DNA from: Raillietiella orientalis
Taxonomy: Eukaryota
Assembly (NCBI GenBank): GCA_036172245.1
Contig: JAYWIR010000039.1
Span: 1,922,001-1,986,000, forward strand
Reading direction: 5' to 3'
DNA length: 64,000 bases
The position numbers were made by a program, and so were the translations under genes. Below the pieces are notes generated by a model. That model saw only the letters and a list, made by a program, of their open reading frames with translations. It searched no databases and was not told where the DNA came from. Positions 1-64,000 of the stretch are shown one piece after another (position 1 is the stretch's first letter; the number at the start of each line of letters is the position of its first letter).

Positions 1-1370
1 CATGTCGCACGCCCCCATTGCATCTGGTCAGCTGTTTCCCACCTAGTAGTGTATGGTTCGTTGGCTTTGGGAGGTTTGGAGGATAGAAGGAGCATCTCTT
101 CCGTGGATCCGTTACTCACCGGATAGGTTGATGGATTTTCTTCCTGAAGCGCACCCACAAGCAGGCAATTCTAACTGGCTTGGATTTATGTCTCGGCATC
201 GTCCCCCTTTGAATCAAGGAGTCTGCGAGCTTGCGTCTTCCTGTTGGCATATTCTTGCAAGAGTTCCTAAAGAGTTAATTATACAAGAACCGCTTCGCTT
301 CTATTAGAGGATAGAGCAGGCATTCTTTTCCTCTCAGAAATCTGAACGGAAGACCGACGTTGAATCCGATTCCTGTGCTCGTGCTTGTCGAGAAGACAGG
401 AGCTTCCGCTGGAGGCTCTCTGCATCGGACGGATCATTTGACGGATCTCCAGTAGTTGTTGAGCTTCCCCGAAATCCCTTTGGGCTTGATTGCTGACACA
501 GCTATTGGTCCTGCGGCCCATCCTCCCTGTCTGGGAGTTTCGAAGAGAGCGTCGTCCCAGCTTCCAGCTGTAAATCGGGCGGGATGGCATGGGGCAGGTC
601 GAACCGAACTTTCCGAAGCTCCCACCGCGGACACCCTACTGTGGATGGGGTGGGATTGCGGGAATCGTATCGGAAGGGAAAGAGCCTGCCTGGTACCGCC
701 TCTCCGGCTTCCTGGTTCCTTTGTTACAGTTGTCTGAGTCCCAACTCTCTAAGAACGTGCATTGTGAGGAAGTCGCAGAAAAACTCACAAATTAGGGACG
801 CTGTTTGCTCCACTGCTCAAGCGAGTCCTACGGGTTGAGGGGAAGACGCCCTCGAATCTCCCAAAAAAGGCAGCTAGTATCGGCTCCCTTTCTCGTCCCG
901 ACCTGCACCTGTTTTCCTTGGTGACAGGGGTTTTCCTACACGTCTCTAATGTGGAAGAACAAGCATATTTTCTTTTTCGAAGAAGCAAACTTTGCCGTTT
1001 GACTTTCAGCCTGTGATCCCCACATGTTCCATTGGTCATTCGCCCTCTATTCGTCTCTCCGGACCCATGCCGTGGTGGCCGTTTTTGTGGGGATCCGTAG
1101 TTTGTGGGAGCGCCTGGCGTCAGCAGAGGGAAGCGTTTCTTTGCCTCTTAATGCATAGGAGCTATTCTTTCGGTCGTTCAGACGCAGTCCTTTCTGGAAT
1201 CCTGAGGTGGTTCCCTTTCGGGGAACGCACCGAGGAACGGGAAAAGCGCGCGCTTACCTCAGCGGCCCGGCACGTTGCAGGGCAGGAGCGACGGAGAGGT
1301 GCCCGCCTGGGATCGTCGACAGCTTGTGACCTCAAAGCTCCCTTCGGAGGAATTCCCATCACGTGGCCAA
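1..1370 (-). mobile_element. Heavily decayed non-LTR retrotransposon 5' fragment (ORF1 end / APE endonuclease start; L1/Tx1-like)
   Basis: Minus-strand frames give endonuclease-N-terminus-like pieces (PIAVSAIKPKGISGK..., RIHGRDAP) broken by stops and frameshifts. Composition resembles the other Tx1-like remnants in the window. Boundaries approximate. Confidence 0.3.
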
Positions 1371-2562
1371 TGCTTGCTCAGGTCAAAATTCCCAGTGGGC
1401 ATTTTGACTGTGCTTTACTACTGTGGAATATTGGAGATTTGTTGATGCTCGCATTTGTTGGCGTGTAAATCTGAACCTGTTGGCATTTCTCTTCGCGACA
1501 TGTCATGACGATCGTGCAAAATGTTGACATCACACATGCAAGTTTAATCATACGATCTTGATGGACAAAGAAGCATATGTATAGATAAGATGAGAGTAGA
1601 TTCAACAGGACTGACTGCGTTTGTAATTTTATCCATAAGTTTCCTTTTATTTAAAGATAGTACAAAACTGTAATTAATAATACGGTTATGATATATTAAT
1701 AATACTACGAAATCATGGTGCAGACTACAAGTTTACACCCCAGAAAAATGAGTTTGTGTGCCTGGCAAAGAGTGGTGTTTTTCTCGACCTCGGGTGCGAC
1801 GTGACGCGCACGGTCACTTTCGCCAATCTCGTCTGACCCCATCCCCGCTAGCGAGCCGAATCCTTCCTCAGCACGCTGCTGCCAGCGATCCGTCAGTGCT
1901 CGCTGCGGGCGCGCCCGGTTTTCACCCCCAAAGAGGGCGTAGGAGAGTAACGAAGTTCCCACTTGGGAAGTCTCCCCTTCCTTGTCTCCTTCGTTCCCCC
2001 TTCTCCGTTTCCAGAGCGCACGTCCTCTGGCTCCGGAAGGGCTAAAATCACAGCGCTGGTGTTCCATTTCCTTGTTTGGAATCCGAGCCTCTTCCATGCC
2101 TCCTTCCTCTCGGTCTTCTTCCTCTTTGTGCTTCTGCGGCCTCGCCTTCCGCGCGCGTCTCTCTCCCTTTCCCTTCTCTCACCGTCATCATCGTCTGTCC
2201 TTGCCGATGATGGCGCCTAGACATCATCTCTTTCCTCCCTTCTCCTTCAGGCGATCCGCGATCCTTCACGTGCTCCCTCGTCCGCTTGGCGTCCGTCCCT
2301 CTCCTTCAGGCAGAGGGGGAGAGAGGGTGGTTCAGGGGGTGCCTTGCCAGCTCAGCTGACCTCATCCTCAGTTCATCCTTCCGCCTGTCTCTCCGTTGCG
2401 GGGCGGTCTTGGTTGACCTGCTGACCCGAGCGAACAATGGCCGAAGCTCAACCTTCTGGACCCGTTCTGCTCTCTTGCGTTCCTGGAGAGGTGGAGAGCA
2501 ATGCGGTTGTGGATGAGTAAGAGGAAGACGATGCTGGTGGTGGCGGCGATGATGATGAGAAA

Positions 2563-2586
2563 GGAGGAGGAGGAGGAGGAGGAGGA
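2563..2586 (+). repeat. (GGA)8 microsatellite in a purine-rich tract
   Basis: Directly visible: ggaggaggaggaggaggaggagga. Confidence 0.95.
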
Positions 2587-2812
2587 AGGGGAGGAGGGAC
2601 CGATGACGACAGGAGTGGTCACGATGGAAAGACGGAAGGGAAAAGGAAGGGCGGGAAAGGGGGGTGGTTAACCGGGAGACTGCCTCCGAAGTGACACGTT
2701 CTCTTCTGGTATTCCAGTTCTCCCGGCGGTGCAGCAGATCCGAAACTTGGGTAGGTGGCCGCCCGTTCCCGGGCAAAGGTTGCGGGAGGCCCCCACCTCC
2801 CTGAACTTCCAG

Positions 2813-5284
2813 TGTGTCCGTCACCTCCGCCTCTTTTGAGAGAACATGCAGTCTCCACCTGGGACCGGATATCCCGCCTGGACGGGTACTCGATCTTCTA
2901 CGAGTGTCAGATGGGCTTCGTGTTCGAAGCCGACGCGGAAGGACCTGCCCCCAACGAGGAGGGATTCGTCGTCGTCACTTGCCGCCAGGGCGAGTGGAGC
3001 CTCAAGAGTCTGCCCCCTTGCGTGCCAGGTAATGCTCGACCTTTTCTATGCTGTACGGGCGCCATGAGGCGCTGCGGAGCTGAAGCGACACCTGCTTCTG
3101 GCCCCGCAGCTCTTCCCCGGGCTAATGCCGCGCTCCGCCTACTTCGTTCCCTGGGAGGCGCGTCTGACGTGCCCTTCGCCTCTTCCACTCTGCCTCTCGG
3201 AAGAAGGCCGGGAGCATGGGATGTCCCACTTACCCCTCTCCAAGGGCAAGAGTGCACTTGGAGCAAACGGGTAAGGGGCCAAGGAAGAGACCTTCGTTTG
3301 ATCAGATGGCTTGGAGCTAATGAGCGATCTCTTGGGTTCGAGAGGGAACCGGAGTCTAGAATGCCATCACCCTAGGCACGGGAGTACCAAGGGGTAACTG
3401 CGAGAGAGGTTCCATGAAAAAAAGGAAAAGAAAGCTGGATGATGGCGAAGGCGCCCCTCTCCTCAAAGCGGACGCTCCCCGTTCGTACTCCTTTCCTTCG
3501 TTCAAAAGCCACATCACTTGAAGACGAGTGTCCGAAGTCTAATCGAGGATGGAGTTCCCGCCGTACCTGCGCAGCCTGTCCATCCGCTCCTGTGGCCAGG
3601 GAAGCTTGCGCGTTCTTCCCGGTCCCCGGCGTTGCCTGGATGCGATGGCTTCCCGATCCCCTTTGCATTTCGGGAAGTCTATCCTAGCAATCAGCGGTTG
3701 ACATCCAGGCAACAACAGCACCTCTTCGCTTGCGAAAGGAGGAGGCATTGAGCGAGCGAAAGGCATGCAAGGAAATCACGTGCGACCCAATGTGAAGGAG
3801 AGGGGAAACCCTTCGCCACCACAAGGGGTAGACGCGCGCTGCTGCTGCTGCTGCGGCACAACCATGAGTTGCGTCTTTCGGAATCGCGTGTCGTCGCGTC
3901 TGTGTCCGTCGAAGACAGGGTGCTCTCATCTTCACCGCTGCCCAGAAACTGCGCAACTACAGAGGCCAGATGCTCGCATGCAATATACCTCCTTGGGAGC
4001 ACCTGACGATCATGCCAGGGGTTCCAGGGTGCAAGACGGCGCTGCCACTTCTGGTCCACCTAAGCGAGGACACCCCTCCGCAGACACCGACGGAGTGGAG
4101 CGGGAATCGGAAGGAGAACTCCAGTGCTACCTACCATTGCCAGAAGGGCTTCATAATCGACCCAAACAGCCGGCTGCTGGGCTTCGAGGAGGATCCTCTT
4201 CTGGTCACTTGCAGGAATGGCAGCTGGTCTCCCGGAGTCCTGCCGATCTGCGTGCGAAGTAATCCGGGCAGAGGGACTGGGACGGGGGCGGTATGGACCT
4301 CGTGCCTGACGCCGAGGCCCTTGTCTCCCTAAGCCTGCGACAGCGATCCACCTTTGAACTCCGAGGTCCAGTACGCCACGAAGCAGCAGCGCAACGGTAG
4401 CTGGATAGAAGGAATGAGCGTCGAGTACAAGTGCCGAAGGAGTCCTCAGTACCGATTGTACCCGTTCTCGGAGGAGATGTTGCTCAACTCCCTCTTCAAG
4501 ATCTTCTCCACCTGCATCCAGGGCGTCTGGGTTCCCGACCGCATCTCCACTCCTTGCGGTGAGTGCTGAGTAGGCCGCCGCTCCTCCTTCCCAACCTTAT
4601 GGCTAAATCCCTCACAGTTCTGAACCTGGCGTACGGTAAGCCAGCACATCAGATCAGTGACTTCCGAGGGATTTCCGGGAACGAGCCTCCATACGTTGCT
4701 GGAAACGCCGTAGACGGGGTGATGAAGAGGGCCGCCACCGAATTCTATATCTCTGCAGCAGACGATCCGTCATCCGTCAAGGCTGTTTGGTGGTCTGTGG
4801 ACCTGGAAGAAGTGCACAACATTTCTGGCATAGTCGTGTACCAGACAGACGACGGTAGGTGTTGTTCTGGAGACCTTATCCTAGCAGGTTATCTCTTTCC
4901 CCCGTTTTTTTTCTTCTTTCGCCCTTCCCGCCCACTCCTTTGTCTTTTGTTTTCCCCTTCGTCGAATCAGAGTACTGCGTCCACTTCCACCACATCAAGG
5001 TGTTCGTCACCCCTTTCCGCATGGACATTAGCTCTTTGACTCTTGAGGAACGATACATGTGCTCTTCATTTGAGGAATTTCCCCCTCTCCGTTGCCGGAA
5101 GAACAGAGTGGTGATGGTCTGCAAGCACGCCATCGTTGGGCAGCACGTAACGATCGTGAGTGACAGGCCTCTGTACGGTTGCCAGTTCGTGCCTCCGGGT
5201 TTCGAGTGCCACGATGAGATCACTTCAGTCCTGGCTTTGCACATGGCAGAAGTGGAAGTGTTTGCATCATTGCCTTCTCAGTGA
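2813..5284 (+). CDS. Sushi/CCP-repeat + C-terminal F-type lectin (FTP/fucolectin-like) domain protein; 5' end not resolved
   Basis: Phase-1 GT-AG exons 2813-3028, 4028-4258, 4334-4558, 4618-4854 and 4971-5284 (TGA) join in frame. Three CCP modules (C-x-x-PP...Y-x-C-x-x-GF...TC-x-x-G-x-W...P-x-C) are followed by NLAYGKPAHQIS...AGNAVDG...WWSVDL...VGQHVTI...LHMAEVEVF, typical of FTP domains. The join of 3028 to 4028 is assumed. Confidence 0.75.
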
Positions 5285-5406
5285 CAGATCGAGAATAACC
5301 TTCAGTAGCAATATACTGTGTGTTGGCTGAACATAACTTTCAAGAAAAGGAAGAAACAAATCATGGACAAAATATTGACGAAGTTTTCCATTTGTTTCAG
5401 GATAGC

Positions 5407-6900
5407 GTCTTCTGCCTTCGTCTTCTTACAGCCCATTTTCGTTGATTCAGTGATGGAAACCGAACGTTCATTTCTTTCTTTTTTTCACTCCTAATTGCAC
5501 TACTAGATTGTTCTGGTAATTCCTCTGCTTAGGGAGAGACAAAGCAATGGAAGAATTGAAAACCTTCGAAGAGTGAGGTTACACAGTCTTCCATCCTCTC
5601 TGGGATTGCATCAACTAAACGAGAAGGTTCTAAGACGAATCTTGGATTGTTTCATCTGACTTTAAATGAAAGGCAAAAATACCTATGCAAGACATGCACA
5701 CATCGACGCACCTCGGGAAATCACACAGTCCCTGCTCAGCACCATATTTTCATCTCTGAGTTTCTGACACGCACTTTCTACATGTACCACTGGGCTCCTT
5801 TGCGTAACAGACGATCCTACTATTTCCAATGAAATCTCCATACTAAACTTTTCTGCCTAACCGGACTCCAACCACTCCACATTCACTGTTTTGTCTACCA
5901 TTCGGTGAAGATGTGATGCATCGTCAAGGGTCTTTCAAAGTTGGTGGCTCTCGCTCTGCACTCGAAACAAGCACTCTTTAAACTCGTGAACTCTTCGTCC
6001 TTTCTTTATTAGTCATAGAGGTCTTTCTGAGGGTGGGCGGGTTCTTTTAGTCATTCATTCTATGCAATATGCAGGAAATTTATGAAGGAAGTAGGAACTT
6101 TGATTTCCTCCTTCCAATCTGAAGTCTGCACTTTGCTTTCATGGACTTTGATTTTTACTCTTTCAGTCAAGACCGCAAATTTGCTTTCCCATCTTTTTTC
6201 TTCAATGTATTTAAGTTGAAATATTAATCAAAATACTTTGTTCCTTCATTAAAAAAACTTTTCCGGAGATTAATTTCTTATCGACACTGACGTATCTGAT
6301 TATTATCAATAAGTGCTACATTAACGATAAAGTTTCCAATATCATCGGAATGGATTTCACATTTAGTAAGCTTCTCTGCAGAACTAAGAGGAAGAATCCA
6401 AATTGTTCCTAATAAAATCTTCGCTTGCTCACATCTGACAATTTCCAAGGAAAACTCCACCTTTTTCAGATACACTATCCTTTGAATTCTTGATGCAAGT
6501 CTAGAAGTCTACTTTCCTAACATTTGGAGCTACTTCCCTACGCCGCTTCTACTGATTGGCTGGAGTTTCGTTCCAAAACAAATTCCCAATTAATCTTCAA
6601 GGGACTTAGTGGATATCAGAAACCAAAAAAGCATGACATGAGAAACAATCAAAGTCATTCAAATCCAAATCAAGAATTGGAAATTTTTTTTTTTTTTTAA
6701 ATGAAAAGAACAAATACAATGGATACAAGGGATGACTGAATTCGGATTCATACAGGTCAAGACTGAATACAAGGTAATCTTCCAGATCCGGAAGTGAAGT
6801 CACCAGGAGTCACTTCTGCGAAAAAGAAGTCAAATTCTCTAAGAACACAGACAATGCTGGTACATTTTCGAAAGTCACTGCTGAAATTCACGAACAATGC
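5407..6900 (-). pseudogene. Fragmentary intron-punctuated coding-like sequence (possible C2-like beta domain); no consistent model
   Basis: Open exon-sized runs (YLKKVEFSLEIVRCEQAKILLGTIWILPL...; EKRWESKFAVLTERVKIKV...; AEKFSMEISLEIV...; VDAIPERMEDCVTSLFE) are bounded by GT/AG at 35-55 nt spacing, but the phases do not join without stops. Confidence 0.3.
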
Positions 6901-8251
6901 AAATATTAAACATTCAGTTTCTTGACATCAAAGAAAACGTATAAGGACACATGCAAACGACATATGTGCACTACATCAACTTTGAGGTTTGCATTCTTAA
7001 AAGAATGAAAGCGAAATTGTTTAGAATACAAAATTCAACTTGCTAATGGAGACTTCAGCAAACTTTGATAAGGATAAAAATAATACATATATGAGAAACA
7101 CATCTCAATAAAAGTAAAATAATGGTTTTGTCGATATGGAATTCTTAAAGTTTTTGAATATATTTAATATGAGAAAATGAGAAAAAACTATCCAAACCTA
7201 GAATTAAATCCATTAAATCCATTTTAACAAAAATCATTTCTTTTTAGATATTTACACATGTAAAAAGTAAAAACACCAATAATTTTATGCAGATTATGCA
7301 TCTACTGAATAATGAAAAGGGACGTGTTGGATAGGATTTAAATCCGCTTGGTAATCACTTCTGTCCCATAGCAATTCTATTAGCTTTTGTTCTATATTTG
7401 CAAAACAGCAGTTCTGAAAAAAAAAAAAAGAATAGTAAGCAACTTTGAGAGTTATAAGTATTTATGCAGAAAGAATGATCTCGCAATCTTAAAAATAGTG
7501 CCAACAAAGAATTCGTTCATTTCATTTCCATTGGAACTGAATATCCTGAAAACTTAAAAAAAGAACACTTTCTTGCTCACAATATTCAGGAATTACTGGA
7601 GTATTTTTATTTACCTTCTTAAAAAAGAGGTTCTAAATAATGAAGAAATATTAAATGGTTTAGTCATTAGTGTCAGTTTTAAAATAGACTTCAAAAAAAA
7701 AAAAAAAAAGTATCAAAGCATACTTTCATAAAACAGGGGGTGGATTTCTCGCTAGTGCATATGTATTTTGATTTTCCTTGACGAATAAGTAAACCGATGT
7801 TTTTATTTCATTCCTCTATAAGAAATAAAATCAAAAGAAATTCAATTCAGTAAAAGGATTAAGAATGCGATTCTTGTTGTTATGAAAGCACTGGCGTTGA
7901 TTCTATAACGGGGCAATTAAAAAAAAATAAAACAAGGAGGTAATATTTGAAGAGTAGTAGAATTCGAAATTCCAGAAATGCTTGTATTAATCTATGGCAT
8001 GGTTTTGAAGTTCCTCGGATGATGCTTATACTTATATGCTCCAAGACGGCAAACATTCTTCTTAGGGAAGAAGAATAACAGTTATTGAGTGAACGATTAG
8101 TTAGTTATATTCGTTCATCCACCATTCACTTTTCTGTAATGATTTTGAGGGTTGATTACACAAATTCATTAATTTTTGAAAACAGAAATAGTGGCATCAA
8201 ACGTATATGTACTTTGGAGCGCAATTCTCTGGGTATCGATAGGTTGGAAAC

Positions 8252-10645
8252 ATGAAAAGCAAGCAAGAAATCAACGTAATTAATATTTTTCTGCAAGGAC
8301 TTTGCATTATTTACACATTTGCATTTGCATCATTGTTCATGCAGTTTAGAGGTATCTTTGATTTGACCTAAAAAATCTTTGGTTTATTGTTATTTAGGTT
8401 TGTATGGTCCAGGCGGCATAGCTCCTATAAGTTTAGAGTGCAAAAAGCAAGAATTAAAAGATTGTTTCTTTGAAAATCCCACGTTTCTTTGGTTTTCGTC
8501 TTATGTTGATCTTAATATCTATAATTCGGCCGAGCTGCTAATTTTGGTTGGAATGCTGTTTTCCTTTTTAGGGTAATGATTTTCTTGCTTTTGTTATCAA
8601 CAAATACTGCTGAAAACATGTTGATCACCCATCATTATAAATATGTTTCAGATTTATGTTTACTTCATGTGCCATATCCCTATTTTTTCTAATAATGTGG
8701 AGCTGTTATCTATCCATCTATCAAGTAGGGGGAAAATTTCTTCATACAGAAAGGTGATTAAAAAAAAAAATTAATAATATTCATATGTTACATTAAAGTG
8801 ATGCTCTGTTACTTGAATCTGGTTTCCTTGCAATTTTTATAGCACCTTTATGGCACAAGAAGGTCAGCAAGAATGTTGGCATAAAAAATGAAATCAGAGT
8901 TTGGTTGATTAGATGGTTACTTTTTCGTTTGACTTTTATCTCAGGAATTAATAAGCTTATTAAAAATTGTTCCATGTGGTGGAACTTAACAGGTAAATTG
9001 ATAATAATTAAAACGTTAGTAAAATTTTCTAGCTTTGACTACGTTTTTTGAAACACACTGGAGTCCAACTCCTTTAGCATGGTATGTACATCAGCTTCCT
9101 GCACCCTGGTTAAAATTGCTTGCTGCAGCTCAATTAGTTTGTGAACTTGCCATCTCTTTCTTTTTCATCTCGCCCATTCGCAATCTAAGAATTTTCAGCT
9201 TTTATTTGCAGGTGATTGATACTAGTATCTACACTGAAGTGCACTATTTCACATTAATTTCCACAGGTCATCAAGCAAGTGTTTTCTATTGTTACAGTAA
9301 ATGGAGATTTTCAGGGATATCTAATTCTTGTTTTGAGCATATGTCTTTTGGACAACCAGCATTTTCGGAAAACAGGTGACTAACTGACTGTCTAATTCAT
9401 TAATGTCTGGTGATGTGCCCACAAGTTGCCCACAAGTCAAGAAGTCTGATGGACTTTATGGCATGGTTTGGTTCGTGGTTGCTTTTGGTAACTGTCTATG
9501 CTAGTTTAGTGTATTGGATTTCATTCTATTTTTCCTTCACTTGGGATCAAGGCAATCTAGATGTATCCATACGTAAGTTCATTCTTTTATTTGGAGTTCA
9601 CTTGGAGATAGGTTTTGGAAGAGCCACTCTGCTGCAGCACTTCCAGGCAGCAGCAGCTTTCAGCATTACATTGTTTACTGTCTCTCTGGTCATTGATATT
9701 GTTACTCGGATGTTTCCAGTTCAGTCTCCAAAACACTTCAAAATACACAGAGAAGTCTCTCTCTTGAAAACAGTTATAGATTCTGGTTTAACGTATTGTC
9801 TCTTTGTGCTCACATTGGTATAGTATGACTATGATTTCCTAATCATCAGTTTCCTCCAAATGAAGATCCCCTTTACAAATAATGAAATGCGTCAAGCTTG
9901 GCAGCCTCCTGCCATGCTTACCAAGATGCACACTCTTGTGGAGCGTTTCCATTTGGCTGGCACTTATGGGAGTCTGAGTGCTTCTAGCTTTTGTGTTCAA
10001 GATCGTGTGCAACTGATCTTTGAAGGAGCTAATGGAGTAAATGGCTCATGGCATCCAATTCACTTTTTGTATCAACCACTCAATGAATTTGATTCTCCAT
10101 TATTTATTGGTGAGGACCTCGTGATTGAGTTTTTGTTAATTTCAAGTGTTATAGCTCCTTATTTGCCACGGTTAGAATGGCAATTAGCCCAAGCAGCCCA
10201 GTCTTCAATCAAGGAGAATCCTTGGTTGCTGTCACTAATTTTACAATTGCTGCACAATGAACATGATGTGCTGCAACTTGTAAACCCTCTCCACCATCAT
10301 GAGCAGTTTGCATGGTTGCGAGTGCAGGCATACAAGTTTCAATTCACTGATTGGGCTGAGAGGTAGGCCACGTTTTGCCACTTTGTAAGTTCATCATTTG
10401 CTGATTGAAGGTTTGGTCCTAATTGGTGGAAAAAAAATCTGGCTGGTGAATTCTTAGCTCCTGTGCACAAAAAAGATAATGTGATGATTAAGGAACAAGA
10501 ATTTTTGAGAAAATTCAAAGTTCCTGATGCTTGGAATCAAATGCTATCAGTTGTGAAACAAGTAATGAGTGGCAGTGCAGGTCATCATGTTGTGTTTTCC
10601 ATTTTGTCTGTTGCTTGTATTCTTAAGCTGCTCCATAACAAATGA
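8252..10645 (+). CDS. LMF2: Lipase maturation factor 2-like ER membrane protein, 11 exons
   Basis: Exons 8252-8351, 8398-8572, 8652-8753, 8799-8992, 9033-9211, 9267-9375, 9426-9572, 9612-9817, 9866-10109, 10155-10362 and 10411-10645 splice in frame with GT-AG introns. LMF motifs: GLYGPGGIAP, YLSIYQVG, DALLLESGFL, WLIRWLLFRL, WWNLTAL, PTPLAWY, APYLPRLEWQ, NPWLLSL, YKFQFT, NWW. Confidence 0.92.
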
Positions 10646-11989
10646 TATGATGTTGAGGTCTCATTTGGGGCTCTGTTATAACTGGTTTACAAGCCTATAA
10701 ATCTGCGGGTACTTGAGATGTGAACACAAGTAATATCTGTCTCCCAATGATGCTAAGAACTACTTCATTACTGATTCTTGATATACTGTGTTCAAGATCA
10801 AGAGTGTGTTAATGTTTTTTTTTTTAACTTTTTTTCCGAAATTAATTTTTTTAACATAAATCAAATTGGGATGTAGGGAAAAAATAAATAAATGAGCACT
10901 TATATTTTATGAATTTTTTAGTACATGTTTTTTGTGTGAACATTTAACCAATATGTGATAAGTTGATTTCAGATTTTGACATTCTGCTTCTGGAGACTTT
11001 CGTTTGATTATATAACTTAGAGATTTACCTAGTTCGCAATGTTAATTGCATTTGTAACAACCAAATTTGAGTGCATGTTTGTCTAGGGATTCCTAGGGAG
11101 CATGGGTATACAATAAGTGACTTTAAATGTGTTGGTACTTGGTAGAAGATAACCTGAAAATAGATCAGGAAAAAAATGATCACACAATTCATGTACTAAT
11201 TACAGTCACTGTTGGACTTTTGATCTTTCACATCAGTAAGTTCTAATTTGATGTAATTTCCAATGGCTTCAAAGAAGTGTGGTGGTGGTATTTCTCATGA
11301 TTTCATTTTGAGTAAGCCTACAGAAAAAAAGTCAGTATAGCTATTTTTGGTGATGATACATGCATATATTTTTTTTAAAAAAAAAAAATTGTCAGCATGT
11401 AAATTCCGAATATTTCATATCAAATATATACTTATTGCTGTGCACACAACAGAGCCATTTGCGTACTTGTTCGATTTTTATGTGATTGTAGTGTATCATT
11501 TGTAGTTGTAAGCAAATTTGTTCTGATAATAATTAAAAGATTTCCATATTATGAGTGGATGTATATAAAGAGTATAAGTTTCTAATAAAATAGCATTAAT
11601 CATTTCAAAATCGAGAGAAAGTTCAGCTGACTCAGTAGATTTCATGGAATAACAGAAGGGAGCAAAAGGTGTTTTTGAAGGTGAATTACAAATGAGATTT
11701 TGCTTCCACTTTTTTTCAGTAAGTTATGTATATGTACAGTAGTTGTCTTGATCATTCCAAACATGCATTGAAGGAGTACTATAGAACTTAAGAGAAATTT
11801 ATATCAATTAGAAGGTGATTCTGCTACTATTTCTAACTTCGAAAATGAAATCAGCACTATTTATAAACTTAAGATGCGTTGGGGGCTGAGATAATCACTC
11901 GATTTCATCCCATTGCTTGATATTCATCAGTAAAACATAATAGGTTTGAGAGAGCATTGTTTTTCAAAAGGTCCTACATTGTTAGCTGC

Positions 11990-12690
11990 TTATGCCCAGA
12001 CTTTCTTATATCATGTTAGTCAGATAAATTCAAACCATGTCTATGATCATCCAAAGGAATACTTGGTTTGGTCACTCAATTAACAACAGAAACTTTCTAA
12101 GTTCTGATTTAAAAATCAAACTAGTTTTGAAGGAATAATCTGTGAAATATTATTGGGATTTTCCCATACTCTGATAATGCATGCATAGTTGATTGCAATG
12201 CAATCCAAATGCTTAGTAGGAAAGCTGTACTGTAGGTCAGTTGTGTTGATGTAGTCAAGATACTAATGTTGTTTTTGATAATTAATATTGAAGATAAGAA
12301 TGAACAGATGTTATGGCCAAACACCTATGGCTTAGAACACTCATCAGAGACACTTCCTGAAAGACTAGTAGTATTATGCAAGTAGTAGCATGGCATGTAA
12401 CAACAATGTATAAAAAGAAGTGGAAGATTGTGAAATTTTCGGATGCTCTGGCTGTCACTTTCAACAAAATAACATTCTGGAAGTGATACAGTGGTCAAAG
12501 CTGTTTGTGCTACCATGTGATTTGTTAGACAAAACATGCCAATGTCTAATACTATTGATATTGACTTAAAGACCAACTAATTAATGAATAATATTTGAAT
12601 ATGAGTGTAATATTAGCTTCCACTTCTTTCTCAAATATTCTCAACATTCACTGAAATCCACAAAATCCCCATATTTCCCAAGATTTGTGT
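11990..12690 (-). pseudogene. Decayed rhodopsin-like (class A) GPCR pseudogene
   Basis: Hydrophobic segments occur in order across frames with stops: TM1-like ILGNMGILWISV, TM3-like VSLMSVLSHRCLAITSVHSY (DRY-like), TM4-like AFLLSIWIAL, TM5-like FLWMIIDMV. Confidence 0.4.
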
Positions 12691-13943
12691 CTTTCATGTA
12701 CCCCCCGAGTGATAGATTTCATTCTACTTCACATGAGGTTATTAAGTTCATAACCAAATGAATGTTTTCCGAACAAAAAAACTCATTTTCCAGGTGACTT
12801 TAATCCATAATCAGTTCATTTGTGATCAACTTTGAAATTTATGATGTTGTTTTCAAGATGCACGATTTTATGTCTCTTAGACTGTCAAATCCCTATGTAT
12901 GAACGAGAACTTAAATTAAGATACTCAGGACTTTGGAATTATAACATTTGTTTTAGAGTTGAAACACGACTATGAGCAATGGATATCAACATCATTCGGG
13001 GATGTGTGACAAATCCACTTTAAGGTGTCATTTTCATGAGTACTGAAAAGCCTAAGGGCACAGACCAGCATGATCCAGAGAAGCAACATTTACATCCTAT
13101 AAAGAGAAAGAGACAGTCAACAAGAGTTAGAATTGAATGCTGACCAAACTCTAATCCAAATCGCGGAGTATTTTGGCAAGATTGTTTTCCTTGATCCTTG
13201 CATGGGCACGTTCACGATCGCAAATTGCATCTCAGAAAGCATTGGAAGCACCCTCAAATATTGCTTATTGGTTTATTTGGAAGGAGCTGCAATTCTGCTC
13301 CTAAACTACTATTTATCAGATATGAGAATGCACGCCAAAATTAGGATGCAATTGGTGCCTACTGACGAAACAAAGCAGTCCACTTTACTTTATTTCTTCA
13401 CTTTACCGATCGTCTGTTTTGAAAGCAAACCTACAGAGCTCCCGTTGCTCTCAGAAACGAGAACAAGGATTAGATGCTGCGGTCTGCATCTCTGCATTCG
13501 TTCACCAAGTGTGCGCACTGCCCTGCTTGCGCGGAAGGAGCCCTTATCCCGGGTAAAGATTATACTTCCGGATTCAGCGAAATCAACGAAACACTACGCA
13601 CTATCCGCAAGAGTACTTTATCATCCGCTCTAGCATCTGAAGAGTAGCCAAAATCCAACGGCACTACTCCGGAGGCTGCTTTCAAAACCATGTTGTTTCC
13701 TAGGTCATCATCTCGGCCATTGGCCACTTCGTCACAGCATTTCCAACCTCTTCAGAAGGCAATTACGACACCCTTTCGCACTTCCGGAATACATCTTCGT
13801 GCCTTGGCCATTCCTTTCTGCACTTTGACCCAACTTTGATGCGACTTTGAGAACGACGAATCCTTTGGGATTCGGAATTGTGGATCCGCATGCTGGAGAT
13901 GGTGGGTTCACCGGTAAGTGTCAGCGCAGCACATCGGGAAACA

Positions 13944-13995
13944 ATGTGCGGAAGAGATGAGCAGCCGACTTGGCTGCTCATCTCTTTCCGGGGCA
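13944..13995. other. Strong hairpin / inverted repeat
   Basis: aagagatgagcagcc-gactt-ggctgctcatctctt: 15-bp perfect stem with a 5-nt loop, extendable to about 22 bp with a bulge and mismatches. Confidence 0.85.
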
Positions 13996-16569
13996 TCCCA
14001 GCAGCAACATGCCCAGAGACGCACCACAATGCTCACAGAGCAGCGTTTGTTGAGCAGCAGAACTGCTGGGGCGCTACGCAAGTGGTGCTGGCTGGTTTTG
14101 CTGCTCCGCAGTACGAGGCAAAGTGAGAACACGAACGCATTCCGTTCGGAAAACTCGCACCGGACCGGATTCCATCGCAACTCCGAATCCGACCGCTGGG
14201 CTGTCATGGCAGCTGACTGGTCGCAGCAGCGTCCGTTCGTTTTTCGAGCGGAGAAGATAAAGACGTGTCAGCTGAAAGGCGATAGTGAGCCTCGGAAGCA
14301 TTTATTTAACGTTTCCTTGCGATGCGAAAAAGAACGATCGATGGGAACACATGACATCCGGATGTGGTCTGCAATTCCTGAAACTGCCCTTCCCGTCCTC
14401 AGTCTCGAACGAAAGCAGCGAGGAAAGATCGGTAGCGCGGCCGCTCAGGCCTCCTGGCGATCGCGGTTGCCACCCAGGGGAACGCAACCGCACAGAGTAG
14501 AGTTCCGATGAGGAAGCGCAAGTGGCAGAAGAGATGACGATCGCAGAGACTGGAGAACGACAAGTGAGTGCAAGCAGGAAGAGATCCTCTAAGGAAAACG
14601 GTCGGGCGTCACGGACAACAACCGGACTCAGGTAGAACCAACGGAGACCCTCGAGGTCAGGAGGAAACTACGTGGAACAAATCATTGCGAAGCGAACCGA
14701 AGACGATGAGGAAGTTCGAACGGACCAACTACTGGGGCAAGTTGGGAAGTATCTTCCAAATGTTTCGTAGAAGAGTCTAGGGGGCAGTATTTTCATCGGA
14801 ACATCTCTTCTGGAAAGCTGGTTATGTCTGAATATTTAACGTTTGAAGCGCTCTGAGGGTGTGAACTCTCAGTGCTCTCGGAATGTCCTCAGCAGAAGTG
14901 TAGGTCACTTGTGGGAAGGTATAGGAAGAAACCTGATTTCTGTGGTGCGTGTTTCAGTTGTCGATATCTCATGATCGCATGCCTAGATAATGATCACGCG
15001 GTAAACAGGTACAGGTCTGACAGAGCAGTTGGATAGCAAAAAGAAGTTGAAAACCTGGGTTCCCACATAAGATTATAAAATCAAAGACAAGATCCCTGCT
15101 GCGTGAAAAAAAAAAAAACAACCTTAAAATGGTCTGCTTTGGTACTCCAAAGGAGTTCTACATGAAGATTACATTTTTTCAACTGATGAATTAGTGCAAT
15201 AGTAGTTTTTGCTTTTGAGAGAGGTAGAGGTTATGAGCATAAAGTGCGAAACTAGACCGCAGGAGGATTCGTCACCATGGGGATTCTGCGACTGATACAA
15301 GTTCTCGATCCAAAATTTCATGAAAAGAAAACTGAATAGCATCCAGACTCATCACTGGGGGACACTGCCTTTTTTTTATCACACTAAAACTCACTTGAAA
15401 GAAGCCCATTTGAAGATAGTGCAAAGTAAGTGCGTTGACTTTGTTCTACGTTAAATAATTGAAAACGGCTTTGAACTACAGAGAAAGCAGAAAGGGAGAA
15501 AGGCTCTTCATGCAGAAGTCAAAGATGCGTATTTTAAAGGGTATTACTATCAGTACGAAAATCTGCTTTGAAAATTATTCTTATGTGAGCTATACACGAA
15601 CGGATTTAATTGCTGTCTTTCTAAGTATGTATTTTTTATTGTCATGTTTGAAAAAAGAAAAAACAAAATGATGTAAATTTACAAACTGAAAAGAAAGTGC
15701 TTTATTCGCAGCCCTGAGGTAATGTTGGCTATACTGGTCAAGAAAGCTTTTTTTTTCAGAGTAAGGCTGGATTACTACAATACGGCTGGGTATATTTTGT
15801 CCTGTATAATATCTATTCTTTTGTGATTCATAAAGTTTCCTAGCTCATCAAGATCTACGACACTTCCTAGTTATTACAAGACTTTTCGATTATGTAAAGA
15901 CTTCAACTACAATAATATTTTGTTTTCATTGAGCCCAAATAAACAGTAATCGCAACTTAGTCCTTAACTTATTTGCATACATCGCTTGCCTTCAGTTCTT
16001 TTCTAGCAATATTCCGGAAAAAAGTTATCTGAATTTTTAGGTCGTTTTACCGATTACTTTGTTTTCTAGTCTTCATCATACTTTTTACAGAAGTTATGGA
16101 AACAAGACTGTTTCATTTACTGCCCTAAATGGACACATTTCTAGGGGCTGTATTGTTCTGAACATTACTAAATGCTTTAGTATATTACTCAGATGATTCT
16201 TTTCCTCATAAAATGAATGAAAATGCATATGAAATGTTTTGGGGAATAGTTTCCAAAGTCATTTGAAATTCGATGGTATTCAGTTTGTTTGCCATGCAAG
16301 CAGGGCATGTGTTATAAATAAGGAACAAAATTCTTTGTTCAAAATAGCTTTTGCAACTCAAATGAAAAAAATGTGATTTCCATTAAGGAGGTAATTTATT
16401 GCAATTGTAAATGTAATTTGCATTTGGTTTTATTTGCAACTTTGAATATTGTTTTGAAGTCAAGATAATATAGAGAGTTTAGTGTCATTTCGGAAAGTTT
16501 CGACTGCAACATATATTTTCTTTACATGCAAACTTCTTCAAAAGCTTGAATAGAACTTTGTATCCCAAC

Positions 16570-17740
16570 AAATTATAAGTCCCTTTCGTCTAGATGAGTC
16601 TTCATTTTTCATCCTTTTTTCTGCTGAGATAGATGAATGATGAACAGTTATTTGGGCGTAGATGCATTCCGTACTCCGGCATACAAGCTGAATTCTCATG
16701 CTGCCATTCCCAGGATTTCAGTTCGAAAGTAAGGAAAGAAGATTCCGATGATGCTAATGCCTCTGTCAAGTTCTCTGAAATTGATTAACTTGAATACAAT
16801 GTTACAAAGAAATACGAAATACGAAAAAATACGAGGAAAATGCACTCTTCTTTTAATCTTGGTTTGTATATGAAGACGAAATAGCACTTAAGGATGTTTT
16901 CCTTCCTATAAGAATCTCTTTTACATGCATATAATTTTCACCGTGCTTCACTCTCTTACTAGTCGGAAAATATAAGGAATGATTCCAGATTGTTCCCTCA
17001 TTAAAGAATAGCTGCATTTCAGAATGAAAATGGCTTATCACAGACGAGACAATCTTACCAATTTCCTCAGACAACTAATCTTCAGGCAACTTTACTAGTT
17101 ATTTACATGCTTTCAAAGTGAATGTAAGTAGTTGTTGTTATTGAAGTCATTTACATTAAAATCAGAATCAAGGAAATTGAAATTTATTAGAAACACGTCC
17201 ACTCTTCTTAATTTACCACCATCCACAGTTAATTTTCTCTTTTGAAATATAAATGGAATACAAACATCAAAAGTAGCATTGACTCTTTTCTGAATAAATT
17301 TCGAATCCAATTTCAACAGCTGAATTAAGTGTTAACATTCTAACTATCTCGGACAACATTCACAGGGATGGAATCCTAGTTTCAATTTGTTGGTAAGTTA
17401 ATGTTTATCAAATTAGTACTTATCCTATTAATTGGCATGGGCAAAATTGCAAAAAGTAATATTTGCGATTAAACGAATGGTCTGTGGAATGTCAGTTGCG
17501 GAGGTAGTGCTGGCACTATGTTTATCTGAGACTGTAAGACTTAAAGGAAGTTCGTGTGGCGAATGAACATGCAATGCAAGGCACGTGTACGGCAACTCTG
17601 AGCATTTGTGGTCCAGGGATTTTGCGGGCAGTGATTTCTGGTGTGGAACAACCAGATCTCCGAAGTTCTTTGGTCTGCGAATGGAAGCAGGTCTAGGGCC
17701 TGTGCCCATATGATTTGCATGTTTTGTGTAATTTTCTGAT
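16570..17740 (-). pseudogene. Unassigned micro-intron gene remnant
   Basis: Series of GTAAGA...AG introns of about 47-54 nt with open exon pieces (e.g. ENLTEALASSESSFLTFELKSWEWQHENSACMPEYGMHLRPNNCSSFIY). Phases are inconsistent. Confidence 0.25.
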
Positions 17741-17909
17741 TTTCAATTCATAATTGTTTTTACATTGCACGAATAAAAGGTTTGCCTTGATGCACATGCT
17801 CACAGTGTGTGCAAAGTGCGGAAAGCCAAACAGTAGAGCTCAATTCTCTGAATATGTGTATTTGAACTACCTCATGTTGTTGCTTTTTTAAGCATAATGC
17901 ACCAAAATA

Positions 17910-18512
17910 ATGTATCCGGATAGAAACATGAAAGCCGTAAGTTCGATTTCCCCTGTAATTTTTGAGGGATGATTTGCTAGTTTTAAGTTGTTCATTTAAA
18001 GATCGTTTTCATGATGTGTCGCCCTTTCAATTGTAATCTTTTTTCTCCGGAGTAAGTGATCTCTCACTTTATTTACCAATTTTGCTGTTTTGAAATCCGT
18101 TGCCTGCAAACTCAGGCGATTGCTATGATCCATTATGTACTCCTTGATTGTAAAATGAGATTCTAGCCCGGGGGTTGCGTTTGAAAAACTAACGTGTAAC
18201 CATGTTTTTAAGTTTCACGATTTTCTCAAGCTGTATAACAGGATGACAGAGTTCTGCTTCAATAGATGTGTAATTATGTTTACACAGAGGAATCTAATTT
18301 CTGATGAGGCAAGTGGGCAGTTTGCATAGATGTTTGTTGAAAACGAATATTAGGCCGTATGTGTTGAAAATTGCTTAGGCAAGATGATTGGTTGCAACCA
18401 AAAAATTCTTGCTGCATTCATGGAAGTTCAGCCAACTCTTTTGGAAAAACGCAGAGGAGAAGTAGAGATCACTGAGGCTACAGGTACAAGTCAACTGAAG
18501 GGTCATCATTAA
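17910..18512 (+). CDS. TIMM10B: Mitochondrial intermembrane-space small Tim chaperone Tim10B (Tim9b/FXC1), 93 aa, 3 exons
   Basis: Exons 17910-17936, 18213-18308 and 18354-18512 (second intron GC-AG, 45 nt) give MYPDRNMKAFHDFLKLYNRMTEFCFNRCVIMFTQRNLISDEAVCVENCLGKMIGCNQKILAAFMEVQPTLLEKRR... This has the twin CX3C motif and the Tim10B-type DFL-x-x-YNRMTE and C-terminal extension. Confidence 0.88.
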
Positions 18513-18594
18513 GTAAGAAACTGTTTGCTGCATTAACACTTGTATTGGACTTCATCCTGGATAACATGCTCGTTTTTTGGTGATGAATTAGTCT

Positions 18595-18600
18595 AATAAA
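18595..18600 (+). promoter_or_regulatory. Putative polyadenylation signal of TIMM10B
   Basis: AATAAA about 80 nt after the stop codon. Confidence 0.5.
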
Positions 18601-19661
18601 TCTGTTATCAAATGATTTTGGAAAAAATGGTCACATAATACTTCCAACTTTGTTGCATATGTTTCTGTGATGAAAAGTTGTTATTAGTAAAAAATGTACA
18701 ATAAGTTAAGTCATCAAATCATAAACTACTTTTGCTTGAAGGAAGTGAGAAAAGGAATTTCATGCCATGTAACAATGTCACAATCTTATTTTCTCGAATT
18801 CTGGCTATCCTTTCAGGAAGAGATTAGTTTATGCAAAGAGATTTGATATATCTTTCTGAACTGCAGTATTGGTCTTACGGAATTTGGATTGGAATTTGTG
18901 AAATTGTTGTTGACTTTCAAATCTCCGTGGGATTGTGTTTTTTGTTTCCTGTGTTTCTCAGCTTCCATTTTATAATATTTTGATTACACATTCAATTAAA
19001 AGTTGACTGAAAGTCATCAGGTTTTGAATGAGAATTTGTTGTATCACATATAACTAAACTACGAAGTGAAAGCACACACTCATTGAACAAGTGTGGTTTA
19101 GTCTTTGAGAAAAATGTGTGGGGTTTTATCATTCCTTTATCTGAAATAAAATAACCATCTTAAGTTCTCTCATTATAGAACAGACAGTTTTGGCAATAAA
19201 AAACTTTTATGTATAATGTATTTCATTTGAAATTATTTGGGTCATATGACAATTTAATATTACATTTTATTGTAGAAAGCAAACTTAATTTGAAACTAAG
19301 TACACATCCATCCTGATTGTCAATCACTGTTTGATGGTTCAGGTGCCCAAGGTCACCCTGTACTGGCAGTTGAACTCTATCAAGGAAACAAGAACCCAAA
19401 TGGTGAACAAAAATATGTATGCATGCGTGTTTTTATGTGTATACTTCATTTCACTTTTTAGTTTTGATTCTTAGAATCCCACACACCATTCCTTGTGTTT
19501 GCATGTACCTGCTTTAATGATCTGCCAACATAAACATCCCTGGATAATATTACCTTCCTCAAAAATTATCCGTTTTTCAGTTGACATTGAAGCTTGACTG
19601 TATGTGAATGGTTTTTCTTTTTTATATTCAAGCTTCAAAATGAAAGGAACGTTCATGTTTC

Positions 19662-19691
19662 AAACTGGGGTATCAGCTGATACCCTAGTTT
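19662..19691. repeat. 30-nt near-perfect palindrome
   Basis: aaactggggtatcagctgataccctagttt: perfect 18-nt core gggtatcagctgataccc, one G-T pair in the arms. Confidence 0.85.
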
Positions 19692-21379
19692 AATATATGA
19701 ACGTTTAATCAAGTTAGATCGCAGTTGATTTCGAATTAGTAGGCAGTCATAAGTTCTTTTAAGGAGTAAGGGCTTAAGTAGGAAAGCTTTTCTTTTAGAA
19801 CTATGTTCAAATAGGTGTTCCGATGATGTTAAATTGCAACATGTGTGAAAGCGTGGAGCAATAAGAAAGGAAACAATAAACTTGCCTGCTCTACACTTCT
19901 CTTCGGGAAGACCTATGAAGCGTTTGTAATAGTAATGGATTGGGCTTGTGTTCGGCTGCAAATTGGGTCCAGATGATTGAGTTTGCAATGAATAGGATGC
20001 ATTCATATCGTGTCACATGGTGACAACATGCAAGGCATGAGTATTGCACCCGACATTGAAAAAGGACTGTGGAGCCAGAGAAATTTTGCATTTGTTTCGT
20101 ACGGAAATAAGTGTTCTCGAATGTTTTGCTTGAGCAAGAGGATTCATAATGCACTGGGATGGAAGTTACACTCACAAATTTCATTGCCTCCTTTTACGTA
20201 TGAATGAAGACCCTAAAATCAACGTCTGGGAAATTCGTTCTGTTTGGACACTGATTTTGAGCTACGGACAGAAGACACTTTTCCACGAAGGGATTCAAGA
20301 CTGATTAAACTCGGGGTTATTGTGCCAGCATAAATGAATGGATGAGATGGATCCCACGAAACTGGGTGATGTCCAGCTTCCATGAAAGCTTATGAAGCCG
20401 CATTTTGTGAGCATCAAGCGTCATTAATTTCATCCCCGGTGGGTGTGAGTAATCTTACTAAGGTATTAAACATTTGAGAATCATGGCATTATTAGAGCAT
20501 GGTAGCGAAGGCATCTCATTTTCCGGGTGCTTTGTTACTTTGCCTGTTATCAGTCTAGTCCGTGAAGTGGACCTCAGCCACTGGTCCACCTTCCGTAAAA
20601 GGCAAACGTCGCTATTCAAATCAAGGAAGCACTTTGATCAAGTGCACCGTTGAATCCGCGTGGGTGCGAACCGTGACTGCGGTTCGAATGCACCCATTCT
20701 GCTAACTCTTGGAAACAAACTGACTTTTGGGTGGAATCATATTTCGTGCATGATGAGACTACAAGAAATACTACACTTTGACTACGGCGTGCCTAACTGG
20801 GTTATTGTTTATCTGCTTCTAACGTACTTCCTTCAAATGTACTGTCTTTTGCGATGGTAAACAGATGCCAATGAATGATGGATAGCCCGCGCTATCTCAT
20901 ATTTCATCTTTTGTGACAGAATGGCTGTTCTCTGTGACTATGCTCTGCAGTACGAGCACTCGCTTTCTGTGCACATTGCCCTTTTGAAAGATCCACTGCG
21001 AGGTGGAGAGTCCCATTCGGTCTGTCCGTTCATAGAATTTATACAGCATTTTCCTCATGCGGATTATCTTACCGATACTTTCAAATTGCTGTTATTCATT
21101 CATTACTTATTCATAGTATCCATTATTTACTCATTTCTTATCTTGATTGGAATACTTGTTCCGTGCAAAGATGCTCGTAGCTTTTTCTTAAAGAATCTGT
21201 TTATGAAAATTCGTGATGTCTTCTGGAAACACGATATCATAAAATAATTTAAATTCATGCACTTGCTTTGAGAATTGCAGCTGAGATACTTAGAATAAAG
21301 TTTACTTTATTGCAAATTTAAGTCGCTCTACTGGGGAATGATCCGTAGCTTTTACATATCTTTAACCGAGGGTGGACAA

Positions 21380-21860
21380 ATCCTGGATCAGAAGTATTCT
21401 TAGGTACAACGCCCTGGTCGGAACTCAAGATGACTCAATTGTCACAGACTATTTAACACCTCCACATTCGCCGTGCCCCCTTTGGTACAGCAATTGACCT
21501 TGGTGATTCGTGACGTGATTGGCGTTCCCACCTCGTTTCGCTCAGCAAAGGTACGTTTCCTTCCCAGACGAGGAGACTTATGGAGCATCGGCAACTGGCG
21601 TCCAATAACCGTCTTTAACAGGAAGCCAAGTTGCTAGCGAAGACATGGGCCGAGCTTCTAGGATGGGTAGCGGAATCCTTCATTGGCCCGGAGCAGTCTT
21701 ACGCTGTCCCTATGGATGCCGACCTGTTCTACGCTAGCAGCTGGATCGCGCTCCATTAAGAGAGGGGCAGGATAGGCACCACGAATTCTGGATCGTCCGT
21801 CGGCCAGAGGCGGGAAGGGGATCTCTAGCGGTCGCAGTCCTTCACAAGGCATTCGATTTT
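21380..21860 (+). mobile_element. L1/Tx1-type reverse transcriptase fragment (decayed)
   Basis: VPTSFRSAKVRFLPRRGDLWSIGNWRPITVFN (frameshift) KLLAKTWAELLGWVAESFIGPEQSYAVP matches the early RT motifs (KGD...NWRPISLLN.DYK.LAK...I.P.Q) of L1/Tx1 ORF2. Confidence 0.8.
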
Positions 21861-21869
21861 CACCCGGGT

Positions 21870-23530
21870 TTCGCCGGGGCATTTATCACAAAAACAAACT
21901 TTAACACGCGCTGTGACTGCCCCAACGCTACAGCCACGGCCGAAGAAACAGAACCTGCTGGGTCACCGGTTCGCAGAACGGTAGGGTCCACCGCGGCAGC
22001 AGGGGGAAGGGGGAAAAACAAAAAAAATAAACACACACAAAAAAAAAAAGAAAACGTGGGAGGGTGCGGGAAGGGATCGCTGTTGCTGCTGGGGCCGTTG
22101 CATCCTTCACCGGATGCCGGTAAGCTCTCTCTATTCCTGGATTCAGGGGGGGCGATCGCGACGCCCTCCTAAAATTCGGTGGCGCGTTAGATGGCACCCT
22201 TATCTCGAGGTCCTCCCGTTGCCTTGCTCCAAGAGGCGACGATCCTGTGAAGGCAGCACAGGGCTGCTAACGAGGTCGCAGTTCGAAGTGCGTCCGACAC
22301 AAAAAGGGACTTCAGTGCGCCCCAGGGGTTGAAGCAGAGGATTCCGATGACCACGGCAAAGCGTAGCCAAAGGGGCCGAAGGGCAATACAATCCATAAGG
22401 AGGTAGAGGAAGGAATCCTGTTCCCCACACCTAACGCAATTGGGGTTCAGCGCTCCCCATGTCCAATGGTGTCGCCGGGCGTTGCACGGGAGTCCCCAGT
22501 GCAGCAACAGTAGCGCCTGCCCTTTCAAGGGGAGGATGGAGGTGCTCACTAGCACCGGGAGTCACCTCAGATGTTTCACCGGAACGGTCGAGCGGCGCGC
22601 CCCAGCGCAGAAGTCCATGGGAAGGTGCATTCGGGGTTGCAGCATCAGTTAGCTGGCCCGTCTTTCACGCTCCTATCTTGTTCTCCCTTCCAGAGATTTT
22701 GACTATAACCTCCCACTTCGCCGCACCATCGCTGTCCACATCTTCCCTCAGGGAAGGCAGCGCAGCAGCGAGAGGGGTTCTTCCTTCCTACGCTCTCTTC
22801 TTCGGATGCTCCGAGCTCGGAGCGTGCAACTTCTGTAGCGCCCAAACAGGAACAGTAGTTCCTGTTCGGCGCGTTGCATGCCACTCTGCGCCCACGTGCG
22901 AACGGTTTCCAGCAACCAGGCACTACCGTTCGCGGGGCGACAGGTGATCCATCCATGGCTATTACGGTTCAGGGCAGTCACCCTTCGTAGCTGGGGTCCG
23001 CATCAGTTGATGCGGCGCAGATGGAGTGCAAGAAAGCACGTGAGTCCCGTCTTGCCGGTGGCTTGCATGTCGAGGAGGCGTGCAGGGACGCACCAGGAGG
23101 TGCTCCACAACTCCGGCACAACGGCCATCATACGGAACTGGAGCCGAAGCTCCAGCCGCACTACCTTCAGGAGTCCGAGACCTCCGTCCCGACGCGAAGC
23201 TCACAAGTCCTTCAAGCGGTCTCTGGCCCTCCCGTTGCCCCAAAGGATACGGAGCGAGCGATACGTTGCGATACGGAGGAGGTCCTTCGTCCGCTTTTTG
23301 ATCTTCTCTGTGGGGGAGTAAACAAAAAGCAGGGGGCGGAGGAGAGGAGCCGCGAACGTGTTCCAAACCGCGGCCCGTTCCGCAGGAGAAACCTGCCGCC
23401 TTGGAACAGGCCGATCGCCGTCTGTACTTTCTGGAGGCAGCAGGACCTCGCTTCCGCAGGGATCTGCAATTGAAGAGGACGCGCTGCGCAAAGGGAAGTG
23501 GCGCAGGCCATATTGGAGGAAGAAGCGATG
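21870..23530 (-). mobile_element. 3' part of a Tx1-like non-LTR retrotransposon (post-RT region, C-terminal zinc knuckle, 3' UTR)
   Basis: SPAERAAVWNTFAAPLL...; LLHWGLPCNARRHHW...NCVRCGEQDSFLYLLMDC (degenerate CCHC); T-rich 3' UTR. Collinear with a diverged copy at 49.1-51.0 kb. Confidence 0.75.
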
Positions 23531-23922
23531 GCAAATAGCATTTCCAAATCTTCTGTTGGATTCGGAAAAGCGAGAGGACTTGCCTGGGAAGTATAGTTGC
23601 AAAACTCCAGGACTCCTCCTTCGAAGGTGATGACAGAAAGCTGGAAAAGTTGAGAGCTTCCGGCCAAGTGAAAGGATTTTTCGTTGTAATGGCAGCATTG
23701 CTCGCCTGTTTTGGTCGATCGACTCAAAACGAGGGTCGTGTTCGAGGCTTTCTATACGCCACATTGGTCTGTGTAGCGGCGAAAATTCCCAACGGAAGGA
23801 AGGCGTTGTGACATCTTCGGTCTTGGAATGGATGCGGATTTCTCCTTCACAGAACTTCTTATCGCATCCTCACCGCAATGCGGATAGGGTGGGGTGAATT
23901 CAAAGTGTTTGCTCATTTGCAG

Positions 23923-24440
23923 CTCCCATTGAATACCTTCAGTACTTCCTAGAGGCCACAGGTATGATCATATCCTTCGGCTGGATGAACAGCGTTATGT
24001 CGGTTCTAAATACCAACCTGGTACACGCGATGTGCGTGAGGCCTACCCCTGAAGCGGGGGCGTTGTGCCTGACTGCCATGCCCAACATGGCCGACGTTGG
24101 TTTCTTGATTGACGCGACTGCTGATACTTCCTTGAGCAACAGTGCAGCAGCAAATTGTATGAACGATGCCTTTATCATCCCTTGCGGTGGTGCTAGGGCT
24201 GCTGTTCTTGCAGCCAATGCAATGTGCACACAAGAGCGTTTCTGCGGGGCTTAGGTTGAATGCTGTGACTGCCCAGGGAGAGGGAACTCCAGTGTGGAGT
24301 AAGAGGACGCTTCGAGTAGGTCTGCATAGTGATGTCGTGCACTTTCAGCTGCTGTGCTTCAAATCAAAACCAACAGCGCTGTCGCACAGATTGGCAGGAA
24401 CGCAGGGTTCAACCTCATCTATACTCAAGTGCCTCCGTGA
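23923..24440 (+). pseudogene. CUB-domain gene paralog E: last two exons only, pseudogene
   Basis: Exons 23923-24298 and 24349-24440 are homologous to exons 6-7 of the gene at 37.5-41.7 kb. A 1-nt insertion turns TGG into TAG-G at about 24252. Flanking intron and 3' flank (to about 24720) are also homologous; 5' exons are absent. Confidence 0.85.
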
Positions 24441-25479
24441 TCTGCTGGTGTCTCGTTTTGGAAAGAAAAGTTCGCTGTGTACTTTGCATGAGCTTTCATG
24501 GAGCGGTGTCTGTTGCCATCAATGGTCTCCAAGGATAGGTGCGTTCAACAGCATGCAATCTGCGTAGTACTCATGCTGCGTGCTCATGCATGCGGACGAG
24601 GCAGTCTTGGAAGTCGAAAACAATTATTTTGTTTCCGAGATGTTGCGATGGCATGCGGGGTCATCAAAAGCTGAGGAAACCTCTTGGCTGGCGCGACAGG
24701 ATGAAGCCTACGGAAAGACTGGAGGTTCTTACCACACCATGTTTCCTTAGTGATGCTCCGAAGATTGTAGGACTTTGGTAATTCACGACTCTTCCAAGAC
24801 CCTCTTAGAATAGCAAAGAACAAGAAAGACTGCAAGACGGTGGAATAACGATACCAGGGTAAAATCATTATCATCAGAGAATTCTGTTCTGGAAACGGAG
24901 GAAAACACCCGGTGCAATCTAGGAAGAAGATCAGGGGACAAGCTTAGCTTTCCGTTTCTCCATTCCCTGCCTCCATTTATCCTCCTCGGTTACCTTGGAG
25001 AGCTGATCCTGCAGCAAACCCGCAGTATGCGGATCGTCCACACTCGGTTAAGGACACCAATGGTAGGTCCCAAATTCTCCTTGATGAAGACCTGCGAGAC
25101 ATGCAGACCGGAAGGCGCGTACACTGAAAGGTCGGACGGACGACAAGCCGCCGTATGGACGAGAATTCCCGAAAGACCCCTCGTTTCTTTCTGCCTTCCC
25201 TTCAGGCGAAAAGCGTCACAGAGATTCCCGACATCGTCGAAAAGGCTGACACCATGTTTGCGGGAACGGTGAAGTGAGCGAGGGACAAGGACGGTGGTTG
25301 TTCTTGTTGGAACCGCAATGCAGCGTCAGCGGGTCGCAGGTCACCATCCCTCTGGACGACAGGAAGAGCGAATCCGTCATGCAAATACCCTTACCCCGGA
25401 TTACGGGAGCCGTCACGGAAGGCTGGAAGATACGAGCCTCGCAGGAGGAAAAGAAAAAATGAGGACAAAAGTTAGGAAC

Positions 25480-26290
25480 AGGAAGCTCGTTTCTCTCCCA
25501 TTCCGCCATCGAAGTGGACGCGGGCAGGTACAGGGTTATCACGGCGACAGACTTCGATGGACAGCCGTCCCCGTTGCGACGCGACACCTGCCACCGCCTT
25601 TGCCAGCCCGGCAACCTCCGGCGTTGTCTTTGCGAGCACGCGAGTGGTATGCTCCGCGCATCCGCCACCGGCCCGACGCCCCCGTTGCCATGATCGCCGT
25701 ACTTCGTCAGGGACACCCCGTCGTTGTCGCAATTGGGCGCCACGGTCGCGAGAGCCCCGCGTACCAGTCCTCCTGTTCCTCCGCATTCCGCGCACCGCCA
25801 CCTTTCCCGCATGCCTGTATTGGACCACGAACGCGCTGACCTTCATTACGCTCACCTGGCAGCCTCCTCCAGCCTCGACACCTGAGGTGCGTTGACAATA
25901 TACGTACTGTTGGGAGCGATAATACGGTTGCACGTGAAAACCACTAGGATCCAACAGAAGGGAGCGAAAGGATGGAGCGACCAGTCTTCTGGCGCAACAT
26001 ACTTGTGCAGCAGACGCCGAATACGAAGGCGCACCTGCGCGCGAAGTGCCTTTGCGAATGACGCGGTCCCGGTGACAGAGAAGGAGGTGGTCCGAAGGTC
26101 TCCCACGAGGTATTTTTTATGCTGCAGGCGCACGATGGCCAGCAGCGAACCTGAGGGACAGGAAGGATACTCGTGACTGTGGTGAGACCGGCGCTCGGTG
26201 GCGAGGGTGTGAAACTTGCGAGGGCGGCTGCCTGACGATATTAGACATGGGGTGTGCGCCACAAGGGAAAGGGGAAGGGAGTCGAGATGC
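25480..26290 (-). pseudogene. Diverged CUB-domain gene paralog F (exons 1-5 remnant), frameshifted
   Basis: Exon 26003-26150: SLLAIVRLQ...(fs)...RCAFVFGVCCT. Exon 25815-25943: VVFTCNRIIAPNSTYIVNAP(fs)GGCQVSVMKVSAFVVQYR. Then NCDNDGVSLT...SIPLAC and VAVITLYL. Same exon order as gene B; exon lengths 148 and 129 are each one base off frame. Confidence 0.65.
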
Positions 26291-26559
26291 AGGGGACCAC
26301 CGACTGCCGGTACTTGCTGAGGATGCGGGGCGGGCTCCCGCCAAACGCCAAGCGACACTTTCTCTAGAGGAGGAGGCTGCCAGAGGGTTGTTGCGCGCGA
26401 AGCCACTGGGAGCGACGTGTGCCGACCGGGCAAAAAGGCGTGTGCCACTTTTCCTCTCTCTCAGCCCTGTATGCCACGTGAGCCGCTCCCGGAGGCGTGA
26501 CCTGTGAAAACTGCTTACGAGCAAACGAGTGTTCCTCAACGGAGGGAAACCTCATGCCC

Positions 26560-28370
26560 TCAGCTCCGTTTATCCGCCGTCCCGGATGACCGGAAAGCCA
26601 TACGATGGCCGAATTTCATGTGATGGACTCCGTGCAACTCTTGGGCGTGTCAGGGACGGCGAGCAGTAGCGCGCGCGCTTTCCCAAAGTCATCATTCCGA
26701 TGAGCGGTGTGGCTTTCCCGCTGCACGTCAACCAGCCTTCCCTCACTACCGTATGTTGCTGACACCGCCAATACATTTCTAAAGTCGAGGAGATTTCTCG
26801 AACCAACAATAGATAGCGTTGGACAGGTAAAAGCAAAAGAGGATGTGGCGCCCGCTTGCTTCCCAGAAGCTGCACCCAATTATCCAGTATTTTCGCATCT
26901 CGAAAGGGCCGCGTGTCGGTAGCTGCTTGTGACCACAAGGTGCATCCCCAGAAAGGGTGCATTTCGCTGTGGCCACGCTGCTCAATAGCAAGCGCCCCAC
27001 GCGATGGAAGAAGCAACACTCCGCGGTTGCGAAACTCGCGAAACTCTTCAGTAGCCGAAGCTATGGCAGCGGGAGGGAAAAGCAGTTTAGAACGGGAGAG
27101 TCAACCCGGGGATGCAAGTCCGATCAGAGAGATGCTGTGCGTTGCACGCGGACGCAGCAGGAGATCTGGGTCGATGACCCATCCTACCTGGAAGAGCGCT
27201 ACGACGCCAACGGACCTCGCGAGTTTCCCACGGGCGAATTTTTGCCAAGTGTGGCCACCGAACCACGAGCCACAAAGCAGGCTTCCGAATTGCGAAGCTG
27301 CCCTGTCCCTTCGACGCCAATCCTCCACGCACAGCAACTGCCACGGCGCTCTAGCGTTGCCCTCTCGACCCATTCGCCGCGTCCTGTTCCCTCGCTTTCC
27401 AGAGTCCGTCACCCTGAGCCCTGAACCAGAGTGTTTCGCTAGAGGGCGCAATCGACCCTCTGTGCCAGTGGGTCGGTGAAGAGAACCATCAGCGCGGAGT
27501 TCAAGAAGTTTTGCGAGTTGCCTTTGTAAGGCTGTCGGCGCGAACTGGCCAAGGCAGAAGCACCTCGGGCAGAGCGAGCGCGTCTTTCCGAGATCGCGGG
27601 TTCGCTTTCGGGCGACCACATCCACTTCATTTCCCTTGCTCCGAAAGCGGCGGAACCGGTGGCCACTGCGTGAGCACCGCCATCAGACATCCGCGCGTGG
27701 GAGTGCAATCCTCGCTGCACAGTTTCCGGACTCCTGATTCAGCTCTCTCTGCCTGCGAGCATCGAAAATCGGGGTGCCTCCCTAAGTCCGATCTTCCTAA
27801 CGTGGAGATGCTACCGTCCATATGCAGTGCTCGGATTTTCGATTACTTCCTGCACATTCTGTCTCGCCGAGCAGGAGTCCCTTAGGCTCTCGGCGGCATT
27901 TCCTCAGTGTGGGGAAGGCATTGCGAGATGGAAGGGAAGTCCCCTCGAGTTTCTCGGGTTGATCCCGTCCATCAGTGCTTTTCTTTTCGATTCACGCCAT
28001 CTGTTGAAGTCATCTGCATCGTGCCGGAGGGAGTCTCCAGACTCTTCCTTTCTGCGTTTATCCGTTCCTCCTAGAAGCCCGCTATGACCAGCGCGCTTGG
28101 GAGCACCTTAAGCAGCGGAAAAGTCTCGCGCGACGCATACTCGAGTTCGCGCCAAAGAAGAGGCTAAACATAGTCCTCAAAGTGCGACTGCTCTTCGTGG
28201 CGCTGCTCCTCCCCGATGGCTTCGCTGCCTATTGGGCTGTCCCAAACCGCAGTGAGCATCGCCGCAACGCGTTTTTTTTGTCCCGAAGGTCCCTGGAAGT
28301 CCTTTCGTCGAAACTCGCGACCCCTGCGGTCACGCCGTTTTTGAATCCTGGAAGTTAGGAACGCACGCAT
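26560..28370 (-). mobile_element. 5' part of a Tx1/L1-like element (ORF1 with zinc-knuckle remnant, start of endonuclease)
   Basis: LCPRCFCLGQFAP (degenerate C-x2-C-x4-H) followed by LSIVGSRNLLDFRNV...DVQRESH (APE N-terminus / QETH-like). Confidence 0.45.
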
Positions 28371-29340
28371 AATCACTACGGTCCTCTACCGCACGAATGA
28401 AGCGCGCCTAACAGTTCGCCCCTCGTACAACCCTTTGAACGGTCCCTCCGCGCTAGTCAGAGGTGCGCACCTGGAGCGTGCGTTGCGCACATGCGAAAGA
28501 GTGCGCTCTACCATAAAAATGCATCGTCAGCCTCTCCCGACTCCTTTCCTGCCTCCACCGCTTGCCAGGGATTCTCGCATGGGAGTTTCAGCAGCTGTCG
28601 GGCTCCTCCCGAGAACCTCATCCCGCAGTGACGCATCTACAGACGGCGGCCGCGCATGTCAGACTCGTGATCAACAAGGCAGCTCGACAGCAGCGTTCCG
28701 GCAGCACGGCAGCACAAGACGCCCTTGGTTTCGGAAACGCAGACGACGGCATGTACCTCACGGGGCGGTGGTGATGCTATTTCCAGCACCCCCCGGATGA
28801 TCCCTGGTTTCGTGTAACCGCATGTGGATTTCGCCGCAGCGATCGCTCGTTGTCTGGCACGCGCACCCGCTCGCTCGTGCAACCCTTCGTTTCGGAACGC
28901 TAACCAGGGAACGATTTGAGACTGCTGAGGGTAACCGAGCGCCGTCAGATTCGACCCTTACGAGTCCTCGTCAGCAGCAGCAGGCTCCGATCTCACGTGC
29001 GGAAGGACATCTCACTTGCGTGGGAGAAGGAGCGCATTGCACGGTTGCGAGAGGGCGCGAGGACGAGCGCATTAAATGGAGGTGCTGGTTATCTTGCGAA
29101 GGTTGCAGGTGTCACCACGCGAGACCACGGTCCCCGGAAGAAGGCATCTCCATCATCTGCTCGAGCTGCTGCCGTCGTGAATGCTCGCAGCCGGCTTCGC
29201 TGATGCGAAGGAGCGAACAGAAGCACCAAGAGCGTGTGATGAAACCGTAACGGTCAGGTTTTTTACGGCCAACGCCGTCCACGTGCTTGGAGCGTGCAAT
29301 TATTCCGTCTCCGCGGAGTTCGTTCCCCGTCCCTGCCGAA
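28370..29340 (+). pseudogene. Probable highly diverged CUB-domain paralog G (exons 4-7 remnant)
   Basis: A 120-nt phase-1 exon at 28629-28748 (THLQTAAAHVRLVINKAARQQRSGS) resembles exon 5 of gene B (YVRMDAATTGVALVITVAA...RSWS). A 38-nt GC-AG intron follows, then APPG* (cf. APIGC) and a terminal VTVRFFTANAV...PRPC. Confidence 0.35.
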
Positions 29341-29749
29341 ATTTCGGCTATACGTCGTTGTTTTGGGTGCGTTTCGCTGCGACGCGCGTCCAGAAGATGC
29401 CTTCGGATCCCTAACAACGGTCAGTACGACGGACAGACGGAGAGTACACGCTATCGCCCGAGACAAAGGGAACGAAGAAAATGCGGACGGTTTCGACTGG
29501 AGATGGTCCGCTTCGTGAAATTGGACAACCGCGAACCTTCGGCTGCCACCCCCACCAGTCAGCAGCCATGTAGCCCCCATCCTGCGTCGTGGAATCTGTG
29601 CGTGGGACTGTGAGGAGGAACGAGAGTGTGCGAGTTGGAGAAACGTGACAGCTGCATCCCCATCCATCCTATTTCGTTTCCTGCTTTTCTCAACGTCCTT
29701 GCCACGGCAAGTGCCGCGGAAGCCCCGTCGCGCGCCGAGGGGACGTCCT

Positions 29750-31300
29750 GCGTTTCGCACTGCCCCATGCATCGGTGACACTCACATTGGGAAGCGCGAG
29801 CAAACTTCTCTCTGGAAGTATCCAAGGATCATTGAGAGACTGCTTAAGAGGGGACAACAAAGAAGCGCTCAACGCCGGGATGAGTCTCCTCCTCCCTGGT
29901 CGCCCTGCATTTCGAGTCGAAAGAAGCGCACGGCTCCATTCGTTGCCTGCGAGGAAACTTACCGCTGCGAAAGAATGCGGATAGGTGGGCTGCTGCGACC
30001 GTTGCAATGGAGCACGGAAGGAATTCGTTCTTGGGCGGACTTGGGACTCGTCACTCAAGGAGGCGCGGGTCCGTGCGCGTGAGTAACTGCGAATCGCCGT
30101 CAGCAGTGCATGTGACGAGTCACCACCTATCTGTTCTCGTGTAGGCGAAATTTGTGAAACAGGGCGATCACATGGGCTCCTGAGACCCGGTTCTAGCGGC
30201 ATTCGGAACCGGGAGAGTCGCTCCTGCGAGACCCGCGTGCTGAGCACCGCCTCGACCTCGAATGCTGAAGACCTGCTCCTGCGGAGTTCGTCAAAGTTCC
30301 GTGCGGCAAGCAGATCGGGGAAGGAAGTGGGGTGCGACTCTTGCTCATCCCGTTCCCAGGAGGAAGGTTTGAACGAGCGCGACCTACCGGGACTTGCTTT
30401 CTTTGCAAGAGTGCTGTGAAAGCATCGTGAAAGCATCTTTCGGTTTTCAACTCATCGCAATCCGTGAAAGTGCCTGGTGAGGAATGTGTCGTGGCGAATC
30501 CCCGATTCTGACAGCTCGCAGCGGGGATCGATCACAGCGAAGTGCACCCGCAAAACTCACAAGCGCTATTGAGCCATGTTGAGCGTTGCAAACAGCAGCT
30601 GCCGCTGCGACCACGATCTCGTAAGATGCAAAGTGGGATGGATGAACGATTGAGCCTATGATGGATGGTAGTGACTCAAGCCATCCGCATGAGTGAAGGG
30701 AGGTGCCGCGTCAACTGCCTGACATGCAGGAAGAGCCAACAACATGCATCCTTGCGGCAGAATTTCTTTTTTGTTTCCTCATTCGAAAACCCACGTTTCC
30801 TCAGCTACTCTGCGTTCGGTCTTCCTCTTTGGCGAATTCGGAAACTCACCACTGGCAGCAAATTTATTCTGCTGGAGCAATCCTTTCTAAAAAGAGTGAA
30901 ATGAGTGCAATCGCCTCTGCGAACTATGGTTCATGGCTCGGGACAGCATCTTCAGCAAAGATTGTCACTTTGACGCGTATACTTCAGTTTTGAAGCAACT
31001 GAAGATTTGATCTTCGTGCATCCCACTCTCTTTGCTCCGATCGATCATCGTGGTTCACTTGGGACCTGTTAGGGGTGACGCCCACACATCGTAACTAGGA
31101 AGCGTTTCCTTCGGCACCATCCTGTTGAGTTCATCCCTTGAGCGCGCATTCACGAAGGCAATGGGCCGTTTTGGGGGAACCGGAAGCGCGTCACAGACCT
31201 GACGAGCTCCCAGCCGCCTTCAGTAGGAAAGGGCTGCCAAATGGAAGCCAGCCCTTCGTCCGCTGGATGTGGATCGGCCGTTAAGAAGGGAGGGCGTTTC
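29750..31300 (-). mobile_element. Decayed L1/Tx1 ORF2 fragment (endonuclease C-terminal part + linker)
   Basis: LPSYDVWASP..TT (D.WR..HP...T-like) and NEWSRALLSTRNAGRPGRRRL (E...AL......KSPG.DGL-like) in the expected order. Confidence 0.45.
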
Positions 31301-31668
31301 CACAAAGCCTTTTTTGTTTTTTATTTCGTGCCTGTTCATTGTCTGGTTGGACATAGTCCGTGAGAAGCTGTGGTTACGGGTAATGCAGCCTCGTCCGTTC
31401 AATCGAGTTTCAAAGAGTGGGGACAACCTCCACTTATGACCATCTTCGTATTGTTTTCCTGGGATCAAAGAGAGACCCTGAAGTAGGAAAGCGATACTGG
31501 AATTGGAAAATTAGTAGATTTTTGAAGGCTATTAAGGACTCGAGTGGAATGCGCATAGCACTGGAGGCACCTTAGGCGAAGATCATGTTCAGCATGTAGG
31601 AAACGCGAATGGACGGGAGTCGGGTTCTCTGTTGACAGAAGGCAAAATACATGGAGACATCGAATCGA

Positions 31669-34600
31669 GCGGACAAGAAAGAGATTCTTCGTGCTGACCG
31701 AGGCGCGAGCCAAATCCAAATTCCTCTGCACGAATCGCGATAAGAGGGGGGCGTTGATTCGAGTGGTGGAGTGCTTCCACGTAATCAGACTTGCTGACAC
31801 GCATAGGCTGGTCATCAGGAAGCCCACCCGGCGAAATCGGCTCTGTGGACCACTGAACGTTGACGAGTATACACAGTTCTGCAATGCATTGATGTGTCGG
31901 TGCCAAAGGTCCTGGATCAACATCGTGAAAACATTTTCGCTGCTGAAAAGAAAAAAAATATATTTCTCTTGGAGAAGGCTGGGATTTTTCGTTTTTCACA
32001 AGCATGAACGAAATGCGAGGACGGTTGCTGCAACTTAGTGTGGTCGTTTTCCGATAGGCGGGTGGAGGCTGCTCCGGAAGACAAAAAATTACCAACGTCG
32101 TCATCCATTTACGAGTGGGCGACCTAGTAGTTTGCCCCATCGGCGGTGAGGTTACCGCGTATGCATGCTGTCCCACAGCGGCAACGAATTGCGACCATCG
32201 CAAACGCCTAACACGGAGGAATGGGATAACAAAACCAGGGTGTCGGAGTGACCAGGAGCTCTGCTGACCTGCGTTAATTCTCGCAAGGCGTGGAGGTCTC
32301 CTCTTCGTTAGAAAATCGGCACACTTTCATGACGTCGAAATTGAACCGATAAGGAACGACAAGGATCTCAGTGGACTGCAGCGGGGGACACAAGGCAAAA
32401 GAGAAAGACAAAAAAGACAGGAATGCAAAAGGATTGAGCTTCGAATTCGAGCCACAATAGGTGCGTTGAAAGATCGTTTGTCAAAGGCAGAACAAGAGCA
32501 ACATCGCGTGATGTCTGGGTGCATTGGAATCTTCCATTTGCTTCAACGTGTGATGGGCTGACAATTTCAAGGTTTACATGCTATTTCTTCACCATCAGAA
32601 TCGGCACAGCAAGAAAACTGAGTGTTCGGTGTTCATCATCGCGAAGGTGGAAAATTGCAAATGTGATTCGGACCGCTCAAAGGGATGAAGGGAGCGAATT
32701 TGAAAGCTGCGAAAAAAGGAGAAGCGGTTGCCTGTGAAAGTATCCAAAAGGAAAAGAAGAAGAGAAAGAGGAAGTGCAGAAACACATGTGGAATGCGTCA
32801 GCACGACGTTTTCACAGCTTCTGATGCTGCACGCGTATACGGCCATCGAAATGCCTATCGATGCGAAATCAAAAATCGTACGCCGAAATCGAAAGCTCCC
32901 CTCGAATGCACGGGAATCCCTGCAAGGGGGGTCGTTGAAGCAGCTTTCCTGGCGATTCGGTTACAGCACTGAGAACACCTCGAATGCCGTTCACAAATGA
33001 GCACCCATCGAGTCTTTCAGTTGTTATGTCGCTCCTTAACGCCGCCCTCCATGGACTGCCTCGGACGTCCTTCTCGAGAATGCTTTGAAGTGCACGTCTC
33101 CCATGGCAAGTGGAGTGCAGTGGAAGTTGGTTACGTCGAAGGTGAAGTTGCCTTGAGGGAAAGCAGTGCCGTAGCTGGGATGGTGCAGTTCGTATCTCTA
33201 TATATGAGAAAGGATTTGGGATTCACAAATGACAAGACGAGCGCCGATTGCAGACGGTACGGCCGTTGAACATCTGAGAATCGCCGCAGTGCCTCAGACA
33301 TGGTAACTCGAAAGAAGAGCGGACATTACTGAAGAGTCGCCTGAGAGCAGAGTTGATGGCGGTAGCAATTGCTATGCGAAAGGGGGAACATTTCGGGTGA
33401 CGGTTTTGTTTGGTGCCAACAGATATAGACGAACCAATACTTTTTCCAGGGACGCGTGTGTGTGTCACCCTATATAGCACTTCTCATTCGAATTGGCTGT
33501 CGAAAACAAAGAAAAAGTGAGGTCGATCGTATGATGCCGTCGAAGAACAGTCTGGAGATCCTTAGAAATCTCAAAAAAAGGTTTCCGCACTCAAGAATGG
33601 TGGGAACCATTTCTAGCAGTCCACCTTAACGAGTCGTTCCGAAGGATCAGTGAGATGTGAATCGAATGAAATGCCTATTTGTAACACATGGTCTGCATCT
33701 AGAAAACTAATGGGTTCTTCCACGTGCTGACTCATGGTACGGGCATGAAGAAACTGCAACATATGCTTGGCTTTTTCGAGGAATGGCAGTGGGGTTATAC
33801 GAAACGGAAAAGGAGGAGGACGTTCTACAGCCCCTTCCTCCAAGAACGAAGAAAGGAAGAGGGACTTCTAGGCAGGCTGCAGCTTTCTTCGTTTGGTATG
33901 AGGACGGAGCTACGCATTGCGCGACACCTCAACTCTGCGGGTCAGATATTCGTGCAATGACCCCTGTAAAATGCAGTAAATCGATGTGCAAACATGATCC
34001 TGGCAGAAGACTCAAGTTCAGCTACCGGGTCGTCATTTCGTTAGCTACAAATGATGACATCTCAAGTAATCCAGTCCGTTCTCATCCCTTTCTGTGGTTA
34101 TACAAGAAATGGAGCAAGTCAGAACGGAATACCAGACCCGTGCAATTTCCAAACGCCAATGTCTTAGGTTTCAGGTTTGCCACTCACATCGCCCTCTGAC
34201 CTCTTTCGGTCGTTTCCCCTCGCTTCCCGCTTTTTAATTGACTTTTGGTGTTCACGGAAGTTCAAGGGATTGTACAAAGCTATCGAACCTTCGGCGGGGG
34301 GGCGTAACGAAAACGTGGCGGCCTCCCGTCCTACTAAATGCGAGTTTCTACTCTTCCCCGGTGAAAGTGTCCCCGCGAGCAAAGATTCAGCTGTTGGACT
34401 ATCTCCCATGCCAGGTGCATCGACCGCAATTCTCACCCGACCTCGCGAAGAACTCTGACCAATGGCATCCATGCTTCCTCCTAGTTGACATCCAGAGACA
34501 CTGGAAGATCGCTGCTAAACAAAGGCTTCTTCTCATATTGCAAAAACGAAGACAAAGTATTCTAAACATGCACTTGACCTCATCCTATTCCGTTCCTGAA

Positions 34601-34945
34601 GCCAAAAAAGATTCCTTTTTTTTAAACAAAATTCTCTATTTGAAGAGAGCATTCCTCGCCACGGGAGCACCACTATGAGAGGTTGTCGTCACAGCTGCTC
34701 AGAATACGACAAGAATCCAAAGGATCCGCATATCTCTCGAGATGTCTCCCTGGATGGCAGGAATCTTCTTCTTGTTGGTCTTGCCGGGCGAAGCAGCAAA
34801 CACTATCTCAAGACACCAATCTCGTTAGTAACGAATCTGCCCGCAGACCGCTGCGTGTTTTCGCTTGAAGCCATGTGAAACGCACACGCATCCATGCACA
34901 CATCTACCTACCTGCCCTCCCAACCACGCGGTCACAGTCACCCAA
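31669..34945 (+). repeat. 3.3-kb direct segmental duplication, copy 1 (copy 2 = 45311-48587, offset 13642)
   Basis: ORF-track translations recur at a constant +13642 offset with only a handful of substitutions. Diverged homology extends to about 31340 on the left and about 35100 on the right. Confidence 0.97.
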
Positions 34946-36934
34946 AATCAACATCAACACACACATTGACAACTGCCACACCAAACGAATCGACTTGGGA
35001 GAGCTGCAGTGGCACACAAACCAAGAAAAGAAAAAAAAAGAACGAAAGACATAGGAGCCGAACACCTCTGAGATGTCCTTCTTCCCGAGTGTACCTTGCT
35101 TTCCACTTGTTTCTCCCCGATCCTTCCCTCTGCATGCGGGAAACGTATGACCAACTCATTCGGCGATCGAAACCATTCCTGTTGAAAGCATCCCTGAAAG
35201 CACACCAACTGAATGCGTGCAATTGCAAATTCGCAGACAGTGTGAAGCGATGCCACCAAATGACAATTTCTTCGACGGGCACGATTTTCGTGGCAAACGC
35301 AAATGGACTTTCGGCATCACGAGAGAGTACTCATCATTTCGTCATTCTCTTCAGGATCACTGATGAATGTAGTGCGGATACAAAACTCGCCTTGCTTCGC
35401 GAACTCGCGCAACGGGACGTGCCTTACTGCAGGAGAGTGCAGGAATGCCGGCGGTATGAGGAATGGGCAATGTGCCCTGGGAATCGGCGTATGCTGCATA
35501 GGTAAGCCACGAAATGATCACATATGGAAAATGGTCAAACTTCCAAAGTGATACTTGGATGCGGGCGAAGTGCAAGAGTAAACAATACCTACTTCGAGAA
35601 CACGACGGACATCCTGACGACCGGAGGGACATGCCAAGCGTCGGTCCAGAAACTGAGCTCGCGTATCCAGCAATTCAGGTGAGAAAGGGGGAACTGTTCG
35701 AACCCATAGGGGGATCTCTGAGCAAAGGATGACCTTATGGATTCGGTTCCATTCAAATGTTGAGTACCGAGCTGAAAGAGCTCGTAGGCAACTCTATGAG
35801 GCCTGAATCCGCTGCGTAATGGAGAAGGACGCGAGTCTCGCTCGTTGGGAACGAGCTGCTCGTCTTCTCACAGCGGGAGGGAGCGCACAGATCCTGGAAT
35901 GGTTGCCCCTCACTATCGAATCAAGATGGTGTTCAGTGCTTGAGAGGTTTGGTAGATGTGAGCAGCAACTTATCCTTGGATATTCGTTTCACCCTCGATG
36001 GTTCCCAACTGTCAGCCAAATGCGGCTGTGCCGATGACCTGCTCAACTCCTGGCATGACTTTTGAGGTGAAGGAGCCAAATTGCGGTTTCGCCTGAGACC
36101 CCTCCCGGCAACACGATCCGAAAGGCCGTCCACCGATGACGGTCAGCCGACACAGTGGAAAACACGAACGTTTAGGCGGTTGGGGAAATCGTGTCCACGG
36201 GAAGCACGTCCAGTTACATGCCATGTCAGGGACTTTTCCTCTGCAGGTTCATGACCGGCCTCATGCTGTAGGGCGAAGTGCTACTTGAGGATACTGTTGC
36301 GTGCCGCAACAGCTTCCGTGGAGGTACGCATGCTGGAAAGGAATTTTTCCACTCAAGTGGAAGGACAGTGCATAAATGGGAGTCTTCGTGCAGTTCTGCT
36401 CCTGTGAGAATCGCGCACGAACGTCCCTGAAATTTGAGCCGGCAAAACGCGAAAATGAAGGATAAGTTGAGCTCCAGCACAGAAATACTCGTACTTGGGA
36501 ACCATAGGGAAACAGAACACGTGTAAAGGAAAGCAAGTGCAAAGGGAAGCACATACTGCGGCGGAAGACACCGCAGGAGGCTTTTTTCTGGGAGAAACGT
36601 TGCGTGCTCTAAGAACAGTCACTCTCAGGAGCTGCCTGAAGGGTTCCCGGCTGATCGCATTTCTTCCTCACGAAATTCCCTCTCGCACCCGCTCTGTGGG
36701 CTTCCTGCTATGTTGTCGAAGGCTACTCCACGGTGGCAAAGAAGGGGCTCAGAGGAGAAATCGTTTCTCAAGCACCTGTGAATTTCAGGATCGAACTACA
36801 GCCACTGACTCTTCGATCAGCAGTCGCTGCAACCGGGCAGTGCGACCCGGATTCGCTGGTGATAACGCCCATGGGCAGCGGATCTTTTCAGAGCATCCCA
36901 TCGTCGATTTGCGGACCGAATCCGAACAATCACC
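34742..36934 (+). pseudogene. CUB-domain gene copy A: 5' half only (exons 1-4), own signal-peptide exon
   Basis: Exon 1 34742-34823 MSPWMAGIFFLLVLPGEAANTISRHQS; exon 2 35355-35501 (NSPC...NGTCLTAGEC...GQCALGIGVCCI); exon 3 from 36619; exon 4 to 36934 (GQCDPDSL...ICGPNPNNH). No exons 5-7 downstream on this strand. Confidence 0.8.
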
Positions 36935-37056
36935 GTAAGTAACTCTTTTCGACACCGGAAAGTGGCAATAAGCAGCACGTCCCCTATTCGTGGGAGACCG
37001 TAATCATAACATGCCGCTGAATGCACTACGCCTTCCAAACAGCGCCGCCAATCTTT
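34991..37056 (+). repeat. 2.07-kb inverted repeat, left arm (right arm = 39397-41462)
   Basis: Positions map as x to 76453-x. All ORF translations are mirrored identically and no difference was found in the stretches compared by eye. Confidence 0.97.
35560..36550 (+). mobile_element. Decayed L1/Tx1 RT remnant inside intron 2 of the CUB gene (also in copies B and C)
   Basis: Ordered degenerate RT motifs: LLREHDGHPDDRRDMPSV...PYGF, ILEWLPLTIESRWCSV, CADDLL (YADD-like), EGAKL. Confidence 0.4.
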
Positions 37057-37521
37057 AGAGCTGCGAAACTCTTGAAGAACGTAAGTCCTGCAGCCGTTTG
37101 CTGCTGCATAAAGAGAAATGCCACTCTTTTTTCTTTTGGAGAGCCACCGACCACTTCATGAGCACCATTTGCGATTTCGCTTCCCGACCAATGCCTTGCT
37201 CTTTAAATGCTGCTGTTTGCTATCAAATTCTGGGAGCACGATTCAGAAAATCTACTAAGGCGAGTCGATCAGGCCTTTCCGTTCGCTTCATCCCGCCGCA
37301 CCATCCACGAGGTTTTCTCAGCTCTTCCTAGATCACGCAAGCAGCAGCAACATTGCAGCGGCAAATAATTCATTTTCCACCTTAAAGTGCCTACCTAAAC
37401 CAAACACATGAGCATCCAGAAGCATCATCACGCCCATTGCATGTGCTTCATAGTAATTATCCTTGGAAACCTCTGATGACAACAGCCACATTCCCATGAG
37501 AGCCCATGTAAGGTACAAACT

Positions 37522-37527
37522 TTTATT
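37522..37527 (-). promoter_or_regulatory. Putative polyadenylation signal of CUB gene B
   Basis: AATAAA on the minus strand about 22 nt after the TGA; lost in paralog E. Confidence 0.5.
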
Positions 37528-37549
37528 TCCTATACGAGATACCAGCAGT

Positions 37550-40500
37550 TCACGAAGACTCTTGAGTGTACACGAGGTTGAAACCAGCGTTCATCGCCAT
37601 GGTCATCACAACGTCGTTTGTTTTGATGTGCAGCATAAATGGAAATACGGCAGCTGAAAGTGCAAATCACTACAGAAACCTACACTGAACGTCATCTTAC
37701 TGCACACTTCAGATGCTGCATCCGTCGCAGTTGCAGCATTTAGCCAAGCCCCGCAGAAACGCTCTTGTGTGCACATTGGGCTGGCCATAAGTACATTAGC
37801 CCTAGTATCACCGCAAGGGATGATAAAGGCATCGTTCATACAATTTGCAAATGCACTGTTGCTCAAGGAAGTCGCTGCAGTCGCGTCAATCGAGAAACCA
37901 ACTGTAACTGCGTTGGGCATTGCATTCAGACACAACGCCCTAGCTGTAGGGGTACGCCTCACGCACATCGCGTATTCCAGGTTGGTATTCAAAACCGACA
38001 TAACGCTGTTCATCCAGCCAAAGGAGGTGATCGTACCTGTGGCCTCAAGGAAGTACTGAAGGCATCCAATGGGAGCTGGAAATAAACAAACACTTTGAAT
38101 ACTCTGCACCCTATTCGCGTCGTTTTGGGGATACGAAAGGAAATTCCGTGAAAGAGAAATCGGCATGCATTTCAAAATATAATTTGCCACAAACTCTTCA
38201 TTTCTTTCAAAATGTCTGCTGTTACACAGATAAATTCAGCGTAAAGAAAGCTGCAAAACCAACCCTGGTTTTGGAGTCGACCGACCTCAGCAGAAACCAA
38301 AAGGCGGGAAATGCCTCCTTCAGAACAGAAAACCCCAAACGTCACCCCAAACCCCACCCGATCGCATTCCTAAATCCAAGGCGAGTCCCCGAGAAACTTG
38401 CTGCTCTTTCCATGACAGCATTCTTTTTTCTCCACTACGGCATGCACAAGGTATCTTTGCTCCGCACTTCCCATTCATTTGAACATTCCCTGTCTTGCGG
38501 TGAGGTGGTACGCGAAAAGGGACATTCCCGGTGGCCACTCCAACTACACAACCTCCTTCCGCGCGCGGAACAGGAAGGGAAGCGCTTTCGTTGCTTCGGT
38601 AGCAACTTCGACGAAGCATGCAATGAGACAGCTCCATCCACTTACCCAGATACGCGGATCTGGATTCAATCTGCAACACGCGGATGGACCAGGATCTTGC
38701 TTCCCCAGCCATCGCAGCAGCAACCGTGATGACGAGCGCAACTCCCGTAGTTGCAGCGTCCATCCTCACGTACACTAAAATAGAAAAGGACGGGCTTCAC
38801 TATCGCAGCTGGAAAGGGAGTCCTGGGTCTCCTGACTGTACTTCAGTCAAGCAGTTTCGGCAAGTAACCCGAGCAACTTCACGGATATCTGTCCACGACC
38901 ACTGCACTGCTGGTTCATATCAGCGGACCCCGGCCGGCATGCAACGTAGGCAAAGGCGGCAGTGGCATTCACTTGTCAGAATTCACTTCAGGACTCTAAC
39001 AGATTCACAAAGGCAGGAAGGAGTATCGAGGGTGCAGAAATCCTCCGAAAGTGTTTCCCCAACCTCCATCTCTTCCCCTAATTCACTCCAGATAGCTAGC
39101 CACCTCAGCACGAGATCAGCGCCGCGGATGAACTAACATTTCCCGAGACGTTGGGCTCCGATTTCATCAGGACTGTTCCTTGGAGTTGCCCCTCGCAACG
39201 TAATCAATCCCTGCCCTCTTATGTCAGCAAGAGCAGGCAGCAAATAACAGCACGGCAAGAGAAACGCGTTGCTCGGGAAGCGACATCGCAACGCGCGCGC
39301 GTGAGGTGGACGGCGGATCTCCGAAAGAGTCGCATTGGCCTTTGTGGTGCCGCACACACAAAGCGAACAGACGATCTTCAAGAGTCATACTGCGCCAAAG
39401 ATTGGCGGCGCTGTTTGGAAGGCGTAGTGCATTCAGCGGCATGTTATGATTACGGTCTCCCACGAATAGGGGACGTGCTGCTTATTGCCACTTTCCGGTG
39501 TCGAAAAGAGTTACTTACGGTGATTGTTCGGATTCGGTCCGCAAATCGACGATGGGATGCTCTGAAAAGATCCGCTGCCCATGGGCGTTATCACCAGCGA
39601 ATCCGGGTCGCACTGCCCGGTTGCAGCGACTGCTGATCGAAGAGTCAGTGGCTGTAGTTCGATCCTGAAATTCACAGGTGCTTGAGAAACGATTTCTCCT
39701 CTGAGCCCCTTCTTTGCCACCGTGGAGTAGCCTTCGACAACATAGCAGGAAGCCCACAGAGCGGGTGCGAGAGGGAATTTCGTGAGGAAGAAATGCGATC
39801 AGCCGGGAACCCTTCAGGCAGCTCCTGAGAGTGACTGTTCTTAGAGCACGCAACGTTTCTCCCAGAAAAAAGCCTCCTGCGGTGTCTTCCGCCGCAGTAT
39901 GTGCTTCCCTTTGCACTTGCTTTCCTTTACACGTGTTCTGTTTCCCTATGGTTCCCAAGTACGAGTATTTCTGTGCTGGAGCTCAACTTATCCTTCATTT
40001 TCGCGTTTTGCCGGCTCAAATTTCAGGGACGTTCGTGCGCGATTCTCACAGGAGCAGAACTGCACGAAGACTCCCATTTATGCACTGTCCTTCCACTTGA
40101 GTGGAAAAATTCCTTTCCAGCATGCGTACCTCCACGGAAGCTGTTGCGGCACGCAACAGTATCCTCAAGTAGCACTTCGCCCTACAGCATGAGGCCGGTC
40201 ATGAACCTGCAGAGGAAAAGTCCCTGACATGGCATGTAACTGGACGTGCTTCCCGTGGACACGATTTCCCCAACCGCCTAAACGTTCGTGTTTTCCACTG
40301 TGTCGGCTGACCGTCATCGGTGGACGGCCTTTCGGATCGTGTTGCCGGGAGGGGTCTCAGGCGAAACCGCAATTTGGCTCCTTCACCTCAAAAGTCATGC
40401 CAGGAGTTGAGCAGGTCATCGGCACAGCCGCATTTGGCTGACAGTTGGGAACCATCGAGGGTGAAACGAATATCCAAGGATAAGTTGCTGCTCACATCTA

Positions 40501-41702
40501 CCAAACCTCTCAAGCACTGAACACCATCTTGATTCGATAGTGAGGGGCAACCATTCCAGGATCTGTGCGCTCCCTCCCGCTGTGAGAAGACGAGCAGCTC
40601 GTTCCCAACGAGCGAGACTCGCGTCCTTCTCCATTACGCAGCGGATTCAGGCCTCATAGAGTTGCCTACGAGCTCTTTCAGCTCGGTACTCAACATTTGA
40701 ATGGAACCGAATCCATAAGGTCATCCTTTGCTCAGAGATCCCCCTATGGGTTCGAACAGTTCCCCCTTTCTCACCTGAATTGCTGGATACGCGAGCTCAG
40801 TTTCTGGACCGACGCTTGGCATGTCCCTCCGGTCGTCAGGATGTCCGTCGTGTTCTCGAAGTAGGTATTGTTTACTCTTGCACTTCGCCCGCATCCAAGT
40901 ATCACTTTGGAAGTTTGACCATTTTCCATATGTGATCATTTCGTGGCTTACCTATGCAGCATACGCCGATTCCCAGGGCACATTGCCCATTCCTCATACC
41001 GCCGGCATTCCTGCACTCTCCTGCAGTAAGGCACGTCCCGTTGCGCGAGTTCGCGAAGCAAGGCGAGTTTTGTATCCGCACTACATTCATCAGTGATCCT
41101 GAAGAGAATGACGAAATGATGAGTACTCTCTCGTGATGCCGAAAGTCCATTTGCGTTTGCCACGAAAATCGTGCCCGTCGAAGAAATTGTCATTTGGTGG
41201 CATCGCTTCACACTGTCTGCGAATTTGCAATTGCACGCATTCAGTTGGTGTGCTTTCAGGGATGCTTTCAACAGGAATGGTTTCGATCGCCGAATGAGTT
41301 GGTCATACGTTTCCCGCATGCAGAGGGAAGGATCGGGGAGAAACAAGTGGAAAGCAAGGTACACTCGGGAAGAAGGACATCTCAGAGGTGTTCGGCTCCT
41401 ATGTCTTTCGTTCTTTTTTTTTCTTTTCTTGGTTTGTGTGCCACTGCAGCTCTCCCAAGTCGGTTCGTGTGGTGTCGCGGTTGTGAATGTGTGTGTGGAT
41501 GTGTGGGTGAGAGGTGTGTGTGAGTAGGTGTATGTATGGATGGATGCGTGTGATTGTGCGTTCGGAATAGCGTCAAGAGAAATCGCGCAGAGGTCTTCGG
41601 GAGCACTCCTTACTTACGAGATTGGTGTCTTGAGGTTGTGTTTGCTGCTTCTCCCTGCATGGCCTGAAACATGAGGAAGATTCCGACAATCCACGCACAC
41701 AT
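37550..41702 (-). CDS. Secreted two-CUB-domain protein of the arthropod Cys-rich-N-terminus type, copy B (7 exons, about 371 aa; exon 3 probably frameshifted, so possibly a pseudogene)
   Basis: Exons 41618-41702 (signal peptide MCAWIVGIFLMFQAMQG), 40952-41098, 39721-39834, 39519-39680, 38646-38774 (LYVRMD...RSWSIRVLQI), 37701-38075 (APIGCLQYF...TGTITSF...YAMCVR...ERFCG) and 37550-37653 (PFMLHIKTN...GFNLVYTQ). Total 1116 nt in frame only with a weak GTGGCA donor. Confidence 0.7.
39397..41462 (-). repeat. 2.07-kb inverted repeat, right arm
   Basis: Reverse complement of 34991-37056. Confidence 0.97.
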
Positions 41703-44201
41703 CTCGACAATCCTGCAGGCACTTTGGAAATGACCTCCAGTTGTCAGCTTCTTGGATGAAATTCCCTCCGATTGCGGCAATGTTTAGAAGAAAAGCTCTC
41801 TGCAAGCTAATTTTTTTGAGAAAAAAAGGATGTTCCTGAATGATGAAAATAAAAAACAGTAAGGTCAAGTTTTCTTTTTTTTGAGTGTTTGTTTGAGCGT
41901 TTTTATATCTGTTTGAAATGTCCGTTATTTGGTAACTGTCGTTTGTGGTTTTCTGTTTTGGAATCTGCAGAAATGCCAGTGGATTCAATTCGAATCATTT
42001 GGGTCTTTCGATTTTATTACATTAGATAATCCCTTTTTGCTGGATTTGTGGCCAGTTCTGAATCTGCCTCTATAGGTCTGTTTCATAAGTAACGAAGACA
42101 GTCCACAGATTCTTATAAGGCCAAACAAGAGTGGTGTTCTTTTCTGCCCCCCTCAAAGGCCGCTCTCAAACCAAACTACACGGTTCCCGTGAGTTTCGCA
42201 GGCAAATTGTCAACTGCGCCTGCAGGCACGCGGGCGACGAGATGTTAGGGAAGGATGGTGTCCAACGCAGTGCAGCGTTGCTTCTCCTTGTGATTCACAT
42301 CCTGAACGTCCAGCTGACACTCAGTACTCCACGTAGGGTAAGAGAAAAAGGCACAGGAGAATAGCCTCACATGCCATGTGGCTGCATGCCTTATCGCGTT
42401 CGAACCAAAGGTGTTTTCAGTCAGTACCTCGAAAAGCTTCCGTGGTCTTTTGATTTTTGTTTTTCCTTGGATGCGTGCTGTTGCTGAGTTCCCGTTCTAT
42501 ACGTCTGTCGTCAATGACTGTAAATGAGATACCATCTGCAACACGCATTTGATACCCACAGCCGGCCGTTTGTGTTCTGCTGCCACCAGAATCTTTTGAT
42601 ATTGGAATTGACCGTGTCACTGTACCGCTCTCTGATTGATGCGCCCATCTTACTTAGGAAATCTTAATGTGTCCGAGGTAGTTGACGTCACTTTCTTTAT
42701 TCGTGGACTCTCAGCAAAGTTCACCAAAATCACGGCCCATTCATGCATCAACGGAACACAGTGAATTATCAGGCAACACCACCTATTAATTAGCTTATGT
42801 CAAAGAAATTGACATTTCTTTTTTATATAGCTGCATTTCTGGGGACATATCTTACACACACGTGTGTTTTGTTCCGGGAAAAGGGTGCGCAGTATGTGCG
42901 GCTTCTACGACCTTTTCGTACCCGTAGTCCGCTGTCCTTGCGTGCTTTCCTCAGCGTGAAATGCCAAAAGCAAATAAGCTGAAAAGACTCTCTGCCTTTT
43001 ACGAAATTCTTGCACTGACTTGGCTGATTCGAAACGGAAGCTTCGGCCCTTCTTTGCATTTCTACGGCACACTGAGCTCCGGATCCTTGCACTTCTGGCC
43101 CCAACTTCAAAGGGCATGCGGTCGCAGAAGAATCAAAACTCTGTCATGAGATGAAACTCTTTCTAGACGAGGAAGCAGAGGAGAACAGTCGCTCTTGAAG
43201 TCCGATTTCCTGATGCGGAAATGGGTGCATTGCAAAGGGCAAACTTTCGGCTCCCTATACCCAATCTCTTCTCCGTTGATACGGCGATACGTGACATTCG
43301 TCACCTCAAGCCCTTTTCGTAAAGTGTGCTTCCTTGATAGTCACCAATTGACCTCAGCGAAAAGTTTCATTAGCCGTCCGTAAAGTACGTCGACTGTTGA
43401 TCTGCTAATTAGCGGTGCAAGATGCTTTGTTCCTTGGTTTCATAGAGTTCATGAGTAAGTAGAAAAGGAAAAGCTATCGGGTGCAATCACGGCTGTTTAT
43501 TTGGTACGATGCTGATCGTGGATGAGTCTTTGATGTGGCGATAAGCATTTGCTTCCCTGTGGCAAAATTGCTATTTTGGAAGGACAATTAAGAATGTTCA
43601 ATGTATAACATCAACCCCCTCTGAAACTTTGAAGATGGGGAGAGGATGGTCAGTTTATGATTTGTTAAGGCGGACATGAATGGAGCACCATCAGCTTTGC
43701 TGAGCGATGCTGTCTCCTGGCTCTGCCGGTTTCGATGTGTGGCGTCTTCCTGGAAAGGAGTCTTGGAAAGCGGCTTCTTTGTGTTTTACAGAGGAAGGGC
43801 ATATGGGGTTCCTTCCAAGGATAGCAAAGATGAGCATGGTATGAGAAATATGTATTTTTCAGTCCCAATTTGCTTATGCACTCCAAAGAGGCTTGGTAAA
43901 AATTCTCGGAAATGCATCGATCTATTGTGAAAGTAAGAAAAAAATGAGAGAGCTGTATTGGGTTCGAGCTTTTGCGTGTCACCGCGAAATGGTTCATTTG
44001 ACAAGGGACCCGGTTTCGAGTTGTAATGTTGGGAAAGAGTGAAGGGGTAGGATGGGGAGAAGGTGAGGTGAATCGTGACCATTTTGTTTTGGAATCAATG
44101 GTAGTCTCTGCGAATGGTGGTGGTATTTGCAATATTTGAATGATGATTGTATGATAAAGGGTGATTGTGAAGAAGTCGAGAATCGGGAGTCAGAATATAT
44201 G
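39798..44201 (-). repeat. >=4.4-kb inverted repeat, left arm (partner 59597-64000, runs off the window)
   Basis: Maps as x to about 103798-x; mirrored ORFs with roughly a dozen SNPs and 1-nt indels seen. Confidence 0.97.
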
Positions 44202-44209
44202 TGCACGGA

Positions 44210-45300
44210 ATGTGGGCTACGTAGCAACGAACCTACGCTTTCTGGGAAAGCAGCTGCACTTATCCTTTGAGTCTCTCGAAGAAGGTCGCCGTCTGACTCT
44301 TCGAAATAGACGAGTCCGCATGTAACGGGAAAACGCGAAGCTCAAGACTTTGCCTATCTGTTGGGAACGCGGTCAGTGGACGCACCCCAAACACTGTTCA
44401 GAGGTTCCTTGCTGGTATGGACGAAGCAGGTCAAGGCAGCGGGGGACGGCGCTCTGGAGGGAGGAGTCAACGAAGAAGAGTACTCTTGCCGTTGAAGCAG
44501 CCTGTGCGTGCCAACGGAGCGACTACGGATGTGCCGCTGATTCCCGGTTGGTTCGAGCAAGATTGCGAACGGAAGCCGTCATCAGGGAACGGATCAGGGA
44601 TACGTAGCAACGAACCGAGGTGAGGATGCAACAAGCCACTCACGCCCATCAGGGAATTTTGCATTTTCCAGGTGCGCTGCCGACCTTTCCAAGGAAGGAC
44701 ATGCCCGCTTCGTTTCGCGTTCTCTTTCGTGCCTGCTCCTTCGCTGATTGAGCTGGAGACTTGAAGCTTCAGAAGGAAAGGTTGTCCACTCTTTTGTTTG
44801 AGCGCGGCCGTCCTGGAGAATCCCACAAACAGGCGAGTTGACAAACCTCGAGATATACCCAAACCACGCAGTGAGAGTGAGCAAATCCCCTTCTTCGCAA
44901 ATGGGATCTTTTGGTGGCTCCTCCCTACCTGGAGTAGGCAGCCTTCTCGTGGCAACGTTGTTCTCAAGTGCTTCCAAATCTTCTGGTGCAACCGTCGCGT
45001 CAACAAAATGGGAATAGACAGTGAGAAACTGTGGTTCCGGAGAATGCAGTCTCGTCCGTGCCATCGAGTTTCAAAGAGTAGGGACAACCTCCACTTGTGG
45101 CCATCTTTGGACTGTCCTCTCGCGTTCAAACAGCTACTCTGAGGAAGGAAAGCGAACATGGAATTCGAAAATTGCCAGAAATTTGACGGCTGCCAAGGCT
45201 CGAGTGGGACGCGCATAACACTGCAGGCAGCTTAGGCATGTAGGAAACGCGAAAGGACGAGTCGGGTTCTCTCCGGACTGAAGGAAAAAAACATGGGGAC
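44210..45300 (+). mobile_element. Decayed Tx1/L1 ORF2 3' fragment (a homologous 3' piece also lies at about 31340-31670)
   Basis: NLRFLGKQL (YLG-like), KLKTLPICWER, EKLWFRRMQSRPC...NLHLW...CP (zinc-knuckle region). Confidence 0.5.
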
Positions 45301-45310
45301 ATGGGATCGG

Positions 45311-48300
45311 GCGGACAAGAAAGAGATTCTTCGTGCTGACCGAGGCGCGAGCCAAATCCAAATTCCTCTGCACGAATCGCGATAAGAGGGGGGCGTTGAT
45401 TCGAGTGGTGGAGTGCTTCCACGTAATCAGACTTGCTGACACGCATAGGCTGGTCATCAGGAAGTCCACCCGGCGAAATCGGCTCTGTGAACCACTGAAC
45501 GTTGACGAGTATACACAGTTCTGCAATGCATTGATGTGTCGGTGCCAAAGGTCCTGGATCAACAACGTGAAAACATTTTCGCTGCTGAAAAGAAAAAAAA
45601 TATATTTCTCTTGGAGAAGGCTGGGATTTTTCGTTTTTCACAAGCATGAACGAAATGCGAGGACGGTTGCTGCAACTTAGTGTGGTCGTTTTCCGATAGG
45701 CGGGTGGAGGCTGCTCCGGAAGACAAAAAATTACCAACGTCGTCATCCATTTACGAGTGGGCGACCTAGTAGTTTGCCCCATCGGCGGTGAGGTTACCGC
45801 GTATGCATGCTGTCCCACAGCGGCAACGAATTGCGACCATCGCAAACGCCTAACACGGAGGAATGGGATAACAAAACCAGGGTGTCGGAGTGACCAGGAG
45901 CTCTGCTGACCTGCGTTAATTCTCGCAAGGCGTGGAGGTCTCCTCTTCGTTAGAAAATCGGCACACTTTCATGACGTCGAAATTGAACCGATAAGGAACG
46001 ACAAGGATCTCAGTGGACTGCAGCGGGGGACACAAGGCAAAAGAGAAAGACAAAAAAGACAGGAATGCAAAAGGATTGAGCTTCGAATTCGAGCCACAAT
46101 AGGTGCGTTGAAAGATCGTTTGTCAAAGGCAGAACAAGAGCAACATCGCGTGATGTCTGGGTGCATTGGAATCTTCCATTTGCTTCAACGTGTGATGGGC
46201 TGACAATTTCAAGGTTTACATGCTATTTCTTCACCATCAGAATCGGCACAGCAAGAAAACTGAGTGTTCGGTGTTCATCATCGCGAAGGTGGAAAATTGC
46301 AAATGTGATTCGGACCGCTCAAAGGGATGAAGGGAGCGAATTTGAAAGCTGCGAAAAAAGGAGAAGCGGTTGCCTGTGAAAGTATCCAAAAGGAAAAGAA
46401 GAAGAGAAAGAGGAAGTGCAGAAACACATGTGGAATGCGTCAGCACGACGTTTTCACAGCTTCTGATGCTGCACGCGTATACGGCCATCGAAATGCCTAT
46501 CGATGCGAAATCAAAAATCGTACGCCGAAATCGAAAGCTCCCCTCGAATGCACGGGAATCCCTGCAAGGGGGGTCGTTGAAGCAGCTTTCCTGGCGATTC
46601 GGTTACAGCACTGAGAACACCTCGAATGCCGTTCACAAATGAGCACCCATCGAGTCTTTCAGTTGTTATGTCGCTCCTTAACGCCGCCCTCCATGGACTG
46701 CCTCGGACGTCCTTCTCGAGAATGCTTTGAAGTGCACGTCTCCCATGGCAAGTGGAGTGCAGTGGAAGTTGGTTACGTCGAAGGTGAAGTTGCCTTGAGG
46801 GAAAGCAGTGCCGTAGCTGGGATGGTGCAGTTCGTATCTCTACATATGAGAAAGGATTTGGGATTCACGAATGACAAGACGAGCGCCGATTGCAGACGGT
46901 ACGGCCGTTGAACATCTGAGAATCGCCGCAGTGCCTCAGACATGGTAACTCGAAAGAAGAGCGGACATTACTGAAGAGTCGCTTGAGAGCAGAGTTGATG
47001 GCGGTAGCAATTGCTATGCGAAAGGGGGAACATTTCGGGTGACGGTTTTGTTTGGTGCCAACAGATATAGACGAACCAATACTTTTTCCAGGGACGCGTG
47101 TGTGTGTCACCCTATATAGCACTTCTCATTCGAATTGGCTGTCGAAAACAAAGAAAAAGTGAGGTCGATCGTATGATGCCGTCGAAGAACAGTCTGGAGA
47201 TCCTTAGAAATCTCAAAAAAAGGTTTCCGCACTCAAGAATGGTGGGAACCATTTCTAGCAGTCCACCTTAACGAGTCGTTCCGAAGGATCAGTGAGATGT
47301 GAATCGAATGAAATGCCTATTTGTAACACATGGTCTGCATCTAGAAAACTAATGGGTTCTTCCACGTGCTGACTCATGGTACGGGCATGAAGAAACTGCA
47401 ACATATGCTTGGCTTTTTCGAGGAATGGCAGTGGGGTTATACGAAACGGAAAAGGAGGAGGACGTTCTACAGCCCCTTCCTCCAAGAACGAAGAAAGGAA
47501 GAGGGACTCCTAGGCAGGCTGCAGCTTTCTTCGTTTGGTATGAGGACGGAGCTACGCATTGCGCGACACCTCAACTCTGCGGGTCAGATATTCGTGCAAT
47601 GACCCCTGTAAAATGCAGTAAATCGATGTGCAAACATGATCCTGGCAGAAGACTCAAGTTCAGCTACCGGGTCGTCATTTCGTTAGCTACAAATGATGAC
47701 ATCTCAAGTAATCCAGTCCGTTCTCATCCCTTTCTGTGGTTATACAAGAAATGGAGCAAGTCAGAACGGAATACCAGACCCGTGCAATTTCCAAACGCCA
47801 ATGTCTTAGGTTTCAGGTTTGCCACTCACATCGCCCTCTGACCTCTTTCGGTCGTTTCCCCTCGCTTCCCGCTTTTTAATTGACTTTTGGTGTTCACGGA
47901 AGTTCAAGGGATTGTACAAAGCTATCGAACCTTCGGCGGGGGGGCGTAACGAAAACGTGGCGGCCTCCCGTCCTACTAAATGCGAGTTTCTACTCTTCCC
48001 CGGTGAAAGTGTCCCCGCGAGCAAAGATTCAGCTGTTGGACTATCTCCCATGCCAGGTGCATCGACCGCAATTCTCACCCGACCTCGCGAAGAACTCTGA
48101 CCAATGGCATCCATGCTTCCTCCTAGTTGACATCCAGAGACACTGGAAGATCGCTGCTAAACAAAGGCTTCTTCTCATATTGCAAAAACGAAGACAAAGT
48201 ATTCTAAACATGCACTTGACCTCATCCTATTCCGTTCCTGAAGCCAAAAAAGATTCCTTTTTTTTAAACAAAATTCTCTATTTGAAGAGAGCATTCCTCG

Positions 48301-48587
48301 CCACGGGAGCACCACTATGAGAGGTTGTCGTCACAGCTGCTCAGAATACGACAAGAATCCAAAGGATCCGCATATCTCTCGAGATGTCTCCCTGGATGGC
48401 AGGAATCTTCTTCTTGTTGGTCTTGCCGGGCGAAGCAGCAAACACTATCTCAAGACACCAATCTCGTTAGTAACGAATCTGCCCGCAGACCGCTGCGTGT
48501 TTTCGCTTGAAGCCATGTGAAACGCACACGCATCCATGCACACATCTACCTACCTGCCCTCCCAACCACGCGGTCACAGTCACCCAA
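45311..48587 (+). repeat. 3.3-kb direct segmental duplication, copy 2
   Basis: Near-identical to 31669-34945. Confidence 0.97.
48384..48465 (+). pseudogene. CUB-domain gene copy D: orphan exon 1 (A-type signal peptide), truncated in intron 1 at about 48742
   Basis: Matches 34742-34823; homology to intron 1 stops after gtgtaccttgct. Confidence 0.8.
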
Positions 48588-49099
48588 ACTCACACATCAA
48601 CACACACATTCGCAACTGCCACCCCAAACGAATCGACTTGCGAGAGCTGCAGTGGCACACAAACCAAGAAAAGAAAAAAAAGAACGAAAGATATAGGAGC
48701 CGAGCACCTCTGCAATCTCCTTCTTCCCGCGTGTACCTTGCTCACCGGCTTGCCACGCCGATACCACAGCCGCCTTCCGGAGATTCGCTTGATCTCCTGC
48801 GCTTGTTCTGCAGAGATAACTTCCGAGGCGGGTGAGGTAGCCATGGGGATTTGGGCCTGCTCATGCACCTGGGGCACCTGTTGGTCCTCCGCTCCCTCCA
48901 TCCGCTCCGTATCCGAGTGTTTGAGTCTTTCGGGCGAAGTGTCCCGGGATTCTCCTACACTCTTGGCACCCTCGCTTCCGGAAGCCATCTCTTCCCCTTC
49001 GGTGGTGGGAAGGGTCTTCTGCGGTTTGGTGTACTTTGGTCTATCCTTGCTGCTGGGTGCCACGGAGATGAAAGCTGGGTTTGCATTCGAAAATTTCTT

Positions 49100-51030
49100 C
49101 GAGTTACTCGGCCGCGGGCCGGGCCGGAGAGCGATAATTGCCCGTGGTTCCAGTTGATGCGGCGTTAACAGGACGACCGGACTGAATCCGCTTGGGGATT
49201 TTCACGGTCGGGTGCTTGAAGTACGTTGGCATTCTGTTAGAGGATTTCTGGGTTGCAGAAGCCTAGTCCGGCCATCTCCAGAAAACAGAGCAGGCTCTCG
49301 GCCCGTTCCAAGGAGGCAGTGAATGGACCGTGGTGTGGAACACTTTCGTGGTCCCCCTCCTTCTCCCTCCGCTTTTTGTTTGATCCCCACAAGACAGCAT
49401 CAGAAAGTGAACGAAGGACCTCCTTAGGATTGTCCATCGAGCATGGGGAGGTACCGAGTCCGGCTGAAGGACTTGCGTGCTGCACATCGGGACGACGGCC
49501 TCGTCTCCGTAACGTTGGAGTGGATGGAGCTCCCGCTCCAATTTCAGTTACAAATCCTAGCCTTCCTAGCGAAGTCGCGGAGCACAGATGGTGAGACTCT
49601 GCATACTCTCTCTTCTCGTCCAGCAAGGCACCGGCAGCGTGGGACTTTCATCCTTACTTGCCCGCTGTCGCCGCAAGGTCTCTCACTACGGACTGAAGCT
49701 TCGACAGGTGTCTACACTGACCCGGATGAACAACTGGATGTCCCGCGAGCGTTGGTGTCTGATTGCAGATAACTGTTCTCACGCAGAGAAGGAACTAACA
49801 GCAATTCTCGCAACAGGTGCAAAAATTCCCGTACGGTATTACAAGAGCTGGCCGCTCCGGGAGATCCTTGAAGATCTCAGGAAGCGTGCGTAGATAGGAA
49901 GAACCTCCCTTGCCGCAACGTTTCTCTCCCTGAAAGAAAACATGGGCAGTTGCATTCCGGCAAGATGAGTTGTATCCATAGAGATCCCCAGCAGGAGCAA
50001 AGCACTGAGTGAGTGGAAGACAGACCAGTTTACAGACGCTGCGACCCCGAATGTCCCATCTCGAGGACTTTTTCTCTGGGGCGAGCTGCTGGATATTCCC
50101 CTGGAACATCTTAAGTGGCCTTAAGTGCTCTTAGACACACACGTTCTTCCCTTAAAGTGGCAGGAGTCGGCGTTGATGCTTCTGCACTGGGGTCTCCCGT
50201 GCAACGCCAGCCGGCATCACTGGACACAGGGGTGTACGAGCACGAACTGTGAAAGAGCAAGTAAGGGGAGCGCGAATGACTCCCGCTCCTGTTTGTGGAC
50301 CGTGATGCCTTTCGGCTCCTCTGGCAATGCTCTGCCACGACCCTAGGTCCCTCCGGCGGCAACTTCAGGAACGCTTTGAGACCCCTCCTCGTTGTTCCGG
50401 CCTTCATCGGGATCCTCCGACTTAAACCGCCACCGGTGCGGCTCTTGAATGCTTCGGCTAGCCAGCGCCATTTCAGCAGAAACTCGGAACCCTACGACGC
50501 AGTGGCGTCAGTTTCTGCCGGAGTATTCGAACGCATGACGCATGGTGCCACGCGCGGAAGCCTTAACCACAAAGCCTCCGACGTGGACCCTCTTCGTTCG
50601 TGATGCCCTTTGGCCAGCTGCCTTGCTAGCAGCACTTTGCTGCCTATATGGGATTGCAGAGACCTGGAACGATGTAAGGGGAGGACACAGCGACAGGAAT
50701 GCCATCCACTTTGCCGTTGCTTCGCGAAGACGGCATCAAGATGGATCCACCAGAAGAACAGCGTGTAGCAAGCGCTTGCCGAGATTCTCGATAAAATGCA
50801 GAGGACCACCCCCAGCAGGACATGATTCCTTTCCGCACCTTCCCAAGTTCATTTATTTATTTTCTGTATTTTCTTTTTGTTTGCCCTCTACCCTCTGCTG
50901 CCGTAGCGAGCCTCCCTGTTCTGCGTACCTGTAACCCAGCAGACTCCCGTTGAAACAGGCGTAGTTGGATCGGTTTTCCAACCACAAAAATTCGGAGATG
51001 TTCATTTATTTATGAAATGCCACGGCGCGC
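49100..51030 (+). mobile_element. 3' part of a Tx1-like non-LTR retrotransposon (second diverged copy)
   Basis: LKYVGILL, VVWNTFVVPLL, LLHWGLPCNASRHHWTQG...NCER, LFVRDALWPAALLAALCCL and a 3' UTR, all collinear with 21870-23530. Confidence 0.75.
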
Positions 51031-51039
51031 CCCTCTTAC

Positions 51040-52050
51040 TATCCACGTTTGCCGTACGGAATGCTCGATGACACTGCGGATTACGAAAACGCGTACGTCC
51101 GCGGGCTGAGTCGCCGCGTGCGGACGCTCTGCAAGAGTTTTTTTTTTCGCTTGCCGAGGCTTGACGGCAGCGCCAGGACTCGTCCCTGGAGAACGGAAGA
51201 AAAGTCTTGGTACGCCTAGCCTGTCCGTCCGATGCATTGGGTGCAGCGGTATCTTGCTCTCGACTAGGACGGATTCTGGTTTAGAGGTGTTCAGGCATAA
51301 TCCTGCGGATGGCAGCTTCGCTCCGCTCACCATTCGACCAAGGACATGTACCTAATGTTCGAACCTGCAGCTGCTCTCGGGATGAGCAGGATTTCTATGG
51401 CAACGACCATTCATCAGTAGGGTGAAACTAACCTGACGGTCCAAACCCAGCTCGCGTTCCCTGTTGATGAGTGCACGATCCAACGCTTAGCGAATTCTGC
51501 TTCGCGAATGTAGGGAGGGAAGATATCGAAGAATCCCAAAGCGACGTCGCTATGAACTCTTGGCTGCCACAAGCCACTCGTCTCTGTGGTAAGTTTTCTG
51601 AGACCTCTTGCTCAAAGATCACGATCTGCGCGCAATGTCAAGGTAGGGTGTAGGGCTCGCTTTCGCGGTCTGCACTCGTGCTGCAAATCCGGATCAAACC
51701 AGGTTTCGTGCTTCTACTGAACGCGTGCTTTCTGTCCTCGCTGAGCTGTTCTTATGTTTGGCCATAAGTGGCCTTAAGGCGGCGCACGTTAGCTTTTGAC
51801 GGATGTACCGCTCCGGCCAAACTCCCCACACGACACTGTCCCCGGAGCGAATCGCGCCTCACCCGGACCCTGAGGCGGTCGCCCCTCCTCGCGGAAAGAG
51901 AGAACAGCGCCGACGTGCGCGCAGGGCAATCCGGACGACCGAAGGGGTCGGGTGGTCAGCGCTTGGTTCGTGAGACGAGAACCCGCCCGCCGGCATTGAG
52001 ACGACGGGAGGCACCCGGCTCGCTCTCCGCCTCACCGAGTCCGTAAGGAA
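51040..52050 (-). mobile_element. Decayed L1/Tx1 RT fragment
   Basis: QEFIA...QQGTRAG (RGVRQG-like), VSGAKL..GLCLNTSK, DRLGV in order. Confidence 0.5.
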
Positions 52051-53259
52051 GCGATGAAAACTGAAGGCAAGAATCACGTGACTCCAATGGCACCCAATTT
52101 TCGTATCCAAGATGGAAAGCCGCGTGAAGCACCGTAGCATCCCTTCTCTCACATTGCTCTGAAAACATTCGATTCCTCTCGAGAGAACTAAGAAATTAAG
52201 AAATGCGTCGGAAAGGTTCTGTATGCAAGGTCATCAGAGGTGATGCTCCTTTCAGGAAAATTCCTTTCATGATTCGACCACGAATTTTTCGCTTATTTTC
52301 CGGTTTCATCTTCAGGTTTCCGAACAGTACATCCGTTGGAAGAGGCTTGCGGCTTCGCTGGGGTTAGTAAGGGATTAGAACGAACCGACTTGAAGTTCCC
52401 AATGCAAGTTGGAACAGTGGAAGGAAATGGAAAGATGCGAACGTAGAATAGTCAGTTTCCCTTGGAATACATGATCATTCCAGCCGTGCATTCAAAATTG
52501 CATGGAAGACCGTAGTTTGAAGTCCGTGCTGCTGTTCGGCTGCACGTTACAAACCGCTGGTATTTTGCAGGAGATCAGGACTCTGCAGGTAGCCCCCTTC
52601 AGCTGAGAGATGCCGACTTGTCAAGCACACCCGTAAGCACTCCAGTAGTTAGGAAGCAGCCATGCCCCCATGGCTAGTCATAATTCATATCCGCAAACGG
52701 AATCAGCGTTCAAGAACATCACTCATGAAAGAGGTGACTGATATCCGTCCCGGTTGCAGACACGCATGTTTCTCACGAGAATTGATCCACAGTCCACGAA
52801 AGTTGGGTGGAACGCTGAACTTCCTAGCGGCAAACATCGTTTCGAAATTCGCACGGTGGAGATATATACTCCGAGTGTCGAATTTCATTTCTTTCTCTGT
52901 GCGTGGTCATGTGAGTTGCGTTTCCCAACATGTTGGTTTTCAAAATAACGATTTGTTGCGCGCGTTGTACGAATCCGTCCTAGGGAGCCCTGCAAATTTC
53001 AACATGGAAGCATTTCCGGTATCAGTGTGAGCCATTAATCTCATGGCAAAACACACTCTCAATATGTGCGTGAAGAACGTGCTTTAGAAACTTCTGCTTC
53101 TACCCATCGGCATGACGTGAAGCAACCAAAACTGGCACTGCTGCGGACGGATCATTGCATCGAATTGGAAATATTTTCAACGTACTTTTGTACTTCCTAA
53201 CGTTTCGTCAGGGCTTCGGAACTCCATTCTTATTTTGGAATCGTGGATGGGAACGGAAC

Positions 53260-56200
53260 GTTCACAGTGTGGCATTAATCACCTGCTCTTTGTGCGTTTC
53301 TTGAGCCCAGTCACCCTTGCAAGGTCTTTTTAGGACATTCCTAAAGTTGTGTTGACAATGTTTGGAGCTACACGCCGTCGCGAACTCACCTTTGGGAAGG
53401 CCGAGTTCCATCGCATGCGCAGAATTCATCATCTGCAACACCATCCGAACTTGAGCATCGAATGGCCTGTTGAGGAAGCAACATGGGATTTGCTTCAGTA
53501 AAGGAAGAGAGGTTAGTGAGCATATCCAGCTGCACAGAGCACTTGCTTTGCGGATTGAAGGTTGATTGCAGCTTTGCCTCGCTTGCATCGCCGGAAATGT
53601 ATTGGCACGCAGGGTCGAAGGCTGCCGTTTCCATGAAGATGATCCCACAACCGGAAGGCAAAGCTGCAGAGAAAGGTATAGAATAGGACTTTTGTAAGGC
53701 AAATCAGCCTCCACTCTGTTATACTTTGTACGCCTTTTCAACAGAAGGATAACAGTGAAAGCGAGAGCAGACGGAACTCGGAAGAGCAGGTGCAAGTGGC
53801 TTTCTGAAATTTCCCTGGAGGCGGACAGCTGGAAGCACGCAGACTTCTCCGCTGCAAGTTGCGTGTCCTAAGTCTCCCGCTGATGAGACTTGACCCCGTA
53901 AGCACAAGCGGGTTTTCCTGGATTGCCTTCATAGGATCATACCTTCATTTGCCGAGTTGCCAAATCCCCATAATGAAATCCTGGGACTTGACGTGATATT
54001 GAACCGGATAATCTTGGAATCCATGAAGCGGAGGTCAGAGGAAAAGCGTTTGCAGTTTTTTCTTGCTCCCGGATTTTGGAATCCAGATGTATGGGGGTCA
54101 CGAAGACGAGTTCAACCGTTTCGGGGTAGAACGGATGCCTCAGGAAAGAAAGCCAAGCATAGAAAGCAAGAGCACACGTTTCTTTCTGTTGATCTGTTAA
54201 GAAGCTGCTGCGCTGCTAACGCAAACCACACCTGGAAAAAATTCCGGGAACTAGCCACCTTGCTACTGCAGTTCCGTGTTTCTAACCGGAAGTCTTCATC
54301 ATAGGATCATTCTTTTGTGGAAATTTCTTTCAAAGATCTGCGATGATCTTTAGTAAAAATTAATACCGCTACATCGAGTTACAGATTGGAGGATTCAAAG
54401 TTTGCCAAGATTGCCTTGCCATCTAGTGATGCAGTGATGGATGGTTTGAAGGTAGCTATCCCCCTCCATCAGATGGGGGGGAGAGTTCTCGGGTGAATCG
54501 CACTGATAATAAGGCAGTGCCTTATAATGCTTAGAGTGGGGCTGGAAACAAAAAAATTTCCTCATAGAAAGGGAATGATGTGTTGGCCGATAAGGAATAG
54601 GAATAGTAGAAAATAGGTTAGTGACGACTGTGGCAGGTCAGAAAGATATTTACAGTTTTCATTCCTGTTGCGGTATGCGCTATGCTGACGGAACGAATCT
54701 CAACGAGCTGAAAAATGATCAAAGAGAGCCTTTTCTTGAAGGATTGACGGCAAAAGACAGCTAAACAGATCTCCGGGGGTGTTGAAGAGCAGCTGATCCA
54801 GATAGCGAGTCACGGGCCTGTTAGAGGAGAACATGTCAACGAAGGAAGACGAGTACTCCGCCCAACAGAGTGCGTTACCAGCAAAAGGAACGACGGACAA
54901 GAGTCGCATCCATCTTTTGCCATGCTCCGTTTTTGTACCAGCTTGTTTTTAGTTCTGCAAATCTGTTCCAGAGTGGACCTCATGCAAACTCCTGAAAAGT
55001 CCTTGGGACCCTTTGTAACTTGCAATCCAAAGGTTCAGTGTTCCCCATCAGTGGGCTGAATGAAATCAAGGGCAGGAAGGGCCATCACCGCACGGTCCGT
55101 TCGCGGCACTTCCTGCTTACGTGAAATACTTCGGCCGAGAGAGCGACAGACTGCCCAGTCACGTGTCGACGCAAAAAACGCGGCTGCGCGTAGCGCATGG
55201 GAGGGCTTCCAGATGTTTTCTTAAACGGTTCGCTGGCTCATGGTGTCGCCGAGGTCTCATTTAGCCCAGAGTCCGTTAGGACCCCGACACAGCTCCAATA
55301 CAGTTCATTTTTCTTCCCATATGTTTGACATAGATGAGGTAGGATTGTGGGATTCGGGAGGTATCTGAAGAGGTGGAAGCAAGACGCACGTATGGAGCGG
55401 TAATCGAGGACGCTGATTTTCTGAGATACATTCAGTTTCTGCACGTTATGCGGTAGGATCTGTCCGCTTCTCGCCATCGTGATCCTCTGATACCGGAGGA
55501 TCCTCAGCTTCACTACTTTTGGCGGCGAAAACTAACTCTGCAGTCATGAGACCCAAAGGATGGTTGCTGATTGTCACCAACGTGAAAACAACTTCGTGTT
55601 TTACCGGCCAGACTGCACTGCTGAGGCAGCTCGGCAGCTATCGAATAGCAGTTCCATCAGGCCAACGAAGAGATTCCGCGAGAAAGTGACACGCTATTTT
55701 TGGGAAGGGAACGAATGTCCGAGAAGCCTCTGATAAATCAGCATGAGCAAAGCAGCGTTCAGGCTGTAATGTTTCTTCCTTCTGAATGCAGACACACGTG
55801 CATCCTACATATCACTTGACATCTTTCGTACTTGAACCTTAGTACGTATGCAGGAACCTCTTCGTCCACATAATACGAGCCATGACCACAGGGCATCTTC
55901 CAAAAGTGGCTTGTCGAAGCAAGGTGTCGTCCTAGTTGGGCATCTTTTGTCGGATTCTGGTGTGTCAGGAGGTTTTGTTGCGGCAGACAGTTCCAACAGA
56001 TGCCGACTCCCCAATGTATGAAGCTTCAAATGCTCTATGATCTGAGTATGGTGATAGTAAAGAGTAGGGACGTCAGTGCAAGAGAGAAGTATTTTTTTTC
56101 AAAAGGGAAAGATGCGTTCATGTGACTGAGATGCCTGATCTTTCTTAAAGGAAGGATAGTGCTGAAGAGCGGCACTTCTATAGAAGACAATCCGAAGATG

Positions 56201-56900
56201 TTAGAAGGAATTCAAGATAAGCTGAATTGTGGCTTGCATGTAAACCTGACATGGAAGAGTGATCAGACAAAGGAGGCAAAAATATTTATAAAAGAATGAA
56301 TGCGATTATTGCGAATTTGAATGTGTTTATTATTTTGGTTGGAAGAATACCAATGGATGGAGATTCTCGCTTGCTGTCTTTCCCCCGTGAAAATTTATTT
56401 AAGACTGCGAATGTAATACAGGGAATGACGGGGGGGTGTTTATTATGCACAAGACGGGTTAGGGAAAGTTGCGGATGGAAGTGAAAGGGAGATTAAAATG
56501 GATGGGGGTCTGTAAGAACAAAGATAACATGTTTGGTAAGTTATTATCGAGTTTATTTGTTGTTTGCGTATAGGCAGATGAATGTGAAAAGAATTCAAGC
56601 TTGGATGAGGGCTATGGTTCCTTCTGAAATGACAACGGGGATGGAAGGCATGAGGTTGGTTATATTGCTTAAAAGGATGATGGTAAGGATGTGGCCAATG
56701 GTGATGTTGGCTGTAAATCAAAATGAAAGTGATGCTTCTGGAACTACGAAGCTTGTGGTTTCTAGGGAGGGATATTGACATTGGAGCTTCTCCTGAAGTA
56801 TGGTAGGTGGAGAAATCCGAGGGGCTATGGTATATGGGGAAGAGTTGTCGAGAGACTGACATTGGGATGATTAAAAAGAAAAAGGCAAAAAGAGTGTGCA
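53260..56900 (-). mobile_element. Very old L1-type ORF2 remnant (EN to RT to C-terminus)
   Basis: Weak ordered motifs: LPPLSDH (about 56.26 kb), DYRSI (about 55.4 kb), QLLFN (about 54.8 kb), MELGLP...C...C (about 53.4 kb). Many stops. Confidence 0.3.
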
Positions 56901-56988
56901 AATGATAGGAATGTATATACCGCGAGTCTTGATAGGCTAATAAGGGCGAGATAATGGACGTCTTAACCAGCTACCCATCATCCTAGAT

Positions 56989-59394
56989 CAGGTGTGTCAA
57001 ACTCATTTAAACCGCGGGAAATTTGATGCGACTGGTAAGATTCATCACATTTACAAATTTTCTTGAAATTACATTTTGAAGTGAGGATTCAGGAATATAA
57101 ATAGGGGGGTTGAAACACATTATGTAATTAAGTGAATTTGGTGTAATAGTATATAATTGCTATATTCTTGCTTTTATTTAGACATTCATTTGCTTCAATG
57201 TGTTTATAAAACTAAATTCCATTTTTTATACCAGAAATTTGCCAGCCCTTACTAGTTTTTCAATATCTGGACTCAAAGACTGAGAGCAAACGATCTTCAT
57301 TGTAGATGTCTATCAGATTATATCTCCTTAGAGATAGATGTTTATCAGTTAATCTTGATCTGTAAGCCGTTTTATTTCATCTCATGCGCGAAATTTCATG
57401 CTCTCACACGAGCACGTACTCCCAAAATAGCAGGAAATCTGTGCAGCAAGCTTTTTCACTTCCGGGTATTTTTCACCGAAATAAGAATATATTTTGTTAA
57501 ATTCCTACATCTCGATATTTGTCTTCTAAACCGAATCATTCTGGAAATCAATTAATTCCAGTTGTTCCGAAGTGGGAGCTTCTTCAACTTCAAAGGGAAA
57601 AGGAAGGAATCTCTCGTGACTCTCCGAAAATCATTAAAACGTTTATCGAATTCGTTTTTGATTTCTTCCATTTCATCACAATATTGTGAAGACGAGCGAC
57701 TTTGATTTTGTGCTCTTAACTGCTCACACGTAGGAAAATACGTGAAAACGCTTTTTCGGAAATGATTTTTTAAAAAAGTCAGTTTTTGTACAAAACTTGC
57801 TATTGCATCGTACATATTGGCTATTAATTGATCTTTGCGTTGCGATGTAGTATTAAGATGGCTCAGATCACCTGTAATATCTGCTTGAACCCTAGGTCTC
57901 CTACCCAGAAAGGATCTTTCATACCCGAGATAGTTTCGTTCTCTTCATCTTTCGATTCAAGAAATACGATAATTTCCTCCAAAAGCAGAGAGGAGAGCTT
58001 CAGGCAGGACAACCAGCTGACTTCTGTGTATAAGGAAGATCTTCGAATGAACAAGTGCTCTCCAACGAATAAAGTTGACCGTTTTGGTTCTTGTTTGATG
58101 TAGCTCTTCCTCCATTTTTCATATTTTTAAACAGAGAACTTGTTGCTGAATAAGGCAATGGAAAACCCTGATTTTCGGTTCATCCGTACATTCGTCGTGT
58201 AATCTTCCTGTCAGTCTTCAAACAAATCCTCTCGTTTCACTCGTCATCGATCTGGCGAGGTCAGCTGTTGTCACAGAAACAAGCGTGTCAAGAGTAAGCT
58301 TCCACTTTTCTAAAATGCTCCATACGGCACCAAAAGTAGCTTCACCAGTTGTGGGTGCGTGAAGACGATTCCGATTTCCGACAATTTTTCGGTGATCCTC
58401 ATGTTGTCATCGCAATCACGGAAAAAAAAAAAAAAAACAGCAACTTCTGCAACATCTCTTACATCCGTGCATTCATCAATCGCCATTGAAAAAAAATGGA
58501 CTTTGGTAGATGTTTCCTGTAGCTGTGAATTGCTATGTCAGTAATTCTGACTGCCACCGGGTTTCTTGATAGTGATACATTTGGAAATGACTGTGCAGAC
58601 TTTTCTTGACCGATGAATTCGACTGTTTTTATCGCTTATTTCTTGATTAAAGAAAGATCGGTGGATGATTTTGAACCGTTTGCTAATAAATAGCTTCTTT
58701 AGTTACTAGCTCTTGTTACTGGTACGCTACTTTTGATGAATTTTGCAAGCACTCGTTGCTGGCCATGAAGTGAATTCTTCCTTGTTTTCCATTTTCCTTC
58801 TCTTACATTTCCTTCGAAGCACGAAAACTGTCCTTCGTGATTCGTGCTGTAATGGCGCTTCATGTTGTGTTTTTAGCGACACGAAGTGATTCTTGGCAAA
58901 TTAACTGCGTAATTTTATTGCTCATTTCCACACGGAAGTAGTTCAACTTCCACCTCTCTTAAAATCTTCCTCTTCGTCATCAATCTTTCCTTTTTTATTT
59001 CGCGTCGAATACAACATTTTCCTCATAAAAGAATAAGGGCTTCATGGAAATTTTCAAAAACCAAATAAGCGCAAGTACTTCTTAAAAATAAATTATAAAA
59101 GAAACACGGGCTATAAATGCTTGGAGTGCCTATCGGAGCAAAGCAACTACAGCAAATGCCTCTCGTTAGAATTAGAAGAAAATATTACAAAACCTCCGGT
59201 TGTTTCTAACGATGCATTTGGGACTTCCACAGGTCTCCCACGGTTGACCAGTGCATCATAGCAGATGCCATAGCAGCGACGGTTACTCGCTATTTTCTTC
59301 GTAACATATTCTGTGTGTGTGTGTTTTTCATTTTATTTTAGAACATCGTGAACCACATAAGATCACATCAAGGGCCACCAGTTCGACATCCCTC
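56989..59394 (-). mobile_element. Dead hAT DNA transposon, Charlie/Buster/SPIN (GTF2IRD2-like) transposase pseudogene
   Basis: Degenerate TIRs CAGGTGTGTCAAACT / AGTTCGACATCCCTC; 8-bp TSD-like TCCTAGAT / TAATAGAT. Transposase motifs NMKRHY, FSMAIDECTDVRD, LYTEVSWLS...EEIIVFL...WVGDLGF, FPTC, NEFDKRFNDF, all disrupted. Confidence 0.88.
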
Positions 59395-59596
59395 TAATAG
59401 ATCATCCACAGATCTCATTCAGTCAAAGTTCCGAAATCTGTGGCAGCAGTTTTTTTCAGTTCAAATCCATCGAACATCACAAAGTTAATAAAACAATCAA
59501 ACATAAGAATTTTGAATTACAAATTGCAATACATTGCCAATTATAATTTCTACAATGAATTCTACTATGAATCGCTTCAAATCCAGATTACAGGCC

Positions 59597-62500
59597 CATA
59601 TATTCTGACTCCCGATTCTCGACTTCTTCACAATCACCCTTTATCATACAATCATCATTCAAATATTGCAAATACCACCACCATTCGCAGAGACTACCAT
59701 TGATTCCAAAACAAAATGGTCACGATTCACCTCACCTTCTCCCCATCCTACCCCTTCACTCTTTCCCAACATTACAACTCGAAACCGGGTCCCTTGTCAA
59801 ATGAACCATTTCGCGGTGACACGCAAAAGCTCGAACCCAATACAGCTCTCTCATTTTTTTCTTACTTTCACAATAGATCGATGCATTTCCGAGAATTTTT
59901 ACCAAGCCTCTTTGGAGTGCATAAGCAAATTGGGACTGAAAAATACATATTTCTCATACCATGCTCATCTTTGCTATCCTTGGAAGGAACCCCATATGCC
60001 CTTCCTCTGTAAAACACAAAGAAGCCGCTTTCCAAGACTCCTTTCCAGGAAGACGCCACACATCGAAACCGGCAGAGCCAGGAGACAGCATCGCTCAGCA
60101 AAGCTGATGGTGCTCCCTTCATGTCCGCCTTAACAAATCATAAACTGACCATCCTCTCCCCATCTTCAAAGTTTCAGAGGGGGTTGATGTTATACATTGA
60201 ACATTCTTAATTGTCCTTCCAAAATAGCAATTTTGCCACAGGGAAGCAAATGCTTATCGCCACATCAAAGACTCATCCACGATCAGCATCGTACCAAATA
60301 AACAGCCGTGATTGCACCCGATAGCTTTTCCTTTTCTACTTACTCATGAACTCTATGAAACCAAGGAACAAAGCATCTTGCACCGCTAATTAGCAGATCA
60401 ACAGTCGACGTACTTTACGGACGGCTAATGAAACTTTTCGCTGAGGTCAATTGGTGACTATCAAGGAAGCACACTTTACGAAAAGGGCTTGAGGTGACGA
60501 ATGTCACGTATCGCCGTATCAACGGAGAAGAGATTGGGTATAGGGAGCCGAAAGTTTGCCCTTTGCAATGCACCCATTTCCGCATCAGGAAATCGGACTT
60601 CAAGAGCGACTGTTCTCCTCTGCTTCCTCGTCTAGAAAGAGTTTCATCTCATGACAGAGTTTTGATTCTTCTGCGACCGCATGCCCTTTGAAGTTGGGGC
60701 CAGAAGTGCAAGGATCCGGAGCTCAGTGTGCCGTAGAAATGCAAAGAAGGGCCGAAGCTTCCGTTTCGAATCAGCCAAGTCAGTGCAAGAATTTCGTAAA
60801 AGGCAGAGAGTCTTTTCAGCTTATTTGCTTTTGGCATTTCACGCTGAGGAAAGCACGCAAGGACAGCGGACTACGGGTACGAAAAGGCGTAGAAGCCGCA
60901 CATACTGCGCACCCTTTTCCCGGAACAAAACACACGTGTGTGTAAGATATGTCCCCAGAAATGCAGCTATATAAAAAAGAAATGTCAATTTCTTTGACAT
61001 AAGCTAATTAATAGGTGGTGTTGCCTGATAATTCACTGTGTTCCGTTGATGCATGAATGGGCCGTGATTTTGGTGAACTTTGCTGAGAGTCCACGAATAA
61101 AGAAAGTGACGTCAACTACCTCGGACACATTAAGATTTCCTAAGTAAGATGGGCGCATCAATCAGAGAGCGGTACAGTGACACGGTCAATTCCAATATCA
61201 AAAGATTCTGGTGGCAGCAGAACACAAACGGCCGGCTGTGGGTATCAAATGCGTGTTGCAGATGGTATCTCATTTACAGTCATTGACGACAGACGTATAG
61301 AACGGGAACTCAGCAACAGCACGCATCCAAGGAAAAACAAAAATCAAAAGACCACGGAAGCTTTTCGAGGTACTGACTGAAAACACCTTTGGTTCGAACG
61401 CGATAAGGCATGCAGCCACATGGCATGTGAGGCTATTCTCCTGTGCCTTTTTCTCTTACCCTACGTGGAGTACTGAGTGTCAGCTGGACGTTCAGGATGT
61501 GAATCACAAGGAGAAGCAACGCTGCACTGCGTTGGACACCATCCTTCCCTAACATCTCGTCGCCCGCTTGCCTGCAGGCGCAGTTGACAATTTGCCTGCG
61601 AAACTCACGGGAACCGTGTAGTTTGGTTTGAGAGCGGCCTTTGAGGGGGGCAGAAAAGAACACCACTCTTGTTTGGCCTTATAAGAATCTGTGGACTGTC
61701 TTCGTTACTTATGAAACAGACCTATAGAGGCAGATTCAGAACTGGCCACAAATCCAGCAAAAAGGGATTATCTAATGTAATAAAATCGAAAGACCCAAAT
61801 GATTCGAATTGAATCCACTGGCATTTCTGCAGATTCCAAAACAGAAAACCACAAACGACAGTTACCAAATAACGGACATTTCAAACAGATATAAAAACTC
61901 TCAAACAAACACTCAAAAAAAAGAAAACTTGACCTTACTGTTTCTTATTTTCATCATTCAGGAACATCCTTTTTTTCTCAAAAAAATTAGCTTGCAGAGA
62001 GCTTTTCTTCTAAACATTGCCGCAATCGGAGGGAATTTCATCCAAGAAGCTGACAACTGGAGGTCATTTCCAAAGTGCCTGCAGGATTGTCGAGATGTGT
62101 GCGTGGATTGTCGGAATCTTCCTCATGTTTCAGGCCATGCAGGGAGAAGCAGCAAACACAACCTCAAGACACCAATCTCGTAAGTAAGGAGTGCTTCCGA
62201 AGACCTCTGCGCGATTTCTCTTGACGCTATTCCGAACGCACAATCACACGCATCCATCCATACATACACCTACTCACACACACCTCTCACCCACACATCC
62301 ACACACACATTCACAACCGCGACACCACACGAACCGACTTGGGAGAGCTGCAGTGGCACACAAACCAAGAAAAGAAAAAAAAAAGAACGAAAGACATAGG
62401 AGCCGAACACCTCTGAGATGTCCTTCTTCCCGAGTGTACCTTGCTTTCCACTTGTTTCTCCCCGATCCTTCCCTCTGCATGCGGGAAACGTATGACCAAC

Positions 62501-64000
62501 TCATTCGGCGATCGAAACCATTCCTGTTGAAAGCATCCCTGAAAGCACACCAACTGAATGCGTGCAATTGCAAATTCGCAGACAGTGTGAAGCGATGCCA
62601 CCAAATGACAATTTCTTCGACGGGCACGATTTTCGTGGCAAACGCAAATGGACTTTCGGCATCACGAGAGAGTACTCATCATTTCGTCATTCTCTTCAGG
62701 ATCACTGATGAATGTAGTGCGGATACAAAACTCGCCTTGCTTCGCGAACTCGCGCAACGGGACGTGCCTTACTGCAGGAGAGTGCAGGAATGCCGGCGGT
62801 ATGAGGAATGGGCAATGTGCCCTGGGAATCGGCGTATGCTGCATAGGTAAGCCACGAAATGATCACATATGGAAAATGGTCAAACTTCCAAAGTGATACT
62901 TGGATGCGGGCGAAGTGCAAGAGTAAACAATACCTACTTCGAGAACACGACGGACATCCTGACGACCGGAGGGACATGCCAAGCGTCGGTCCAGAAACTG
63001 AACTCGCGTATTCAGCAATTCAGGTGAGGAAGGGGGAACTGTTCGAACCCATAGGGGGATCTCTGAGCAAAGGATGACCTTATGGATTCGGTTCCATTCA
63101 AATGTTGAGTACCGAGCTGAAAGAGCTCGTAGGCAACTCTATGAGGCCTGAATCCGCTGCGTAATGGAGAAGGACGCGAGTCTCGCTCGTTGGGAACGAG
63201 CTGCTCGTCTTCTCACAGCGGGAGGGAGCGCACAGATCCTGGAATGGTTGCCCCTCACTATCGAATCAAGATGGTGTTCAGTGCTTGAGAGGTTTGGTAG
63301 ATGTGAGCAGCAACTTATCCTTGGATATTCATTTCACCCTCGATGGTTCCCAACTGTCAGCCAAATGCGGCTGTGCCGATGACCTGCTCAACTCCTGGCA
63401 TGACTTTTGAGGTGAAGGAGCCAAATTGCGGTTTCGCCTGAGACCCCTCCCGGCAACACGATCCGAAAGGCCGTCCACCGATGACGGTCAGCCGACACAG
63501 TGGAAAACACGAACGTTTAGGCGGTTGGGGAAATCGTGTCCACGGGAAGCACGTCCAGTTACATGCCATGTCAGGGACTTTTCCTCTGCAGGTTCATGAC
63601 CGGCCTCATGCTGTAGGGCGAAGTGCTACTTGAGGATACTGTTGCGTGCCGCAACAGCTTCCGTGGAGGTACGCATGCTGGAAAGGAATTTTTCCACTCA
63701 AGTGGAAGGACAGTGCATAAATGGGAGTCTTCGTGCAGTTCTGCTCCTGTGAGAATCGCGCACGAACGTCCCTGAAATTTGAGCCGGCAAAACGCGAAAA
63801 TGAAGGATAAGTTGAGCTCCAGCACAGAAATACTCGTACTTGGGAACCATAGGGAAACAGAACACGTGTAAAGGAAAGCAAGTGCAAAGGGAAGCACATA
63901 CTGCGGCGGAAGACACCGCAGGAGGCTTTTTTCTGGGAGAAACGTTGCGTGCTCTAAGAACAGTCACTCTCAGGAGCTGCCTGAAGGGTTCCCGGCTGAT
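59597..64000 (+). repeat. >=4.4-kb inverted repeat, right arm
   Basis: Reverse complement of 39798-44201; continues beyond the window. Confidence 0.97.
62095..64000 (+). CDS. CUB-domain gene copy C (B-type signal peptide), exons 1-2 and start of exon 3; continues off the window
   Basis: Exon 1 62095-62179, exon 2 62700-62846, exon 3 from 63964; near-identical to copy B. Confidence 0.7.

What the first reader, a model, noticed from the sequence alone, without database searches (positions are those of the whole stretch)
34742..41702. Two alternative gene 5' halves face one shared 3' half across an inverted repeat: candidate flip-flop promoter/signal-peptide switch
Seen: apparently identical 2.07-kb inverted arms (34991-37056 / 39397-41462) each carry exons 2-4 of the CUB gene. 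Outside the arms lie two different upstream regions and first exons (MSPWMAGIFFLLVLPG vs MCAWIVGIFLMFQAMQG). The 2.34-kb spacer holds the only adjacent exons 5-7 and the poly(A) signal. Inference: one crossover between the arms would invert the spacer and transfer the 3' exons from promoter/leader B to promoter/leader A without losing DNA. Established analogues are bacterial invertible switches and inversion-based mating-type switching in methylotrophic yeasts; I know of no such system for animal CUB genes. Caveats: no recombinase is visible, exon 3 looks frameshifted, and a plain inverted duplication or misassembly gives the same picture.
Basis: partly seen in the sequence, partly recalled or inferred. 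Interest (0 to 1): 0.72.

Follow-up and report, generated by a model that had tools for sequence, protein, structure and literature searches.

The report
Truncated inverted copy facing CUB gene
A complete secreted CUB-type gene lies tail-to-tail with a cut-off, inverted copy of its own first four exons that recombination keeps letter-identical; the middle piece could flip, but nothing shows a purpose-built switch.

Summary
The arms 34991-37056 and 39397-41462 are 2066 bp with 0 mismatches, around a 2340-bp spacer. The right arm plus spacer encode an intact seven-exon, 371-aa animal CUB-family gene, B, on the minus strand. The left arm belongs to a truncated copy, A, with exons 1-4 only. Joining A exons 1-4 to exons 5-7 would give an open 370-aa frame, so the geometric inference is right.

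Nothing supports a programmed switch. No recombinase was found. The perfect core sits inside older homology of about 75% on both sides. Copy D shows that B-type sequence overwrote A. The window also holds further partial or decayed copies: C, D and P.

Best reading: an old inverted partial duplication, palindrome-like and homogenised by recent gene conversion. It may flip passively by homologous recombination in the germline. Spacer orientation and expression could not be tested, because there was no genome, no long reads and no RNA run. Interest is low to moderate.

The parts
34542..34990 (+). Outer flank of copy A: proximal upstream region, exon 1 and the start of intron 1. Old, unconverted homology to B's outer flank (41463-41960).
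   Evidence: Local alignment gives 318 identities of 419 aligned bases plus 51 gap positions.
34742..34823 (+). Copy A exon 1 (A-type leader, 27 codons plus 1 nt, phase 1). Donor is GTTAGT.
   Evidence: Identical in copy D (0 differences over 34500-34900).
34991..37056 (+). Left arm: 2066 bp identical to the reverse complement of 39397-41462. Carries A exons 2-4 (35355-35501, 35549-35678, 36789-36934).
37057..37221 (+). Inner flank on A's side: a diverged remnant of intron 4 (108 of 146 aligned bases identical to B's 39239-39396). A's homology to the gene ends at about 37221.
37057..39396 (.). Spacer, 2340 bp, single copy at high identity within the window.
37522..37527 (-). AATAAA poly(A) signal of gene B, the only one on the minus strand of 36901-39400.
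37550..37653 (-). Gene B exon 7, stop codon included.
37701..38075 (-). Gene B exon 6 (most of the second CUB-like domain).
38646..38774 (-). Gene B exon 5.
39397..41462 (-). Right arm. Carries gene B exons 4, 3 and 2 (39519-39664, 40775-40904, 40952-41098).
41618..41702 (-). Gene B exon 1 (B-type leader). Donor is GTAAGT.
59583..64000 (+). Copy C: B-type upstream region, exon 1 (from 62095) and exons 2-3. It runs off the window end. Against B it shows 9 substitutions and 2 one-base indels over about 4.4 kb.
45014..48742 (+). Copy D: A-type upstream region plus exon 1 (from 48384), 97.5% identical to 31353-35100. Homology stops about 110 bp into the arm.
23674..24766 (+). Block P, 3' half: decayed copy of exons 6-7 and the 3' flank (73% nt identity to 37226-38335). 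It has a stop codon after FCGA and Y in place of the invariant Cys of the GCLQY motif.
25294..26063 (-). Block P, 5' half: decayed, frameshifted relic of exons 2-4, convergent on P's 3' half. The same 47-nt spacing between exons 2 and 3 is kept.
   Evidence: The collinear triple was absent from the reversed and shuffled controls.

Best explanation
A real, evolutionarily old inverted partial duplication. Gene B (minus strand, 41702 to 37550) is an intact seven-exon gene for a secreted protein with an N-terminal Cys-rich module and two CUB-like domains. Copy A (plus strand, 34742 to about 37221) is a truncated paralogue with its own upstream region, exon 1, exons 2-4 and about 290 bp of intron 4. 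A lies tail-to-tail against B's 3' end. Homologous recombination between the inverted copies has recently overwritten 2066 bp of A with B-type sequence (gene conversion). This produced a perfect palindrome-like repeat inside flanks that remain about 25% diverged. As in other palindromes, an occasional crossover in the arms would invert the 2.34-kb spacer in the germline and hand exons 5-7 to A's promoter and leader. That would be a passive by-product of general recombination, not a dedicated switch. Shown here: the anatomy, the intact gene B, the mosaic structure of A, and the absence of a recombinase. Inferred: the conversion mechanism and its direction, the possibility of inversion, and that A is non-functional or only incidentally functional in the arrangement seen.
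For: The arms show 0 mismatches in 2066 bp. Homology continues outside the perfect core at 318/419 (outer side) and 108/146 (inner side) identities. So this is an old duplication with a young homogenised tract, not a fresh duplication or a fold-back chimera.

A is a mosaic. Against copy D it has 0 differences over 34500-34900 and 4 substitutions plus 1 indel over 34901-34990. From 34991 it becomes identical to B and C, while D differs from A=B=C at 7 substitutions plus 1 indel in 110 bp. This points to B-type sequence overwriting A.

B and C differ by 4 substitutions plus 1 indel in 1665 bp of arm, whereas A and B differ at 0 of 2066. The Poisson probability of 0 at the B-C rate is 0.007.

Gene B has an open 371-aa frame and all six introns are GT-AG. 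It aligns collinearly with relatives; the best is P0004, residues 23-369 against 33-372 of 374, 37.6% identity, E 1.7e-62. It keeps 15 of 15 invariant and 19 of 20 near-invariant family columns.

No sense-strand exons 5-7 follow A anywhere in the window. A's exon-1 donor is GTTAGT, against GTAAG or GTGAG at B's six donors. No recombinase or transposase family was found in 199 ORFs.

The locus has other partial or decayed copies (C, D, P), which fits birth-and-death of duplicates.

Precedent from passages read: NAHR within palindrome arms inverts spacers; spacers differ in orientation in about 50% of primate X-palindrome comparisons where orientation could be determined; and 11 of 26 human X palindromes carry spacer genes (PMC8327919). 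IDS and its inverted partial pseudogene IDSP1 recombine to give recurrent inversions (PMC11402328).
Against: No read, transcript or second-genome evidence could be obtained, so the assembly and the single orientation are taken at face value.

Exon 1 of A has stayed open after about 25% divergence. It keeps its ATG, an in-frame 3-nt indel, the same intron phase and a GT donor. Its 34 nt coding the mature N-terminus are 32/34 identical to B, against 146/196 in neighbouring unconverted sequence (post-hoc binomial p = 0.0035). That hints at constraint on A's first exon, which a dead pseudogene would not show. An older conversion tract, or an A-type full-length gene elsewhere in the genome, could also explain it.

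The arm-spacer architecture also appears in the old block P. It has therefore persisted for a long time, which a selected function could explain as well as passive conversion can.
Confidence: 0.6

Rival explanations
1. Assembly or polishing artefact. The truncated copy A, or the perfect identity of its arm, is produced by a mis-join, a chimeric read or homogenising polishing of similar paralogues. Copy C could be a second haplotype of B placed in cis.
For: Three copies (A, B, C) are identical or nearly identical. The B-C divergence of about 0.2% is of the order of allelic differences. No independent data bridge any arm boundary: the single run found gave only 151-238-base contigs lying inside the arm, and none crosses 34990/34991 or 37056/37057.
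Against: The perfect core is embedded in diverged homology on both sides, and A is D-like up to the core edge. A fold-back chimera would end abruptly in non-homologous sequence. A copy-switch error inside the repeat would continue in the sense direction, not into B's 3' flank read antisense. The window has no gaps. The old block P carries the same junction, with homology ending at 37226 against 37221, so the arm-spacer junction predates the assembly.
Confidence: 0.12
2. Functional flip-flop. The spacer inverts recurrently, as a balanced germline polymorphism or, less likely, somatically. The shared 3' half is then driven alternately by promoter/leader A or B, and selection keeps both 5' modules usable.
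For: The flipped product would be an open 370-aa frame. Exon 1 of A is intact, and its mature-N-terminus part is 32/34 identical to B against a 74.5% background. The two upstream regions are essentially unalignable beyond about 200 bp (58/121 and 67/118 identities in a forced alignment), so regulation could differ. The perfect arms show that recombination between them is active.
Against: There is no recombinase and no evidence of a second orientation. A's donor is weaker (GTTAGT). The two mature proteins would differ by a single residue after leader removal, read by eye from the translations, so only regulation could change. Truncated copies D and P show that partial duplicates arise and decay here without any function. 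No comparable switch in an animal gene came up in two paper searches. That absence rests on those searches only.
Confidence: 0.08
3. RNA-level regulator. Transcription from A's promoter runs antisense over B's exons 7-5 (a convergent pair). Alternatively, read-through across both arms gives a hairpin with a 2066-bp perfect stem. Either would yield siRNAs against B, C and relatives, as hpRNA loci do in Drosophila.
For: A has an upstream region and an intact first exon, but no sense 3' exons. On the plus strand the first AATAAA after A's exon 4 is at 38081, inside B's exon 6/intron 5 boundary region, so A transcripts would overlap B antisense. [quoted passage not shown] The ESM Atlas lists the family's nearest clusters as mostly arthropod.
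Against: No RNA or small-RNA data exist. A hairpin needs read-through of 6.7 kb past that AATAAA. The arms are genomic copies with introns. The organism is not identified, so an RNAi pathway of the Drosophila type is assumed.
Confidence: 0.1
4. Copy A is a working gene for a short secreted protein: leader, Cys-rich module and an incomplete first CUB-like domain (168 residues, plus 2 if intron 4 is retained). Conversion from B keeps it intact.
For: A exons 1-4 have an open frame and canonical acceptors. A stop follows 2 codons into intron 4, and a plus-strand AATAAA lies at 38081.
Against: The first CUB-like domain would lack the strands coded by exon 5 (family profile positions 174-215). Among the 24 near-full-length relatives chosen for the alignment, the domain is never cut there. 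Shorter database entries exist, but they may be fragments.
Confidence: 0.1

Closest known systems
Primate sex-chromosome palindromes (arm-to-arm gene conversion, spacer inversion by NAHR). PMC8327919, passages read.
   Same: Inverted arms kept near-identical by conversion. A unique spacer that can carry a gene. Crossover within the arms would invert the spacer. No dedicated recombinase.
   Different: The arms here are 2.07 kb, against 8-140 kb. The arms carry only the 5' half of a gene and the spacer carries its 3' half, so an inversion would re-pair gene halves rather than merely re-orient whole genes. Both orientations have not been observed here.
IDS / IDSP1 (Hunter syndrome): a gene with a nearby inverted partial pseudogene that gives recurrent inversions. 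PMC11402328, passages read.
   Same: A partial copy of some exons and introns of a gene lies close by in the opposite orientation, with high-identity tracts that recombine.
   Different: The IDS-IDSP1 inversion destroys the gene. Here the partial copy includes an upstream region and an open first exon, so the inverted allele would still encode a full-length protein. The distance is 2.3 kb, against 19.7 kb.
Inversion-based mating-type switching in methylotrophic yeasts (recalled; no paper read here).
   Same: Kilobase-scale inverted repeats flank an invertible segment. Switching relies on general homologous recombination.
   Different: In the yeasts both orientations are observed and are inducible, and the effect is by position-dependent silencing. 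None of this was tested or seen here, and no animal example is known to me.
Bacterial invertible promoter switches such as fim and hin (recalled).
   Same: Inversion changes which promoter is connected to a coding region.
   Different: Those switches need a site-specific recombinase encoded nearby and short inverted sites. Neither is present here.
Drosophila hpRNA loci. PMC10317233, passages read.
   Same: An inverted repeat derived from a protein-coding gene family and lying beside its potential targets.
   Different: No evidence of a single transcript across both arms or of siRNAs. The arms include introns, and the 2.3-kb loop contains functional exons.

Membership tests
Animal CUB-domain secreted proteins (label PF26080 CUB_animal from the ESM Atlas; PF00431 CUB) | Collinear full-length similarity to family members | tested here: met
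   Gene B residues 23-369 align to 33-372 of P0004 (374 aa) at 37.6% identity, E 1.7e-62. The 40 alignment rows printed had E-values from 1.7e-62 to 3.6e-07; most were long collinear matches and four were short secondary segments of P0001/P0002.
Animal CUB-domain secreted proteins (label PF26080 CUB_animal from the ESM Atlas; PF00431 CUB) | Conserved cysteine/glycine framework | tested here: met
   15 of 15 invariant and 19 of 20 near-invariant columns of the 24-protein alignment are kept in gene B.
Animal CUB-domain secreted proteins (label PF26080 CUB_animal from the ESM Atlas; PF00431 CUB) | Match to a curated CUB model | tested here: inconclusive
   Single-exon ORFs of the window gave no CUB hit: 0 of 57 and 0 of 35. 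The spliced protein could not be submitted to the library. Relatives matched PF00431 in 3 of 10 and 6 of 24. A family profile hit cubilin 3kq4 at E 8.5e-4. The local Pfam copy returned no PF26080 match for P0004; that label comes from the Atlas only.
Palindrome with arm-to-arm gene conversion | Two inverted arms of near-perfect identity around a unique spacer | tested here: met
   2066 bp with 0 mismatches and a 2340-bp spacer.
Palindrome with arm-to-arm gene conversion | Arm identity exceeds that of adjoining homologous sequence and of other paralogues (evidence of conversion) | tested here: met
   Flanks are 76% and 74% identical. A switches from D-like to B-like at about 34991. The B-C arm shows 4 substitutions in 1665 bp against 0 of 2066 for A-B.
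Palindrome with arm-to-arm gene conversion | Spacer found in both orientations among individuals or related species | not testable with these tools
   No genome is held. The only run found gave short contigs that bridge no arm boundary.
Site-specific invertible DNA switch (fim/hin type) | Recombinase encoded in or beside the invertible segment | tested here: not met
   No recombinase, integrase or transposase family in 57 + 107 + 35 ORFs.
Site-specific invertible DNA switch (fim/hin type) | Short inverted recombination sites | tested here: not met
   The arms are 2066-bp copies of exons 2-4 and their introns.
Homologous-recombination flip-flop (yeast mating-type kind) | Kilobase inverted repeats flanking a segment whose orientation decides which of two alternatives is expressed | tested here: inconclusive
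   The geometry fits, and the flipped frame would be open. Expression of either state is unknown.
Homologous-recombination flip-flop (yeast mating-type kind) | Both orientations present and interconverting | not testable with these tools
   No spanning reads.
hpRNA / endo-siRNA locus | Inverted repeat derived from a target gene | tested here: met
   The arms are copies of exons 2-4 of gene B.
hpRNA / endo-siRNA locus | One primary transcript through both arms, and Dicer-dependent small RNAs | not testable with these tools
   No RNA data could be laid. A plus-strand AATAAA at 38081 lies between the arms.

The most novel reading that the evidence does not exclude
The spacer is a recurrently inverting segment, so the species carries two interconvertible alleles of one gene. 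In one allele, exons 5-7 are driven by the A-type promoter and leader; in the other, by the B-type. The long survival of an open A-type first exon, with its conserved mature-N-terminus coding part, would then reflect use in the flipped allele. This would be a recombination-based promoter swap for an animal secreted-protein gene. The convergent truncated copy might also act as an antisense or hairpin source in whichever state it is idle.
Probability: 0.15. Interest if true: 0.6.

Novelty: new member of a known kind. Interest (0 to 1): 0.3.

Why it matters
If both orientations exist, this would be a compact natural case in which inverted-repeat recombination re-pairs one 3' gene half with two different promoters and leaders. 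That kind of promoter swap is known for yeast mating types and bacterial phase variation, but not, to my knowledge, for animal genes. As it stands, the locus is a clean small-scale example of palindrome behaviour outside sex chromosomes: an old inverted partial duplicate, a sharply bounded and very recent conversion tract, and neighbouring copies (D, C, P) that let the direction and relative age of events be read from one haplotype. For annotation it shows two things. Copy A should not be called a complete gene. The apparent frameshift in exon 3 is a 47-nt intron.

Tried and rejected
- Whole genome: none is held.
- Earlier notes of this scan: nothing by place, words or sequence. One search failed on a word limit and was resent.
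- Word-indexed protein search with exon 6, longer proteins: 870 candidates, none at E <= 0.001.
The family name therefore rests on the Atlas label and on Pfam CUB hits in relatives.
- Sequencing runs: 1 run listed, DNA, holding 0.09 of the words; no RNA holder listed.
- Reads laid on 31300-39396: 10 contigs laid (8 listed pieces, 32-238 bases on the stretch), 5 of them at 99% likeness or more. No joints were reported and no contig crosses an arm boundary. This gives no information on junctions, orientation, copy number or expression.
- Metagenome scan with the 36 bases at the inner end of the arm: 0 matches.
- Nucleotide similarity between block P's right part and the arm: none above shuffled controls (score 18 against a shuffle maximum of 23). 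The relic is seen only at the protein and profile level.
- Inverted or direct repeats inside 18-31.5 kb that would make P a palindrome of its own: none.
- The ORFs at 57.5-58.9 kb reminded me of a hAT-type transposase (recalled). Pfam gave nothing above noise for the 7 ORFs tested, so I make no claim.
- Rejected: a fold-back or amplification chimera, because diverged homology continues beyond both ends of the perfect core.
- Rejected: a simple fresh inverted duplication, for the same reason and because A is D-like up to the core edge.
Full report
OBSERVATION

The inverted repeat is real and cannot be chance. The repeat finder reports arms 34951-37082 and 39371-41502 (2132 nt, 99%). A base-by-base comparison found 14 mismatches, all within 40 bases of the left end or 26 bases of the right end. 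The window contains no N.

GENE MODEL

I read the minus strand of 37000-41800 and located the boundaries. This gave seven exons:
- exon 1: 41702-41618
- exon 2: 41098-40952
- exon 3: 40904-40775
- exon 4: 39664-39519
- exon 5: 38774-38646
- exon 6: 38075-37701
- exon 7: 37653-37550

All six introns are GT-AG, and the spliced frame is open for 371 codons.

An exhaustive HMMER search with the exon-6 ORF found 103 relatives at E <= 0.001, the best at 5.6e-24. The spliced protein aligns collinearly with near-full-length relatives. The best is P0004 at 37.6% identity, E 1.7e-62, covering 23-369 of 371. Gene B keeps 15 of 15 invariant and 19 of 20 near-invariant columns of a 24-protein alignment.

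The family is CUB-related:
- Pfam CUB matched 3 of 10 and 6 of 24 relatives.
- A family profile hit cubilin 3kq4 at E 8.5e-4.
- The ESM Atlas labels the nearest clusters "CUB_animal" PF26080, mostly arthropod.
- The window's single exons gave no Pfam hit, and the spliced protein could not be submitted.

Gene B therefore looks like a working gene.

COPY A

On the plus strand, exon 1 (34742-34823) is followed by exons 2-4 in the left arm (35355-35501, 35549-35678, 36789-36934). After exon 4 the copy keeps about 290 bp of intron 4. Of these, 165 bp (37057-37221) lie outside the perfect core and are 108/146 identical to B's intron 4. It then abuts B's 3' flank read antisense. No sense-strand exons 5-7 follow A anywhere in the window, by tblastn with gene B, by tblastn with 103 relatives, or by a family HMM over all ORFs of 15 aa or more.

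A's exon-1 donor is GTTAGT; B's is GTAAGT. Joining A exons 1-4 to exons 5-7 in a script gives 1113 nt with a single terminal stop.

WHY THE ARMS ARE IDENTICAL

Homology does not stop at the edges of the perfect core. Outside it, 34542-34990 aligns to 41463-41960 at 318/419 identities, and the inner flanks align at 108/146. The duplication is therefore old (about 25% divergence), and the 2066-bp identity is a young tract laid over it.

Copy D (45014-48742) is 97.5% identical to 31353-35100, and it gives the direction of the event:
- Over 34500-34900, A and D have 0 differences.
- Over 34901-34990, they have 4 substitutions and 1 indel.
- From 34991, A equals B and C, while D differs from them at 7 substitutions and 1 indel in 110 bp.

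A is therefore a mosaic whose core was overwritten by B-type sequence.

Copy C (59583-64000, plus strand, B-type upstream region and leader, running off the window) differs from B by 4 substitutions and 1 indel within 1665 bp of arm. A and B differ at 0 of 2066 (P = 0.007 at the B-C rate). The A-B homogenisation is therefore younger than the B-C duplication.

This pattern argues against a fold-back or amplification chimera, and against a copy-switch misassembly. I still leave about 0.12 for an artefact, because no independent read bridges any boundary.

AN OLDER COPY OF THE SAME ARCHITECTURE (BLOCK P)

Positions 23674-24766 (plus strand) are 73% identical to 37226-38335, which covers exons 6-7 and the 3' flank. 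This copy has a stop codon after FCGA and has lost an invariant cysteine.

Convergent on it, on the minus strand at 26063-25294, lie recognisable but frameshifted relics of exons 2, 3 and 4. Three collinear profile hits (E 0.6, 2.5, 0.62) keep the same 47-nt gap between exons 2 and 3. No such collinear triple occurred in a reversed control or in 10 local shuffles of 51 kb each.

P's homology to the spacer ends at 37226, within 5 bp of where A's homology ends (37221). The junction between the gene's 3' flank and an inverted 5' half is therefore ancient, and it was itself duplicated. Lacking a partner arm, P has decayed. A, which has one, is kept identical. This is what arm-to-arm conversion predicts. 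It does not reveal past orientations, because a crossover inside identical arms leaves every junction unchanged.

SWITCH OR NOT

No recombinase, integrase or transposase family was found in 57 ORFs of the left arm and spacer, 35 further ORFs of the arms and flanks, or 107 ORFs of 110 aa or more (three shorter) elsewhere in the window. The only Pfam hits were LMF1 exons and an F5/8-type-C fragment. The arms are gene copies, not short sites. These results fail the tests for a site-specific switch.

A recombination-driven flip, as in primate palindromes, needs no such enzyme. In passages I read, NAHR within arms inverts spacers. About half of the primate X-palindrome spacers whose orientation could be determined differ in orientation between species, and 11 of 26 human X palindromes carry spacer genes (PMC8327919). 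IDS and its inverted partial pseudogene IDSP1 give recurrent inversions (PMC11402328). For human "inversion toggling" I saw only the search listing and the start of the abstract of 10.1101/2021.12.20.472354. The yeast mating-type and bacterial analogues are recalled, not read.

A passive germline inversion polymorphism is plausible here. A regulated switch is not indicated.

EVIDENCE THAT CUTS THE OTHER WAY

After about 25% divergence, A's first exon is still open. It keeps its ATG, an in-frame 3-nt indel, the same intron phase and a GT donor. The 34 nt coding the mature N-terminus are 32/34 identical to B, against 146/196 in adjacent unconverted sequence (post-hoc p = 0.0035). The upstream regions are essentially unalignable beyond about 200 bp.

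This could mean that A's first exon is used: in a flipped allele, in a truncated product, or in an unseen full-length A-type gene elsewhere. It could also reflect an older conversion tract. It is the main reason I keep 0.15 for the novel reading.

OTHER READINGS

On the plus strand, the only AATAAA between A's start and B's start is at 38081. Transcripts from A would therefore run antisense over B's exons 7 and 6. Read-through across both arms would fold into a 2-kb perfect hairpin. [quoted passage not shown] This is untestable here.

WHAT COULD NOT BE DONE

- No genome is held.
- One DNA run with a small share of the words was found, and no RNA holder was listed.
- Its short contigs lie inside the arm and in the upstream region and bridge nothing.
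- A metagenome scan with the arm's inner end found nothing.

VERDICT

The most likely reading (0.6) is an old inverted partial duplicate, palindrome-like, homogenised by recent gene conversion and liable to passive inversion. It is a new member of a known kind. Interest is 0.3.

Noticed in passing
window 23674-24766 (+) and 25294-26063 (-): Block P is a decayed older copy of the same 'gene 3' half facing an inverted 5' half' arrangement. Exons 6-7 are 73% identical at the nucleotide level, with a stop codon and a lost invariant Cys. Relics of exons 2-4 are frameshifted. The 47-nt intron spacing is kept. Homology to the spacer ends within 5 bp of copy A's end.
   Followed up: yes
window 34764, 48406, 62120 (+): The three plus-strand exon-1 copies (A, D, C) lie 13642 and 13714 bp apart. 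This suggests an underlying tandem unit of about 13.7 kb that was later rearranged. The stretch 48742-59583 matches nothing else in the window.
   Followed up: partly
window 45014-48742 (+): Copy D is the A-type upstream region plus exon 1 only. It breaks off about 110 bp into the arm sequence at about 48742, and what follows is unrelated. It preserves what looks like the pre-conversion A-type sequence.
   Followed up: yes
window 59583-64000 (+): Copy C is a near-identical inverted duplicate of B's upstream region and exons 1-3. Across about 4.4 kb it has 9 substitutions and 2 one-base indels, and one substitution changes Ser to Asn in exon 3. It continues past the window end, so whether it is complete is unknown. 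Together with B it forms a second, larger inverted pair around 44.2-59.6 kb.
   Followed up: partly
window 9023-10363 (+) and 4563-5036 (+): Exons of a lipase-maturation-factor gene (Pfam LMF1 at 1.4e-16 and LMF1_C at 2.2e-22) and a weak F5/8 type C fragment. These are ordinary animal genes upstream of the cluster.
   Followed up: no
window 57555-58900 (-): Several AT-rich ORFs reminded me of a hAT-type transposase (recalled resemblance only). Pfam gave no significant match for the 7 ORFs tested.
   Followed up: partly
window 32240 and 32381: One contig of run X1 ends in 9-base loose ends that look like sequencing-adapter remnants. This is a data artefact of that run, not a feature of the window.
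   Followed up: no
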